In this document: one piece after another, positions 1 to 64,000 of the stretch | How the letters are laid out: the number at the start of each line of letters is the position of its first letter | Numbering within the stretch: the first letter of the stretch is position 1 | NCBI GenBank assembly: GCA_004321745.1 | Contig: SGYO01000006.1 | Coordinates: 37,468 to 101,467 of the forward strand | From: a bacterium | GTDB taxonomy: Bacteria; Fidelibacterota; Marinisomatia; Marinisomatales; UBA1611 | Length of the DNA stretch: 64,000 bases | Reading direction: 5' to 3' | Notes under the pieces: model-generated | The model's input: the letters and a program-made list of their open reading frames with translations, nothing else | What the model was told of the DNA's origin: nothing | The model's database searches: none | Translations under genes and position numbers: made by a program

Positions 1-224
1 TCTTGTTGCGCCTTACTACTAACAGATTTTCTAAATGCTGACATGAGTTCAGGAAGTAATAATCTATCATTAAATTCTAGAGAATCTACCAAAACTCTGA
101 CCCTATCAATTTTTGCATTTAGACGCCTAAGCTCTTTATCATAATTTTTAGAACTTTGAGGGAAAATTAATTCAAAAGACAGAATAAAAGATAGAAATAA
201 TATATATATTGAAAACTTGTTCAT
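1..224 (-). CDS. hypothetical exported protein, N-terminal fragment (gene continues past the window start)
   Basis: ATG at 224..222 opens a stop-free frame to position 1 (MNKFSIYILFLSFILSFELIFPQSSKNYDKELRRLNAKIDRV...). It has a hydrophobic signal-like N-terminus. It is absent from the ORF track because no stop lies in the window. Confidence 0.35.
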   Translation of the reverse strand, partial: MNKFSIYILFLSFILSFELIFPQSSKNYDKELRRLNAKIDRVRVLVDSLEFNDRLLLPELMSAFRKSVSSKAQQ

Positions 225-306
225 GATAAAACCATAATAATTAGGAATTTTAATGTAATTAATTTACCCGATAAAGGTCATAACAACAATATCTTAAAAA
301 TTTTAG

Positions 307-1533
307 TTAATCAGAATAGTTAATGCTAAAACGCATAATCAATCCGACAATTAAATAACTAGTGATTAAAAATGTACCCCCAGCTGATATAAATGGTAGT
401 GGTAATCCTTTCACTGGTATAAGCCCTACTGTCATAGCAGTATTAACGAAGACATGAGCTAGTAATATAGACCCTAAACCAATTAAAATTAAGCTAGAAA
501 ATTTATCTTTTGAGAGGTATGAATTTCTAATGATATTACTTATAAGGTACCCAAAGGTAAATAGTATTGTAATGATTGCAATGAAACCTAACTCTTCTCC
601 AATTACTGATAAAATGAAATCAGACTCTTGTACTGGTAAAAACTTTAAATGAGTCTGGGTCCCTTGTCCCCAACCTTTTCCAAAAAGACCTCCGGAACCT
701 ATAGCAGTTTTACTCTGGATAATTTGATAGGCAGCACCTAGAGGATCTTTATCAGGATATATAAAAGTCAACACCCTATTTTGCTGATATGGGTTTAATA
801 AGTCCCACAAAGGACGAGCGAATAAACCAAAGAAAATATTACCAAAAAAATACCCTGCACTAGCGATTATGTTTGTTTTAGAATAGTAAATTACTATTGC
901 TATGACTAAAGCCCAAAGGGAGAACACGATCACATTAAATGCTGAAAGTATAGATAATACTGGAGCTATTAAAAGAAAAAGGTAAAATGGCCTTGCTCCT
1001 GCCCAATATAACATCGGGAATATAACACTAAGCATAACTAAGGAGGTTCCTAAGTCAGGCTGATTTAAAACAATCATTACGGGTAATATTGCTATTAAAA
1101 TTGGAACAATTATTGATTTAAAATATTGAATTTTTATACTGTTATCTGACAAATATCTTGCCAAAGCAATAACCAAAAAAATTTTAGCAAGCTCACTAGG
1201 CTGAAAATTAAATGGCAAACCAATGTCGAGCCATCTGTAGGTACCAGCATGGGTGTTCCCAAAGAAAGGAAGTATTACCAAAAGTGAACCTAAACCGTAT
1301 ATGAAATAGGCGTACTTATGTATTATATATTTAGGTGTAAGAAAAGAAAATGCAAATCCAATAATCGCCAAAAATAAAAATAAAAGCTGTTTATAAAAAG
1401 GATTCATAGCTAATGATGTGCTTTGGTATGAAATACTATTCAATGCAATGAGTCCTAGTAAACTTAAAAAAAGAGCAGAAAATAAAATCTTCCATGGAGC
1501 ATCATTCACATTAGGTTTTTTTATACTAATCAT
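307..1533 (-). CDS. rodA: SEDS-family peptidoglycan polymerase RodA
   Basis: 408-aa polytopic membrane protein of FtsW/RodA type. It overlaps the upstream PBP2 gene by 4 nt and is the last gene of the mreBCD-mrdA-rodA operon. Confidence 0.9.
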   Translation of the reverse strand: MISIKKPNVNDAPWKILFSALFLSLLGLIALNSISYQSTSLAMNPFYKQLLFLFLAIIGFAFSFLTPKYIIHKYAYFIYGLGSLLVILPFFGNTHAGTYRWLDIGLPFNFQPSELAKIFLVIALARYLSDNSIKIQYFKSIIVPILIAILPVMIVLNQPDLGTSLVMLSVIFPMLYWAGARPFYLFLLIAPVLSILSAFNVIVFSLWALVIAIVIYYSKTNIIASAGYFFGNIFFGLFARPLWDLLNPYQQNRVLTFIYPDKDPLGAAYQIIQSKTAIGSGGLFGKGWGQGTQTHLKFLPVQESDFILSVIGEELGFIAIITILFTFGYLISNIIRNSYLSKDKFSSLILIGLGSILLAHVFVNTAMTVGLIPVKGLPLPFISAGGTFLITSYLIVGLIMRFSINYSD

Positions 1534-3293
1534 CTTGAAACAAAATCATTATCTAAATTTAATTTGCTAAAAACTTTTTTTGCCATCGGAGCTGCAACCG
1601 TTCCACCAGATCCTGCATTTTCTAATAAAATAACTATAGAGTATTTTTCATCATTATAATCAGCCCAGCCAACAAACCATGCATGGTTATCTCCATGAGG
1701 ATTTTCAGCTGTTCCAGTTTTACCATAAATGTCAAAACCTATTACATTAATATCTGCCCTTTTAGCAGTACCATTTTTACTTATTATAGCATCTCTCATA
1801 CCTTTGTGCACATTATCCCAAATTTGATGCTCTAAATTAGGAGAGGTATTCGAGGGAAGATTATCCACAAATACAAAGTGGCAGTTTGGAGCCTTTCCTT
1901 TTGTTGCTAATAAATTAACGTAATTTAAAACTTGCATTGGAGTTACTAGCAACTCTCCCTGACCGATCGCTAGATTCAATAAAACGCCCCTACTCCAACC
2001 GTACTTACCGTATCTTTTCCTCATATAATCACTATCAGGTACAAGACCAGCATGCTCATTAGGAATATCTATTTTTGTTTTTTGACCAAAACCAAAATCA
2101 TTAAATGCTTTATTCAAATCTTTTAAATTAAGTTGCCTCACTGTTTTGTAAAAATAAACATCGCAGGATACTGCCATTGCTTCAGTCACATTTAATTCGC
2201 CATGACCCTCTGTATACCAGCAACCAAATATTCTATCCCCGTATTGGTAAAACCCCGGACAATATTGTTTTACTTCTTTATTAAAATGCTGAGATTTTAG
2301 AAGTGCAATTTGTGTAATCATTTTTACAATTGAGCCTGGAATATATTTACCTTGTATATACCTATTTATCAAGGGTTTATCAGGGTTAGTTCTTATATCA
2401 TTCCAATCTGATTCAGTTATTAAACCAGTGAAAAAATCTGGTGGATAATCTGGAGAACTTACTGCTGCTAAAATTCCACCGTTTAAAGGTTCACCTACAA
2501 GAATTACGCCTCTTTTATCAGTCATTAATTTTTCACAATACATTTGCAGTTCTAAATCAATTGTAGTTTGTATATTACCACCTGGACTAGGCCTTGTATC
2601 ATTAAGCTCAGCTGCAGAGCCAACCTCTCTGCCTGAAGCATCCACTTCATAAAAATACGTACCTCTTTTTCCTCTCAAAAATGATTCATAATACTTTTCA
2701 AGTCCTGACCAACCAACTAAATCACCAAGTTCATATAATTCTTTATTTTTTAAATCTTTTCTAATTACCCTATCAACCTCTTTAACATACCCAAATAAAT
2801 GAGGTGCTCTAACTCCATTGGGGTAGAACCTCTCTGGAATTTGGTCATAATATACACCTTCAAGGTTAAGTTTATTCTCCTCAAGATTTGCTAATTGTAA
2901 AAAACTCATATCCTTAGCTAATCTTGTGGGAGAAAAGCGCCCTCGATAATATTTTTTAAAATTTGACTGAATGATACTTGAATCAGCCTCGATATAATCA
3001 GCAATCAATTTGAACTGTTGATTTTTATTAGACATTTCACCAGGGATAGCTGTAAGAACGTATACGGGATAATTATCTACAAGGATTTCTCCTTTTCGAT
3101 CTAAAATTAAACCTCTAGGAGCATTTTTTGTAACCTTCCTAATCCTGTTTGTATTTGACTTTAACCTGTATAGTTCATGCTCAATTATTTGAATCTGAAA
3201 GTATCTAATACCCAATACCACAATCATAGCCCAAGCTACTACCCTGGCAATTAAAAATTGCCTACTTGATACGATATTATCCGATTTTAGCAT
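1530..3293 (-). CDS. mrdA: penicillin-binding protein 2 (elongasome transpeptidase)
   Basis: N-terminal membrane anchor. Transpeptidase motifs are present: SxxK (GSIVKM), SxD (VSCD) and KTG (GKTGTAE). Gene context is between mreD and rodA. Confidence 0.9.
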   Translation of the reverse strand: MLKSDNIVSSRQFLIARVVAWAMIVVLGIRYFQIQIIEHELYRLKSNTNRIRKVTKNAPRGLILDRKGEILVDNYPVYVLTAIPGEMSNKNQQFKLIADYIEADSSIIQSNFKKYYRGRFSPTRLAKDMSFLQLANLEENKLNLEGVYYDQIPERFYPNGVRAPHLFGYVKEVDRVIRKDLKNKELYELGDLVGWSGLEKYYESFLRGKRGTYFYEVDASGREVGSAAELNDTRPSPGGNIQTTIDLELQMYCEKLMTDKRGVILVGEPLNGGILAAVSSPDYPPDFFTGLITESDWNDIRTNPDKPLINRYIQGKYIPGSIVKMITQIALLKSQHFNKEVKQYCPGFYQYGDRIFGCWYTEGHGELNVTEAMAVSCDVYFYKTVRQLNLKDLNKAFNDFGFGQKTKIDIPNEHAGLVPDSDYMRKRYGKYGWSRGVLLNLAIGQGELLVTPMQVLNYVNLLATKGKAPNCHFVFVDNLPSNTSPNLEHQIWDNVHKGMRDAIISKNGTAKRADINVIGFDIYGKTGTAENPHGDNHAWFVGWADYNDEKYSIVILLENAGSGGTVAAPMAKKVFSKLNLDNDFVSR

Positions 3294-3296
3294 ATG

Positions 3297-3776
3297 CTAC
3301 TGTATTTTGTATAATGGTGTTATTACTTGTAAAATTCCTATGAAAATCAATGTGTACATAGATGTTGCTAGCCATTTTATAATGAACATAGATGGACTCT
3401 GGATTAGCAATTGTTGATAAACTATTAGAGAAAATATCAAGAATTGAACCAATAATATAAATACCCATATTGAGGTAAAATATATTTTGTTCAAACGTTG
3501 ATTCTCCTCTTTCAGAAAGGAACTGAAATATCCTGTCATAGTGTAAACAAGAGGCGTTAATCCAAAGAACTGATTAGTCCCAGATGAAAGATCTATGAAT
3601 AAACCAATAAAAAATCCAAAGAGTGTGCCAACCATACCTCCATTTTTTATGGAGATATAAAGCAGTATGATAACACAAAAATCAGGATCAATAGTACCAA
3701 CTGAAAAAAATTCTGAACTCCAAGATTGAAAAATGAATGTTGCTAGCAGGATGAGTGTGTACTTAAAAAATATCAT
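3297..3776 (-). CDS. mreD: rod shape-determining protein MreD
   Basis: 159-aa multi-pass membrane protein immediately after mreC (ATGA overlap) and before mrdA. Confidence 0.75.
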   Translation of the reverse strand: MIFFKYTLILLATFIFQSWSSEFFSVGTIDPDFCVIILLYISIKNGGMVGTLFGFFIGLFIDLSSGTNQFFGLTPLVYTMTGYFSSFLKEENQRLNKIYFTSIWVFILLVQFLIFSLIVYQQLLIQSPSMFIIKWLATSMYTLIFIGILQVITPLYKIQ

Positions 3777-4567
3777 TTTTCACCTAACACAATGAAAACA
3801 TTTTGTATTGATTCAAAATCATTTTGAATACTTACATTTATTACCTTTTGATAACTACCTCTTTCATCATAAACTCCTGATACAGTACCAACTGGAAGTT
3901 TGGGTGGATATATTTTACTAAATCCTGATGTAATTACTCTATCTCCAATGTTCACTTCAACATTTTTTTGGATTTCATAAACTTTACATGTGTTAGAATC
4001 AAACCATCTAAGAATACCAACTGCACCACTAGGCATTATTCTCACACTTAACCTAAAATTATTATCTGAAATAGATTGGACTATTGCAGAGTTTTTACCA
4101 ACCTGTATTGTTTTGCCAATTACTCCATATGGAGTCAAAACAGCTTGATTTGTAAAAATACTATCTCTACTTCCGACATCAATGGTCAGAGCTTTTATAT
4201 TTGTCTGAATGCCTTTATTGATTATACTCGCAGGAATAATCTTTAATTTAGTTTCTCTTTTGAAATCTAAAAGCTCTCTCAAATTTTTATTTTCATCAGC
4301 TGCATATAAAATGGATTCTAACTGAAGATTAAGCTGAAGGTTTTTTTCTCTAAGAAATTGATTTTCTTCACTGACAATAGCCAAAGATTTCACTTTTACC
4401 ATTGGGGAAGATAAAAAGGAAACTATATCAGATGAGAACCCTCTAACAACGCTCATTTCATCATTATTGCGATTAAATAAAAGAGATATTGATAAGGTCA
4501 CAGTGACTGCAAAGACAAAGTGATCCTTGTTTTTGATAATAAATAATAAAAGGTTGCGCATGAACAA
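3773..4567 (-). CDS. mreC: rod shape-determining protein MreC
   Basis: N-terminal anchor, a coiled-coil segment (QFLREKNLQLNLQLES) and a beta-rich C-terminal domain. It lies 3 nt downstream of mreB. Confidence 0.85.
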   Translation of the reverse strand: MFMRNLLLFIIKNKDHFVFAVTVTLSISLLFNRNNDEMSVVRGFSSDIVSFLSSPMVKVKSLAIVSEENQFLREKNLQLNLQLESILYAADENKNLRELLDFKRETKLKIIPASIINKGIQTNIKALTIDVGSRDSIFTNQAVLTPYGVIGKTIQVGKNSAIVQSISDNNFRLSVRIMPSGAVGILRWFDSNTCKVYEIQKNVEVNIGDRVITSGFSKIYPPKLPVGTVSGVYDERGSYQKVINVSIQNDFESIQNVFIVLGEK

Positions 4568-4570
4568 CCG

Positions 4571-5596
4571 CTAAAGTAAAACAGCCTCGTATTTTTTAAG
4601 ATTTTCTAAGACCATACCAGTGCCTTTTACCACAGATAGCAACGGGTCTTCTGCGACGTTAACAGGAACATTTGTTCTTTCCCTGATAATTTGATCAATT
4701 CCGCGAAGTAGACTGCCACCTCCAGCTACAATAATACCTCTTTCAAGAATATCTGCAGCTAGTTCAGGAGGTGTTTGCTCTAAGCATCTTTTGACCGCTT
4801 CAACTATGGCATTGACAGGATCTTTTAAAGCTTGCCTAATTTCGTCTGAGCTCACTTCAATTGTTTTTGGAATCCCGGTAACTAGATCTCTACCTCTGAC
4901 TGAGATAGTTTTAGTATTCATTTGCATAGCCGAACCAACTGATTTTTTTATTGACTCGCTCATACCTAAGCCAATCTCTAATTTATGCTCATTCCTAAAC
5001 CACTGTAATATAGATTCATCCATCTCATCACCTGCAATTCGAATGGTCTCTTTGGTTACCACACCATTTAATGATATAACCGCTATTTCTGTTGTGCCAC
5101 CACCAATATCAACAATAATATTGCCAATTGGCTGACTAATGTCCAAACCTATACCAATGGCAGCTGCTACTGGTTCCTCTATTAAATAGACCTCCCTAGC
5201 ATTTGCTCTTTCGCCGGAGTCTTTAACAGCTCTTCTTTCAACCTCAGTAACCCCTGAGGGAACACATATCACCATTCTTGGACGAGCCATTCTGCTAAAA
5301 TTAATTTTATTAATAAAACCCTGCAACATGCCATCTGTCATTTTAAAGTCAGCAATAACGCCATCCTGAAGAGGCCTAATTGTTTCAAGGTCTCTATGGG
5401 TTCTACCTAACATTGCTTTAGCCTCATCACCTACAGCAACAATAGTGTCATCATGGATGGTCCTTGCGACTATAGATGGCTCATTTATTACAACACCCTT
5501 ACCCTTTAACCAAATTAGAGTATTTGCGGTGCCTAAATCAATTGCTATATCGCCCGAAATCCAGTTAATAATACCTGATAATGATTTTTTATTCAT
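4571..5596 (-). CDS. mreB: actin-like rod shape-determining protein MreB
   Basis: Actin/Hsp70 ATPase phosphate motifs DLGTANT and DIGGGTTE; typical length of 341 aa. Confidence 0.95.
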   Translation of the reverse strand: MNKKSLSGIINWISGDIAIDLGTANTLIWLKGKGVVINEPSIVARTIHDDTIVAVGDEAKAMLGRTHRDLETIRPLQDGVIADFKMTDGMLQGFINKINFSRMARPRMVICVPSGVTEVERRAVKDSGERANAREVYLIEEPVAAAIGIGLDISQPIGNIIVDIGGGTTEIAVISLNGVVTKETIRIAGDEMDESILQWFRNEHKLEIGLGMSESIKKSVGSAMQMNTKTISVRGRDLVTGIPKTIEVSSDEIRQALKDPVNAIVEAVKRCLEQTPPELAADILERGIIVAGGGSLLRGIDQIIRERTNVPVNVAEDPLLSVVKGTGMVLENLKKYEAVLL

Positions 5597-5677
5597 TTAT
5601 AAATGTATTTGTAAAATATCGACATTTAATTTAATGATTATTAATCAGATACCTTGGTTTATTTTTTTGAATGACAT

Positions 5678-6952
5678 TTAAAAATTTTGGCCAATAAAAG
5701 GCCTATCAAGTTTAAAATCACCAAAACCATTTTGATCTTTGAAAACAAATTGCTTGTTCAATCTGCTGTAATACCAAACCTGATATATTGATGAGCTTGT
5801 GCTTGTAGAATTTGACCTTTCTATTTGGTCTGGGGGACCAAAAAGAATGTATATCATACCGAAATCAGTTTCCCAGCCCTCTCTCCAAGACATATTGAAA
5901 TATTCGTTTACATAATTAACCCTTATATAATACTCTTCCATAAGTTCATTAATGCTAGTATTGGGGGTTGGGTCTCTCTCTTTCCAAAATGATAAGAAAA
6001 GAGATTCTAGTTCTTTACCTTTTTTACCTTTAGCTTTTTTTCTCTCATCATTAGTAAGAATGTATCTCATTTGCTGAAATGAATTTTCTACATTATTGAC
6101 AAACCCAGATAGACCTGGCTTAAAAATAGAAATATTTTTAATAATGGATCTTTCTTTACCATTTTGTTTAATTATAAACTTAGGATTAAGTCCAAGCCTA
6201 GATAAATCATCTTTTTTTAATTTATACCTGGTTACAAAATACCCCTGAGGGGTTTCATCGTTCTCTATTATGATAACTGCATCCTCTTCATTTTTTCCAT
6301 CTAGGAACATTTCAACCTGATATTGCCCTATGTCTACAAAACCAGATATAATCAAAGTTAAACCATCATCAATATTCGTTATTCTTTTTCCAGTTAAAGG
6401 AAACTCACCATCATTAAAACCCCAATTGCCCTCAAGATTCGTAACAATAATAGGTTCAAACAAAATAGGGGTTTTGTCTTTTTTAGAGAAATCTAATTTG
6501 ATTTTTTTCGAACCTTTATTTCGAGTATCTTTATCGTACAATTCTGAATCAATTATATATTCATCCTTACCAACTTTTAAATTCACAAAGTGCTTTTTGG
6601 TTCTATATTTTGACTGAGTTTGTATATAATCGTTTGTAATAATTGAATCTGACCACATTGTTCTAAAAATACGCTTACCTTTTTTATTTCTTAGTGAAAT
6701 GGAAACGTCATAAGAAGCAAAAAAGAATTTTTCTTTTTTAATAAACTGTAGGCTTTGAAATGGAATTTCAACAAAAGCTGTAACAAGGATAGAATCCTTT
6801 GAGAAAGGTTTTGAAAATTTAATTAAACTGTATTTTCCAACGTTACTTAGGACTTTATTTTTGTTTTGTCGCTGACAATAGCTGTAATTAACAGAAAATA
6901 AAAATATAATCAAAATAAAGCCTGAAATTTTCCTCACAAATCTTTTCTCCAT
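5678..6952 (-). CDS. GWxTD domain-containing exported protein
   Basis: Signal peptide plus a C-terminal motif SWREGWETDFGMIYILFGPPDQIE that matches the GWxTD domain signature. Confidence 0.7.
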   Translation of the reverse strand: MEKRFVRKISGFILIIFLFSVNYSYCQRQNKNKVLSNVGKYSLIKFSKPFSKDSILVTAFVEIPFQSLQFIKKEKFFFASYDVSISLRNKKGKRIFRTMWSDSIITNDYIQTQSKYRTKKHFVNLKVGKDEYIIDSELYDKDTRNKGSKKIKLDFSKKDKTPILFEPIIVTNLEGNWGFNDGEFPLTGKRITNIDDGLTLIISGFVDIGQYQVEMFLDGKNEEDAVIIIENDETPQGYFVTRYKLKKDDLSRLGLNPKFIIKQNGKERSIIKNISIFKPGLSGFVNNVENSFQQMRYILTNDERKKAKGKKGKELESLFLSFWKERDPTPNTSINELMEEYYIRVNYVNEYFNMSWREGWETDFGMIYILFGPPDQIERSNSTSTSSSIYQVWYYSRLNKQFVFKDQNGFGDFKLDRPFIGQNF

Positions 6953-8574
6953 TTAAATCTAATTAATCCCTCACTGGTACCCATCCAAATATACTTACCA
7001 ATGTTTTCAACAGTATTTACAGAACCTATAAAATCAAAATTGTACTCACTTACACCTTTTGACTTTAAATTAATTCTAAACATACCTCCATCTGTAGCTA
7101 AAAAACAAAATTTACCTAATAATAAAATATCATTAACATCTAAACCTTTATAATCAGATGCAGGAATAGCCAAATCCCAAAATTTTTCTTCAATATCAAA
7201 CAATACAATGCCAATATTTGTTGCAAAATAAACTAAATTGTTTTGCTGAAAAATAGAAGTAACTCGAGAAACTGGAAAATCCAGATATGAGTCCCCAATT
7301 GATAATGCATTCATAATCTGAGGATTATTTTTATCATAAAGATATATACCTGTTCTTGTAGCTATCCAAACGCCGTAATCATTCAAAAATAAATCGTTAA
7401 CAGGATGATTATAAAATAAATATTCGAAACCCATCGGTTCTTCTCTTTTTGTTTTTCTATCAATTTGCCTAACCCCATAGTAAGAGCCAATCCATACAAA
7501 ATTTGAATCTCCAACCATAGAGGTAATATCAGTATTTGGAATACCTCTTTCCTCACCAAGTGTTCTCCAATAATTTTCTGATTTGTCAAAAACTAATACA
7601 ACACTATTACCACCAACCCACAATACATTATCAAAATCATATAATGAGTGAATTTCAGTTAAGTTCATATTAACAGTTACATCAAAATCAAAATGATCAG
7701 CTTGGAATGTTCTAGTATTTAATTTAGTTACACCCCTTCCAATATCGTATCCTTTAGATCCAATCCATAGTTCTTCATTATTATGAAACAATGCATTAAT
7801 ATTAGACCCACGTATACCGAATTCGGTTGGAAACATTGCCTCCATTGTTTTGTTTCCCTGGAAAAGAGTACCATCAGATGTCCCTATCCAAACATCATTA
7901 TGTTTTCCAATTAAGCCACTAGTTATATCGATATATCTCCCATAGCCATCAATCAACTTTGAACCGGATGCCATCCAACCAGACATTAAAGCATAATCAT
8001 TTAGTACAGATGCAATTTCTGGCTGTTCGTTATATTTGCCACTACTCCAAACGATATTTATTTCATCAGGCATTGGGTATATACCAGCTAAAACTCCAGA
8101 GGATTTATCAAGCTTAACATAAACTGCGCTTGCTTTTGCCCAAATGTAGTTTTTTGAATTTCCTAATTGTACTATTCTATCATTTTTTCTTAGACCAATA
8201 TCAACTAAGTCTATTATTCTCCAATCACCCTCTCTTGTATATGAGTATTGCAGAGATCCATATGAAGATGCCCAAATGATGCCAGTACTATGATCAAAAT
8301 GGACACTATTAATATTATTATTATCTAAGCCTTGAGCTGTTGTAATTGGAAAGTCATACTGATTACCGTATAGGTTATACCTATAAATACCACCATGACT
8401 TGTTCCGATATAAAGAAATTCATAACCCTCTGATATTGAATTTATACTACCAGGTTCTTTAAACAGCAACCAATCAAAAGGCCTGTATTTAGCACTAGGC
8501 TGTGAAGAGCATAATGAAATAAGAAAAAGAAAATAAACGCCAATGTAGCTAATCTTCTTTTTATCTATTTTCAT
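6934..8574 (-). CDS. exported beta-propeller repeat protein (two-component-regulator-propeller-like repeats)
   Basis: Signal peptide. Repeated W(I/V)G(T/S)..G motifs recur about every 45 aa (IWASSYGSL, VWIGTSDGTL, LWIGSKGYD, VWIGSYYGV, VWIATRTGI, IWMGTSEGL). It overlaps the GWxTD gene by 19 nt. Confidence 0.55.
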   Translation of the reverse strand: MKIDKKKISYIGVYFLFLISLCSSQPSAKYRPFDWLLFKEPGSINSISEGYEFLYIGTSHGGIYRYNLYGNQYDFPITTAQGLDNNNINSVHFDHSTGIIWASSYGSLQYSYTREGDWRIIDLVDIGLRKNDRIVQLGNSKNYIWAKASAVYVKLDKSSGVLAGIYPMPDEINIVWSSGKYNEQPEIASVLNDYALMSGWMASGSKLIDGYGRYIDITSGLIGKHNDVWIGTSDGTLFQGNKTMEAMFPTEFGIRGSNINALFHNNEELWIGSKGYDIGRGVTKLNTRTFQADHFDFDVTVNMNLTEIHSLYDFDNVLWVGGNSVVLVFDKSENYWRTLGEERGIPNTDITSMVGDSNFVWIGSYYGVRQIDRKTKREEPMGFEYLFYNHPVNDLFLNDYGVWIATRTGIYLYDKNNPQIMNALSIGDSYLDFPVSRVTSIFQQNNLVYFATNIGIVLFDIEEKFWDLAIPASDYKGLDVNDILLLGKFCFLATDGGMFRINLKSKGVSEYNFDFIGSVNTVENIGKYIWMGTSEGLIRFKWRKDL

Positions 8575-8576
8575 TC

Positions 8577-9560
8577 TTAGTCAATATTTTTATGATGATA
8601 GGTAAAAATCTCTTTTAATGAATCAACTGTAATTGGAAATACCCCTATTTCTTCACAAACTCTTCCTGCTGCAAGGTTAGCAATGAAAGATGATTGCAAT
8701 GGCTCAACACCGCAAATATCATTTATCGCAAATGTGGCAATAACTGTATCACCCGCTCCTGATACATCATATACCTTTCGAGCTTTTGTTGGAATTTGAT
8801 CAAGATTATCATTGTGATAGAGCGACATTCCATCTGCACCTAATGTAAGAAGCAAGATTTCACAATCAATATATTCTTTAAATGAAAAACCAGATTCAGG
8901 TAACTCGCCAAACTTTTTATCCCTCACAATTGCGTTAAACTCTATCAAATTAGGCTTAAACAATCGAACTCCTTTGTATGCATCGTAGTTATTTTGTTTG
9001 GGATCAACATATACAGGTATATTGTTTTTAGCTGCAACATTTATAACATAGGATATAACATCTTTTGTTAAGGTTCCCTTATTATAATCTTCAATGATTA
9101 TGCCATCAACATTAGCAAATTTCAAATCAAAAATATTTTTTAATTCTTGCTCTATTTCAGAATTAATATCATTCGTGTCTTCTTTATCGAGTCTAGCAAC
9201 TTGTTTTCCGTCCGCTATAATACGAGTTTTTACACTCGTCGGCCGACTATTATCTTTTACTAAGTGCAGGCTTATATTATCATTATGCTTGAAACATCCC
9301 TGCAACTCATCATGATTATTATCGTCTCCGGCTATTCCTATAAGCTCAACAGTTACTCCTAAACCTGACAAATTAAGAGCTACATTTGCAGCCCCCCCTG
9401 GCTTATGAGATTTTCTATCAATTGCAACAATTGGAACGGGAGCCTCTTGCGATATGCGATCTACCTTACCAAACTCATAAGCATCTAGAATGATATCGCC
9501 TATGACAAGAATGTTTTTCTTTGTGTAATCCTTGGAGATATTATCGATATCAATAAGCAT
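8577..9560 (-). CDS. hldA: PfkB-family sugar kinase, RfaE domain-I-like (D-glycero-beta-D-manno-heptose-7-phosphate kinase)
   Basis: Ribokinase-fold motifs GGAANVA and DVSGAGDTV. The 327-aa length matches the stand-alone kinase half of HldE. Confidence 0.65.
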   Translation of the reverse strand: MLIDIDNISKDYTKKNILVIGDIILDAYEFGKVDRISQEAPVPIVAIDRKSHKPGGAANVALNLSGLGVTVELIGIAGDDNNHDELQGCFKHNDNISLHLVKDNSRPTSVKTRIIADGKQVARLDKEDTNDINSEIEQELKNIFDLKFANVDGIIIEDYNKGTLTKDVISYVINVAAKNNIPVYVDPKQNNYDAYKGVRLFKPNLIEFNAIVRDKKFGELPESGFSFKEYIDCEILLLTLGADGMSLYHNDNLDQIPTKARKVYDVSGAGDTVIATFAINDICGVEPLQSSFIANLAAGRVCEEIGVFPITVDSLKEIFTYHHKNID

Positions 9561-9565
9561 GGGAA

Positions 9566-10681
9566 CTATTTCTCCTGACCATCGTTAGGCATGTTCAATC
9601 TGTTTCCATCTACCTCTTTAGCTTTATGAGAATCACTATTATTATCACGTCTTACATTACCAGAATCCTTTTGAACATTTTGTCTATTTTCGGAGTTTTT
9701 TGAATTTTCAATATTCGTTTTAGACTTATTTGCATATGTTTTTTTGCGATTGTCATCTACACTCTGTTTAGATGAACGTCTACTGTTTTGTTTTCTTGAA
9801 TTATAGGGTCTTCTCTTTTTAGTCAGGTCTTTTGGACTGTTGCTAACTATTTGTTTTTGATCAGAATCTGGATTTTTATTAGTTGAATGCCTTTTATCAC
9901 TTTTTCGTTGTTCTTTATTCGATGATGCCCTACTACTATTATTTTTATTTTGAGGTCTTCTCTTGTTTGTAAAACTAGTTTTTTTACCATGCCTTCTAGG
10001 TCGTCCCGACCGGATAGATTTAGACCTTATCTTTGAAATATGTCCATTGTCCATGAATATTAACACTGAGGCAAAGTTTTTCACCAGATCTTCATTAGGA
10101 GAGCTCACTATAATCGTAGTTCCAAGTGTCCTATTCATTCTTTTTAGCTGAGAGCGAAATTCTTGTTCCATATCATTAGTGATATACATGCCATATTCAT
10201 CAATCAATAAAACTCTAGGATCGCTTTCTAGAGAAAGTACCATTCCAACCCAGTGTAATTCACCTTTCGTTAAAGATGATACTGATCTATCCCAAAGATG
10301 TTTGAATTTGGGACTGCTAAAATGCCTTTTCATGATAGTATTAGATTTTTTCCCATACATTTTGGAAATTATCTTGCCTACTGATGTCCCGGTGCCATAA
10401 TCATCAAACCCATAGTTATAAAAAATCTCATCATGCTTTTTAACTTTACCAAACCAATTTGTTTCATAAGTAAAATTTTCAAAGTAAAGATCCCCAGATG
10501 ATTGTTTCTGGGCACCAGATAAAATCTCTAAAAGCGTTGTTTTACCACTACCAGGGGGGCCCACCAGAGCGTAAATAGTGCCCGGGTGGATTTCAAGTTT
10601 CTTGACATTAATGGCCTCAAATGAGCCATAGTTCTTTTTAAGACGATCAACTTTAAAAATTAATCTTTTTATTTCATTCAT
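9566..10681 (-). CDS. orphan ABC-type ATPase with a ~150-aa K/R/N/S-rich disordered C-terminal tail
   Basis: Walker A GPPGSGKT and Walker B VLLIDE are present; the signature motif is degenerate (LTKGE instead of LSGGQ). Residues ~218-371 are low-complexity basic sequence. No permease gene is adjacent. Confidence 0.7.
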   Translation of the reverse strand: MNEIKRLIFKVDRLKKNYGSFEAINVKKLEIHPGTIYALVGPPGSGKTTLLEILSGAQKQSSGDLYFENFTYETNWFGKVKKHDEIFYNYGFDDYGTGTSVGKIISKMYGKKSNTIMKRHFSSPKFKHLWDRSVSSLTKGELHWVGMVLSLESDPRVLLIDEYGMYITNDMEQEFRSQLKRMNRTLGTTIIVSSPNEDLVKNFASVLIFMDNGHISKIRSKSIRSGRPRRHGKKTSFTNKRRPQNKNNSSRASSNKEQRKSDKRHSTNKNPDSDQKQIVSNSPKDLTKKRRPYNSRKQNSRRSSKQSVDDNRKKTYANKSKTNIENSKNSENRQNVQKDSGNVRRDNNSDSHKAKEVDGNRLNMPNDGQEK

Positions 10682-10730
10682 TATATACCTCCAAATAAAT
10701 GAAGTTTACAGAAAGGTATGTAATGCTTAA

Positions 10731-11654
10731 TTAATGTTCCTCTAACCAGCGCTCTGCATCTAAAGCTGACATGCATCCAGTGCCAGCAGCTGTAATGGCT
10801 TGACGGTATACCTGATCTTGGACATCTCCGCATGCAAAAACACCTGGTACGTTTGTATTTGTAGTATCAGGATGTGTGGTAATATACCCCTTATCATCAA
10901 GGTCAATTTGACCCTTAAAAATACCTGTATTAGGAACATGTCCTATTGCCATAAAAATACCATCACAATCGACATCTTTTAATTCTCCGGATACTGTATC
11001 TTTAATTTTAACACCAGTCACTCCGGTTTCTTTTGAACCATAAATGTCTTCAACTGCACTATTCCACATTATATCGATCTTGTCATTAGCGAACACTCTG
11101 TCTGCCATAATCTTTGAAGCTCTAAATTCATCTCTTCTATGAACAATAGTAACTTTTGAAGCAAATTTAGTCAAAAATATTGCCTCCTCAGCTGCAGAAT
11201 CACCTCCCCCAACTACCAAGACCTCTTTTTCTTTAAAAAAGAAACCATCACAAGTTGCACAAGCAGATACTCCATATCCCATAAGTTCTTTTTCAGAATC
11301 TAATCCTAAAAGCTTAGCCGAAGCACCGGTTGAAATAACTATTGTATCTGCAGTGTATTCATCATTATTTACCCAAACTCTAAAAGGATTTACTGAAAAA
11401 TCAGTTTTTGTAACAGTCTTATACTCACACGTGGCACCAAACCGTACGGCCTGTTTTCTCATGTGATCCATTAATTCGGGACCCATTATTCCATCAGGAA
11501 ATCCTGGGAAATTTTCAACATCAGTTGTTATTGTAAGCTGACCTCCAGGCTGAGAACCTTCAAAAACAAGAGGTTCTAAATTTGCTCTTGCTGCGTAAAC
11601 TGCTGCTGTTAAACCAGCCGGACCAGAACCAATGATGATGACTTTTCTATGCAT
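10731..11654 (-). CDS. trxB: thioredoxin-disulfide reductase
   Basis: FAD motif GSGPAG, redox-active CATCDG and NADPH motif GGGDSA; 307 aa. Confidence 0.95.
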
Positions 11655-11676
11655 GAAAATTAATTAATAAGCATTA

Positions 11677-12003
11677 CTAGAGTACTTTATTAAGCATACT
11701 CTCTATACTTTCCTTTCCTACGTTACCAATTACCTGATCTACGACTTCTCCACCCTTAAAAAGGAGGAGCGTTGGGATGCTGCGAATTCCATATTTCATC
11801 GCAACCTGATTATTATTATCAACATCTATTTTACCAACCTTTACCTTACCATCGTAGTCATTTGCTATTTCCTCAACTATTGGAGCAATAGCCTTACATG
11901 GACCACACCATACCGCCCAAAAATCGACAAGGACGGGAACATCAGACTCTAAAACACCTGAATCAAAACTCTGATCACTAAACTCAATTACACTTTCTGC
12001 CAT
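11677..12003 (-). CDS. trxA: thioredoxin
   Basis: 108 aa with the canonical WCGPC active site. Confidence 0.95.
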   Translation of the reverse strand: MAESVIEFSDQSFDSGVLESDVPVLVDFWAVWCGPCKAIAPIVEEIANDYDGKVKVGKIDVDNNNQVAMKYGIRSIPTLLLFKGGEVVDQVIGNVGKESIESMLNKVL

Positions 12004-12090
12004 TTTATCTCCATTTATTAAAAAATTATGGTAATAATTTATGGCAAATCCATTATTAGTTAGAACAGATTATTTAAAGTAATTGGTTTT

Positions 12091-12975
12091 TTATTGGATG
12101 AAAATTGTTTTTAAAACCATATCGATTGGCATAGTAAAATAATCAGCCGATATATTTTGAACATTGTTTATTCCCATACTTGATAAAATTTGATGGGGGA
12201 TATCTTCTTGAATTATAAAAACATATGGTAATATTAAATGCGATCCATTTTGCACTAATTGTTGTTCAAGAGATATATAGTCGTCAATCACAAATGGCGA
12301 GAACCCATTAGGGCTTACATTATACTCAAGCTGTAGAATATCATTTGAATTAAGATCAGTACGTTGAATGAGATCAGCGTCATTTTCATCAAAGTAAACT
12401 GCATCATTCTGATTGGATTTTAATAAAATACCTGATGGCACATACCTGCGAGGATCAGCTAATACATTAACATAGGAAAGAAAACTCACTGGTTCATCAT
12501 GAGACATCAATGTTAAACTAAAGCGCAAAGAGTCTGCATTTGATCTGCCCCAAACATTATTTATTGATAATTCTAAAGATAATAACTTTTGTAAAATAAC
12601 AGTTTCTATCAATGTACCATACTCATCAAAATCAGTTTGCGACCCTGTAAGCCTACCGTTTGTTATAAAGAGAGTAGAGTATACTACCTTGTAATTATGT
12701 AAATAATAAAAAACCCTGACTGAACCACTAAAATTACCGACTTCAGACTCCAAGTTTAACAGGTCAATTGAAAAATATCCGGAGCTATCGGCATATGTAA
12801 ATACATTTAGCTCATCAACATAAACAAATACAGATGCATCTGACACCCTTTCATTTGCAAACACATAGCCTTCAATTTTAATTTTTTTTGATGGTTTATC
12901 TTCCCAAAAAGGATTTGAGGTACACCCAAATAGAAGTAATAATAATGTTGTAGTCAGATTTTTAATTAATTCCAT
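12091..12975 (-). CDS. hypothetical lipoprotein downstream of the TonB-dependent receptor
   Basis: Lipobox LLLFGC. It overlaps the receptor stop by 10 nt. No recognised catalytic motif. Confidence 0.45.
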   Translation of the reverse strand: MELIKNLTTTLLLLLFGCTSNPFWEDKPSKKIKIEGYVFANERVSDASVFVYVDELNVFTYADSSGYFSIDLLNLESEVGNFSGSVRVFYYLHNYKVVYSTLFITNGRLTGSQTDFDEYGTLIETVILQKLLSLELSINNVWGRSNADSLRFSLTLMSHDEPVSFLSYVNVLADPRRYVPSGILLKSNQNDAVYFDENDADLIQRTDLNSNDILQLEYNVSPNGFSPFVIDDYISLEQQLVQNGSHLILPYVFIIQEDIPHQILSSMGINNVQNISADYFTMPIDMVLKTIFIQ

Positions 12976-15107
12976 TGTAATCCTAAGCTCAAATACATCC
13001 TTTTATCAAAGATTGAAATTCCATCAAGTACTTGGGAATTATCGCCTATATTTTGACCAAAGATAGCAACGCTAATATCAAAATCTCTGTAGTTCAAGAT
13101 ATAAGATCCATGAATATCATAGGACTGATATTTATCTAAATAATTATTTTCCAATAAGCCCTCTTCTCCAATTGTAGTCAGCACTCTTGAACCCTCACTT
13201 TTAAAAGTAACCTTTGCCTTAAATGATCCTAAATTAAGTTCGATACTATTTCTCAACATATTAAGAGGTTGCATGGGAAATGAAAGCTGATCAGAATAGG
13301 TAAAGGCTGAATAAATAAATCTAAAATTAAAGATTTTTGCAACATCTAATAGCTCCGCATTTAGCTCAACACCTGAAATATTTGCTTCTCCATTGTTTAA
13401 TGGAAACAACATTGATGAAGCACTATACTGAATCGATTTAATCTTATTTTTATACAAATAACTAAAGTAACTCATAGAACCTTGAAAATGAGGAGATAGA
13501 TTCTCCCCAGTTGATGTTATTTTTATCCCTACTTCTCGCATCATTTTGCTTTCAACAAGCAATGAATCACTTACCCACTCTGCAGGGCGAAATGCATGAG
13601 AATATCTTTCACTAATGCTTGGAGTTCTAAAACTATTTCCAAAATTTGAATAGATATATATGATTGAATTATCGAGGTGCTCCCATGCCGAAAACAAGAA
13701 ATTAACTCCACTATTTTCCCAGTTAGCATTATACACTAAATCACTTTCATTATTTTTTCTATCTTCAATATTATTTGCATTTAGGGATAATATAAAATCT
13801 TTAATTTCAAAGCCAGGCTTTGACTTTTTCTGAGAGACTCCAAACACGCTTGAGAATGCTATATCCTTGCGATCAATAGATAATTCATTGCCATCTTGTT
13901 CCCAGTTAGAACTCGCCTTTGACTGTTTAGTGTTAAGCCTAAAAAATACATTATTGTGATGATATTTGTAATGTAGTCCAGTAAGTAATCTTTTATCATT
14001 TCTATTAGATTGGAATATTGATATATTATCTTCCCCACAAGAAATTTGATCAGAAAAATAAAGTTCAATGGATCCATATTTTTTACTACCTTTTTCTATC
14101 TTAAACGTACTTATATCATTGTTTGAATTACTGCTGCCTAATCTGTAGTAGTTTTTAAATGATCTGGTGTTTTTAGTATGAGATAATTTTAATTCTAGAT
14201 CTACTGAAGGCCTATATCCAATATTTATGTAGTTATTGTTGGATGATTGAATGATATCTGAGTCTATTATATCCTCATAATACTGCACAGATTTAGACTT
14301 ACCGCTACCAATATTGAAGGATAACACTTCATTCCCTAAACTGAGACCACCGTTAAAATTTCCAGTGTTATATGTACCAAAGCGCTGATATAAACTCATA
14401 CTGTTGCCATAATTAATGCTTGGAACAAAATTAATACTTCCGGAAGAGCCAGGGAACATTTCATTACCGCCGCGAAGTACTTCTACCTGATCTATACCAC
14501 CAATGTCAAACATAGAAACATCCATTACGCTACGCCCGTCATGATAGATAGGAACGCCATCATACAAAAAGCTCATTTCTTCCTGTCTTGCACCTCTTAT
14601 AGATACAACTTTAACACCTCTAGAACTTTCATCGATCAGTACAGATTCTTCATTCATTAGAACGTCTCCTATATCGGAATAGGTTCGAAAAGAAAAATCT
14701 TTTACCGCGATGTCTGAAACCATGTTCTTGGTCTCAAGATTTTTAAATTTTCCAATCTCATTTTCGCCAATGACCTTTAGTTCAGAAAAAGAAATGACTT
14801 TGGGATCTAGATATATTGTAATTTTTTTTGATTCAAGCTGGATACTTTGAGAAAGTATTTCAAAACCTACATGCTCATAAACTATAAATGTATCAGAATT
14901 TGAAATTTGCAAGGAGAACTCACCTGCGATGTTGGTAGACGTTCCTTTACTTTTTTGGTTTGTGTAAATATTTACGTTCGATATAGGCTGTTTTGTTTTT
15001 GAGCTTAAAACAATTCCTGTAAATAAACTGTCACTTAAAAGCTCTTGAAATGACATTAAATAAAAAAATAGAAATGATAACCTATTCACAAAAGGTATGT
15101 TAAACAT
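12966..15107 (-). CDS. TonB-dependent receptor (CarboxypepD_reg-like N-domain, plug, beta-barrel)
   Basis: Signal peptide, an N-terminal carboxypeptidase-regulatory-like beta-sandwich, a plug region (VVSIRGARQEE..LYDGVPIY) and a long beta-strand-rich C-terminus of 713 aa. Confidence 0.8.
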   Translation of the reverse strand: MFNIPFVNRLSFLFFYLMSFQELLSDSLFTGIVLSSKTKQPISNVNIYTNQKSKGTSTNIAGEFSLQISNSDTFIVYEHVGFEILSQSIQLESKKITIYLDPKVISFSELKVIGENEIGKFKNLETKNMVSDIAVKDFSFRTYSDIGDVLMNEESVLIDESSRGVKVVSIRGARQEEMSFLYDGVPIYHDGRSVMDVSMFDIGGIDQVEVLRGGNEMFPGSSGSINFVPSINYGNSMSLYQRFGTYNTGNFNGGLSLGNEVLSFNIGSGKSKSVQYYEDIIDSDIIQSSNNNYINIGYRPSVDLELKLSHTKNTRSFKNYYRLGSSNSNNDISTFKIEKGSKKYGSIELYFSDQISCGEDNISIFQSNRNDKRLLTGLHYKYHHNNVFFRLNTKQSKASSNWEQDGNELSIDRKDIAFSSVFGVSQKKSKPGFEIKDFILSLNANNIEDRKNNESDLVYNANWENSGVNFLFSAWEHLDNSIIYIYSNFGNSFRTPSISERYSHAFRPAEWVSDSLLVESKMMREVGIKITSTGENLSPHFQGSMSYFSYLYKNKIKSIQYSASSMLFPLNNGEANISGVELNAELLDVAKIFNFRFIYSAFTYSDQLSFPMQPLNMLRNSIELNLGSFKAKVTFKSEGSRVLTTIGEEGLLENNYLDKYQSYDIHGSYILNYRDFDISVAIFGQNIGDNSQVLDGISIFDKRMYLSLGLQWN

Positions 15108-15151
15108 AAAAAACCTGCAACACAGGACATTTTTAAAATTTTATATCAAGA

Positions 15152-15550
15152 CTACTCTTCTTCACCCAAGATAAAATCATCGTCGTCATCATTTGCATAA
15201 GGATATTTTTCAGAACTACCAAATTCATTATCTCCTATGTCACTATCTTGGCACAGAAAAATGATAAGGGGTATCCATCCAATTATTAAAACAAAATACA
15301 ACAACTGCCACCAACCGCTTTTACCAACATCATGCAATCGTCTTGCTCCAACTGCTATACTTGGTACAAATATAGCGATTTGAAAAAGTGCGCTTACACC
15401 TACTGGAGCAAGTCCAATTATTCCATCAATTATGCCGAATGCTGTGGAAAAAATGAAGGCGAATAGGATAAACATCCAATACTCTTTACGTCTGGCCCTG
15501 CCTTCAAAATTGGTGTAATTATCTTTAACTACAGAAATAAAATATTCCAT
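15152..15550 (-). CDS. DUF805 inner-membrane protein with acidic tail
   Basis: Motifs GRARRKEYW and RRLHDVGKSGWW are typical of DUF805. A strong SD (AGGAGG) lies upstream of the ATG. Confidence 0.8.
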   Translation of the reverse strand: MEYFISVVKDNYTNFEGRARRKEYWMFILFAFIFSTAFGIIDGIIGLAPVGVSALFQIAIFVPSIAVGARRLHDVGKSGWWQLLYFVLIIGWIPLIIFLCQDSDIGDNEFGSSEKYPYANDDDDDFILGEEE

Positions 15551-15710
15551 AAAACTTCCTCCTCTTACGAAACATTATTAACACGAGATTAACCAAAATA
15601 ACTGTAATAATGAGAATCTAACATATAAACCATTCTCGAGGCTATTAATTATTTACCTCTAACAACTTCTCGCCCAAAGTTGAAAAAATATAAAGAATCA
15701 GTTTTTAGAA

Positions 15711-17165
15711 CTATTTAATAAATGACATTTTTTTTGTTTGTTTAGTATTTCCTAATTGGAGTACGCATAAATAAAGTCCTGCCGATACTTCCTCCCCAGC
15801 AAAATTGACGCCATCCCAAGTTAGTGAATAATTTCCTGCATTTTGAAATTCATTTACAAGGCTTTTAATGATTTTACCATTCACATCAAAAATGGAAAGG
15901 TTAACCATTCCATTTTGTGCCAAGTCATAACCTATTGATGTGATAGGATTAAATGGGTTTGGATAATTTTGATGTAAGAAAAATTGATCTGGTATTAATT
16001 TTGAGATAGAAGTAGTTAAAAATTCAAACGTATATGGCTCAGAACTTGTTGGGCAACCGTCAACAAAAAAAACCTCGACAGAATAATCACCACTCCCAAT
16101 TGGAGTAAATGTGACATTATTTTCTCCTGCAATAGGACTATTATCCATATACCATTGATATTGTAAACCTATTACTGAGGAACTTAAGACTCCATTATTC
16201 TCAATTATTGTTGATGTTGGATTTTCCTGATGAATCTGATCATATGCTATCCTGTTCGAATTCAATACTGAATCTTGAAAAGCATTATATTGATTACAAC
16301 TATCTTTCAACATATAGTCAAGCCAGAGATTAACAAAATCAAAAGTGATATTTTGTTGATCCTCTCTAGATATTGATATTCCGCTTGAAGCAGTAGTTTC
16401 TCCAAAATCGCAAAAAAAATTGGGCTCACCAAAATAACAATGAGCTCCTCCTAAAATTGAAATAAATGTTTTATAGCCAGAGCTAAGATTATTAAAAATT
16501 GGTAGATGATGAGTCTCAGGTGTTGTTACACCATCTTGACTACCAGACAGAATCAATGCTGGAACATTCACATTTAACGCTGAACTAATTGAGGAAACCC
16601 CATTTGAAGACGATTCAGCAGGTGCTAACCCAATAATTGTCTTTAATTGGACATCTTGATTTTGAGTTAATGAATCTGCTGCCAAAAAAGCTGCTCCACC
16701 GCCCATTGAATGACCCATTAAAGCAGTATTATTTGCAACCGCGTTAAAAACAGGAGAATAGTTATCCGCGCCTTCTCTTTGCATTTCTGTTACTAAAAAT
16801 TGAAGGTCCCAACCAAATTCCTGATGGTCATTAATTAAACCCTCTTCTGTTCTTGGAAAAAGTATTATATACCCTTTAGGTACTAAATCTTCCCATAAGT
16901 TTTGATAATCACCATAGGACATTAAAAAACCATGACCAAAAATGATAATAGGAAATTGACCAAACGCAACTTGAGTATTATTGCCTGCAGAAATGGATGG
17001 ATAATAAATTTCTGTAGGCACATTCCTATTTGACCTCGTAGAATCTTGAAAAACCTTACTATAGTTTCCTATAAAATATTGCGCATTTAATAAGGTTGAC
17101 AATTGTAAAAATAGTATGAATAAAATTGAAGTTATGATATTCAATATAATTTTTAGTATTTCCAT
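15711..17165 (-). CDS. secreted alpha/beta hydrolase of the cutinase/PETase/dienelactone-hydrolase type with a T9SS C-terminal sorting domain
   Basis: The start is moved from the track's 17219 (which overlaps the tRNA) to ATG 17165, which opens the signal peptide MEILKIILNIITSILFILFLQL. The catalytic layout is GHSMGGG (Ser), SGSQDGV (Asp) and LGGAHCYF (His). The C-terminus LHQNYPNPFNP...LYLCVL...KKMSFIK is T9SS-CTD-like. Confidence 0.7.
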   Translation of the reverse strand: MEILKIILNIITSILFILFLQLSTLLNAQYFIGNYSKVFQDSTRSNRNVPTEIYYPSISAGNNTQVAFGQFPIIIFGHGFLMSYGDYQNLWEDLVPKGYIILFPRTEEGLINDHQEFGWDLQFLVTEMQREGADNYSPVFNAVANNTALMGHSMGGGAAFLAADSLTQNQDVQLKTIIGLAPAESSSNGVSSISSALNVNVPALILSGSQDGVTTPETHHLPIFNNLSSGYKTFISILGGAHCYFGEPNFFCDFGETTASSGISISREDQQNITFDFVNLWLDYMLKDSCNQYNAFQDSVLNSNRIAYDQIHQENPTSTIIENNGVLSSSVIGLQYQWYMDNSPIAGENNVTFTPIGSGDYSVEVFFVDGCPTSSEPYTFEFLTTSISKLIPDQFFLHQNYPNPFNPITSIGYDLAQNGMVNLSIFDVNGKIIKSLVNEFQNAGNYSLTWDGVNFAGEEVSAGLYLCVLQLGNTKQTKKMSFIK

Positions 17166-17177
17166 AACTGAAGATTG

Positions 17178-17250
<73 letters not shown>

Positions 17251-17272
17251 ATTTATAATTTATCAATGGACA

Positions 17273-17301
17273 ATAATAGTGAGAATAAAATTTACATTCA
17301 A
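17273..17301 (-). promoter_or_regulatory. possible sigma-70-type promoter for tRNA-Ala
   Basis: On the minus strand: TTGAAT (17301..17296), a 17-nt spacer, then TATTAT (17278..17273), 22 nt upstream of the mature tRNA 5' end. Such matches are frequent by chance in AT-rich DNA. Confidence 0.3.
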
Positions 17302-17329
17302 ATTTTATTACTTTTTATCGGAATTAAGA

Positions 17330-17569
17330 TCAATTAGATCTTTTTCTAAATTGTGTATTTTTAGATTGAAATTTTTTTCTATCGGATTTTTTAAGCATTT
17401 TTCTTTTTATCAAGTCATTCTCGATGAGAGAAATAATATAATTGTTTATTGAGCGATCACTCTTTGATGCTTTTGTCACAAGCTTCCATAATTTCTCAGG
17501 CATTTTTAAATGCCTTATGTTACTGAATGACATCTTAGTTTCACTATTTTTTTCAATTTTTCTCCTCAT
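17330..17569 (-). CDS. small basic protein, possible ribbon-helix-helix DNA binder
   Basis: 79 aa. The segment IRHLKMPEKLWKLVTKASKSDRSINNYIISLIENDL resembles an RHH beta-alpha-alpha unit. The start overlaps the upstream stop as ATGA. Confidence 0.35.
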   Translation of the reverse strand: MRRKIEKNSETKMSFSNIRHLKMPEKLWKLVTKASKSDRSINNYIISLIENDLIKRKMLKKSDRKKFQSKNTQFRKRSN

Positions 17570-17931
17570 TGATTCAAACCATGATTTAATGATGGGTTTT
17601 TATTGATTAACTGATTTTGAATTATTTCATTGGCCTTTTTTGGGGTCAAATGACGTATTTCCTCAGAAGAGTACTTTAAACCTTTTAACTTTAATCTCAT
17701 ATCTTGAGTGATCATTATTGGTATTGAAATTATTTTTTTTGGTTCGTTACTCTTTGAGAGTTTTGAATTATAGTATGCATTTTCTAATTGTTCTACTGAA
17801 ACTTCATTTTTAAAAATACTACCTACTGCTGATCTATATGCATCCCTGTATGATTTAAAGAGCCCATTTTTTTTATCAATTCTGCATTGCTCTGCGATTT
17901 TTGCTAAGCTTTGATTCTTTTCATTGCTCAT
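17566..17931 (-). CDS. hypothetical protein
   Basis: 121-aa ORF translationally coupled to the downstream small gene. No motif recognised. Confidence 0.4.
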   Translation of the reverse strand: MSNEKNQSLAKIAEQCRIDKKNGLFKSYRDAYRSAVGSIFKNEVSVEQLENAYYNSKLSKSNEPKKIISIPIMITQDMRLKLKGLKYSSEEIRHLTPKKANEIIQNQLINKNPSLNHGLNQ

Positions 17932-17933
17932 TT

Positions 17934-18350
17934 CTACAAACTTACTTCTGGGTGCTGTATTAAGAATGACCTCATTTCACTTTCACCATAATACATACCA
18001 CCAATTAAATTAATAACCGAAGTTGTTATGGATACAGCTGATGTATTTCTTTTATCTATGTGAAATTTTGTTCCATCCATGGCAAAGAGCACATTAGACT
18101 TTTTATTTAAATGTATTTCGGTGTAAAAATAATATCGCAAAATGTATTCACATGTTTTATCAGTACCAGGAAATACAGTTTGCAAGTCTTTGATGGTGTT
18201 AGTTGTCAAAAACAACACTCTACTCTGCCCCTTGTAAGCAGTCGTATTACTTTTTCGTAAAGCTTTCAGAATGCTTTCCTGATTTTGAGCTGTAATAAAT
18301 AATGGAAAAATCATAATCACCAAACACAGGGTTCTAAGAAAATTACCCAT
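17934..18350 (-). CDS. hypothetical exported protein
   Basis: Signal peptide MGNFLRTLCLVIMIFPLFITAQ; 138 aa; 2 nt from the next gene. Confidence 0.4.
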   Translation of the reverse strand: MGNFLRTLCLVIMIFPLFITAQNQESILKALRKSNTTAYKGQSRVLFLTTNTIKDLQTVFPGTDKTCEYILRYYFYTEIHLNKKSNVLFAMDGTKFHIDKRNTSAVSITTSVINLIGGMYYGESEMRSFLIQHPEVSL

Positions 18351-18361
18351 GATGTTAAATG

Positions 18362-18931
18362 CTAAAGAAAATAGTTTTCTCTAAGGCGCTGCCGTATAGT
18401 ATCAATATCATCCGATATTTTATGGAGCTCATACCAAAAATGTCTACTATGATTCTTGACAACAGTATGAGCAAGCTCATGTAAAATGATATAATCCTGT
18501 AGGACCTGAGGTAAATAACAAACGCAAAGATTGATATTTATATTATTTTTGTAGCTACAACTTCCCCAACGAGTTTTCATTTTTTTCACAGAAATTTTCC
18601 CATGTTTAAATCCATATTTTTTAGCTAACACAATTACTCTCCTAGTGATTATATCAGACTCAATTTCTATGTCGTTTAAAGACAACTCGTTGGACTTGTT
18701 GTAAAGAGAGACGGTTTTAGAACTAGAAAATCTTTTGATCTGTTTTTTTATCCATGCTGACTTTATTTCTGCAAATTTTTGCGCTTTAGAAAAAGTTACA
18801 TTTTTAGGTACAGCTACCCGAATATATGATGGTGGTCTAAAAGAAATACGAATATTTTTTGCAATGCTACTTTTTTCAAACAATATTTCACCCACACCCT
18901 CTAATTTCACAATTTTTGAATTAGTGGTCAT
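18362..18931 (-). CDS. YgjP/DUF45-family (M48-like) zinc metallohydrolase
   Basis: HEXXH motif in the typical context (YIILHELAHTVVKNHSRHFW). The N-terminal region IRISFRPPSYIRVAVPKNV is as in YgjP proteins. Confidence 0.75.
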   Translation of the reverse strand: MTTNSKIVKLEGVGEILFEKSSIAKNIRISFRPPSYIRVAVPKNVTFSKAQKFAEIKSAWIKKQIKRFSSSKTVSLYNKSNELSLNDIEIESDIITRRVIVLAKKYGFKHGKISVKKMKTRWGSCSYKNNININLCVCYLPQVLQDYIILHELAHTVVKNHSRHFWYELHKISDDIDTIRQRLRENYFL

Positions 18932-19313
18932 GTAGTGAAAGGTCCTCTACTAATTCTTTTCCTTCTTCATTCCATTTTTTAAATAGGGTAAGGTTGCCCT
19001 CTTTATCATATTTCATAATTAACTTTTTCTCACCATTACTATGCCACTCCCGGTATTGGCGATAAATACCAAATTCCCAAACGGTTTCATAACTCATTAA
19101 TCCGTTTTCATCCCAACCAATCCATGCACCATGTTTATTTCCATCGATATCATATTCCTCATGGCTCCATTTACGAATTCCTTTTCCATGTTTTACATGG
19201 TTTGTGATACTCTTAATGTTCCCATTATAATAAATCTCAGTATGTACAATGTTTCTGTTTTCAGAAAAAAGAATTGAGATTGATAATAAAAAATAAAATA
19301 GTAAATGATTCAT
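18921..19313 (-). CDS. MORN-variant (YwqK-like) repeat exported protein
   Basis: Signal peptide plus repeats of the G.W..W..NG type (HGAWIGWDENGLMSY, REWHSNGEKK, KKWNEEGKE). Confidence 0.5.
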   Translation of the reverse strand: MNHLLFYFLLSISILFSENRNIVHTEIYYNGNIKSITNHVKHGKGIRKWSHEEYDIDGNKHGAWIGWDENGLMSYETVWEFGIYRQYREWHSNGEKKLIMKYDKEGNLTLFKKWNEEGKELVEDLSLHDH

Positions 19314-19314
19314 A

Positions 19315-20481
19315 CTAGCTATCTAATGTCAGTTGTATCTCCCCATAATATACGCTTTTAGGGTCACCATACTCTCGAATCGATCGTTTAATGATATCAA
19401 TATCTCGATGCACAAAACCTTTAAATAATTGTCTACCTAAATAATTCACAGTTATTTCTCTATCCATATCGACAAGGTCGTCATTTAACTGTATAGTTAT
19501 TTTTGATGAAGATGAACTTAATACGGTAATTATTTGATCATCTATAATGCATTCAATTAAATCACCAAAAGAAGGATCCTCATTTCTCAGCCAATAAAAT
19601 CTTTTGTGAAGCACATTGCCCTGTTTCCAAACTACTTTACTGGGGTATGGGTTGCGAATGAAATCAGACATCCAATCAAGCGCAGACGCTTCAAGGTTAC
19701 CCATCCAATGTCCTTTATTTTTATAAATTTTAATATAATACCTATAACCTTCTGGATCCTCTTCATTCAATTTTTTCAAATCATTTCCCCATTTAACAGC
19801 CATATCATTTCTATTATATAGGCTATCATTTTCACCCATATGGATTGTAAAAGCAGTGTTTCTCAACCCTAATGGGCTTGAGTCATTGGGATGTCCAGCA
19901 CTCATTGCCGCTGCAGCAAATCTATCAGCCATTCTTGGAGCAACCTGATAAATACCATCACCTCCGGCAGAGCGTCCCATGATATAAATTTTATTTGGAT
20001 CAACATTATGAAAGGCAATCATATTTTGAATCATTCTATTAAAAAATGTATCTACATGACTTTGAAACCACATATTCCATGTGTTTGAGGGAGAGCGAGG
20101 AGTAAACAAAATACCATTTTCTAATTCATATAATGTTTTATGCCGATTCCATAACCTATTATTCTCGCCCTCTGTAGTTCCTCCTCCTCCATGGAGTGAA
20201 ATAAACAAACTCCATCCGTCCTCGCCTTGCTCCCCAAAATGCTCGATATCAAATTTAATTTGCCTGTCCTTAAGTTTAATGACCTGATCTTCCATTTCCT
20301 CTGATCTGGTAACTATGATTTCTTTTTTAAAATCATTATAAATGTTTTTTTCTATTTTTTCCGCTTCGGATAAACTTAAAAAATTTTGTGAGGATTTTTT
20401 GACAGGTTTAAAAAAGTAGAAAAAAGACAGAGCTATAAAAACAATACTAACTTTGAGAGGTATTTTCATCTTTATATCCAA
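19315..20481 (-). CDS. exported alpha/beta hydrolase (esterase/peptidase-like)
   Basis: Oxyanion-type HGGGG, nucleophile elbow GRSAGG and a distal GHW histidine; N-terminal signal/anchor. Confidence 0.6.
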   Translation of the reverse strand: MDIKMKIPLKVSIVFIALSFFYFFKPVKKSSQNFLSLSEAEKIEKNIYNDFKKEIIVTRSEEMEDQVIKLKDRQIKFDIEHFGEQGEDGWSLFISLHGGGGTTEGENNRLWNRHKTLYELENGILFTPRSPSNTWNMWFQSHVDTFFNRMIQNMIAFHNVDPNKIYIMGRSAGGDGIYQVAPRMADRFAAAAMSAGHPNDSSPLGLRNTAFTIHMGENDSLYNRNDMAVKWGNDLKKLNEEDPEGYRYYIKIYKNKGHWMGNLEASALDWMSDFIRNPYPSKVVWKQGNVLHKRFYWLRNEDPSFGDLIECIIDDQIITVLSSSSSKITIQLNDDLVDMDREITVNYLGRQLFKGFVHRDIDIIKRSIREYGDPKSVYYGEIQLTLDS

Positions 20482-20758
20482 AATATTTTACACAAAATTC
20501 TTTTACAATTACGTTATCATTGCCATTGCAATATATTTGCAAATAAATGTTATCAACTAACCACAAAGAAAATTTGTCCAGATCTCCGTCGACTCTTTCA
20601 ACTTTCATTTGCCTGGCGTATTCAGTATCAAGTTTTTTTTGATTGATCTTAGACCATTCTCTGAAAACAATTTCTATAAACTCTATATCATTCCAGCCTT
20701 GATCAAAAATTTCTTGTATTTTTTCAATACCAAGTTCAGTAAAATTTTTTACATCCAT
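20447..20758 (-). CDS. hypothetical protein
   Basis: 103-aa ORF in the co-directional array. It overlaps the next gene by up to 35 nt. No motif recognised. Confidence 0.3.
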   Translation of the reverse strand: MDVKNFTELGIEKIQEIFDQGWNDIEFIEIVFREWSKINQKKLDTEYARQMKVERVDGDLDKFSLWLVDNIYLQIYCNGNDNVIVKEFCVKYFGYKDENTSQS

Positions 20759-20787
20759 TTAAGTTTTTTTCTTTTACCACAGCAGGG

Positions 20788-21192
20788 CTAATTGTGTTCT
20801 TCCATGTAGTCAGCAAATTGTAATTTTGCATGATTAACATTGTCTGCATTGATTATTAAAAATGCTTTATACCCATTATTTTCAAGGTACTTAGCATAGA
20901 GTAAGTTGCCTCTAAGACCAAGATATATACCAATTCCTGAAGATACAAAAGGAATCATTGTCTCTGGAATTCCAATTAATAATACTAAAGTACAAAATAC
21001 AAATATTTGACCTGCTACCAGATACATGCCTTTATAGACTAGCCATAACCCAGAGAAAAAAAATGCTGCCCAAGATATTCCAGTGTGTACAAGCTCTACT
21101 GTATTACTTGAATCTTTAAAAACCTGAAACACCTTCCTCCCAGATCCAACTAGATCAATATCACTATGTTCGTTATTTTTTTCTATTTCCAT
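20788..21192 (-). CDS. DUF2628-like small membrane protein
   Basis: Pattern ISWAAFFFSGLWLVYKGMY followed by two transmembrane helices, typical of DUF2628. Confidence 0.45.
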   Translation of the reverse strand: MEIEKNNEHSDIDLVGSGRKVFQVFKDSSNTVELVHTGISWAAFFFSGLWLVYKGMYLVAGQIFVFCTLVLLIGIPETMIPFVSSGIGIYLGLRGNLLYAKYLENNGYKAFLIINADNVNHAKLQFADYMEEHN

Positions 21193-21199
21193 TTAATAC

Positions 21200-22312
21200 T
21201 TAATTCAAATTTTTATTGATCACTCTTAATAGAGAATACTCACTATTTATTTCAACATCTCCTGCAAGCTGCCAAAACATTATTCCTGGCAGGTTTAATT
21301 TTTTATTTTCTTGGACTTTTTTAACAATAGTGCTCTTGCCATTAAATCCATACTCTTTTTCATTTAAACTATTTTTTTTATGCATAATAAAATCAGTTTC
21401 AAATGATAAATAAGTATTCATTTTAACAATGTCTTTATAGAACAACCACTCTTCACCCCATCCTGCCCTTGCATAAAATGGAATACCAGTAACTATTTTT
21501 TCTAAAGGTACACCAAAACTATTCCAATATTTAACTGATCCATTTGGACCATATACTGATTCAAACGTAGAGTGTTTCGCACCAAGATCATTATCATAGT
21601 TCATTAATGCTACCCAATCTAGGAAATGCCACCAACCATTTTGAGGAAAATGAGAAATTTGCTTCTTACTTGAGTACCATATGTTATTAGCGTTCATTAC
21701 AGCTGCAGAAAAACTTTTCTCACCTTTGCCAAATTCAGCATCAATGGCGATCCGTAACTCTTTAATAAATTTGATATAATGGTGGTTAATCGCATTATTA
21801 ACCGATTCCATTTCTTTTTTATCATTTAGCCATGATGGTTCCCAGTCACAATCAAAACCATCTAGTTTATGCGTAACCATAAAACGAACAATATTTTTGA
21901 TAAGATTTTGTCGATTTTTTTTGACTCCCATTAGCTCGGAGGTTACTATGTATGAACCTCCTCCAAATGAAATTATTGCTTTTACATCATTCTTGTGAGC
22001 AGACGATATTACATCATCTATGTTGTCCCATCCATCCGTCATAACTACATCACCTTTTATATTATCAGCACGTAAGAAAGATATACCAATATGCGATAAG
22101 TTTTTAAATTGTTCATCTGTTGGTTTGTAGCCATCAATCAGATAACCCATAATAATTGAGTTTGGCTCTACTGGGTTTGTTTGATAATCAGATTTAGTGG
22201 CGATAAATGTTGATGGAGGTTCTATAGACTCACTCAAATAAGAAATATCTTTTTTAGAGGTATTACAACTTTGTAAGCCAATTAGCATTAACATACTAAT
22301 TCCCCTACTCAT
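21200..22312 (-). CDS. glycoside hydrolase family 18 (chitinase-like) lipoprotein
   Basis: GH18 catalytic motif DxxDxDxE is present as LDGFDCDWE. The start is moved to the Met of MSRGISMLMLIGLQSC (lipobox), which removes the overlap with the upstream PCD gene. Confidence 0.75.
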   Translation of the reverse strand: MSRGISMLMLIGLQSCNTSKKDISYLSESIEPPSTFIATKSDYQTNPVEPNSIIMGYLIDGYKPTDEQFKNLSHIGISFLRADNIKGDVVMTDGWDNIDDVISSAHKNDVKAIISFGGGSYIVTSELMGVKKNRQNLIKNIVRFMVTHKLDGFDCDWEPSWLNDKKEMESVNNAINHHYIKFIKELRIAIDAEFGKGEKSFSAAVMNANNIWYSSKKQISHFPQNGWWHFLDWVALMNYDNDLGAKHSTFESVYGPNGSVKYWNSFGVPLEKIVTGIPFYARAGWGEEWLFYKDIVKMNTYLSFETDFIMHKKNSLNEKEYGFNGKSTIVKKVQENKKLNLPGIMFWQLAGDVEINSEYSLLRVINKNLN

Positions 22313-22325
22313 TAGTTTTTTAAAC

Positions 22326-22610
22326 TTAGTTAGTTTTTGTATCAATGTATTTGGCCATTTGAATACAACCTTTTGTAACACCTCCCAAATCATGTGAAGT
22401 AAAATCTACAACAATTACACAATATCCTACTTTCATATCAGGGTGATGATTTGCTCTCTCAGCCTCTTTTGCAATTAGGTTTATCATATCGATGCTGTCC
22501 ATATATGTTTTAAAACTAATCTCTTTGGAAATCTTAACGCCATCATAGGACCAGTCATTTAATTTGCCTAGCTCACTATTTATATCTTTATCGGAAAGTA
22601 ATTCACTCAT
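22326..22610 (-). CDS. phhB: pterin-4-alpha-carbinolamine dehydratase
   Basis: 94 aa with the PCD signature region EAERANHHPDM. Confidence 0.8.
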   Translation of the reverse strand: MSELLSDKDINSELGKLNDWSYDGVKISKEISFKTYMDSIDMINLIAKEAERANHHPDMKVGYCVIVVDFTSHDLGGVTKGCIQMAKYIDTKTN

Positions 22611-22642
22611 ATTTAATCTATCCTTGTTTTAATTAAAAAAGT

Positions 22643-23533
22643 CTAATCATTATCATGCTTTTCAAAAAAATGCCAAATTAGCTGATCTAAGTTTTTGCCA
22701 TTTACGCTCAAATCAAACCAGTAATGGCCTCCGCCAATGATTTTATAATGCTGGATAAGCGAAAGCCCGCCTTGGTTCAAATATGTATAGAATTCGATCG
22801 CGTTATTATTCCCATCAAAAAAATTTTCTATCACAACCGAATCAGCTAAATGATAATTTGTCCAATACTCTAAGGTATTATCAACAGATAAATAATAATC
22901 ATTAATTCCATTGTACGGCCTATCATTATCTGCAGTGCCATTTATAATAAATACACCTGTAGTTTCGTTGGGCTCACATAAACTATCAGATTCCTGTGAC
23001 ATTAAACCTGAAACTGGTGCCACAGCTGAAATCTTATTACTCAAATAACACGCCAGAGATATTGCCATGTCTCCACCATTTGAAAAACCACATGCATAAA
23101 CTTTATTTAGGTCAATGTTATAATTTGATGAAATCTCATCAATTAAACTAGCGATGAACCCAACATCATCAGCAGTACCTTTACTACCCTCAGTTGCTAT
23201 CATTGAATTCCAATATGAATAACCATTTACAAAGGAGCCTTGAGGATAAACGACAATGAACCCAGCACTATCGGCAACCTGGTCCATTTCAGAAAGATAC
23301 CTTTGCCCAGTAGCAGTTCCACTTCCCCCATGTAAATTGAGCACTAATGGAACAGAATCATTTCCGTTATATGAATCAGGAACATGGAGCACATATTCCC
23401 TACTTAAGCCATCATGACTTATCGAAATTGCATTTTCATTGTTTATCGTGCCTTTATCCCAACTTTCTTTATCATCTGAAAACTCTAAAGAACAAGAGAC
23501 AATGAATAAAATCAATATTATATATTTTATCAT
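22643..23533 (-). CDS. PHB-depolymerase-family esterase (LpqC/CE1-like), exported
   Basis: Lipoprotein-like signal (FIVSCS). Motifs LNLHGG, nucleophile elbow GFSNGG and C-terminal GGGHYW. Confidence 0.7.
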   Translation of the reverse strand: MIKYIILILFIVSCSLEFSDDKESWDKGTINNENAISISHDGLSREYVLHVPDSYNGNDSVPLVLNLHGGSGTATGQRYLSEMDQVADSAGFIVVYPQGSFVNGYSYWNSMIATEGSKGTADDVGFIASLIDEISSNYNIDLNKVYACGFSNGGDMAISLACYLSNKISAVAPVSGLMSQESDSLCEPNETTGVFIINGTADNDRPYNGINDYYLSVDNTLEYWTNYHLADSVVIENFFDGNNNAIEFYTYLNQGGLSLIQHYKIIGGGHYWFDLSVNGKNLDQLIWHFFEKHDND

Positions 23534-23611
23534 GTGGTTATCAAAATAAATTTCACTAAAGGTTTTTGAATTAAAAGTTTACTAATATTAACGCTTAATG
23601 ATCGAAACTAA

Positions 23612-24142
23612 ATGATTAATTATCCTTACTTAAGACTATTTAGAACATACACAAAGTCCTTTGGAAAAGAACCAATTGATATCACAGAGGAGTCAGTTCT
23701 TAATTTTAGAGCAGGATTATTTGACATTGACCCCTATTTAGAGGTGAACAATGGCCGTTATCATACTCTTGGTGATATAGGAAGATTTAACCATGGCTTT
23801 CGCACAGGTTTTTACAAAAATTCAAGAGCACATGGTATCACATTCACTTTAGCTGGAGCTACAGCTAAATACAGACATCGAATTCCATTTTGGAAAAAGT
23901 TCGAAATGCGCACAAAAATTGTATACACTGATGATCGGTGGGTCTATTACATGACCGATTTTCATTCAAATGGTAAGCTAAGTTCAAGTATTCTAGCAAG
24001 AACTGGTTGTGTAAAAAATGGAAAGCTTATTTCAACACAGGATTCTGCGAGATATTTTAACTTAAAGGTACCAAAGTATGAGCTTCCGGAATGGGTTTCT
24101 TTATGGATTCAATCAGATTCAAAATATCCAGGATTTAAATAG
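23612..24142 (+). CDS. hotdog-fold thioesterase-like protein (4HBT_2/THEM6-like)
   Basis: The size and the pattern D..LEVNNGRY...GR..HG....F.LAGATAKYR resemble hotdog thioesterases. Recognition is weak. Confidence 0.4.
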   Translation: MINYPYLRLFRTYTKSFGKEPIDITEESVLNFRAGLFDIDPYLEVNNGRYHTLGDIGRFNHGFRTGFYKNSRAHGITFTLAGATAKYRHRIPFWKKFEMRTKIVYTDDRWVYYMTDFHSNGKLSSSILARTGCVKNGKLISTQDSARYFNLKVPKYELPEWVSLWIQSDSKYPGFK

Positions 24143-24147
24143 AAGAA

Positions 24148-24657
24148 TTATAATTTTTTTTCGTCCTCATCATCAGTATAAACGAAAGTTATTCTAGGCA
24201 TCTCGATTGCTTTGTCGTTAAGAATAGCATCAGACCTGTAATCTCCATACATCTTATTAAGCATATCTACAGCTTTAAGTCTAGCTCTAATGATAAGTGA
24301 ATCATCCTCAAATACTTTGGTTAAAAAAGCAGCGCGCTCTGCTATCGAGCTAATGCGATTATTCTCTTCATCAATTTTTCTAGCTTCGAGGACCGCATTA
24401 GGATCAATAAGACCACAGTCCTCATAGCCTTGTTTTTCTAAGGCCAACCTTATTAAAGGCTTTTTTAAATTTTCACATGATATAGCGTGGATAGAACTTG
24501 TACTAGTTACATTATATCCCGTATCTAAAACAGCTTGAGCTCCATCTCCGCCATTGCGTATATATGAATCGACAAAGCGTTTTTGTTTTAATGTAAGCCT
24601 TTTATTGGGAATAGTTTGAGGGTCAGAGCGATTGGTTTTAACATCGTTTATTTTCAT
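24148..24657 (-). CDS. phage terminase small subunit homologue (Terminase_2-like), solitary
   Basis: LTLKQKRFVDSYIRNGGDGAQAVLDTGYNVTSTSSIHAISCENLKKPLI matches the N-terminal HTH region of Terminase_2-type TerS proteins (consensus recalled as LTxKQxxFxxxY....N...A...AGYS.....A....LL..P.I). The C-terminal RLKAVDMLNKMYGDY also fits. Confidence 0.65.
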   Translation of the reverse strand: MKINDVKTNRSDPQTIPNKRLTLKQKRFVDSYIRNGGDGAQAVLDTGYNVTSTSSIHAISCENLKKPLIRLALEKQGYEDCGLIDPNAVLEARKIDEENNRISSIAERAAFLTKVFEDDSLIIRARLKAVDMLNKMYGDYRSDAILNDKAIEMPRITFVYTDDEDEKKL

Positions 24658-24887
24658 AATATGAAATCAATCTTACATCTAGAATAAAACTCTATCAAAT
24701 GTTTTTTAATAATATTTAAAATTATTTTCTGCATAATTAGATAACATAGCTAGTTTTTATGAACAGAGAGGACTATTTATTTACTTTACCAAAGCCATGA
24801 TGCACTTGCCAAAATTATTACTTTCATTTTATTTTTTCCCTAAAATCTATTTGATTATTGAGTGAAAAATTGGAGTAATATTTGACC

Positions 24888-25037
24888 ATGAAATTTTTTC
24901 GAGATGTATTCAAAACTAAAGATATTGCATTTTCAAAAGATTTAGACTTAACTCCATATAACATATCAGTAATTCTAATCAGAATCCAGATCATAATTTT
25001 TATCTTTTTTACTGCTAAGCGCTACACTGGAATGTAA
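24888..25037 (+). CDS. possible 49-aa small membrane protein translationally coupled to pxpB
   Basis: Translation is MKFFRDVFKTKDIAFSKDLDLTPYNISVILIRIQIIIFIFFTAKRYTGM. The TAA stop overlaps the pxpB ATG (TAATG). GGAG lies 12 nt upstream. It falls below the ORF-track size cut-off. Confidence 0.25.
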   Translation: MKFFRDVFKTKDIAFSKDLDLTPYNISVILIRIQIIIFIFFTAKRYTGM

Positions 25038-25744
25038 TGAAATATAAAAAAGAAAAAATACAATCTCCCTCAATTACTCCAGCTTCGGATAGATCAATAA
25101 TGCTTCGTTTTGAGGATGGAATATCTGAATATATCCATGAGCATGTTTATTATTTTCATAGTTTACTTGTAAAAAAATTTAAAAAGAAAATTGCGAACAC
25201 CTCACCAGCGTATAATTCCATCTTGATTCGATTAGCTGATGGAGTATCCGTTTGGAGAATGATAGCAAAATTAAAGCAACTTTTTGAAGAAGAGCATGAA
25301 ATATATATTGAGCAAAAACAAACGGTCAAAATTCCAGTATGCTATGATAAAGAATTTGCTCTTGATATTGACAGGGTGTCAAAACACACAAAACTAAGTA
25401 CGGATGAGATCATCCACCTACATACCAAAAGGAAATACCTTGTTTACTTCCTGGGATTTTCCCCTGGATTCCCATACATCGGCGGAATGGATCAAAAACT
25501 GGAGACCCCAAGGTTAAACTCCCCGCGAATAGAGGTAATGCAAGGTTCTGTCGCCATTGGAGGAAAGCAAACTGGCATATATCCAATTACTAGTCCTGGT
25601 GGCTGGAATATTATTGGCAGAACACCGCTCATCCTTTTTGATTGGAACAAAATATCTAACCCTATTCTACAGATGGGAGCAAGAATTCAATTCTATGCTA
25701 TTTCTCATAAAGAGTTTAGCCAACATCAAGGTACATTGTTTTGA
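25037..25744 (+). CDS. pxpB: 5-oxoprolinase subunit B (KipI/allophanate hydrolase subunit 1 family)
   Basis: The conserved region YFLGFSPGFPYIGG...GSVAIGGKQTGIYP is present. It is followed by pxpC and pxpA with overlapping junctions. Confidence 0.85.
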   Translation: MKYKKEKIQSPSITPASDRSIMLRFEDGISEYIHEHVYYFHSLLVKKFKKKIANTSPAYNSILIRLADGVSVWRMIAKLKQLFEEEHEIYIEQKQTVKIPVCYDKEFALDIDRVSKHTKLSTDEIIHLHTKRKYLVYFLGFSPGFPYIGGMDQKLETPRLNSPRIEVMQGSVAIGGKQTGIYPITSPGGWNIIGRTPLILFDWNKISNPILQMGARIQFYAISHKEFSQHQGTLF

Positions 25745-26652
25745 ATTTGACTGTAATCAAACCTGGCTTCCAAGACCTTGTGCAAGACCTTGGTAGAGAT
25801 GGATACACGCATCTTGGCATTTCCCCCACTGGAGCTGCAGATAAAGCATCAATGAAGATTGCAAATCTTCTTTTAGGTAACAACGTAAATGATCCTGTCA
25901 TAGAGATCACGCTATTTGGAGGCTCTTACAGTTTTGACTGTAAAACAACTGTCTGTTTTGCTGGAAGTCACTTCCCGGCCTCTATCAAAGGCAAAGAAAT
26001 ACCCTTTTTAAAACCAGTTACCGTAAAACAAGGAGACATTCTCACAATCTCTGGCTCAACTTCAGGAGCGAGGTGTTATCTTGCGATTCAAAATGGGTTT
26101 AATGTTGCAAAACTTTTGGAAAGTAGTTCGACACATTTAATGTCAAAATCTGGAGGTTACAGAGGAAGAAATCTTGAGTTAAATGACAAAATCCCGTTCA
26201 ACAAACCAGAAAAAAGACAGTTTCCTTTAGATTTAAAATTTGCAATAAATTATGACAGATCAGTGATAAGAGCTACTCCAGGATTACAGTATAATCTGTT
26301 TGATAAACCATATCAAAAACTCTTTTTTGGTAAAGAATTTACTGTCTCCCACCAATCAAATCGCATGGGCATTAGAATCAATGGTCCAAAACTTCAAAAG
26401 AACACAATTCAAGACATCATAACAGAGGGACTACCACTTGGCGCGGTCCAGGTTACTGGAAGCGGTGATAGTATTATTACATTTGTTGACCACCAAACAA
26501 CAGGCGGCTATCCAAAAATTGCTAATGTAATTGCTGCTGATATGCATAAGGTAGGACAATTGCGTCCAGGTGACAGTTTCACATTTGAACACATAACAAT
26601 GGATAAAGCAGAATCACTTTACCAAGAGCATAAGGCCATTTTTAAACAATGA
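25741..26652 (+). CDS. pxpC: 5-oxoprolinase subunit C (KipA/allophanate hydrolase subunit 2 family)
   Basis: QDLGR.GY...G....GA.D pattern at the N-terminus and DHQTTGGYPKIA near the C-terminus. TTG start inside the pxpB stop region. Confidence 0.85.
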   Translation: MNLTVIKPGFQDLVQDLGRDGYTHLGISPTGAADKASMKIANLLLGNNVNDPVIEITLFGGSYSFDCKTTVCFAGSHFPASIKGKEIPFLKPVTVKQGDILTISGSTSGARCYLAIQNGFNVAKLLESSSTHLMSKSGGYRGRNLELNDKIPFNKPEKRQFPLDLKFAINYDRSVIRATPGLQYNLFDKPYQKLFFGKEFTVSHQSNRMGIRINGPKLQKNTIQDIITEGLPLGAVQVTGSGDSIITFVDHQTTGGYPKIANVIAADMHKVGQLRPGDSFTFEHITMDKAESLYQEHKAIFKQ

Positions 26653-27377
26653 TCGATATAAACTGTGATATGGGTGAATTAGATGAGCTTATGGATGATG
26701 GAACATATGAATCTCTAATGGACCATGTAACCTCAATCAATGTAGCTTGTGGAGGCCATGCCGGAGATAATGTAATGATGAACACCATGGTTGAACTTGC
26801 AAAAGATAAAAAAGTTAATATTGGAGCGCACCCCAGCTATCCAGATAAAGAAAATTTTGGGAGAAATGAAATAGACATCAGCATTTCGGCTCTTAAAGAT
26901 TCCATTTCAACACAAATTATCAATCTGATGGATATAACTAATAAACATGGCTCTGAATTGAGCCATGTTAAACCCCATGGAGCTTTGTACAATAAAGCGG
27001 CTGAAGATAAAGGATTAGCAATGTTAATTGGTGAGGTGGTCAAATCTATTGACCCCCTACTTCCTATCATGTGTTTGGCGGGCTCACAAATGATCACCGT
27101 GTTAGAATCAATTGGATTGAAAGCTATGCCTGAATCTTTTGCAGATAGAACATATGAGCCAGACGGAACATTGCGGAAAAGATCTTATAGTAACGCTTTA
27201 ATTGATAATCCTCAAATAGCATCAAATCAGGTATATAATATATACAAAAATAAAAGAATCATAGCTCATGAAGGCTCAGAGTTTTCAATAGATTCAAAAA
27301 CAATTTGTATCCATAGTGATACAGAAAATGCATTAAAAATCGCAAAAGCAGTTAAGCAAAAATTAATCAGGAGTTAA
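26649..27377 (+). CDS. pxpA: 5-oxoprolinase subunit A (LamB/YcsF family)
   Basis: DINCDMGE and NVACGGHAGD motifs. ATGA overlap with pxpC. Confidence 0.9.
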   Translation: MIDINCDMGELDELMDDGTYESLMDHVTSINVACGGHAGDNVMMNTMVELAKDKKVNIGAHPSYPDKENFGRNEIDISISALKDSISTQIINLMDITNKHGSELSHVKPHGALYNKAAEDKGLAMLIGEVVKSIDPLLPIMCLAGSQMITVLESIGLKAMPESFADRTYEPDGTLRKRSYSNALIDNPQIASNQVYNIYKNKRIIAHEGSEFSIDSKTICIHSDTENALKIAKAVKQKLIRS

Positions 27378-27379
27378 TA

Positions 27380-27649
27380 ATGAGTTCATATGTTCAAGGT
27401 CTACTTACAGGCGGAGTTTTAGTTTTTTCAGCATTAATTTTTATGGGTCAGCAAGATCTAGAGCTTGCCGAGCAAAGGGCGAATAATAGGTTTGATGAAA
27501 TCGTAAAAGCACTAGAGATAGTGTATGATCAAATAGATTCCACATCAGAAAACAACTTTGTAAAAATGAATGACCTTGAGAAAAAGATAGACCATATGGA
27601 AACTCTTGTGGTAGAGATGTACAATTATGGAATAAAGTGCAAGCTTTAG
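27380..27649 (+). CDS. small membrane-anchored coiled-coil protein
   Basis: 89 aa with one N-terminal transmembrane helix. SD AGGAG sits upstream, 2 nt after the pxpA stop. Confidence 0.4.
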   Translation: MSSYVQGLLTGGVLVFSALIFMGQQDLELAEQRANNRFDEIVKALEIVYDQIDSTSENNFVKMNDLEKKIDHMETLVVEMYNYGIKCKL

Positions 27650-27712
27650 ATAATTACCAAGAAAATCATTTTCTAGTTAAAACCTGCCCAAATTTTTGTT
27701 AAAATAAAAAGC

Positions 27713-28624
27713 ATGAAAATAGCACTATTAGCTCTCATTTTTTCTTTAGTAAGCGCCCAAAAAGATTATGACATAAAAAATCTGGTAATTTTTGAAGATA
27801 AGTTTCTAATCAAATTTTCAGATGAAATAGTTAATGGAGATGTTTATACAAATCACACAGGAATTCTGGTAAAAAATGGAAACATAGTAAGAGGCGTAAA
27901 AGATGGAAAATGGACAGAATGGTATGATAAAGGAACTAAAAAATTAGAATTTACTTTTTTAGGCGGCTTTTTAGTTGGTCCCGTTAAAATGTGGAACGAA
28001 GCTGGCAAATTAATTTTAAGCGGTAATTATATAAAAGGAAATGGAACAACAATAGTGCAAAATATTGATCCAAACTCCTTTCCAACAAATGGGAGAGATG
28101 GTATATGGAATTTTTATTACGAGAATGGGACTACTAAGCTAGACGAAGAATGGATAGATGGAATTCTCGTTTCAGAAAAAGAATACTATAAAGATTCAAA
28201 GAATATCAAATATGAAGCTTATTATGGTGTAAAAAACCCCGACCCTGATAAAAAGGTACTCCTAGATTATATTGGTTCGATTGATGTCCCTGTGAGCAGT
28301 TATGCCGGTTTGAAAACATACTATTACAAGAGCGGTGAAATTTATTCAATTCAACAATGGGATTGGGTTCAAAAAAGACCTTACGGCAAAAGTTCTTTTT
28401 TCCATGAAACCGGAGAAATTTGGATGAAAGTGCAGTATGATGACAAAGGCAAAAAGCATGGCTATCTTGAGCATTACTTTTTAGGAAAGCTGTATAAGAG
28501 ATATTTTTATAATAAAGATCACATTGTACATATAGAGACATACAATTTAAAGGGTGAAATAGATTACAAAACTGATTGCATGCTCAAGTATTGTAAAGAG
28601 CCAACGCTCGCTACTATTGACTAA
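27713..28624 (+). CDS. MORN-variant (YwqK-like) repeat exported protein
   Basis: Signal peptide plus repeated motifs DGKWTEWYDKGTKK, MWNEAGKL, DGIWNFYYENGTTK and FFHETGEIW. Confidence 0.55.
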   Translation: MKIALLALIFSLVSAQKDYDIKNLVIFEDKFLIKFSDEIVNGDVYTNHTGILVKNGNIVRGVKDGKWTEWYDKGTKKLEFTFLGGFLVGPVKMWNEAGKLILSGNYIKGNGTTIVQNIDPNSFPTNGRDGIWNFYYENGTTKLDEEWIDGILVSEKEYYKDSKNIKYEAYYGVKNPDPDKKVLLDYIGSIDVPVSSYAGLKTYYYKSGEIYSIQQWDWVQKRPYGKSSFFHETGEIWMKVQYDDKGKKHGYLEHYFLGKLYKRYFYNKDHIVHIETYNLKGEIDYKTDCMLKYCKEPTLATID

Positions 28625-29010
28625 TAATTTATTATTGCTATCGCTACAAATAACCCTGAGCAGTTAGCGATCATATCTTTTACACTAAAAAACCCGTTTT
28701 TACCCTTTCTGTCGTTTAGCTCTTTTGATAAACCAGCGCTGAAACTTAGAGCAGTTGATATAGGCAGCGCATCTGATTCTGAAATGTCTTTTTTGTTTAC
28801 CAACACATATTGACAGCCAAGTGAGATCAAACAACTGTAGCTAAAATGCTGCAGCTTATCTATTGCAAACCATTTATCTACCCTTTTTATTTTTTCTTTT
28901 TTATCTACACTTTCGTTATTAGCAGGAACCTCATAAGCACTTTGAGCATGTAAATTGTTCGAAAGAATAAAAAAAAGACTTATCAGTAATACTATATGTT
29001 TATTTGTCAT
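28621..29010 (-). CDS. YfiM/DUF2279-like small exported protein
   Basis: Signal peptide, then the DKLQHFSYS motif and a C-terminal hydrophobic segment. Recognition is weak. Confidence 0.4.
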   Translation of the reverse strand: MTNKHIVLLISLFFILSNNLHAQSAYEVPANNESVDKKEKIKRVDKWFAIDKLQHFSYSCLISLGCQYVLVNKKDISESDALPISTALSFSAGLSKELNDRKGKNGFFSVKDMIANCSGLFVAIAIINY

Positions 29011-29461
29011 CAGAATACAAATTATTCGTATGGTCTATGGCCATCTTCCACTTGCCATCCACTTTTACGTTATGAGTAGACCAGTGACCTTCTCTTGTGG
29101 TTCTGACACCATCCTTAGATGTTCTATCCACTTTCCATTTTCCATATGCAAATGCCTTATCACCGAATTCATAAGCTGCAATAACCTCAGCACTATGATT
29201 AATAGATTCTGAGCTGTTGTAGTATCCTACAAAATTTGCTCTAATATTATCTGCGCCTTCCACTATGTCCCTACCATTACCATTAACAATTGCATCTTTA
29301 GTATATAAGGAAACGCTACCTTCAACATCCATCGTGTTTGCATAGAGAGAATATTTATCACATATTTATCTTTGATACTCTTGCTTAAAGCTTGTGCTTT
29401 CTTCCACTTTGACACAATTAATCAAAAATGCCAAACCAATAACTGCAATAAATTTTTTCAT
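29000..29461 (-). pseudogene. DUF4440/SnoaL-like lipoprotein gene interrupted by one in-frame TAA
   Basis: ATG 29461..29459 (GGAG SD upstream) gives MKKFIAVIGLAFLINCVKVEESTSFKQEYQR. TAA follows at 29368..29366. The same frame then continues ICDKYSLYANT-MDVEGSVSLYTKDAIV... into the tracked ORF 29000..29332. The spacing between the two ATGs is 129 nt (43 codons). Confidence 0.6.
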
Positions 29462-29626
29462 TGAAATCTCCTTTGTATTAGAATCAAAATCTAAGAATCA
29501 GATATATAATCTCTTAGATGTTTAAATTGATTTTTTAACCAACCGCTTTTATGACTGGGCCTGTAAAAAAGCCGCAAAAAATATTAAAGTAATACTTTAA
29601 TAAAATATTATAAATTACATATATAA

Positions 29627-30712
29627 TTAAAAATCAAATTTTAATTGAATATCAAATTCTTCCTCTTTGCTTTCTCCTAATGCAAAAAGATTTGAAATAG
29701 AAATCCCAAGTAGCCTAACTGCTTTATCTATTTTCTTTTGATAGATCAGCTCTTCAATAATTGGAAAAAAATCCTCTTTTTTTGAAATATAATCTTCAAT
29801 TGTCTTGCTCCTTGTTTGATTGGTAAAGTCATTATATTTCAGTTTTACTGTTATTGTCCTTCCTTTGTTCTTTGATTTTTGCATTCTACGCTCGAGTTCA
29901 TCAGCAATACTATTAAGCTCATCAAGCATAAATGCCTCTGATGATATGTCTTTTGAAAAGGTTCTCTCTGCCCCTACTGATTTTCTTATTCTGCTTGGGT
30001 TAACAGGACTATCCTGAATACTGCGAACAATCTTATAATAATGATTACCAGTTTTTCCAAAACGATCAATAAGGATCTGCCTATCTAACTTTCGAAGATC
30101 TTTTCCATAATATATTCCATAGTCATTCATTTTCTTGGCCGTAACTTTGCCTACACCAAAAAATTTCTCTATTCTAAGATCATCAATGAATTTATCTACA
30201 TTTTTAGGATGAATTGTTTTTTGACCGTTTGGTTTGTTTATTTCTGTAGCTACCTTTGCTAAAAATTTATTAATTGATATTCCTGCAGAAGCTGTGAGCC
30301 CTGTCTCATTTTTGATACGTCTTCGTATTTCTCTAGCGATATCAGATGCTAATTCCATATTTTTCTTATTAACCGTTACATCTAAAAACGCCTCATCTAG
30401 AGACAGAGGTTCTATTAAATCCGTATAATCTTTAAAAATGCCCCTAATTTGCCCTGATATTTCTTTATACCTATCGAACCTAGCTTTGACAAAGATAAGG
30501 TCACTACACTTCTTTTTTGCTATGACGGATGGCATTGCTGATCTAACTCCAAACTTTCTAGCTTCATAGGAAGCTGCAGCAACCACCCCTCTTTCTTTAC
30601 TTCCGCCAACAGCTACAGGTTTTCCTCGAAGCATTGGTTCATCTAGCTGTTCAACAGATGCAAAGAAAGCATCCATATCAATATGAATTATTTTTCGAAT
30701 GATTTTATTCAA
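29627..30712 (-). CDS. dinB: DNA polymerase IV (Y-family)
   Basis: IIHIDMDAFFASVE and SLDEAFLDV catalytic motifs; 361 aa. Confidence 0.92.
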   Translation of the reverse strand: MNKIIRKIIHIDMDAFFASVEQLDEPMLRGKPVAVGGSKERGVVAAASYEARKFGVRSAMPSVIAKKKCSDLIFVKARFDRYKEISGQIRGIFKDYTDLIEPLSLDEAFLDVTVNKKNMELASDIAREIRRRIKNETGLTASAGISINKFLAKVATEINKPNGQKTIHPKNVDKFIDDLRIEKFFGVGKVTAKKMNDYGIYYGKDLRKLDRQILIDRFGKTGNHYYKIVRSIQDSPVNPSRIRKSVGAERTFSKDISSEAFMLDELNSIADELERRMQKSKNKGRTITVKLKYNDFTNQTRSKTIEDYISKKEDFFPIIEELIYQKKIDKAVRLLGISISNLFALGESKEEEFDIQLKFDF

Positions 30713-30768
30713 TGTAAAAGGGATAAATAGATGGTTTTACTGTAAGTTGGGACCAACTTAGGATAAAA

Positions 30769-32739
30769 TTACTGGTTCCAGTAAAGCTTTCTTTTAAGTT
30801 TATTTGATAAACTTTGCACTTCGGTATGTCTAAGCTTTACACCAAGTAATGCTTTCGAGTCTTTTACAAATTCATGAAAAGGTATGCGCAGAACTGCGGT
30901 TTCTCCAGAAGTAAGCGATTTTTCACCATCTGGTGTTACTATAATGATCATACCAGTATGTGATTTTAGTTTTTCAATTGCCTCTTTGGGTTCTTGTTCA
31001 TGGTAACCAAGCCTGGTTTCAATAATTTTATCCCAGAAATAAAATTCAGGTACAGTGTCTTTTACTTGTTTCCTGCAAGAAAATTGATTTTCTTTTGTGA
31101 CTCTTTTTGGGTTTTTTAGTTCAGTAAAATTATATTTTTTTAATAGAGCATGAAAAAAGCTATGAAACGCATTCTGCATACTCTCTCTTGTTTTAAACTG
31201 ATTTGTAAAAGCCTTAAGGTCAACTCCCACTTTCAACAAACCTGCAGTCCAGTAGCCGTATTTTGCGCAAATTGCATGATACAACCCTTTTTCATGTGTA
31301 GATGCATATTTCCCTAAAAGCCTATTTTCACCTGTATTTAACGACTCCTCTACCAACCTTCTAACATTTTCATATATTACTTCAATTTTCCATGGGTCAT
31401 CAAGCTCATCATGATATAACGAATCCAGGTCCTTAACCGGTAAACCCAAATTTTCCATAAAATCTATGTAGCTGCCTTTCCCAAGCTCTGTCATTTGACC
31501 AAGTACTACAGTTTCGTTTTCATCACTTTCTAGATACTTCCTGGTGATTCGCTGACCATTTGAATATCGCCTAAAAACGCCTTGCAACATATGATCAAAT
31601 GTAGAGGCGTCTTGGAGATCATCATCTGTGTAAATATCACGAAAAACTCTTTCGATATTTTTCTGGTAATACTCATGAGGAGCAATTGGTTCTTTATCCC
31701 TGTAGTAGTATGCCTCAATTAAGCTACCTAAAAGAAAGTCATCGTCGTGCATGAACTCTCTAAATTTTGAATCACCCCATGTAGTCCGAAGACCGCGGTA
31801 AAAATATGAAATATAATCATACTTCGGCTTGGTTAACTGTTCCTGCTTAAACTCAAATTTTTGTTCAATAAGGTAATCTAAAAACATTAAAACAAAACGT
31901 TTTCTATTTGCGGCAGCAATTTTTTGTTTGATCTCACTATAGTCAAACCCAGCAGACTCAACTGCAGCACGCCAGCAAACTTCATGAGATTCCATATCCT
32001 TGGTACCAAACATTCTAACACCTTCTTGCATTATGGAGACCAAAGCGATTCTTAATTCAGGTGTTTTTTCCGCCTCAGATAGGGGAAAATCGGTTCCAGG
32101 ATAACGAATGAAATCTGGTATACGGATGAATTTACGGTCATCTCTATCTTTAGGATTCATATACTCAGATGCCAAAACACGATCACCAAACGTATTTGCG
32201 ACTATTTTAAGCGTCTCGCACCAATTTTTCTTCTCTTCCTCTTCACTTTTACCATAAACAACAGGTAAATGACAGTTTGGATTTATTCCAGCATGGGCAT
32301 AAGCACCTTGCACCGTAATGAACAGCTTATTTTTTCCAAGATTTTGTAGTTGGGCAAGTAATGGTTTATTAAACTGATTAAAAAAACCTCTAACTGATAG
32401 ATCAAATGTTTTTTTATTTTGATGTCTTTTGGCCCATTTATCATGCGCACTTCTAAGTTCATGAATCATGCGCTGCTTCGACCAACGGTCATACATTGCC
32501 TGCAAATAATCTGTCGGATTAGCTCTGTAACGTTTTATTGTATACCGAATTTGTTTCTCCGTCAGGTTTGGAATAATGTATGAAATCTCCTGAACAGTTT
32601 TTTTCTTCCAAATACTTAAAACAATTGCGAGCGCTTTTTGTTGCACATCCTCTAGCTCATGAGCCATAAGCTTTTCAAGAAGAGAGACCTGCTTTTCTGT
32701 GGGCGCTTTAATAGCTTGTTCTACTTTTTTTTCTGCCAT
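30769..32739 (-). CDS. uncharacterised 656-aa protein: N-terminal HTH-like segment, four helical repeats, C-terminal PD-(D/E)xK-like module
   Basis: Long ORF without internal stops. HTH-like TVQEISYIIPNLTEKQIRYTIKRY. A repeated motif ending in an aromatic residue, then x, then (A/N)xG and a hydrophobic residue occurs four times. The C-terminus reads ...TVPEFYFWDKIIETRLGYH. The coding call is solid; the function is speculative. Confidence 0.5.
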   Translation of the reverse strand: MAEKKVEQAIKAPTEKQVSLLEKLMAHELEDVQQKALAIVLSIWKKKTVQEISYIIPNLTEKQIRYTIKRYRANPTDYLQAMYDRWSKQRMIHELRSAHDKWAKRHQNKKTFDLSVRGFFNQFNKPLLAQLQNLGKNKLFITVQGAYAHAGINPNCHLPVVYGKSEEEEKKNWCETLKIVANTFGDRVLASEYMNPKDRDDRKFIRIPDFIRYPGTDFPLSEAEKTPELRIALVSIMQEGVRMFGTKDMESHEVCWRAAVESAGFDYSEIKQKIAAANRKRFVLMFLDYLIEQKFEFKQEQLTKPKYDYISYFYRGLRTTWGDSKFREFMHDDDFLLGSLIEAYYYRDKEPIAPHEYYQKNIERVFRDIYTDDDLQDASTFDHMLQGVFRRYSNGQRITRKYLESDENETVVLGQMTELGKGSYIDFMENLGLPVKDLDSLYHDELDDPWKIEVIYENVRRLVEESLNTGENRLLGKYASTHEKGLYHAICAKYGYWTAGLLKVGVDLKAFTNQFKTRESMQNAFHSFFHALLKKYNFTELKNPKRVTKENQFSCRKQVKDTVPEFYFWDKIIETRLGYHEQEPKEAIEKLKSHTGMIIIVTPDGEKSLTSGETAVLRIPFHEFVKDSKALLGVKLRHTEVQSLSNKLKRKLYWNQ

Positions 32740-32783
32740 AATAAGGTTCTGTTAGGATATAATCAATTTTTCCGCAGTGAAAT

Positions 32784-34961
32784 TTAGCCTATTTTAAGAT
32801 GAAGTCGGAAATATTCGAAGAGTTTCTTGTAAACATGTTTACCTGCATTATTACCGTATATTCCATGATTTCTTGTCGGATAGTACATTACATCAATTGG
32901 TTTATCTGCTTGAATGCAAGCCTCGATGAATCTCGTAGTATTCTGCGAATGAACATTATCATCATGAGTTCCATGCATCAAAAGAAGTTTACCTTTAAGT
33001 TTACTAACATAGCTAATTGTTGATGTGGAATCGTACCCTCTGGTATTCTCTTGCGGTAAACCCATGTATCTTTCAGTGTAAGCAGTGTCATAAAGCCTAA
33101 AATCTGTCACTGGGGCCACAGCAACACCAACATCAAACAACTCAGAGTTTTTGGTGAGCATTAAGCAAGTAAAATACCCTCCTCCGCTCCAACCCCAAGC
33201 TCCAATTCTTTTTTCATCAACATACCCTTCATCAATTAAATACTGAACACCCGTAGCATTATCTTTGGATAAATAATGCGCCATATCTCCGTAGCTAAGG
33301 TTTTTAAAATCTCTTCCTCTGCCAGCCATTCCTCTTGTATCCATAGAAAAAACGATATATCCCTCTTTAGCAAGAAACTGCTGAAAACCTCCCTGCCAAC
33401 GGTTCCTTACAATCTGAGTTCCAGGCATACCATACCCATAAACGATTAAAGGGTATCTCTTCCCCTCTTCATAATCGTGAGGCAAGGTTAAAATACCATT
33501 TAAAACTGTTTCATTATCATCTGCAAGAAATCGAACTATTGATGGTTTGGAAATCTCTGTTGTGTCTATTTTGCCTAAGTTAGTTTTTCCTAATGTTCTA
33601 ATAAGCGTACCATCATTACTACGGTACTTTATCGTTCTTGGCATATCTATAGAAGAATAAATATCTATAAATGTTTTAGCATTGGGGTTCATCGATATAG
33701 AATGATTTCCAGGCTCTGGAGTTAATAGTTTAAGATCAGTTCCATCAAATCGGACTGAATAAAAATGATTCTCTAAATTCGATTTTTTATTTGAGGTGAA
33801 ATATATGATTTCACTTTTTTCATCAACATGAATGATATCATTTACCTCCCATTGCCCGCTAGTGACTGGGACAGTAAACCTTCCATCCGCACGCTCCAAA
33901 TAAAGATGCTGATACCCATCTCTCTCGGAAATATGCAAGAATAATCCTTTTTCTTTTAAAATTTGATTTGTTTCATGCAACTCAACCCAACCATTTGGAT
34001 CAGATTCCTGAAGCCCTTCCATTATTCTGCCGCTTGAGACATCTGCGTATATCATCTGCCATTTTTTTTGCATTCTGCCTAGTTTCATGATCCAGAGATT
34101 CTTATTGTCATACCACTCAAACCATGGATAATACGAGCTTGTGTCTTGATCAAGATCAACAAATTTTTTTCCCCCACCTTGAACATTTATAACTGCGATC
34201 TTAATGGATGGATTTCTATTTCCTGCCTTAGGGTAAAAGACCTGCTGGATTTCCGGGTACAACTTTAAATCATCAATCATATTGAAACGTTTAACTTTAG
34301 ATTGGTCCTCTTCAATAAATGCAATAAACCGACTATCAGGGGACCATCTATATCCATCGTACCCGCTTAATTCTTCCTCATAGACCCAACCAAAGTGTCC
34401 ATTTAAAATTGTTTCTGATCCTGTTCTAGTAAGCTTTTTTTCACGCTTGCGGTCAATGTTATAAACGTATAGATTATTATCATCTCTGATGTAAGACACC
34501 CACTTACTGTCAGGGGATATTTTTACATTTCGAAGATTTTCATTTTTCTTACTTACTTTTCGGAGTGATTTATCTACTAATTTCAGAATGTAAAAGGTGC
34601 CTTTATTAGAATGTCTCCAAACCTTTTGCCTTTTTGATTGAATCAACATCCAGTTTCCATCCTCTGAAAAACTCCAATTAAGGATTGGAATATCTTCACC
34701 TTTGTAATTAAAAATACTACTATCCAAATAAATTACAGTATCGCCAAGAGCAAGATCGATCTTGTAAAAGGACCTTCGGCTTTCTCCTTTACCCTTAAGT
34801 ATGATTTTTTCTGAACTATGCTCCCATGTATAATCGCCCATTCTTGGGTATTGGATATCTAAATTATAACTTACCTCCCACCAGGGTGTTGGTTCAGCAA
34901 ATGAACAGTCAATCCAAAATACCGAAGACAATATTAAAATTTTTATACTACTGAATTTCAT
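32784..34961 (-). CDS. dipeptidyl-peptidase IV (S9B prolyl oligopeptidase family), exported
   Basis: Signal peptide and an N-terminal DPPIV beta-propeller region. Catalytic Ser motif GWSGGGY; distal Asp/His in LLMHGTHDDNV and RNHG. Confidence 0.85.
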   Translation of the reverse strand: MKFSSIKILILSSVFWIDCSFAEPTPWWEVSYNLDIQYPRMGDYTWEHSSEKIILKGKGESRRSFYKIDLALGDTVIYLDSSIFNYKGEDIPILNWSFSEDGNWMLIQSKRQKVWRHSNKGTFYILKLVDKSLRKVSKKNENLRNVKISPDSKWVSYIRDDNNLYVYNIDRKREKKLTRTGSETILNGHFGWVYEEELSGYDGYRWSPDSRFIAFIEEDQSKVKRFNMIDDLKLYPEIQQVFYPKAGNRNPSIKIAVINVQGGGKKFVDLDQDTSSYYPWFEWYDNKNLWIMKLGRMQKKWQMIYADVSSGRIMEGLQESDPNGWVELHETNQILKEKGLFLHISERDGYQHLYLERADGRFTVPVTSGQWEVNDIIHVDEKSEIIYFTSNKKSNLENHFYSVRFDGTDLKLLTPEPGNHSISMNPNAKTFIDIYSSIDMPRTIKYRSNDGTLIRTLGKTNLGKIDTTEISKPSIVRFLADDNETVLNGILTLPHDYEEGKRYPLIVYGYGMPGTQIVRNRWQGGFQQFLAKEGYIVFSMDTRGMAGRGRDFKNLSYGDMAHYLSKDNATGVQYLIDEGYVDEKRIGAWGWSGGGYFTCLMLTKNSELFDVGVAVAPVTDFRLYDTAYTERYMGLPQENTRGYDSTSTISYVSKLKGKLLLMHGTHDDNVHSQNTTRFIEACIQADKPIDVMYYPTRNHGIYGNNAGKHVYKKLFEYFRLHLKIG

Positions 34962-35625
34962 TTTTTAGGTTTTTTAGAAATTTAACCATCATATCGAAAG
35001 TTATTCTTTTCGTGTTAACATTCCTAGGACTAGGATGGTAAGCACCGTATAGAGTCACACCTGAAGGTAGCTCATATCCAACTCCGTGTTTAAATGGAAA
35101 ATCTTTCATTTTAATATCATGAGATTTTCTGGTGTAATGCAAAAATGATTCAAATCCAATTTTACCCAAACCTAATACAATTTCCATATTATGTAGGCAC
35201 TCTATTTCATTAGCTAAATGACTAGCGCAGTTGTTTCTTTCCTCCGCAGTGGGTTTGTCACCTGGGGGAACACATTTTACCGCAACTGACATAAATCCAT
35301 TAAGTGTGAGTCCATCATCAAATGCGATAGATTCAGGCTGATTGGCAAGCCCAGCAGCATGCATGCATTTAAATAGAAAATCCGCTGATTTATCGCCAGT
35401 AAATACTCTTCCTGTCCTATTACCTCCATGAGCAGCAGGAGCTAAACCTAAAATAAGCAATTTAGAATTATCATCACCATACCCTGGTACAGGCTTACCC
35501 CAATAATCCCAATCCATATAGGACTTACGTTTTTCTTTAGCGATCTTAGTTCTAAACTCAACTAGCCTAGGACATCTTTTACAAGAAATAATCTCACTTC
35601 GAACTTTTTTGATATTTTGGTCCAT
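34948..35625 (-). CDS. uracil-DNA glycosylase, Fe-S family 4/5 (GLAPA motif as in family 5)
   Basis: N-terminal Cys pair (CKRCPRL). Motif A is GLAPAAHGGNRTGRVFTGD and motif B is YHPSPRN. Confidence 0.75.
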   Translation of the reverse strand: MDQNIKKVRSEIISCKRCPRLVEFRTKIAKEKRKSYMDWDYWGKPVPGYGDDNSKLLILGLAPAAHGGNRTGRVFTGDKSADFLFKCMHAAGLANQPESIAFDDGLTLNGFMSVAVKCVPPGDKPTAEERNNCASHLANEIECLHNMEIVLGLGKIGFESFLHYTRKSHDIKMKDFPFKHGVGYELPSGVTLYGAYHPSPRNVNTKRITFDMMVKFLKNLKNEIQ

Positions 35626-35758
35626 TATATCTCAATCTTTTACTAAAATTAATATAGCTAAAATTTAGTCTTGTTCATTGATTCATGCTTGCTGAAAGTC
35701 TAAATTTGCTCCCACCTATTGTATTAGGTTTTAAAATTTTATACTTAAAGGAATTATT

Positions 35759-37585
35759 ATGGGTTTAATGACCACGTTAAGAACAAGAATGACAGTAGTT
35801 TTATGGGCTTTGCTAATCCTGTTTCTATTGAGCATGGCCGTCGGAGGTTTAGTTGGCGGTGCAAATATAATTGATCAAATTGCTGGAAGGGTTGACCCTT
35901 CAAGAGTGATTGCACGAATTAATGACCAAGATATCTCTCCTGACTATTTTAATAATCTAGTTAATCAACAAATAAACCAGTTTAAATCGTCTGGTCAGCC
36001 CGTTAACGATGCAATGTATGAAAGAGCAAGAAGTACAGCCTGGACAAATTTAGTTCAAGAGGTACTTGTAAGCGCTGAGATCAAAAGGTTAGGTTTAGAG
36101 GCTACTGATGAAGAAATTATATACCATTTAAGAGAAAATCCACCTCAGTTTTTACAATCTAATCCTACTTTCCAAACTGATGGAAAATTTGATTCTCAAA
36201 AATATTTATCAGCCTTAGCCTCCCCGCAAGGAGATGAATGGGTACCAATAGAAAACTGGATGAGAACAAGCTACATTCCAAATTTAAAACTCACACAGTT
36301 TTTAAATGAAGATGTGCTCGTAACTGAGCAAGATGTAAAAGATGATTTTATAAAAAAGAATGTCAAATTTACAGTCGATGCTATTCATGTTACTTATGAC
36401 AAAGTCCCAGCAGATAAAACAGAGCCATCTGAAACTGAACTTACAGATGAATATCAAGCCTCACTCGATGATTTTAAGCATGATGAGCTTCGTAATATTA
36501 GTTTTGTTTCTTGGAAAAAATCCCCATCTGCTCAAGATAGCATAAAAAATGGATATTTAATTTCAGATATTATGGAAAGAGCAAATTCTGGAGAAAATTT
36601 TGCTGATTTAGCAAATGAATACACGCAAGATCTTTCAGGGCAAGATAAAGGAGGCGATTTAGGATGGTTTGGTAAGGGTCAAATGGTAAAACCTTTTGAA
36701 GAGGCAGCCTTCAACGCTAAAAAAGGATCTATAATTGGTCCGATTAAATCACGATTTGGTAGTCATATAATTAATGTGCGTGACAAAAGATCAGAAGATG
36801 GCAAGGAGCAAGTGTTAGCCTCTCATATACTTCTTAAGGTTGAAGCTAGTCCGACTACTTTGTCTGACCTTAGAAGGACTGCAACACTTTTTAGCTATGA
36901 TGCCCAAGATTCTGGGTTTACTTTTGCTGCAAATAGTAATCAACTTGCAATTTTAAACCATGAAAATCTAGATGCATCTGCCTCTAGACTTAGAACAATT
37001 GGGTCGTTACGTAGTGGGGTGAAATTTGCATTTAACAATAAAGTTGAATCAGTGTCCGATGTATTGGAAAATGATCAGTATTTTGCTGTTTTACATGTTG
37101 ATAGTTCAATAGAAGCTGGTTATAAATCTTTTGAGAGTGTTAGACCACAGCTCGTAAATAAAGTTAAAAGATCCAAACAGAAAACAGCCTCGAGAGATTT
37201 AATTGATGAACTGGTTATAGATTTAAATGCTAATGAAAAATCTCTTAGCTCAATTATAGAAAAGCAGAAGAGATTTGATAATATTAAAGACGAATCCAAA
37301 ACAATAAATGAAGCATTTACTTCCATTGGTAGAAGTAACTTTGTTACTGGTGCTCTTCTGAATGCTTCCAAGGATGACCTACTTGGCCCTGTAGAAACAA
37401 ACAGAGGTTGGGCTTTAATTCATGTGAAAGATATAGCAGAATTAGACTCTTCAGAATATGAAGTTCAGAGAGAATCATTAAAAAACAGCTTAAGAACTAG
37501 AAAACAAAATCAACATCTTCAAGCATGGCTAGATGAATTAAAAGATAATGCTGAGATTATTGATAATAGAAATTTCTTTTATTAA
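35759..37585 (+). CDS. ppiD: membrane-anchored periplasmic chaperone/parvulin PPIase, PpiD-like
   Basis: N-terminal transmembrane helix, a SurA-N-like region and the parvulin core GGDLGWFGKGQMVKPFEEAAF...RFGSHIINV; 608 aa. Confidence 0.8.
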   Translation: MGLMTTLRTRMTVVLWALLILFLLSMAVGGLVGGANIIDQIAGRVDPSRVIARINDQDISPDYFNNLVNQQINQFKSSGQPVNDAMYERARSTAWTNLVQEVLVSAEIKRLGLEATDEEIIYHLRENPPQFLQSNPTFQTDGKFDSQKYLSALASPQGDEWVPIENWMRTSYIPNLKLTQFLNEDVLVTEQDVKDDFIKKNVKFTVDAIHVTYDKVPADKTEPSETELTDEYQASLDDFKHDELRNISFVSWKKSPSAQDSIKNGYLISDIMERANSGENFADLANEYTQDLSGQDKGGDLGWFGKGQMVKPFEEAAFNAKKGSIIGPIKSRFGSHIINVRDKRSEDGKEQVLASHILLKVEASPTTLSDLRRTATLFSYDAQDSGFTFAANSNQLAILNHENLDASASRLRTIGSLRSGVKFAFNNKVESVSDVLENDQYFAVLHVDSSIEAGYKSFESVRPQLVNKVKRSKQKTASRDLIDELVIDLNANEKSLSSIIEKQKRFDNIKDESKTINEAFTSIGRSNFVTGALLNASKDDLLGPVETNRGWALIHVKDIAELDSSEYEVQRESLKNSLRTRKQNQHLQAWLDELKDNAEIIDNRNFFY

Positions 37586-38733
37586 AGCGCCTTAGTTGCT
37601 AAAAACTTAGCTTTTTGGTCTTGATAATGTTTGTATTCTGGATTTCCTTGTATGCACTCATTTATAACTTTAATAGCCTCTTCTACTCTTCCTAATTTCC
37701 ATAGCACTTCTGCCTTAGTATCTAGAATCTTGAGGTCTTCCTTTATTTCAAGAGCATAATTTACTTTTTCTAAAGCTTCAGGCAAAAGCTGGCCTATTTC
37801 TGTCATACGCCAAGCAAAGCTATTCAAAAGGCTTGCAAGATGCTTATAATTTTCATCATATAGACTTACAGCTTTAAGGTAAAGCTGAGCCTCAAGAGAT
37901 GGGTCATTATCATTTTTCTTTAAAGTTCTTATCATTTGCCAATAACATTGTTTTTTTCTCGTTGTATCATTAGTGATATCAGCGTATGCCATTAGGTCAT
38001 CAATAGTATTATTTTTTTTAGCTTTATATAGAAGCCCATAAAAATAAGCTGATTCAGATGAATCTACACCTTGTTCAACAATTTGATCAAGAATATCAAT
38101 TGAAATATCGAGTTCGCCTATTCTATAATAAAGTTGACTAAGGTTATAAAAATTTTGGAATGTAAATGCATTATTAACTCTATGATAACTCTGAATATCG
38201 TCTAAATACTTCTTTGCTGAATCTTTAACATTCAGATCTATGTATTTTTTAGCTAAATCTATTTGAATTGTTATATCATCAGAATTTTTTGAATACTTAA
38301 GCTGAAGATCAGATAATGTATTCGTGCCATTTTTTATACGATTAAGCTCTTTTAAAAAATCCTCTGGCGGCAGATAGCCCACTATTCGATCTAGTTCATT
38401 TCCAGAATTATCAAGGATGATTATTGTTGGATAACCTCGCACACGATATTTTTCTTTTTGCTTAGGACCAGAACCTTTTTCTGCGTCTATCTTCAAAGAA
38501 ATCAAATGATCATTAGCAAAATCAATTATTTTTTCATCTGAGAAAGTATCGTTGTCCAAACGATCACACCATGTTCACCAATCAGTTTCAAAATCTAACA
38601 AAACCATTTTTTCAGAATTCTCATTAAGAACAACATCTAAATCATCATCACTCCAGGGATAAGATTCTTCTTGTCCACAACCTGAAAAAAATAATAAAAG
38701 AAATATTAAAACTATTGATTGAGTTTTTATCAT
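37582..38733 (-). CDS. thioredoxin-fold (Thioredoxin_7-like) + TPR lipoprotein with in-frame TGA at the redox motif: candidate selenoprotein (UxxC)
   Basis: The track starts the gene at TTG 38559. The same frame is open upstream except for one TGA (38577..38575) and reaches ATG 38733. The translation is MIKTQSIVLIFLLLFFSGC (lipobox) GQEESYPWSDDDLDVVLNENSEKMVLLDFETDW-[TGA]-TWCDRLDNDTFSDEKIIDFANDH...RVRGYPTIIILD. The TGA sits at the first Cys position of the WCxxC motif. The C-terminal ~250 aa are TPR-like. Confidence 0.65.
38546..38566 (-). promoter_or_regulatory. candidate bacterial SECIS hairpin downstream of the in-frame UGA
   Basis: The mRNA reads UGA ACAUGGUGUG AUCGUU UGGAC AACGAU AC. 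It forms a perfect 6-bp stem (38564..38559 with 38553..38548). The 5-nt apical loop UGGAC contains GG and starts 16 nt after the UGA. Two further pairs are possible if one G is bulged. Confidence 0.4.
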
Positions 38734-38759
38734 ATGTAATTTTAATTTTTTGAGCGAGA

Positions 38760-39158
38760 TTACAAATTTAATTTTTCTAAAATAAGTTTAGGCGCTTTTA
38801 AGGGTTTGTTTTTTGAATTAACAAATGCATGCTCTGTATAACCATCCACTAAAAGACTTAAATTATCTGCACAATTGATCTTATAATCAACGATTAATTT
38901 AGCTTTTGGTATAGTTTTAATAGTTGAATTTACGATTAATTCTTGTTCAAAATTTGCACCATTATAATACTTGCAGTAACTAGTGACAACTGGAAGCCTA
39001 ATACCAGCTTCTTCAATTTTAGTGACAGAAAGACCTATGGATTTAAGAAGTTCAGTGCGAGACTCTTCAAAATATTCTAAATATCTTGTATTATAAACGA
39101 TGCCCATTTGATCCACATCTCTGTAGTAAACTTTAATTCTATGATCGAAAGAAATCAT
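38760..39158 (-). CDS. acyl-CoA thioesterase, YbgC/4HBT family
   Basis: 132 aa. The N-terminal VYYRDVDQMGIVYNTRYLEYFE is the hotdog catalytic-Asp region. ATGA overlap with accA. Confidence 0.8.
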   Translation of the reverse strand: MISFDHRIKVYYRDVDQMGIVYNTRYLEYFEESRTELLKSIGLSVTKIEEAGIRLPVVTSYCKYYNGANFEQELIVNSTIKTIPKAKLIVDYKINCADNLSLLVDGYTEHAFVNSKNKPLKAPKLILEKLNL

Positions 39159-40111
39159 TTTTCATCTTCAAAAAATCCCATAGCATCATATCTTTCAATT
39201 CTTTTATCTATGAACATATCTGGTTCAGTAGCAGCAAACTCGCTCAGGCCTTCTAATAAAGCTAATTCTAAATTTCTTGATGAAGATTTTGGATCTCTAT
39301 GTGCGCCACCATTTGGCTCTGATATGATCACATCACAAACACCTATGTTTACCATATCATCTGGCGTTACTTTTAGAGCTTCAGCAGCCTCTTCTGCTTT
39401 GCTTGCATCTCTGAATAAAATAGATGCACATCCCTCTGGACTGATAACTGAATACCATGAGTTTTTCATCATTAAAAATTTATCACACACTCCAATTCCT
39501 AGAGCTCCTCCACTAGCACCCTCACCTATAACCACTGAAATTATAGGAACCTTCATAGCCGACATTTCAATTAAATTTTTTGCTATCGCCTCGCCTTGTC
39601 CCCTCTCCTCAGCACCAATACCAGGAAATGCTCCTGGAGTATCCATGAGTGTAATAATTGGAATTTTAAATTTCTCTGCCAATTTCATTACTCTAAGAGC
39701 TTTCCTGTATCCTTCTGGCTTCATCATACCAAAATTCCTATACAGATTCTCCTTTGTATTTCTACCTTTCTGCTGAGCAATTATTGCAACTTTCTTATCA
39801 CCTATTTTTGCAAATCCAGCTACTACTGCTGAATCGTCTGCAAATAACCTATCCCCATGAATCTCCATAAAATCTGCAAAAATAAGATTGATATAATCTA
39901 ATGCGTATGGTCTTTCAGGATGCCTCGCTAATTGAACCCTCTGCCATCTAGTTAAATTTAAGTGAATCTTGTTTATAAGCTTTAATCTGTCCTCATGAAG
40001 AAGTGCTATCTCTTTTGTTAATTCTGAAGACTTTTCTAAAATAGACTCTTTTAAGTGAATTTCTTCATCTAAAAGCCTAATCGGCTCTTCAAATTCTAGA
40101 TAGTATTTCAA
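39155..40111 (-). CDS. accA: acetyl-CoA carboxylase carboxyltransferase subunit alpha
   Basis: Highly conserved blocks ARHPERPY, DTPGAFPGIGAEERGQGEAIA and GEGASGGALG. Confidence 0.95.
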   Translation of the reverse strand: MKYYLEFEEPIRLLDEEIHLKESILEKSSELTKEIALLHEDRLKLINKIHLNLTRWQRVQLARHPERPYALDYINLIFADFMEIHGDRLFADDSAVVAGFAKIGDKKVAIIAQQKGRNTKENLYRNFGMMKPEGYRKALRVMKLAEKFKIPIITLMDTPGAFPGIGAEERGQGEAIAKNLIEMSAMKVPIISVVIGEGASGGALGIGVCDKFLMMKNSWYSVISPEGCASILFRDASKAEEAAEALKVTPDDMVNIGVCDVIISEPNGGAHRDPKSSSRNLELALLEGLSEFAATEPDMFIDKRIERYDAMGFFEDEK

Positions 40112-40140
40112 TTATTATTTCCTTTACATTCAAAAATATT

Positions 40141-42192
40141 TTAACCATTAATCAAAGTCTTTATAATTATTTCAATGTCTAATTTAAGGTTTTGGTTTTG
40201 AATGTAGTAGTGCTCAGCCGCTTTTCTTGTATCTGGACCTACTTTGATATTTCTTATTCTATCTAACCCCGTAATTCCAGGCTTACATAATATGTGAGGA
40301 TTTGCGTTTTTAGTGTCAATTAATGAGGAGCCCACTAAACTTATTTTTCCTAGCAATACATTAAATAAAAGCGGTATATCTTTCAAAAATTTAATCTTGG
40401 TATCAAAAATTCTAGAACTGATTATTTCAGCATTTTCTCCCCAAAAATCTATTTTGATTGCTTTCCCCAAAATAAAAAACCAAATGATTAATGGAGCAAA
40501 CAAAATAATCACAAAAACAGAAATTATAATATCGAAAATTCTTTTTGAAAACCTATGAAGTTTATGAAAAATATTGTACTCAATATTTATAAACGGAATC
40601 CCGCCTATATCCTCTATATTAGATTTCCCTAATAGTATGTCTTGCTCATTTGGAACCATTCTGTATGTTAACCTTAAATCTCTTGTAGAATCCATAAAAT
40701 CAAGAATTTCTTTATTTTTTAGCGCTGAAGAACTAAAAATAACTTCATTTACTTTATGGGTGTTTATTAACTGCCTTATCTCCTTAAATATTCCAATAAA
40801 TGGGATAGGTAGTTTTTCTTCTGATTTTGGATATCTCTTATCAACATAACCAATGATATCAAGACCTGTATCAAAACGTTTCAATATATTTTCAGCTATT
40901 CTAATACCTTCCTCATCTGAGCCAGCAATGATTGTTTTTCTTGAAAACAAAAGAGACTTCGATTGTGAGATTACCCCCAGATATCCCCTTGATATCAAGT
41001 ATCTGGTAAAAACCCGCCATCCAGGAATGAGAAAAGTAATGATAGCAAATGCAGTAATAATTACTAATCTGGAATATGCAAATTGATTAAAAAAATATGT
41101 AAATAGAACAGCTACAAGGAATCCTAGAACAGTTCCAATAAATGCTCTTGAATAAGATAGTATATATCTTGAGTACAAATTGAGCATCGCATACACTGAT
41201 ACCCAAAGTGCAACATATATAAACGGTACAAAACCTTGACTACTTAATATTGGCGTAAAGTTTCCAAATCGAAAATCTATAGCAAAAACAAAAGCACCTG
41301 TGATAAAAATAGAATCTAAAATAAGGGATATAATCATTGATTTTTTATCACTTACCGTTGATAAGAACTTATTTAGACGTATTCCTAAATGTATAAAAAA
41401 CTTTGATAGAACTCCTAAAGTTGAAGAATAATGCTTATCAACATATAAGTCCATAGCATGATAAAACGCTCGCTTGCTATCATATGGCGCTATATTTACT
41501 GATTTTCCTTTGTAATGAATGATTTTTGTTTTTGGATAATAATGAATTTGATAATTTTCTTTCCAAACTCGTAAACATATATCTATATCCTCACCAAACA
41601 TGAAAAATCTTTCATCAAATCCATTTATTTTCCTGAAAACACCTTCTTTTATCAGCATGCAGGACCCACTTATTGCATCAACAATATGATTATCATCTGG
41701 ATCTAAATAAGTTAAATTATATCTACCCATCCATTTTGATTTTGGAAACAATTTATCTAAACCAAAAATCTTTGGTAATGCAGTTTTTATTGTAGGGAAA
41801 GATCTTTTGCAGGATAATTGTAGGCTTCCATCAGAATTAAGAATTTTTGGCCCTACCATACCGATATTCTTATTTGACTCTATGTATTCAATTAAATCAT
41901 TGATCATGTCCTCTTCAATAATTGTATCAGGGTTCAATATTAAAAAGTAATCTCCACTGGCTATTTTTGCACCCTGGTTAACAGCTTTACCAAAACCAAC
42001 ATTTTCATCATTAGATATAATATTAACCTTTGGATATTTGTCAGAGACAATATCTACTGTATTATCATATGAGTTATTATCAACAACAATTATTTCATAG
42101 TTTGAATAATTGGATTTTAATATTGAATCAATGGCACTTACTAAGTACGAGCGTACATTAAAAGAAACAATTATAATAGATACTTTAGGCAT
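40141..42192 (-). CDS. fusion protein: N-terminal GT2 glycosyltransferase + multi-TM/CoA-binding-like linker + C-terminal Bac_transf (phosphoglycosyl transferase) domain with substituted catalytic motifs
   Basis: GT2 region: VSIIIVSFN..VVDNNSYD..LNPDT. The middle has 4-5 transmembrane helices. The C-terminus is KRIFDIIISVFVIILFAPL...IPLLFNVLLGKISLVGSS...KPGITGL...LDIEIIIKT. Confidence 0.7.
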   Translation of the reverse strand: MPKVSIIIVSFNVRSYLVSAIDSILKSNYSNYEIIVVDNNSYDNTVDIVSDKYPKVNIISNDENVGFGKAVNQGAKIASGDYFLILNPDTIIEEDMINDLIEYIESNKNIGMVGPKILNSDGSLQLSCKRSFPTIKTALPKIFGLDKLFPKSKWMGRYNLTYLDPDDNHIVDAISGSCMLIKEGVFRKINGFDERFFMFGEDIDICLRVWKENYQIHYYPKTKIIHYKGKSVNIAPYDSKRAFYHAMDLYVDKHYSSTLGVLSKFFIHLGIRLNKFLSTVSDKKSMIISLILDSIFITGAFVFAIDFRFGNFTPILSSQGFVPFIYVALWVSVYAMLNLYSRYILSYSRAFIGTVLGFLVAVLFTYFFNQFAYSRLVIITAFAIITFLIPGWRVFTRYLISRGYLGVISQSKSLLFSRKTIIAGSDEEGIRIAENILKRFDTGLDIIGYVDKRYPKSEEKLPIPFIGIFKEIRQLINTHKVNEVIFSSSALKNKEILDFMDSTRDLRLTYRMVPNEQDILLGKSNIEDIGGIPFINIEYNIFHKLHRFSKRIFDIIISVFVIILFAPLIIWFFILGKAIKIDFWGENAEIISSRIFDTKIKFLKDIPLLFNVLLGKISLVGSSLIDTKNANPHILCKPGITGLDRIRNIKVGPDTRKAAEHYYIQNQNLKLDIEIIIKTLING

Positions 42193-42193
42193 T

Positions 42194-42910
42194 TTATATA
42201 TGCCACCTGAATAGTTTCCAAATTCTCAATCTCCAAACCATAAAAATTGCTTCATAAACAATAGTTTTAGACATTTTTGATTGGCCGATTGTCCTATCGG
42301 AAAAAATAATAGGTATTTCTTTAATTATATAACTCTTTACCCAAGCTCTAAAATTCATTTCAATTTGAAAAGAATAACCTTGAGATTTAACCGAGTTTAA
42401 ATCTATATCAGATAATACTTTAGCTTTCCATGCTTTAAAACCACCTGTCCCATCCATAATTGGCATACCTGTAATAATTCTTGAGTATGCATTTGCTCCA
42501 TAACTGAGCATTAGCCTCCTAAGGGGCCAGTTTACAACGCTTATCCCATTTATATACCTGCTACCAATTACCACGTCATTGTTTTTGAGATTTTTCACCA
42601 TCCTAGGTAAATCTTTCGGGTTATGCGATAAGTCTGCATCCATTTGAATTATATTTTCATATTTGTTTTTCAAAGCCCATTTAAATCCAAAGATATAAGC
42701 AGTTCCTAGACCTGATTTTTTAGATCTTGTTTCAAGAAATAAATTTTTATAAACGCTCTGTAGTGATTTGACCTTATCCCCAGTTCCATCAGGAGAATTA
42801 TCGTCAACAATTAGTAAATGAAATTCTGGGTTTTCTCCAAGAACCAAATCTACTAGCTGTTGGATATTTTTTTTCTCATTATATGTTGGTGAGATGATTA
42901 AAGTTTTCAT
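42194..42910 (-). CDS. GT2 polyprenol-phosphate glycosyltransferase (dolichyl-phosphate mannose synthase-like)
   Basis: ISPTYNE..IVDDNSPDGT..QMDADLSH motifs; 238 aa. Confidence 0.8.
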   Translation of the reverse strand: MKTLIISPTYNEKKNIQQLVDLVLGENPEFHLLIVDDNSPDGTGDKVKSLQSVYKNLFLETRSKKSGLGTAYIFGFKWALKNKYENIIQMDADLSHNPKDLPRMVKNLKNNDVVIGSRYINGISVVNWPLRRLMLSYGANAYSRIITGMPIMDGTGGFKAWKAKVLSDIDLNSVKSQGYSFQIEMNFRAWVKSYIIKEIPIIFSDRTIGQSKMSKTIVYEAIFMVWRLRIWKLFRWHI

Positions 42911-42914
42911 TACA

Positions 42915-43769
42915 TTACTTTTTTAATTGATTCAAACAATGCTCAATTTTCGGAGGTTCAAGATTTAATATTTTTTCAGCATAAATTGTACTTAGACCGC
43001 CTTTCAAAGGTCTTAGTGCAGTCTGTTTAAGTTCTGCTGTTTTTATAGGCTCTATCAAGTCTTTTTTTAAATTAAATGATTCTGCTATCTTTAGAGCGAA
43101 TTCATACCTACTAATCCAATCGGCATCTCCCCAATGAATAAAACCATTAAGTTCTGTTTGAATGGCTCTATCAATTACAATTGCAAGTGACATAGTCCAT
43201 GTGGGATTGTTAATTTGGTCATCAACAACATTGATGACTTTTTCATCATTTAAAGAATGTACTATCCAGTTTAAAAAACTAGCATTAAAATTGCTTGCAT
43301 AGTCATATAAAACATTTGTTCTTATAATGAGACTATCATTTGAGTTTTTGGCCAAATATTGCTCTCCTTCTAATTTAGTCCGTCCATATTCATTGATTGG
43401 ATTTGCTGCATCTTCTTCAGAGTATTGCCCCTTAGCCCCATCAAAAACATAATCTGTTGATAGATGAATAATTGGTCCATTGAAAGAATTAACTAAATTT
43501 TGTACACCATGAAAATTAATTGAATTAGCAAGTTCTGGTTTTTTTTCACATAGGTCTACATCAGTTAATGCAGCTAGGTTTATAATAATATCAGGAGATA
43601 TAGTTGCGATTAGGTCTTTTGTTAAAATAGGATCTGTGATATCTAGAAAATAATCAGTTTTATTATATGTAGATCGAGATGTAGAAATAATTTCATATCT
43701 AGATTTAAATAGCTTTATAAGAGCTTGACCTAATTGGCCAGCTGAGCCTGTAATAAAAATTTTTTTCAT
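42915..43769 (-). CDS. rfbD: dTDP-4-dehydrorhamnose reductase
   Basis: Rossmann motif GSAGQLG, catalytic YGRTK, and the length and pattern of the RmlD family. Confidence 0.8.
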   Translation of the reverse strand: MKKIFITGSAGQLGQALIKLFKSRYEIISTSRSTYNKTDYFLDITDPILTKDLIATISPDIIINLAALTDVDLCEKKPELANSINFHGVQNLVNSFNGPIIHLSTDYVFDGAKGQYSEEDAANPINEYGRTKLEGEQYLAKNSNDSLIIRTNVLYDYASNFNASFLNWIVHSLNDEKVINVVDDQINNPTWTMSLAIVIDRAIQTELNGFIHWGDADWISRYEFALKIAESFNLKKDLIEPIKTAELKQTALRPLKGGLSTIYAEKILNLEPPKIEHCLNQLKK

Positions 43770-43775
43770 ATTAAT

Positions 43776-44780
43776 TTAATCAAAGCTTGTTTTGATCGAC
43801 TTAGCTATATATTCTAATTGCCTAATATACGCTGCCTTGCTTTTACCGGGGTTGTAGACTAGGGTATTGATGTGAAATGTTCTATCGGATTTATTATCAT
43901 AAAATATAAAAGATTGAAAAGGACCACCTTTTGCTTCAAGGGAATCAATAGAGGACCAAATTCCAGTACATCTCCAACCTGGATGTCTATTAAAATAAAT
44001 TTTTTCTAGATTAAACTTAAATTCATTAAAAGAAATACTTTCAAAATGACTCTCAGAGGATTTCCAAAGCTTTTGACCAACTGTAAGCTGATCAGTAATA
44101 ATATTGCCTTCCTCCCAATGAACCGAAAGCCATCGATAAGGATATTCTGCTCCCATCCAAAACAAGTTTTTCTTACCATCGCGTTTCAAAACTTCCCAGC
44201 CCCAAGGCACTTTTATGTTCCAGCTAAAGTCTGTTTTTAATTTATTTTCTTCATCTTCTTGAGAATCTTTGAAAAGGAATCTATTTGTTCTATTATTAAA
44301 CTGTTGATCAAAATGAGCATGCAATAATTCTTTATTTCTATTGAATTGATAATTTAAATGCTCTTCATCTACAGCATTTATTACAACAAATACCTGATCT
44401 TTAGCATACAAATCTCTATCTAGATACAATGAATTATCATCTTTAGAATTATATGATTGGTGTTCTGGCAAAAGCTTTTTAATTAATCTAAATCCAGAAT
44501 TTGAATCATTTCTATTCACAGCAACAATTATCAAGTGAGCATATTTTTTTAAATCATTAAAATCAGAAGGTCTGTTAAATATCAATTTGTAAGCAGGCTC
44601 AGGTTGAGGCGTAAACAATGTATCATTAAAAATAGATGATAAATATCTTCTGACCAATGGTTCATCTAATTGGCTGCAAACGACTCTGATTTCATCATCA
44701 AATCCAAGCGAATTCTTTTTCGAATTGCAAGATAAAGCTAAAATCAAAAGTAAAAAAATTGTTAGTCTATAGATTTTCAT
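43776..44780 (-). CDS. hypothetical lipoprotein (DUF4837-like)
   Basis: Lipobox ILALSC. The overall pattern is reminiscent of DUF4837 lipoproteins of FCB bacteria, recalled from memory only. Confidence 0.4.
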   Translation of the reverse strand: MKIYRLTIFLLLILALSCNSKKNSLGFDDEIRVVCSQLDEPLVRRYLSSIFNDTLFTPQPEPAYKLIFNRPSDFNDLKKYAHLIIVAVNRNDSNSGFRLIKKLLPEHQSYNSKDDNSLYLDRDLYAKDQVFVVINAVDEEHLNYQFNRNKELLHAHFDQQFNNRTNRFLFKDSQEDEENKLKTDFSWNIKVPWGWEVLKRDGKKNLFWMGAEYPYRWLSVHWEEGNIITDQLTVGQKLWKSSESHFESISFNEFKFNLEKIYFNRHPGWRCTGIWSSIDSLEAKGGPFQSFIFYDNKSDRTFHINTLVYNPGKSKAAYIRQLEYIAKSIKTSFD

Positions 44781-44806
44781 GTGTAAAACTAATATAAAAA
44801 CATTTT

Positions 44807-46159
44807 TTACAACCTAGTAAGCCATTTTATATGAACTTTGGCTTCATTAATTGTCGCTGTATAAGGTATCGCATACTCAATATTTATCAAAGCATTATTG
44901 GTTATTTTTTTAAGTCCAAAGCCATAACTTAGTTTTGGTTTATAATTCTTGGAAAATCCACTTTCAAGAAAAATTAATGAACTAATTGATTTTATACCAT
45001 TATAATGAAATTCAAATGTTGGTATTACAACATATGGAGATCTAAAAAGATTATCATCATATCCTCTTAAACTATTAACTCCGCCAAAAAGAACTTCTCT
45101 AGCTTTTCCAACATTATTTTCAAATGCATTAATGTACTCACCATAAAAATTAAAACATAAATTTACATTTTTTATTATTGGAGAATACTTTTTAAAGGCT
45201 TGTCTGTATCTAATGTATAAATTTTTAAATTCACTATCTTCTCCAATTTCTAATTCAAAGTTAGTCTGTGAACCCTTAACAGGCATAATCATATCATCTA
45301 GACTATTGTTTTTAAACATAAAAGCAAGCGCTTTATAATTCGATGATATAAAACCTCTTTCAAGTCCATTAACTGTGGTATTTATTGACCCTTGAGAATA
45401 TCCAGCATAAAATGAACCATAAAATGAATTTAACAACTCTACTTTAAGTTCATATTTTTTTTGAACGTAATCATTATTCACCAATTCATAATTAGAATTT
45501 AATATCAACCCTACCCCTCCTCTGAGAAAATGAGGTCGATGTAATTCAAAATTAAATTTTTGATTTATTGAATCAATCGCTATCCATTTGAAAATTAATT
45601 TTTCCATCGCGCCCCACACATTCTCAAAATGAGCATCAATTTCTCCATTATATTCCCAACGATCTTTTTGCGCCTTGGTTCCTCCAAAAAGTCCTGAAAA
45701 ATAATTATTAAATTTAGAATTTATGTCAACATGTAAGCCCAGCTTTTCTCTTTGATATTTAAAAACATTTATATCAGGGTTACTACGAATGAAATAATAT
45801 TTATTTATTATCGTTTTTTTCTTTTTTTCAATGGTTTTATTAGATCTTCTATCAATTTTAATGCCAGAAAAATTTTTAGCTACGTGCTTCAAATAGGATT
45901 GTTTAATTTTTTCATTAGAATTAATAATTACAGTATCAACATCATACGAGGCATACAAAGGTTGATAAGTAATTTCTTTAAATTCATTATTGTAATGCAA
46001 TATTTCATACTGCAAAGCCATTAAATTTTTATCAGAAAGTAATGAGTCTAAGGTCTGTTTAATAAGCACGCTATCAGGAAATTTAAATCTAATTTTTTCA
46101 GTTGAGTAAACAAACTGAACAATAAATAAAGTCCATAACAATGATTTACAAGTACGCAC
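44807..46159 (-). CDS. Omp85-family outer-membrane beta-barrel protein (short, at most one POTRA)
   Basis: Signal peptide. An L6-loop-like motif FGGVNSLRGYDD and a C-terminal YGFGLKK...INIEYAIP block are as in BamA/TamA/TpsB barrels. Confidence 0.65.
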   Translation of the reverse strand: MRTCKSLLWTLFIVQFVYSTEKIRFKFPDSVLIKQTLDSLLSDKNLMALQYEILHYNNEFKEITYQPLYASYDVDTVIINSNEKIKQSYLKHVAKNFSGIKIDRRSNKTIEKKKKTIINKYYFIRSNPDINVFKYQREKLGLHVDINSKFNNYFSGLFGGTKAQKDRWEYNGEIDAHFENVWGAMEKLIFKWIAIDSINQKFNFELHRPHFLRGGVGLILNSNYELVNNDYVQKKYELKVELLNSFYGSFYAGYSQGSINTTVNGLERGFISSNYKALAFMFKNNSLDDMIMPVKGSQTNFELEIGEDSEFKNLYIRYRQAFKKYSPIIKNVNLCFNFYGEYINAFENNVGKAREVLFGGVNSLRGYDDNLFRSPYVVIPTFEFHYNGIKSISSLIFLESGFSKNYKPKLSYGFGLKKITNNALINIEYAIPYTATINEAKVHIKWLTRL

Positions 46160-49100
46160 GGAATTCCCCCATAATTGTAAACAAATTGTTATATCTCAAA
46201 TTATCCAGATAATTAACTGACATTGAAAATGAAATATCTTTTTTTATGAAATAATTTAAAGATGTGTTAACTGCGAAATTTTTTCCAAGAGTTTGCCCAT
46301 TCAATGCTTCAGGAGGAACATATTGAAGGTTTGAAAGTTCTTTGTTTTCACTCAAGTCAAAATTCAACATTACACTACCCAATTCACCAAAAAACAAACG
46401 CCCACTGTAATTAATTCCAATGCCCTGCGCAATAAAACTATTTGACACTACTCTACCATGATCAACTCCATATTTAATTGAAAACTCAGATTCAGATCTT
46501 TTTTCATTTAATGTGAAAGAAATCTCATTCCATGAACCCCTTACTTTTCTTGATCGTTCAATTATAAAATTTGACTCAATATCTTTTATGTTATGATACC
46601 ATTCAAACTTTAAGTTTGAATTTTCTTTTATTTTAACATATCCATTAATACCATTTTTTGAAAAACTTAAGATCTCATTCCCTCTTGGATCATATCCCTG
46701 AAAGTCTTTTGAGTTTGTACTGTAAAATTTTATTCGCTTACTGAAATTTTTTGATCCTAAATCAATTTCAAAAAAATTATTTAAATATGACCTGTATATA
46801 TTTTTTTCTTGTAATTTTGGATCATAGATTTCACTAATACCAATTTTTGAGCCACTGTAATTAAAATTTGTATTAAAATTGATTTTTATTTGCGCGCCTT
46901 TTTTTAATTTGCGCACATCAAAACTAAATCTTTGATGCCCTCTCATATTGCTTAGTAAGGACCTACTACCAGTTGGCACAGAATATGATACATATGAGCC
47001 ATTCTGATCCTTTATATATGTTTTAAGAGATTCATCAAACCTATATTCCCCTAAACCTATTCCAACAGAATCATATACAATTGAAAATGTCTCACTCTGA
47101 GTTTGTTCTGTAGTTGCATTAAAATCAAACTCAAATGGACTACCCCGATCTCTAAAGTTTAGTTTAAGAGACCCTAATAAATAATCTAATTGCTCACTAT
47201 TTGTTTTATTTTTTAATCGTTTAGTTAGAGTAATATTTTTTCTCCACCCATTTAAATTCTTATCTATATACTGAACTGATGAAAGAAAATCCTTACTTTT
47301 CTCGATTTTATCAATTATTGGTTCATTTTTGTATTCATCGTCTCGATTAGTAATACTAAGTGAAATAGTTCTTCTGTTTTTTGTATAATCCAAACCCGTT
47401 TGAACCAATTTATAATTGCTAAACCTTGATCTTTCTTCTCTATTATATTTTAAAAATGGATTGAGGTATTTCAATTGAGCTCTAATTAAAAAACTTGTAA
47501 AAATAGAGTTTTCTTTTTCTGTAAATATCTCACTATATTGAAAATTAGAACCATTAAATAAACCCCTTAAAATTTGATAAGAAGCATCTAGCCTACTTTT
47601 ATTCCAGTCGTATAATTTGAGGTTCGATAGTGTTAGATTTGTAGAACTTAAATTATTCTGATTAATATAGAAATCCATTGAGTTTCTCCGCTCTCCAGAA
47701 TTATTGGCACTATCAATATCCCATATTCTATTAAATTGAACATCCCTATCTAAATTTAGTGAATTATATTTTTTGTCTCTTAAATGCCCCTTATATGAAA
47801 AACCATACTTTGTATCTCTAAACTCTAAAGAATCTACTTTGAGATTAATTTCATATATGCCTCCTGTGCTGGAAATACCATCAGTTGCGATTGTATTCTC
47901 TAATTTTGAAGATCTAGATATTAATGAGTTAGCTGAAATGTTTTTTCCAAGGTTGTATTCTATTTTTGTGAAATATAAATCCTTGACACTAGGAGCAGAG
48001 ATATTCTGGAAAGGACTATAATAATCTTTTAGATTATTTTTCTCTTCACTTTGAACATAACTATAATATATTTCTCCAATGTCTGAGATCAGCTTTTCAT
48101 AATTCCCATTTGAATTATAGGTAAATACAACATTAAACCTAGCAGAATCAGCCTGAATTAATAGGGGGTCAAAAATATAAATGCCATTATCAATAAAATA
48201 TTTTCCTATCGAGTCCTCAATCGCGCCCTCTAATTTGACAGAACTTGAACCTGTTCCTTTCATTTGTTGATAGATTTTACTATCATTAAATAGCCTACTT
48301 TCATTGTCAATTTCTCTATGAATTCCTGCAACGACATTTAATTTATCAGAAATTTTTGTTTCGTATGTATTGCCTAAAATTGATTTTGGATAATTATCAT
48401 CAACATATTCATAGTCCACAGATACATCTGAGTCAAAATGAATTAAATTTTTTGCTGTAAATGTAATTTCCGCTAAAGAATAATCTATTACATAATCAAA
48501 ATTTGCCCCTCTAATTAATTTCCTACCATCCAACCATACATTCTCCGAGCCAGCAATTAGTTGTATGTCTTTACTTTTTGAATTTGAAATCAATCCATAT
48601 GGGCCTTGAACTCCATCAATAACTTCAATATTACTGTTCGCATATTGTCCGCTGGTTGAGGCTAGTAATGCACTCATTTTAGATTTATTAAAATTTAATT
48701 TCCCATTAATTCCAATTACATTACGCTCAATATTTACCAGTTTATCAATATTATTCTTATACTGAATATCACCAGCATTTAAACTAAAATTTGAGCTATT
48801 TAATGAAATATACATTTGATCAAAATCCTCAAGATTACGTGTATTACCCTCAGGTTGTATGACTATGTCTTCATCGCTTAATACTGCACTCAGCATGATA
48901 TCATTTTCAAGTTTTCCACTTAAACTTAAATTTAATCCTCCAGAAAATTCTGATAAGCCGTTTGATGATATGTTTAATTGCCTGTTTATTGAGCCAGAGC
49001 TAAATAGATTATTTTGATTGGATACCTTTTTATAGTCTATTTTTATTTTTTTTTTATTTCTAATAAAGTAATGTTTATCTAAATCATTAAAATTATATCC

Positions 49101-49379
49101 AACAATGAATGGAAGATCTTTAACTAAATATTTATATTTTAAAACGATTGTTACAGTATCTTGAAAAGTATTTTTATAATGTAATAGGCCTTTCATGTAA
49201 TTAATACTATCAGGACTAATTTTGGTACTATACGGCTCAATTTTCAATGATTTGGGGTAAATGAAATTTTCTTTTAAAGAATAAATTTCTTTATTTGAAT
49301 GAATTAAAAGAGTATCAGATGTGAAACCTTTATTCCCAAATAAAAAACTAATCGTAAAAATAAAAAAAATTAAGTGCAA
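46146..49379 (-). CDS. 1077-aa uncharacterised exported/outer-membrane protein, beta-rich
   Basis: N-terminal signal/anchor MHLIFFIFTISFLFG. The composition is N/S/Y/K-rich with alternating strands throughout. It overlaps the Omp85-like gene by 14 nt. No known catalytic motif. Confidence 0.5.
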   Translation of the reverse strand: MHLIFFIFTISFLFGNKGFTSDTLLIHSNKEIYSLKENFIYPKSLKIEPYSTKISPDSINYMKGLLHYKNTFQDTVTIVLKYKYLVKDLPFIVGYNFNDLDKHYFIRNKKKIKIDYKKVSNQNNLFSSGSINRQLNISSNGLSEFSGGLNLSLSGKLENDIMLSAVLSDEDIVIQPEGNTRNLEDFDQMYISLNSSNFSLNAGDIQYKNNIDKLVNIERNVIGINGKLNFNKSKMSALLASTSGQYANSNIEVIDGVQGPYGLISNSKSKDIQLIAGSENVWLDGRKLIRGANFDYVIDYSLAEITFTAKNLIHFDSDVSVDYEYVDDNYPKSILGNTYETKISDKLNVVAGIHREIDNESRLFNDSKIYQQMKGTGSSSVKLEGAIEDSIGKYFIDNGIYIFDPLLIQADSARFNVVFTYNSNGNYEKLISDIGEIYYSYVQSEEKNNLKDYYSPFQNISAPSVKDLYFTKIEYNLGKNISANSLISRSSKLENTIATDGISSTGGIYEINLKVDSLEFRDTKYGFSYKGHLRDKKYNSLNLDRDVQFNRIWDIDSANNSGERRNSMDFYINQNNLSSTNLTLSNLKLYDWNKSRLDASYQILRGLFNGSNFQYSEIFTEKENSIFTSFLIRAQLKYLNPFLKYNREERSRFSNYKLVQTGLDYTKNRRTISLSITNRDDEYKNEPIIDKIEKSKDFLSSVQYIDKNLNGWRKNITLTKRLKNKTNSEQLDYLLGSLKLNFRDRGSPFEFDFNATTEQTQSETFSIVYDSVGIGLGEYRFDESLKTYIKDQNGSYVSYSVPTGSRSLLSNMRGHQRFSFDVRKLKKGAQIKINFNTNFNYSGSKIGISEIYDPKLQEKNIYRSYLNNFFEIDLGSKNFSKRIKFYSTNSKDFQGYDPRGNEILSFSKNGINGYVKIKENSNLKFEWYHNIKDIESNFIIERSRKVRGSWNEISFTLNEKRSESEFSIKYGVDHGRVVSNSFIAQGIGINYSGRLFFGELGSVMLNFDLSENKELSNLQYVPPEALNGQTLGKNFAVNTSLNYFIKKDISFSMSVNYLDNLRYNNLFTIMGEFRAYL

Positions 49380-49380
49380 A

Positions 49381-50226
49381 TTATTTTAATTTTACATTTA
49401 GGATTGATATATGATCTTTTGATAAAATAGCCAAAGATCGATTCATATTTTTTATATCTACTATAGGAGTACTTATAGCAGGTATTTGAAGTATTATAGA
49501 TTTATCAGAGACGGATTCTCCATCACCTTTGTCATTGAAAACAAACCAATGCTCCCTAATCGGTACTAAAAAAATAGGCTTGTTTATTTCAGAGATAAAT
49601 GAGCCTTTATAGGCACCATTTTTTGAAAATAGATACACAATATTATCACAATCTAACAAGCCAAAATCTCCATCTTGATTTATGGCAAGCTTATTAATAC
49701 AATAATCAATATCTGAAAATCTGTTTAAGTCTATATGTGGGACCTTTCTTAAGCGTTTACTTTCAAATTTAAATATACTGTGATATTGTGATGAATATAT
49801 ATAAATCAAACCATATTTATCTATAACAGCTAGTTCAGGAAAAATTCTAGGTTCAAGACTAATTGCAGTCATATAATTCAAACTGTAATCTAGGAGTATA
49901 ATTTTATTTTCTAATCTATCTAATACTGAGATTCCATTTGGCTCTACTCCTACCCATACAGGTTCAGTAAAAGAATATGAATTAAGTCCAAACCCCCCAA
50001 CAGTTTGAAAACCATTCAGACTGCCAATACTAACCAATTGATTTTCTTTTTGATCCAATAATAAAAAGCTACCAGCAACACCCCACTCCAGAAGATCTGG
50101 ATTGACATTTAAATCGCTTAGTTCAGATGGAAAAGGATAATAATCAGAAATAGATAAAGTTACCTGCGAAAATACAATGCAACTATATGCTAAAATTGAT
50201 ATTATATAATTATGAAGTCTTATCAA
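49381..50226 (-). CDS. hypothetical exported protein (possible beta-propeller)
   Basis: Signal peptide. It lies 1 nt upstream of the 1077-aa gene and overlaps lgt by 17 nt. Confidence 0.4.
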   Translation of the reverse strand: MIRLHNYIISILAYSCIVFSQVTLSISDYYPFPSELSDLNVNPDLLEWGVAGSFLLLDQKENQLVSIGSLNGFQTVGGFGLNSYSFTEPVWVGVEPNGISVLDRLENKIILLDYSLNYMTAISLEPRIFPELAVIDKYGLIYIYSSQYHSIFKFESKRLRKVPHIDLNRFSDIDYCINKLAINQDGDFGLLDCDNIVYLFSKNGAYKGSFISEINKPIFLVPIREHWFVFNDKGDGESVSDKSIILQIPAISTPIVDIKNMNRSLAILSKDHISILNVKLK

Positions 50227-51031
50227 TTATGGGTTTTGTTAATGGATACAAAAGAAAATAGCTGCCAATAAATACCATTATTAAACTAATTACCTGTGCA
50301 CCGCTAAAAATATCAAATAAATACTTTTCATTTGTCCTGATAAATTCTACAAAAAACCTTTCAACACCAGCTAAAATCAGATAAACAAAAAATTGACTAC
50401 CGGGTGCTGAATTCTTTGTTCTTCTTTGCCATAAATAGAAAAAACATAGAATCCCTACTATAGATTCATAAAGCTGAGTAGGGTGAACCTTTATGATCTC
50501 AGTATCAATGTTTGATGTGTCTATCCAAGGATAGTACAAAGAAAAGCTAGATATAGTTGTAGGAGGTATGCCGTTTGGGAAAGAGATGGCCCAAGGTAAT
50601 GAACTTGGCAATCCATAATCATCGCCTACAAGAAAACAACCAATCCTGCCAATTGCATATCCGATCATGATCAATGGCGCAATTGTATCTGCAAATAAAT
50701 ACCAAGACAATTTTCTTTTTTTCAAAACTATAGAGACGCATGTTGTACTACCAATCAAACCACCTAAAAAAACTAAGCCTGAACCGCTAAAAATCATGCC
50801 ATAAGGGTCTTGTATCGTCCGATCTAAATTCTCAATTAAATAATATGCTTTAGCTCCTAAGACCCCACCGACAGCTGACCAAAAAATAATATCAGAGGCA
50901 ATCTCAGTATCATACTTAAGCCTTTTCATTTCTAGGTACAATAATCCATAGCATGTATAAAAGGCAGTTACTAACATTAAGCCAAAAGAATATATTTTAA
51001 CTGGTCCAATTTCAAACACAACAGGCAACAT
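50210..51031 (-). CDS. lgt: prolipoprotein diacylglyceryl transferase
   Basis: Polytopic membrane protein with the Lgt signatures GRIGCFL.GDDYG and HPTQLYES. Confidence 0.9.
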   Translation of the reverse strand: MLPVVFEIGPVKIYSFGLMLVTAFYTCYGLLYLEMKRLKYDTEIASDIIFWSAVGGVLGAKAYYLIENLDRTIQDPYGMIFSGSGLVFLGGLIGSTTCVSIVLKKRKLSWYLFADTIAPLIMIGYAIGRIGCFLVGDDYGLPSSLPWAISFPNGIPPTTISSFSLYYPWIDTSNIDTEIIKVHPTQLYESIVGILCFFYLWQRRTKNSAPGSQFFVYLILAGVERFFVEFIRTNEKYLFDIFSGAQVISLIMVFIGSYFLLYPLTKPIIDKTS

Positions 51032-51181
51032 AATTACTTTATCCTAAATATTTTTTTAACAAAAATTTTTTTAATAGCCATCAGCAAAATTGGGTTTTAG
51101 TATTCATACAAATAAATTATAAAATGGTTCCAACTAATGAATTCGAATTAGTTGTGCATAATAGTTTTAAACTACCAAAAA

Positions 51182-51889
51182 CTAAATTAAAGTCATACGG
51201 ATTAGTACAATCAGATCATAAATACTGTGAGTATATGCGGTTATTCCAAATCCTCGATACATATACAACACACCTAAAATTAAACCAGCAAAAAATCGTA
51301 TCAAGAATAATTCCATTGAAAAGAAATCTCCATATTCGCCCATAAAATGAAAAGCGGAGAAAATCCCCCCTGATAATACAACCGCAATAATGTTTTTAAA
51401 TGTTTTATCCCACATAAAAACAAAACCAAGAATACCACTTAAGCCAGCGATTAATAAAACTCGGAATAAAAATTCCTCATATATACCTGCCCCTATTGCT
51501 AGTGTCACTTGTTGCAATATGGTCTTTCCAACTGGATTCATAAGCAAAACCATAGACTTAAACAATAAAAAATATAAAACTAAGGACCATAACATACTTT
51601 CAGCGAGCATAATGAATAAAAAATTAACATTTACTTCCTGTTGTTGATCTTCTTTGATAAAAAATATGTAGGTAACTAATAACCCGAGAAAAAAAACTAA
51701 GCCAAGCCCGTATAGTCCATAAATGTCGAAAGACTCTAATATATTCCGCATCAAAAAGTCAGCCCCATTTCGAACAACAAGGATATCATCCCACGATAAA
51801 AAAAGGATATTGATCTCATAAAGGAAAAACAAAGGCAATGTAAATAGAAAGGAATAAAATGATGTTTTAGATTTTAAAAGGTAAGACAT
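51182..51889 (-). CDS. CPBP-family intramembrane glutamic endopeptidase (CAAX protease-like)
   Basis: Motif 1 is EEFLFRV. A motif-2 FxxxH-like element is FSAFHF. About six transmembrane helices. Confidence 0.75.
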   Translation of the reverse strand: MSYLLKSKTSFYSFLFTLPLFFLYEINILFLSWDDILVVRNGADFLMRNILESFDIYGLYGLGLVFFLGLLVTYIFFIKEDQQQEVNVNFLFIMLAESMLWSLVLYFLLFKSMVLLMNPVGKTILQQVTLAIGAGIYEEFLFRVLLIAGLSGILGFVFMWDKTFKNIIAVVLSGGIFSAFHFMGEYGDFFSMELFLIRFFAGLILGVLYMYRGFGITAYTHSIYDLIVLIRMTLI

Positions 51890-51910
51890 CTAAAGATTTA
51901 TTGTTTAGAA

Positions 51911-53713
51911 CTAATCCTCTCCTATTTGTAATGCAGCTAGCAACGCCTCTTGAGGTATTTCAACTTTACCTATCATTTTCATTCTTTTTTTACCCTTTTT
52001 CTGCTTTTCCCAGAGCTTTCTTTTCCTCGTAATATCACCTCCATAACACTTTGCTGTAACATTTTTTTTAAGAGCTTTTACAGTTGTCCTAGCAATAATC
52101 CTTCCATTTAGAGAAGCTTGAATAGCTACTTCAAACATTTGTCTTGGAATTAATTCTTTAAGTTTGGTACACATTGCTACCCCTCTATGGTAAGCATCAT
52201 CAGAATGACAAATTGATGACAATGCATCAACTGCATCTCCATGCATCAATATTTCTAACCTTTTGAGATCGGCAGGTATAAACTCCTTAAATTCATAATC
52301 AAGAGAGGCGTAACCTTTTGAAAGAGATTTAAGCTTATCATAAAAATCAAAAATAATTTCCCCAAGAGGCAAATCATAATAAATCTGAGCCTTTTCAGGC
52401 GATAGATAATTTGTATTTTTATATACTCCTCTTTTCTTTTGGCATAGAGTCATTATAGATCCAATGAATTCTTTTGGTGCTAACATTTCAGCGGAGACCA
52501 TGGGTTCTAAAATTTTATCAATATCTCCTGAGCTTGGCATCTGTGATGGGGTATTTATTTTTACTTTACTACCATCCCTTAAAAGTACTTCATAAATAAC
52601 ATTAGGTGTCGTTGTAATTAAATTTAAATTAAACTCTCTTTCGAGCCTTTCTTGAATGATTTCCATATGAAGCAAGCCTAAAAACCCACATCTAAATCCA
52701 AAACCTAGAGCTTCGCTGGTTTCAGGCGTAAATTCCAATGAAGCATCATTTAACTTTAATTTTTCTAAAGCCACTCTAAGCTGATCATATTCATCACCAT
52801 CAATAGGGTATAACCCAGAAAACACCATTGGTTTTATTTTTTTATAACCAGATAATGGCTCAATACAGGGTTCTTGTTTTGATGTAATTGTATCTCCTGG
52901 TTGAATATGCGCCATATCCCTAATACTTGCCACAACGTATCCAACATCGCCAGATTTCAATTTATCTGACTCAACCATTTTTAATACAAAATGTCCTACT
53001 TCAGTAATTTCATATATCTCACTATGAGCATGAAACTTGATTGACATACCTTTTTTTATAACTCCATCAAAAACTCTAACATATGGAATTGCACCTCTGT
53101 AATTATCATAGGTAGAGTCAAAAATCAATGCCCGAGTTTTATCCTCATCTTTATCCATAGGGGCAGGAATTCTATCAATGATAGCATCAAAAATTTTATC
53201 GATACCAAACCCACTTTTTGCACTTGCCTCAATAATCTCGCTCTTTTCACATCCCACGAGTTCAATTATTTGCTGTTTAACATCTTCAGTTTGCGCAGAA
53301 GGTAAATCAACTTTATTAATCACGGGAATTATAGTTAAATCGTTTTCTATAGCTAAGTAAGCATTAGATACTGTTTGAGCTTCAACCCCTTGAGCTGCAT
53401 CAACCAATAATAAGGCACCTTCACAAGCAGCTAAAGATCGACTAACCTCATAAGTGAAATCAACATGCCCAGGTGTATCAATTAGATTAAATGTATAGAT
53501 TAATCCATCCTTATTCTTGTAATGCATCTGAATAGGATGACTTTTGATCGTAATTCCTCTTTCACGCTCCAAATCCATGCTATCAAGAACCTGATTTTGC
53601 ATTTGTTTAGAAGAAAGTGTTTTTGTTTCCTCTAAAAGACGATCTGCAAGCGTGGATTTTCCATGATCAATATGAGCGATTATAGAAAAGTTTCTTAATA
53701 AATCTTTATTCAT
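51911..53713 (-). CDS. lepA: translation elongation factor 4
   Basis: GTPase motifs AHIDHGKST, DTPGH and NKVD. The LepA C-terminal domain is present; 600 aa. Confidence 0.97.
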   Translation of the reverse strand: MNKDLLRNFSIIAHIDHGKSTLADRLLEETKTLSSKQMQNQVLDSMDLERERGITIKSHPIQMHYKNKDGLIYTFNLIDTPGHVDFTYEVSRSLAACEGALLLVDAAQGVEAQTVSNAYLAIENDLTIIPVINKVDLPSAQTEDVKQQIIELVGCEKSEIIEASAKSGFGIDKIFDAIIDRIPAPMDKDEDKTRALIFDSTYDNYRGAIPYVRVFDGVIKKGMSIKFHAHSEIYEITEVGHFVLKMVESDKLKSGDVGYVVASIRDMAHIQPGDTITSKQEPCIEPLSGYKKIKPMVFSGLYPIDGDEYDQLRVALEKLKLNDASLEFTPETSEALGFGFRCGFLGLLHMEIIQERLEREFNLNLITTTPNVIYEVLLRDGSKVKINTPSQMPSSGDIDKILEPMVSAEMLAPKEFIGSIMTLCQKKRGVYKNTNYLSPEKAQIYYDLPLGEIIFDFYDKLKSLSKGYASLDYEFKEFIPADLKRLEILMHGDAVDALSSICHSDDAYHRGVAMCTKLKELIPRQMFEVAIQASLNGRIIARTTVKALKKNVTAKCYGGDITRKRKLWEKQKKGKKRMKMIGKVEIPQEALLAALQIGED

Positions 53714-53805
53714 TAAGAGAAATTAACTAGTCAATAGGGTAAATTAGGACAATTTAATCAATAAAATATTTTTTTACTTTACTTCAACGACGTTAAGGAG
53801 AGTTG

Positions 53806-54183
53806 TTATATTTTTTTTAAAAGATCCTTCTTCTTTTTTTTGTATTCGTATTCACTAATTATTCCTTTTTCTTTAAGATCAGCTAACTTTTCTATATTAG
53901 AAATAATTTCATCAAAATCTTCATTTTCAAAATTTTTAATCACCTCTTTGTTTATAACTACAATATCCTTGGATGGGTATTTATTCCAATGATGATAATC
54001 AAAGTTCCAATTTCTCCAAAAATAATTATAACCTAAACTTATTTTTAATCTTGGCTGTTTGTGTACAACCTTAACCTTATGCCTTTTTTTATGCTTCCAT
54101 CTCTTATGCTTTGCTCTTCCATGATCAGCAAACACGAACGAAACTAAAATTAAAAAAATAGTAACTAATCTAATCTGTTTCAT
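53806..54183 (-). CDS. small exported protein with C-terminal SHOCT-like motif
   Basis: Signal peptide, a basic H/K/R-rich stretch and the C-terminus KLADLKEKGIISEYEYKKKKKDLL. Confidence 0.5.
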   Translation of the reverse strand: MKQIRLVTIFLILVSFVFADHGRAKHKRWKHKKRHKVKVVHKQPRLKISLGYNYFWRNWNFDYHHWNKYPSKDIVVINKEVIKNFENEDFDEIISNIEKLADLKEKGIISEYEYKKKKKDLLKKI

Positions 54184-54239
54184 AATACACCTATATTTGG
54201 TTCATTATATTAGACTCAAAAAAGAAGTAAAAGTTAAAA

Positions 54240-54677
54240 TTAATATTTTCTTTGTAATTGCAATAGCCTGAGATTTGCTTTCTCTCTCATTCCATCTTGA
54301 ATAAGGGAGACAACTTTTAGGGCATCCAGGATTGGGATATTTAGGTTATCGGAATTGGCATAAAATGCATCCATGTGCACAGTAATAATCTGTATATCAT
54401 ATCCTACATTCTCAGAGTGATATTCCTCTATAACAGAATAATAACGCTCAATATAATATGGCTCTATCCAATTCTTATCATGTAAATATTGCTTAGCAAC
54501 CTCTTTTTTATGTTCATTTTTAAGAACGCTCATTGCGCTGTATGCGCCATTGACAAAAGATATCTTTTCTTTCGCAGATAATGACAACCAAAAACTGGAT
54601 GGATATTCATTTTTTACACTACTTTGCCCAAAAAATAAGTGTATGGACAATAAAAGCGTTATTATTATTATTTTCAA
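54240..54677 (-). CDS. hypothetical exported protein
   Basis: Signal peptide. 4-nt overlap with the nadE stop. Confidence 0.35.
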   Translation of the reverse strand: MKIIIITLLLSIHLFFGQSSVKNEYPSSFWLSLSAKEKISFVNGAYSAMSVLKNEHKKEVAKQYLHDKNWIEPYYIERYYSVIEEYHSENVGYDIQIITVHMDAFYANSDNLNIPILDALKVVSLIQDGMREKANLRLLQLQRKY

Positions 54678-56287
54678 CTTACCTCCTCCCTGAAATGATT
54701 AATTACAGGGTACCTTCTTCCAATGCCAAATGCTTTATTTGAAACCCGAATACCAATTGGTGCCTGCCTTCTTTTGTATTCATTTATTGTAATTTTATTT
54801 AATGTTTCTTTTACTAAATCTTTGTCAAAACCCTTATTTATTAATTCTTTAGCAGAAAACTGCTTTTCAACAATGAAATCAACTAATGGAGAAATAACTT
54901 CATAATCAAATGGGTCTATTTGATCAGGGGATAGTTCTGCTGAAGGAGGTTTTTTAATCGTATTAGAAGGAATAGGGTTGTTTTTATTATTATTTATCCA
55001 CTCAGCAAGTTCATATACATCGCATTTGTTTAAATCTGAGATTACTGATAGTCCACCACTCATATCCCCATAGAGGGTGCAATATCCCAAAGCCAGCTCA
55101 GTTTTATTCCCAGTGGAAAGGACCAATCTTCCAAATTTATTTGATAATGCCATTAAGAGATTTCCTCTAACTCTGGACTGTATATTTTCTTCAGATACAT
55201 CTCTGGAGGTACCAGAAAATGACTCACTCAGTTCCTCCTCTAATTTATCAACAATATTTTGAATAAAAATACTTTGGTAATTTATATTAAGATTTTTTGC
55301 TAATTCTTCTGCATCAAATTTGCTGTGATCGCTACTAAATTTTGAGGGCATTGATACGCCATAAACAGATTTATTTCCCAATGCATATGACGCTATACAT
55401 GCAACTACCGCACTATCAATACCACCAGACAAACCAATTACTGCCTCTTTATTTTTCGTTTTTTCAAAGTAATCTTTTATTCCTAAGCAAAGAGCATTGA
55501 ATAAATCTTCACATTTTGTAGCATATTTGATATGTTTTGTAGAATGTGATGCTAAATCAGTATACAGTATATCTTCCTCAAAAGATTTGCAGTGAGAAAT
55601 GCAGTTACCATTCTTATCTAGAGCAAATGAGGATCCATCAAAAACCAATTCGTCTTGAGCACCTACTAAGTTACAATATAAAAACGGTATTTTAATTTCG
55701 TTAACCTTTGAGCGTACAAGGTTTACTCTATCTTTAAATTTATTCTCACGAAACGGAGATGCAGAAATATTAATTATTAGATCTGCACCATTTTGCTTTT
55801 GAATATTAGACACCTTTAAATCATATTTATCATCCCAGAGATCTTCACAAACCTGAACTCCAATTTTAACTTTCTTACCTTTTATATTTAGAGGAAAAAC
55901 AGATGGAACTTTACCTGATTTGAAATATCTTTTTTCATCAAAAACATCATAGGTTGGTAATAATATTTTATCAAATTCATAAAGAATTTTTCCATTACAT
56001 GCTAAAGCTGCTGTATTATGTAAATTACCTTTCTGTTCCCTAACGTATCCGATGATTGCAGGTGCAGTAACATGTTTAACTATTTTATTCAATGCCAATG
56101 AATTAGCCTCAATAAATTTATCATTTAATAGTAGGTCTTGTGGCGGATAACCCGTAATTGCAAGCTCTGGAAAAACAATAATATCACAATTACTGTTTAA
56201 CGCATCATTGTATACATCAATTATTTTTCTAACATTATCAGATAAAGCACCTACTGTGGGATTAATCTGACATAATGCAACTTTCAT
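54674..56287 (-). CDS. nadE: glutamine-dependent NAD+ synthetase
   Basis: N-terminal CN-hydrolase domain plus a C-terminal PP-loop GLSGGIDS; 537 aa. Confidence 0.9.
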   Translation of the reverse strand: MKVALCQINPTVGALSDNVRKIIDVYNDALNSNCDIIVFPELAITGYPPQDLLLNDKFIEANSLALNKIVKHVTAPAIIGYVREQKGNLHNTAALACNGKILYEFDKILLPTYDVFDEKRYFKSGKVPSVFPLNIKGKKVKIGVQVCEDLWDDKYDLKVSNIQKQNGADLIINISASPFRENKFKDRVNLVRSKVNEIKIPFLYCNLVGAQDELVFDGSSFALDKNGNCISHCKSFEEDILYTDLASHSTKHIKYATKCEDLFNALCLGIKDYFEKTKNKEAVIGLSGGIDSAVVACIASYALGNKSVYGVSMPSKFSSDHSKFDAEELAKNLNINYQSIFIQNIVDKLEEELSESFSGTSRDVSEENIQSRVRGNLLMALSNKFGRLVLSTGNKTELALGYCTLYGDMSGGLSVISDLNKCDVYELAEWINNNKNNPIPSNTIKKPPSAELSPDQIDPFDYEVISPLVDFIVEKQFSAKELINKGFDKDLVKETLNKITINEYKRRQAPIGIRVSNKAFGIGRRYPVINHFREEVS

Positions 56288-56351
56288 AATTTTTTTACCA
56301 ATAAGTTTAAATACATATAGTATTTGTTAAAGCATTTATATGAAAACTGTA

Positions 56352-57653
56352 CTATGGCTCTAATCTTGCCATAGTCCTTGGAAAAGGAATGGTCTCTCTT
56401 ATATGTTTTGTACCACATACCCATGCTACAAATCTCTCTAAACCGAGTCCAAAACCTGAGTGTGGAACGGAACCATATTTTCTTAAATCTAAATACCACT
56501 CAAAAGGCTTTAATGGAAGATCGTGATGCCTGATTGTTTCAATTAATATGTCTATGTTATCTTCCCTCTGTCCACCACCGACTATTTCACCATAGCCCTC
56601 TGGCGCAATCATATCTACTCCTAAAGCTAAATTATTATTTATTTCATCTCTTTTCATATAAAATGCTTTAGTATCAACTGGCCAACTGTGGATCATAACA
56701 GGACTTTCATACTGGTTAGATATGGCCGTTTCATCAGATGCTCCAAAATCCTTACCATATGTAAATTCAATATTATTTTGTTTTAATATATCCACTGCCT
56801 CATCATATGTAATCCTTGGAAAAGGAGATTTTACAGCTTCTAATTTATCTATATTTCTCTCTAATACAATTAACTCGCTTTGACAATGCTTAAGGACCTC
56901 ATCAATTATGTAAGTGACTAGTGATTCCATCCAATCCATATTTTGATTAAGGTCACAATATGACATTTCAGGCTCAACCATCCAGAACTCAGTGAGATGA
57001 CGACGAGTTTTAGATTTTTCAGCTCTAAATACTGGCCCAAAACAATATGATTTGCCAAAAGCCATAGCCCCTGCTTCTTGATACAGCTGACCACTTTGTG
57101 TTAAGTAAGCCTTCTTTTCAAAGTACTTAAGTTCAAATAATGTAGTTGTGCCCTCCACAGCATTGCCAGTAAAAATAGGAGAGTCAACTAAAATAAAATC
57201 ATTATTATCAAAAAAATCTCTTATTGATTTAATGATTTGATGTCTTATTCTAAGTATTGAATTTTGTCTTTTAGATCTTATCCATAAATGCCTATTCGAC
57301 ATTAAAAAATCTGTCCCATGCTCTTTATTTGATATAGGATATTCATTAGAGGTATGATTTATGACATCTATATTTTTTACTCCAAGTTCGAAACCTCCTA
57401 CAGCCCTAGGTTCTTTTTTGACAACACCAGTCACACTTACAGAATCTTCTTGATTCAAATTTTGCTCTAATTGAAAACTTTCTAAATCACATTCCCCATC
57501 AACTACTACACACTGTAATAATCCTGTTCCGTCTCTCAAAATCAAGAACCACACTTTCCCAATGCTTCTTCTATTATAGACCCATCCATTGATTTTAACT
57601 TCCTGCCCTTCAAAATCTTTTAAATTTTTAATTGTCACTGTTTCCATTTGCAA
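56352..57653 (-). CDS. asnS: asparagine--tRNA ligase
   Basis: Class IIb layout of an OB-fold N-domain and a catalytic core (FRAEKSKTRRHLTEFWMVEPE, GFGLGLERF). The 433-aa length fits AsnRS rather than AspRS. Confidence 0.9.
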   Translation of the reverse strand: MQMETVTIKNLKDFEGQEVKINGWVYNRRSIGKVWFLILRDGTGLLQCVVVDGECDLESFQLEQNLNQEDSVSVTGVVKKEPRAVGGFELGVKNIDVINHTSNEYPISNKEHGTDFLMSNRHLWIRSKRQNSILRIRHQIIKSIRDFFDNNDFILVDSPIFTGNAVEGTTTLFELKYFEKKAYLTQSGQLYQEAGAMAFGKSYCFGPVFRAEKSKTRRHLTEFWMVEPEMSYCDLNQNMDWMESLVTYIIDEVLKHCQSELIVLERNIDKLEAVKSPFPRITYDEAVDILKQNNIEFTYGKDFGASDETAISNQYESPVMIHSWPVDTKAFYMKRDEINNNLALGVDMIAPEGYGEIVGGGQREDNIDILIETIRHHDLPLKPFEWYLDLRKYGSVPHSGFGLGLERFVAWVCGTKHIRETIPFPRTMARLEP

Positions 57654-57665
57654 ACTAACTCCTTT

Positions 57666-58229
57666 TTACCATGTAGTCATTATATCATTAATTATATCTT
57701 CAGAAATTTTTTGTATAGCTACTTTTGATGCATACTCTCTCGGCTCCCCAAATTCGTTATCATCATCAGAGTCAATTTTACCATCTCCATCATTATCAAT
57801 CCCATCATTGCTAATGTCTCCGCCGAGCCCATAAGCTCCCCATCCTGAGAAACTACCTTTAAATAATGTTTTTTCATTACGATTATCATACCACTCAAAA
57901 TATACATCTACTTTAAATCTATACTCAGACACAGATTCTTGTTTATTGTATGTATATGGACCGTCAGTGATTTTTTTAATTGACCCCTTTAGTATTGAAT
58001 CGGCGTTTTTATCAATTAATTTTAATATACCCTCATCATTAAACTTTTTTTGAATGCCATCAGTAATCTCCTCTGCTATACCAAATTCTGCAGTCTCATT
58101 TTCAATTAGTGGTATTGAAATGGATTTTATATGAGGGGGTATTGAACCTGACATTGAATAAAAAGCACAACAATTAAACAAAAAAGCAATCATCATGCTA
58201 AGATAAATATTCAATCCTTTTAAGCTCAA
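57666..58229 (-). CDS. LptE-like lipoprotein with Asp-rich Ca-binding-like insertion
   Basis: Signal ending in a Cys pair (FLFNCCA). The pattern IKSISIPLIENETAEFGI...ADSILKGSI is LptE-like. There is a D-rich stretch GDISNDGIDNDGDGKIDSDDDNE. Confidence 0.5.
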   Translation of the reverse strand: MSLKGLNIYLSMMIAFLFNCCAFYSMSGSIPPHIKSISIPLIENETAEFGIAEEITDGIQKKFNDEGILKLIDKNADSILKGSIKKITDGPYTYNKQESVSEYRFKVDVYFEWYDNRNEKTLFKGSFSGWGAYGLGGDISNDGIDNDGDGKIDSDDDNEFGEPREYASKVAIQKISEDIINDIMTTW

Positions 58230-58231
58230 AT

Positions 58232-59455
58232 TCAGCTCCGCTTAATTTTTGGTTCTAGCTTATAGTCCTCGATCTTTCTATAAAGAGTTCTTTCACTTAC
58301 TCCTAAAGATCTTGCAGTCTTTCTACGATTGTTATTAAAAAATCGTAGTGTTCTTATAATAGCTTCTTTTTCTAAATCTTTCATGAGAATTTCGCCGATA
58401 GCGTCATCACGAATTAAAGGCTGCCCATCTTCTGTAACTTCCATATTCGGATCAGCTAAAGGAGGAATTATTTTAAGATCCTCAGATGGTAATATTGGGT
58501 TGACAGTTAAAAAGGATTTTTCATTATCAGAAGATAAAATTGCTCTAATTAACTCTGTGTCCTGCTTCAATGAAAATAATTGCCTCAATATTATATCTAT
58601 CTCTGCCTGCTCAGATGTTTTGTTAATTGCAATCGGAAGTCTATCGTTTTCCATTAAAGGCTCATTTAAAACATCAGTAAGTTCCCTATTTACCATATCA
58701 GCAGTTATACGCTCACCTTTCTCTAAAACCATTATTTTTTCAACAAAATTTTTCAATTCCCTTACATTTCCTGGCCAATCATATTGTTTCATAACCCTAA
58801 TAGCATCTGGCATAAAGCCTCTATACCTAATTTCATTGGACCTAGTAAATTCAAGAGCGAACCTTTCGACGAACGGATTAATATCTTCTACCCTCTCTCT
58901 AAGAGCTGGAATATGAATATTTACTGTTTTTAATCTATAATATAGGTCTTGCCTAAACTGATTTTTTTTAACGAGATCAGATAAATTTTTATTTGTTGCA
59001 GCAATGACTCTTACGTCAGTTCGTCTAATTTTTGAGTCCCCTACTCTCATATACTCTCCAGTCTCAAGAACTCTCAGTAGTTTAACCTGCGTCTCCAAGG
59101 GTGCTTCACCAATTTCGTCTAAAAAGATTGTACCTTTATTTGCTTGTTCAAAATATCCTTTCCGATCATCTGAAGCCCCAGTAAAGGATCCTTTTTTGTG
59201 ACCAAACAGTTCACTTTCTATTATGCCTTCTGGTATGGCACCACAATTAACAATAACCATAGGAGTTTGAGAACGTTTACTATGCTTATGTATAGAGCGA
59301 GCTATAATTTCTTTACCACAACCAGATTCACCAGTAACAAGCACAGATATATCTACAGGAGCTACTTGAGCTATCATGCCTAACACTTCATAAATTTTTT
59401 CAGAAGTGCCAATAATTCCAGACTGTTTTTGTAAGCGTGGTAAATCTATTTTCAT
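58232..59455 (-). CDS. sigma-54-dependent transcriptional activator lacking an N-terminal sensory/receiver domain
   Basis: Walker [22 protein letters not shown] variant GSFTGA and C-terminal Fis-type [18 protein letters not shown]. The AAA+ core begins about residue 12. Confidence 0.9.
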
Positions 59456-60441
59456 AATTTATTTGCTTTCATATTATAGTTGTACGTAGCCCATGTTGAT
59501 TTAATAATATTATCTAAATCAGATCTTGTCGGCGACCAGCCAATGAGTTGTTTTGCTTTTTTTGAGGATGACAAAACAATATCTGGATCTCCAGACCTTC
59601 TATCAGAAACGACATAATTAATTTTTTTATTAGAAATGATTTGAGTTTTTTTGATTATATCTAATACTGAAAACCCTTCACCAGTTCCTAAATTTATTTC
59701 TAAATTTTCATTATTATTTATAATGTAATCAATAGATGCTAAATGACCTTCTGCTAAATCTGTAACATGAATATAATCTCTAATGCCCGTACCATCAGGA
59801 GTGGCATAATCATCCCCAAAGACTTCAAGATGATCTCTTTTTTCTAACGCAACCTCCATAACTAAAGGAATTAGGTTCTGTGGATCTGACTCTACTTGAA
59901 ATTTCTTACAATTACTATCATAACCAGCTGCATTAAAATACCTTAAACTAGCATATCGAATTCCTTTAAGTTTGCTAAACCATTTCAAATTTTGCTCTAT
60001 TGTTAATTTTGAATAACCATAATAATTAATAGGCAATAAAGGGTGATCTTCATCAATTGGCGTATACCGTGGTGTGCCATAAACAGCAGCACTGGAAGAA
60101 AAAATTATATTTTTTATATTATTTTTGACACAAGACTCAATCAGATTCAATCCACCAATAATATTATTTGTAGCATATTTCCCAGGGTTAAGCATGGACT
60201 CGCCAGCAGCTTTAAAGGCTGCTAAGTGTACAGCTACATCAAAATTATCAGACAGCATAACCGAATCAAGTTCTTTTTTTGATAATGTTGAGCCTTTATA
60301 AAAAGAAATATTATCATTTAAGTTTGATTTAAAACCTGATGACAAATCATCAAAAACTGTTATCTCATTTCCTTTTTTGGAGGCCGCTAAGACAAAATGA
60401 GATCCAATGTATCCTGCTCCGCCTACCACTAAAATTTTCAA
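59452..60441 (-). CDS. galE: UDP-glucose 4-epimerase
   Basis: GGAGYIGS Rossmann motif and catalytic YGYSK; 329 aa. Confidence 0.88.
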
Positions 60442-62447
60442 TTTATTCCCTCTTTAATACTATCCTCAAATTTTTCAATTTCATCTCTTAATTTTGCTGC
60501 TTTTTCAAAATCTAGGTTTTCAGCTGAGTTTATCATTTCTTTTCTTAATTCTATCAAAATATTTTCACGATCCTGAATACTCATATCTTGGAATTCTGAA
60601 TCAATAGAGATGGACTTGTCATCTTTCTCGTTTCCTGCGACTGAAGTAGATAATAAGATTTCATCAGTAGATTTATTTATGGTCACAGGTGTGATGTTGT
60701 TTTCAATGTTATTCTTATTTTGCAATGCTCTTCGCCTTTTTGTCTCCTGAATTAAGTTATTCATTGCATCTGTGATCTTATCCCCGTAAAGAATGACTGT
60801 GCCATTTACATTCCTCGAAGCTCTCCCCGCTACTTGTAGTAAACTACTTTTGGATCTTAAAAATCCCTCTTTGTCCGCATCTATAACAGCAACTAGACTA
60901 ACCTCAGGTAAGTCTAAACCTTCCCTTAATAAATTAATTCCAACTAACACATCAAAATTTCCAATCCTAAGCTCTCTTAAAATCTTTACTCTTTCAACAC
61001 TATTTATGTCAGAATGCAGGTATCTAACTTTAATATTAACCCCACCAAGATAATCAGTTAAATCTTCAGCCATACGTTTTGTTAAAGTCGTGACTAATAC
61101 TCTCTCTCTTTTTCTTGTTCTCTTTCTAATTTCTCCAATTAAATCATCAATTTGACCTTTTGATTTTTTAACCACTACCTTTGGATCAAGCAAACCGGTA
61201 GGCCTAAGTATTTGCTCTGTAACAACGCCATTGCAGAATTCTAATTCAGTATCTGATGGAGTAGCAGATACAAATAAAGTTTGATTCTGGGCATCTATAA
61301 ATTCTTGATATTTCAATGGTCTATTATCTAAAGCACTAGGCAATCTGAAACCATGTTCGACCAGGGATAATTTTCTAGCTTTATCTCCATTATACATTGC
61401 CTTTATTTGAGGAAGCGTAACATGAGACTCATCTAAAATTGTTAAAAAATCATTTGGGAAAAAATCTATCAAGGTAAATGGCTTTTCTCCTTCTTTTCTA
61501 CCAGCAAAATATCTTGAATAATTTTCAATACCTGAACAATATCCCAATTCAATCATCATTTCTATATCAAAATTCGTTCTTTGCTCCAACCGCTGTGCCT
61601 CTAACAACTTATTATTTGACCTTAGAAAATCTAGTCTATCATTTAATTCTTCTTCAATTTGATCAATAATTTTTAACGTTTTTTCTTTATCAGTAACAAA
61701 ATGTTTAGCTGGAAAGATTACAGTCTTTTCCAACTCTTCTATTACTTCACCAGTTAAATAATCGAATTTTGAAATTGTTTCAACTTCTGTGCCAAACAAT
61801 TCTATTCTTATACAAAGATCTTCATAAGCAGGAAAAATCTCAATTACGTCACCAAGTACTCTAACATTTCCCCTTTCAAGTATTTGATCATTCCTGGAAT
61901 AGTGAATGTGAACTAAATCAGAAAGTAATTTTTTTCTATCTAAATTTTCTCCGCAGGTTACACTTACAGAACCTTTAATGTACTCATCTGGAGCACCTAG
62001 GCCGTATATACATGAAACCGAAGATACAACAATTACATCCTCTCTAGACATTAAAGAACTAGTTGTTTTTAATCTTAATTTATCAATTTCTTCATTAATT
62101 GATGCATCTTTTTCTATGTAGGTATCTGTCACGGGTAAATATGCTTCTGGCTGATAATAATCATAGTAGCTAATAAAATATTCAACAGCATTATTTGGAA
62201 AAAGTTGTTTCATTTCTCCATAAAGCTGAGCGGCCAATGTTTTATTATGAGACATAATCAAAGTAGGTCTATTTACAGACTGTATTACATTCGCCATTGT
62301 GAAGGTTTTACCTGAACCAGTAATACCAAGTAAGGTAGTATATGGTTCATTAGCATTCAACGAATTGGTTATTTCATCAATTGCAGAAGGCTGATCACCT
62401 CTCGGAGTAAAGGAAGACTCTATTTTAAACTCTGCCATAATGGCCAA
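60438..62447 (-). CDS. uvrB: excinuclease ABC subunit B
   Basis: PRGDQPSAI, Walker A GITGSGKT, helicase motifs and the C-terminal UVR motif FEKAAKLRDEI. Confidence 0.97.
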   Translation of the reverse strand: MAIMAEFKIESSFTPRGDQPSAIDEITNSLNANEPYTTLLGITGSGKTFTMANVIQSVNRPTLIMSHNKTLAAQLYGEMKQLFPNNAVEYFISYYDYYQPEAYLPVTDTYIEKDASINEEIDKLRLKTTSSLMSREDVIVVSSVSCIYGLGAPDEYIKGSVSVTCGENLDRKKLLSDLVHIHYSRNDQILERGNVRVLGDVIEIFPAYEDLCIRIELFGTEVETISKFDYLTGEVIEELEKTVIFPAKHFVTDKEKTLKIIDQIEEELNDRLDFLRSNNKLLEAQRLEQRTNFDIEMMIELGYCSGIENYSRYFAGRKEGEKPFTLIDFFPNDFLTILDESHVTLPQIKAMYNGDKARKLSLVEHGFRLPSALDNRPLKYQEFIDAQNQTLFVSATPSDTELEFCNGVVTEQILRPTGLLDPKVVVKKSKGQIDDLIGEIRKRTRKRERVLVTTLTKRMAEDLTDYLGGVNIKVRYLHSDINSVERVKILRELRIGNFDVLVGINLLREGLDLPEVSLVAVIDADKEGFLRSKSSLLQVAGRASRNVNGTVILYGDKITDAMNNLIQETKRRRALQNKNNIENNITPVTINKSTDEILLSTSVAGNEKDDKSISIDSEFQDMSIQDRENILIELRKEMINSAENLDFEKAAKLRDEIEKFEDSIKEGIN

Positions 62448-62493
62448 TTTACTTAATATAACGAAGAACGGTCAATGGCAGACTTAATGTAAT

Positions 62494-64000
62494 TTATGTA
62501 TTATTGCTTAAAGATAGTGCCATTGCTACTATCTCACCACTTAACTTTTCAGATAGTCCTATTTTTTCAGCGAGTGACTTAGGTGTTTGCCTTGCAATGT
62601 CTTCAGTACCATCATACTCAATTAATAATTTATTTAGTGTTATCTTGCCAACTCCTTTAATGCTTGAATAGGGAGACTCAGTCATAGTTTTTTTTCTTTT
62701 TTGTTTTTGAAATGAAATAGCAAACCTATGTGCCTCATCTCGAACTCTTTTCAGCAGGATCAACCCTGGAGACTTTTTATTAATAACTTGTGCCTCAGGA
62801 TTGCCTGGAATAAATACCTCTTCAAGCCTTTTTGCTAAACCAATAATATTAATATAATCTAACCCAAGTTCTCTAAGAGCAGACTTAGCCATGCTTAATT
62901 GGCCCTTCCCACCATCAATTAAAATAAGATCAGGGTATTCAGAATTTTCTTTTTGAAGCCTACTATACCTCCGAAAAACAACTTCTCGTATCGATGCGAA
63001 ATCATCAATGTTTTTTACTGATTTAATTTTATATTTCCTATAGTTACTTTTTTTAGGCCTCCCATTTATGAATGAAACCATTGATGCCACAGTATTTGTT
63101 CCGCCTAAATGAGAGATATCAAATCCCTCAATATTTTTAGGAGGAACATCTAAATTTAAATCACTTTGCAATGATGTGATTGAATTTGGAGTGAACATTT
63201 TGTATTTATTTTTCCTTAAAATCCAGTCATTTAGTAAAAGTTCAGCATTTTTCATGGTAATCCTAAGCTCTTTTGCTTTTTCACCAATTTGTGGATATTC
63301 AAGTTTTACTTTCGCCCCCCGCTCTTTAGATAACATATCTAAAATATTTTTCTCGTCAATTAGTTTAATAGGTAAGGAAATTTTAGCGGGGATTAAATTA
63401 CTTCCCATGTAAAACTGAGTAATTATCGAACTATATGATTTTTGCTCATCTGAAAATATGTTCTGTACAGAAATTTTCTCCCTGCTGTATATAAATCCAT
63501 TTCTTATTCTTATTACCACAGCTACTCCTATACCATCTTTTTTTGCCAAAGCAAATATATCTCTTTCATCAAAAACTGAGTTAGTGTAGCTTTTTTTAGA
63601 ACTAAAATTTTGAACTGTCCTTAATTGATCTCTAAAAAGAGCAGCTTCTTCATATAATAAATTTTTTGAGGCATGATTCATTTTTTGTTCTACATAATGT
63701 TCTATTTCCTTTGTGCTACCTTTCATAAAAGAAATGACATGCATAATCATTTCATTATATTCTTTTTCTGAAACAAGCCCCTCACAAGGCCCCTGACACC
63801 TTTTAATATGATAATCTAAACATATGGATATCTTTTTTTGCTCGATTATTTTATCATCGATGAAATAACTACAACTTCTAATTGGAAATACTTTATGTAT
63901 TACTTTTAATATAGTTCTTAACCTTTTAGAATCTGTATATGGACCAAAATATTTTGACCCATCTTTTTTTATTTTTCTCGTTAATAAAACCTGAGGGTAA
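62494..64000 (-). CDS. uvrC: excinuclease ABC subunit C (N-terminus beyond window end)
   Basis: The track starts the gene at Met 63750, but the frame stays open upstream to position 64000 (...PIRSCSYFIDDKIIEQKKISICLDYHIKRCQGPCEGLVSEKEY...). The UVR motif YEEAALFRDQL, the RNase-H-like endonuclease domain and a C-terminal HhH are present. Confidence 0.95.
   Translation of the reverse strand, partial: YPQVLLTRKIKKDGSKYFGPYTDSKRLRTILKVIHKVFPIRSCSYFIDDKIIEQKKISICLDYHIKRCQGPCEGLVSEKEYNEMIMHVISFMKGSTKEIEHYVEQKMNHASKNLLYEEAALFRDQLRTVQNFSSKKSYTNSVFDERDIFALAKKDGIGVAVVIRIRNGFIYSREKISVQNIFSDEQKSYSSIITQFYMGSNLIPAKISLPIKLIDEKNILDMLSKERGAKVKLEYPQIGEKAKELRITMKNAELLLNDWILRKNKYKMFTPNSITSLQSDLNLDVPPKNIEGFDISHLGGTNTVASMVSFINGRPKKSNYRKYKIKSVKNIDDFASIREVVFRRYSRLQKENSEYPDLILIDGGKGQLSMAKSALRELGLDYINIIGLAKRLEEVFIPGNPEAQVINKKSPGLILLKRVRDEAHRFAISFQKQKRKKTMTESPYSSIKGVGKITLNKLLIEYDGTEDIARQTPKSLAEKIGLSEKLSGEIVAMALSLSNNT

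Follow-up and report, generated by a model that had tools for sequence, protein, structure and literature searches.

An in-frame UGA codon, very probably read as selenocysteine, in an exported thioredoxin-TPR lipoprotein of marine SAR406 bacteria

Does an in-frame UGA codon in a Marinimicrobia (SAR406) genome end a short gene, or is it read as selenocysteine (Sec) inside a longer one? The question is raised by a locus in the window, which is the whole stretch of 64,000 nucleotides of DNA that was analyzed. A mechanical ORF list gives a 52-aa ORF (38575..38733) and a 325-aa ORF starting from TTG 38559 at this locus. The original prediction joined the two to one selenoprotein gene, which this start at the TTG had split in two.

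Reading frame and domain architecture

Translation of the minus strand from ATG 38733 to TAA 37582..37584 confirmed both the split and the single frame. The only internal stop is the TGA at 38577..38575, which is codon 53 and lies in the peptide context DFETDW-TGA-TWCDRLD. The sequence has a GC content of 32.6%, and upstream of the TGA the frame runs for 70 codons without a stop; from the base composition, the chance of such an open upstream frame was estimated at about 0.004. The features of the gene are as follows.

37582..38733, minus strand: full coding sequence of a thioredoxin-TPR lipoprotein, 383 codons and TAA, with UGA as codon 53 (full-length orthologues comprise 384-414 aa)
38677..38733, minus strand: signal peptide with lipobox (MIKTQSIVLIFLLLFFSG-C19), found by a lipobox regular expression, with Cys19 as the predicted lipidation site
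38329..38661, minus strand: thioredoxin-fold domain of the DsbD-gamma/Thioredoxin_2 type, residues ~25-135, with a YPT cis-Pro loop (from Pfam, NCBIfam, PDB sequences, AF2 and Foldseek)
38575..38577, minus strand: TGA, the predicted Sec codon for residue 53, unchanged in all 19 related loci, with Cys at this column in 99 orthologues
38566..38577, minus strand: redox motif UxxC (U-T-W-C), where thioredoxin folds of the DsbD-gamma type have their CxxC
38557..38559, minus strand: TTG used as start by gene callers, which is Leu59 of DRLD at the top of the hairpin described below
37585..38316, minus strand: all-helical TPR domain, residues ~140-383 (Pfam TPR_19, TPR_14 and TPR_8)

The hydrophobic stretch at the N-terminus and the invariant lipobox Cys mark the product as a predicted bacterial lipoprotein. 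The sequence LIFLLLFFSGC of the window protein matches the lipobox regular expression, the PROSITE pattern PS51257. Of the 14 Sec-form genes, 13 match the same expression, as do 77 of a set of 100 full-length forms that consists of the 99 Cys forms and the JGI cluster P0015; Cys19 is unchanged in 35 aligned sequences. A lipoprotein signal upstream of the TTG, as had been predicted, is borne out by this match and by the invariance of Cys19. The window also contains the gene lgt (50210..51031).

With U replaced by C, the Pfam profile Thioredoxin_2 (PF13098) covers residues 39-130 and thereby extends across the TGA, scoring 57 bits against a cut-off of 27 (E 2.8e-15); PF13899 and PF03190 likewise exceed their cut-offs. 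Since the profile match, the CxxC position and the cis-Pro loop are all present, the protein was assigned to the Thioredoxin_2/DsbD-gamma-like family. None of the NCBIfam selenoprotein models covers the protein. The selenoprotein model TsoB (NF045694) was considered and rejected, as it reaches 76 bits against a cut-off of 805 and matches only over its C-terminal DsbD-like part.

Among solved structures, the closest to the thioredoxin domain are 2KUC, a putative disulfide isomerase of Bacteroides thetaiotaomicron, and the gamma domain of E. coli DsbD (1UC7, 2FWE). In the comparison with PDB sequences, 2KUC was found with an E-value of 3.9e-17, its WCGPC being aligned to W-U-T-W-C, and DsbD gamma with an E-value of about 2e-8 and its WCVAC at the redox motif. 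The Cys orthologues carry WCVWC there, so the TGA does occupy the place of the first Cys of WCxxC, as originally claimed. A structure model was obtained with AF2 for the Cys orthologue P0030 (pLDDT 87). Its helices from residue 143 to 382 have a pLDDT of about 90 and its Foldseek matches include TPR superhelices, while DsbD gamma and 2KUC reach TM-scores of 0.69-0.78 on the target.

Conservation of the UGA codon and its cysteine orthologues

The TGA is kept in all 19 related loci from metagenomes and MAGs, comprising 14 full-length Sec-form genes and five partial loci. They were assembled independently, from sources that include Sanger GOS, TARA, JGI and NCBI MAGs, and share 65-99% protein identity. 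One of the relatives, L013, is a GOS contig with an accession of the AACY02 series. In the 14 full-length genes the codon is unchanged throughout, despite dS values of the flanks of up to more than 1. The dN/dS ratio is 0.05-0.59 upstream of the TGA and mostly 0.05-0.3 in the mature part; it is below 1 on both sides of the codon, and there are no further stops or frameshifts. The purifying selection on the 52 upstream codons implies that they are translated, and their conservation, on which the original prediction relied, is present with a dN/dS well below 1.

Among the best 120 homologues, 99 are full-length orthologues with Cys at the TGA column, so that there are homologues reaching from one side of the TGA to the other with Cys aligned at residue 53, as expected from the original prediction. 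An alignment of 34 Cys orthologues shows no variation at C19, C53, W55 and C56, and all members of an alignment of Sec and Cys forms have the YPT loop. Both forms lie in the same gene order, i.e., accA, a ybgC-like thioesterase gene, the selenoprotein gene or its Cys counterpart, and a convergent gene for a SurA/PpiD-like isomerase. This common synteny indicates that they are orthologous. Within the best 120 homologues all Sec-type sequences group in a single clade, which contains no Cys form, and the sequence comparison points to a single origin of the predicted Sec form, namely from a Cys form in a surface-ocean lineage of Marinimicrobia (SAR406). This lineage is a widespread surface-ocean clade, and many independently assembled marine metagenomes contain it. 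It appears to be known from metagenomes and MAGs only, and the named records are all labeled as MAG or unclassified bacterium; the NCBI taxonomy lists bacterium TMED80, for instance, just under 'unclassified Bacteria'. The assignment to the phylum was derived from the relatives of LepA.

The Sec-type sequences among these best 120 homologues fall into 21 database clusters with 647 member sequences. In 20 of the clusters the protein is truncated, and in P0015 translation continues across the TGA, with W at this codon. The truncated 325-aa form was found in each of the four named NCBI records that were checked (OUV05544.1, RZP24187.1, MEL0337213.1, and MEL0173594.1). Standard annotation had been suspected to remove both the signal peptide and the active site, and this is what the 20 of 21 clusters and the four records show.

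The hairpin downstream of the UGA and the decoding of the codon

Downstream of the UGA a small hairpin was found, which can be drawn in two registers.

38546..38567, minus strand: SECIS-like hairpin with a core of 6 bp (38564..38559 with 38553..38548) and the loop UGGAC (38558..38554)
38546..38567, minus strand: the same hairpin in an alternative register, with A38564 bulged and three more lower pairs (38567..38565 with 38548..38546)

The core hairpin (AUCGUU/UGGAC/AACGAU, 38564..38548) is 17 nt long and begins 10 nt past the UGA. De novo prediction with RNAalifold gave it as the sole consensus structure within 90 nt. In 13 distinct sequences every pair is kept, with a compensatory change from U-A to C-G in three sequences and one G-U pair. 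According to passages of PMC13188914, the bacterial SECIS model asks for a loop of 3-9 nt on an upper stem of 4-16 bp, with a G among the first two bases of the loop, a distance of 16-37 nt between UGA and loop, and a minimum free energy that does not exceed -7.5 kcal/mol. The geometry found here, with a 5-nt loop, a 6-bp stem, a G at loop position 2 followed by another G, and a spacing of 16 nt, agrees with this model, the spacing being at its lower limit of 16-37 nt.

The energy of the window sequence does not reach that of the model. The bare 17-nt hairpin folds at -2.9 kcal/mol and a 46-nt context at -4.8 kcal/mol (z = +1.54, with 193 of 200 shuffles folding at least as well), and the full range of -2.9 to -5.7 kcal/mol misses the -7.5 kcal/mol. 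Most other close relatives fold at -6.5 to -8.2 kcal/mol (L010 at -4.8), and divergent relatives at -10.2 to -13.5 kcal/mol, which is below the threshold of the model. Of the claim of a stable hairpin 10 nt after the UGA, at the spacing of a SECIS and with GG in its loop, the position and the loop were confirmed, but the stability was not (-2.9 kcal/mol, z = +1.54). As it does not exceed that of shuffled sequence, hairpin stability was dropped as evidence.

The codons within the hairpin are rare ones, since CGY makes up 13.6% of Arg, TTG 15% of Leu and AAC 20% of Asn codons. The measure of synonymous-site conservation is 0.135 over the hairpin versus a gene average of 0.28, which is no outlier among 7-codon windows and speaks weakly for a SECIS. 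The Cys orthologues retain 3-5 of the 6 hairpin pairs in the same register, as counted by eye. Part of the pairing is thus a by-product of coding, because the D-R-L-D-x-D peptide constrains the bases. No SECIS family of Rfam was found in 38400..38700 at E-values up to 10, where only chance snoRNA-like matches were obtained.

Like the minimal SECIS of E. coli fdhF and the bSECISearch consensus, the structure is a small apical stem-loop near the UGA. Further likenesses are a G among the first two bases of the loop, a bulge that may form in the 5' arm, and the start of the loop 16 nt past the UGA. In energy it is far weaker than these, four of its six pairs being A-U. It also differs from both in its loop, which is UGGAY and not of the GGUC type, and in the lack of an Rfam match.

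The machinery for Sec insertion was searched for in the 64-kb window and in 10 kb beyond the window start, and none of selA, selB, selD or tRNA-Sec was found there. The search used NCBIfam and Pfam on 55 of the 56 other ORFs (that at 27713..28624 was unscored). ARAGORN found no tRNA-Sec on 15 related loci, and Rfam at gathering thresholds gave only a tRNA-Ala over the whole window. As about 74 kb of one genome were covered, this absence is uninformative rather than negative. The only record on selenium in SAR406 that was found in the searchable literature is given in passages of PMC5029168, which report that SelD occurs in SAR406 single-cell genomes and is an 'orphan' in three of them, SelA, SelB and selenoprotein genes being undetected. 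These single-cell genomes were assumed to be incomplete.

The orphan SelD (PMC5029168) is also a point for a reading in which the UGA is recoded without Sec in a lineage that lacks the Sec machinery, whether a near-cognate tRNA reads it as Cys or Trp or some other route independent of SelB is used. The weak hairpin and the missing machinery in the ~74 kb covered fit it equally. Nevertheless, TGA is a stop in this window. It terminates 11 of the 56 ORFs, including those of mreC, pxpB, pxpC, PBP2, AccA, UvrB and NadE, at the ends expected from the family profiles, in agreement with its claimed role as an ordinary stop elsewhere in the window (mreC, pxpB and pxpC had been named). We know of no conserved site-specific mechanism of this kind in bacteria in which UGA is otherwise a stop. 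Furthermore, the site is the nucleophilic Cys of the CxxC, a classic Sec position, and the spacing and the G-containing loop of the hairpin fit SelB-type elements. Finally, one mutation from TGA to TGY would give Cys at full efficiency, and the preservation of the TGA across dS values above 1, in spite of so simple a way out, argues that what is needed here is not Cys. Recoding without Sec is accordingly very improbable. Just as improbable is a more far-reaching reading, in which a UGA decoded without canonical Sec machinery would represent a new site-specific or SelD-dependent route at an active-site codon or, in a milder form, the gene would be the missing selenoprotein that explains the orphan SelD of SAR406 and would define a periplasmic 'seleno-chaperedoxin'.

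Slightly less probable still is a split gene, in which a lipopeptide of 52 residues ends at the UGA and translation restarts at the TTG 15 nt downstream to give a 325-residue protein with neither signal peptide nor active site. The TTG is indeed invariant in the Sec clade, the Cys orthologues having CUU or UUA for that Leu, and the database entries of the Sec form start at or after it with the exception of P0015. This invariance is equally explained by the placement of a G in the hairpin loop. The 325-residue product would start halfway through the thioredoxin fold, without its first strand and the redox motif, yet the YPT cis-Pro loop and the rest of the thioredoxin domain stay invariant. The five codons from TGA to TTG (x-W-C-D-R) also remain conserved as codons, and purifying selection acts on the protein sequence encoded upstream.

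Three further explanations can be regarded as refuted, namely an error in sequencing or assembly, a pseudogene of recent origin, and a reassigned code with TGA for Trp or Gly. The W in the JGI translation of one relative (P0015, which reads 'WWTWC') stands over a TGA in its DNA, and the identical codon recurs in 19 loci of 65-99% identity, whose projects and sequencing technologies are unrelated. Both sides of the codon have low dN/dS values and contain no other stops or frameshifts, TGA ends 11 of the 56 ORFs, and no other ORF of the window is bridged by a TGA. Three candidates for such bridging were examined and turned out to be an antisense frame or ordinary TGA stops.

The conserved UGA is thus very probably read as Sec in a 383-residue exported thioredoxin-TPR lipoprotein, with a single Sec origin in a SAR406 lineage. 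Four refuting tests had been named, three on the sequence and its homologues and one on the genome, and all those that were run came out in favor of Sec. Under the Sec reading, the N-terminal nucleophilic residue of the CxxC center would be the Sec encoded by codon 53, in W-U-T-W-C. SelB with Sec-tRNA(Sec) would bind the small hairpin that starts 7-10 nt past the UGA and presents its UGGAY loop at 16 nt from the UGA, and would deliver Sec while release factor 2 competes for the codon. The full-length product would then be exported and lipidated, and may act as a periplasmic selenol/thiol-disulfide oxidoreductase, whose client or partner proteins are probably held by the TPR domain. CcdA or DsbD as possible electron donors were looked for near the gene, and none was found in the window.

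Related systems and meaning for SAR406

UxxC selenoproteins with a thioredoxin fold are described in passages of PMC2398784 and PMC13188914 as a well-known class, which is abundant in ocean metagenomes and the commonest predicted one in marine bacteria. One predicted selenoprotein family, 'thiol:disulfide interchange protein' with Pfam PF13098 and UxxC, is listed there as well; PMC13188914 attributes it to its reference 12, presumably Kryukov and Gladyshev (2004). The protein described here resembles it in the Pfam family, the UxxC position, the DsbD-gamma-type fold and the occurrence in ocean metagenomes, as far as these passages describe it (PMC13188914, PMC2398784). It differs in the TPR fusion of ~240 residues, the lipoprotein signal and the Marinimicrobia host, which the same passages leave unmentioned; the words 'TPR' and 'lipoprotein' do not occur in them (PMC13188914, PMC2398784). 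The peptides DFETDW and TWCDRLD had no match in the portion of the GOS supplement text that was searched. The likeness to the prototype of the family, WP_011366075.1, is one of family and motif.

DsbD gamma and 2KUC are, like the predicted function here, periplasmic thiol-disulfide oxidoreductases, but with Cys instead of Sec. Moreover, the gamma domain of DsbD is attached to an electron-transfer domain in the membrane; the protein of SAR406, by contrast, is a predicted lipoprotein with a TPR domain. The order of a thioredoxin domain followed by a TPR domain is also that of CnoX/YbbN (3QOU, 3QDN), and 3QOU was the top Foldseek match of the P0030 model (327 columns, E 1.1e-5). This layout suggests that client binding by the TPR domain may be coupled to redox chemistry. 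The overall TM-score of CnoX/YbbN against the model is only 0.23-0.30, so the arrangement of the domains differs. CnoX is a cytoplasmic protein, and that of E. coli is devoid of a CxxC; the protein studied here has a conserved lipoprotein signal peptide and a thioredoxin domain that is nearer to DsbD gamma. Membership in the CnoX/YbbN family was rejected, given the lipoprotein signal, the low TM-score and the lack of such a model among the NCBIfam matches.

Judged from the sequence, the gene seems to be a real and fairly ordinary kind of selenoprotein gene, whose UGA is almost certainly read as Sec. It is a further member of an established class and leaves the general knowledge of selenoproteins unchanged. 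Its recognition corrects a systematic annotation error in an exported redox protein, which affects at least 21 clusters with 647 sequences. The hairpin is very small and partly set by the D-R-L-D-x-D peptide, and most of its pairs are already there in the Cys orthologues; the gene is an example of how few further mutations a Cys codon may need to turn into a Sec codon. For SAR406, a conserved Sec codon would give SelD a purpose, and would predict that selA, selB, and selC are present.

Reading frame and Sec/Cys orthologues

The TGA at codon 53 of the thioredoxin-TPR lipoprotein gene is very probably read as selenocysteine (Sec, U), as supported by the conservation of the TGA, the existence of a Sec/Cys pair, selection upstream of the codon and a hairpin at SECIS spacing. 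On the minus strand, the frame runs from an ATG at 38733 to a TAA at 37582..37584 with this TGA (38577..38575) as its sole internal stop, exactly as originally predicted. The mechanical ORF list cuts it into a 52-aa ORF and a 325-aa ORF, the latter beginning at the TTG (38559) to which the prediction had drawn attention. Upstream of the TGA, 70 codons are free of stops, which was estimated to occur by chance with a probability of about 0.004 (GC content 32.6%), and the N-terminus MIKTQSIVLIFLLLFFSGC fits the proposed lipoprotein signal. The TGA lies within the peptide DFETDW-U-TWCDRLD. When Cys is substituted for U, Pfam places a thioredoxin-like domain at residues 39-130, straddling the TGA: Thioredoxin_2 reaches 57 bits (cut-off 27), and Thioredoxin_7, DsbH and Thioredoxin likewise exceed their cut-offs. 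The C-terminal two thirds match TPR families. The single frame, the domain across the TGA, the lipoprotein signal and the low chance estimate together make the earlier description of the gene accurate.

The best 120 database homologues include 99 full-length proteins (368-416 aa) with Cys at the TGA column, within the motif WCVWC. Homologues therefore span both sides of the TGA, with the upstream codons conserved, as the proposed check required. The other 21 are Sec-type clusters representing 647 member sequences, of which 17 begin at the TTG, three elsewhere and one is an entry with W at the site. All of these 120 homologues with at least 64% identity are Sec-type, and all Cys forms show at most 61%. 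Neighbour-joining analysis of the part downstream of the site groups the Sec-type sequences in a single clade that contains no Cys form, which points to a Cys-to-Sec conversion that would have happened once. C19 (lipobox), C53, W55 and C56 are invariant in 34 Cys orthologues, and the YPT cis-Pro loop is invariant in a 17-sequence alignment including six Sec forms, so the active site is kept in the Sec clade.

The gene order accA, YbgC-like thioesterase, thioredoxin-TPR gene, convergent SurA/PpiD-like isomerase and UDG is common to Sec and Cys forms, which are therefore orthologues. The 608-aa isomerase gene (35759..37585, plus strand) overlaps the 3′ end of the thioredoxin-TPR gene by 4 nt (37582..37585), and this tail-to-tail layout is found in every Sec-form and Cys-form locus reaching that far. 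Some Cys lineages (L029 407-1498, L030 261-1352, L031 387-1463) carry a GT4 glycosyltransferase gene between the thioesterase and thioredoxin-TPR genes, which neither the window nor any Sec-form locus has.

Hairpin, host lineage and Sec machinery

The following element is located downstream of the UGA:

38564..38548, minus strand: hairpin AUCGUU/UGGAC/AACGAU, beginning 10 nt past the UGA

Its pair cells are all paired across 13 distinct Sec-clade sequences. Three of them show a compensatory U-A to C-G exchange, made up of a synonymous substitution (CGU to CGC) and of AAC to AGC, which replaces Asn by Ser. A single pair turns G-U. Variable positions fall either in the loop (GAC/GAU) or in the compensatory pair. 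The pairing is lost when the partner columns are slid, and de novo prediction by RNAalifold yields the hairpin as the only consensus structure over 90 nt, drawn as five pairs, a bulged A and three pairs. Its codons are rare in this genome (CGY 13.6% of Arg, TTG 15% of Leu, AAC 20% of Asn).

The bacterial SECIS model comprises a loop of 3-9 nt with a G in its first two positions, a stem of 4-16 bp, a UGA-to-loop distance of 16-37 nt and an MFE <= -7.5 kcal/mol (PMC13188914). Loop, stem, loop G and spacing of the hairpin lie within these ranges, the spacing at the lower limit. Its MFE of -4.8 to -5.7 kcal/mol falls short of -7.5, a threshold that the divergent relatives pass with -10 to -13.5 kcal/mol. 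The position, GG loop and SECIS spacing originally proposed thus hold, but the supposed stability does not, as the window hairpin does not fold better than shuffled sequence (z = +1.54). Synonymous conservation across the hairpin is not an outlier, and the suggested covariance-model search gave no SECIS hit, as no Rfam family matches the region. In the same register, four distinct Cys-form DNA sequences can still form 3-5 of the hairpin's 6 pairs (sites L028 479, L029 1666, L031 1663, L032 1666), since the bases are constrained by the encoded peptide D-R-L-D-x-D. A SECIS-like hairpin apparently existed in latent form when Cys gave way to Sec, and the element is interpreted as a minimal SelB-binding hairpin derived from this structure in the coding sequence.

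The 325-aa ORF is identical to OUV05544.1 (bacterium TMED80) and RZP24187.1. LepA relatives with 76-80% identity, named Candidatus Marinimicrobia or Neomarinimicrobiota, together with T9SS, SusC-like and GWxTD markers in the window, indicate SAR406/Marinimicrobia as the host lineage. Neither selA, selB and selD nor tRNA-Sec was found in the 64-kb window, in the 10 kb beyond its start or in related loci. In the literature searched, SelD is reported from three SAR406 single-cell genomes as an 'orphan', without other selenium-trait genes or selenoproteins (PMC5029168); as these genomes are expected to be incomplete, the record is a favourable hint and a reason for caution alike. SelB-independent read-through of the UGA would sit with the lack of Sec machinery in the DNA covered and with the weak folding energy, and is improbable beside the conserved hairpin with its loop G and SECIS spacing.

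Conservation of the TGA and selection upstream

Relatives were drawn from a genome collection, a metagenome collection and an exact protein look-up. The TGA is present at the same codon in all 11 close loci covering the site (86-99% identity), among them one GOS contig from the Sanger era, contigs from TARA and JGI and one NCBI MAG. It also occurs in six more divergent loci (65-71% identity) and in the partial loci L011 and L025. The column is invariant in 14 of 14 full-length genes, the deeper pairs of which show a synonymous divergence >1. The JGI entry P0015 (L022 105-1262, Ga0209603_1080135) reads 'WWTWC' as a protein, but its DNA has TGA and the locus translation differs from the stored sequence; the W is therefore a gene-calling artefact. 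This full-length but wrong protein could be misread as an active-site variant with Trp.

The 52-55 codons upstream of the TGA show dN/dS values of 0.05-0.59, mostly 0.05-0.3 in the mature part after the lipobox, so these codons are translated in this frame. A genuinely split gene with a restart at the TTG, the start of most Sec-type entries, is slightly less probable still than read-through, given the domain straddling the TGA.

As predicted from mreC, pxpB and pxpC, TGA is an ordinary stop elsewhere: it terminates 11 of 56 ordinary window ORFs (including PBP2, MreC, PxpB, PxpC, AccA, NadE, GalE and UvrB), whose ends agree with family profiles, and no second TGA-bridged ORF occurs in the 64-kb window. 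Sequencing error, pseudogene or a reassigned code were set aside as practically negligible, the TGA being kept in independent assemblies at 65-99% identity, upstream dN/dS low and TGA in use as a stop.

Protein architecture, neighbouring features and significance

The selenocysteine would occupy the first Cys position of the CxxC motif, as proposed: the closest solved sequences of the thioredoxin domain are 2KUC, a putative disulfide isomerase of Bacteroides thetaiotaomicron (E 3.9e-17), and the E. coli DsbD gamma domain, and the WCxxC of both aligns to W-U-T-W-C. In NCBIfam the DsbD-like C-terminus of selenoprotein TsoB ranks first, ahead of DsbD and DsbH; all three matches fall far short of their cut-offs, and no selenoprotein-specific NCBIfam model covers the protein. 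In an AlphaFold model of the Cys orthologue P0030 (pLDDT 87), a thioredoxin fold spans approximately residues 30-140, and the TPR domain after it is entirely helical. In Foldseek the top overall match of this model is E. coli YbbN/CnoX (thioredoxin and TPR), and its first domain is best matched by DsbD gamma and 2KUC. The chaperedoxin CnoX/YbbN has the same layout, whereas the redox domain here is DsbD-gamma-type. Sequence, model and structural matches therefore suggest a periplasmic lipoprotein with a chaperedoxin layout and a DsbD-gamma-type redox domain, presumably a selenol/thiol-disulfide oxidoreductase whose TPR domain would bind clients or partners. The conserved convergent chaperone gene hints at a role in envelope protein folding. 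No CcdA or DsbD gene lies within the 64-kb window. A TrxB gene (thioredoxin-disulfide reductase; 10731..11654, minus strand; 415.6 bits, cut-off 343) is located 27 kb away, without evident link to the periplasmic protein.

Further features of the window
46146..49379, minus strand: 1077-aa ORF, no NCBIfam or Pfam match
44807..46159, minus strand: 450-aa ORF, no NCBIfam or Pfam match
30769..32739, minus strand: 656-aa ORF, no NCBIfam or Pfam match
6934..8574, minus strand: 546-aa ORF, no NCBIfam match, faint PorZ-like/Reg_prop hints on a relative's precomputed record
15711..17219, minus strand: 502-aa ORF with T9SS C-terminal sorting domain
17177..17250, minus strand: tRNA-Ala(GGC)
17566..19313, minus strand: four small ORFs (121, 138, 189 and 130 aa), no NCBIfam match, between tRNA-Ala and a PHB-depolymerase-like esterase gene

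Since the listed start of the 502-aa ORF lies inside the same-strand tRNA-Ala(GGC), translation probably begins further downstream.

Among predicted bacterial selenoproteins, UxxC thioredoxin-fold proteins make up the largest class (PMC2398784, PMC13188914). With PF13098 as the best Pfam match and a GOS contig among the relatives, the idea is not new at family level, and GOS reads of relatives may have been counted already in 2008. The passages on UxxC selenoproteins consulted in these papers do not mention the TPR fusion, the lipoprotein nature or a Marinimicrobia host. The expected truncation by standard annotation affects all four named NCBI records checked (OUV05544.1, RZP24187.1, MEL0337213.1 and MEL0173594.1). 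The value of the finding lies in an annotation correction for Sec-type entries, a predicted selenoprotein for SAR406 and a candidate very small SECIS element partly dictated by the coding sequence.
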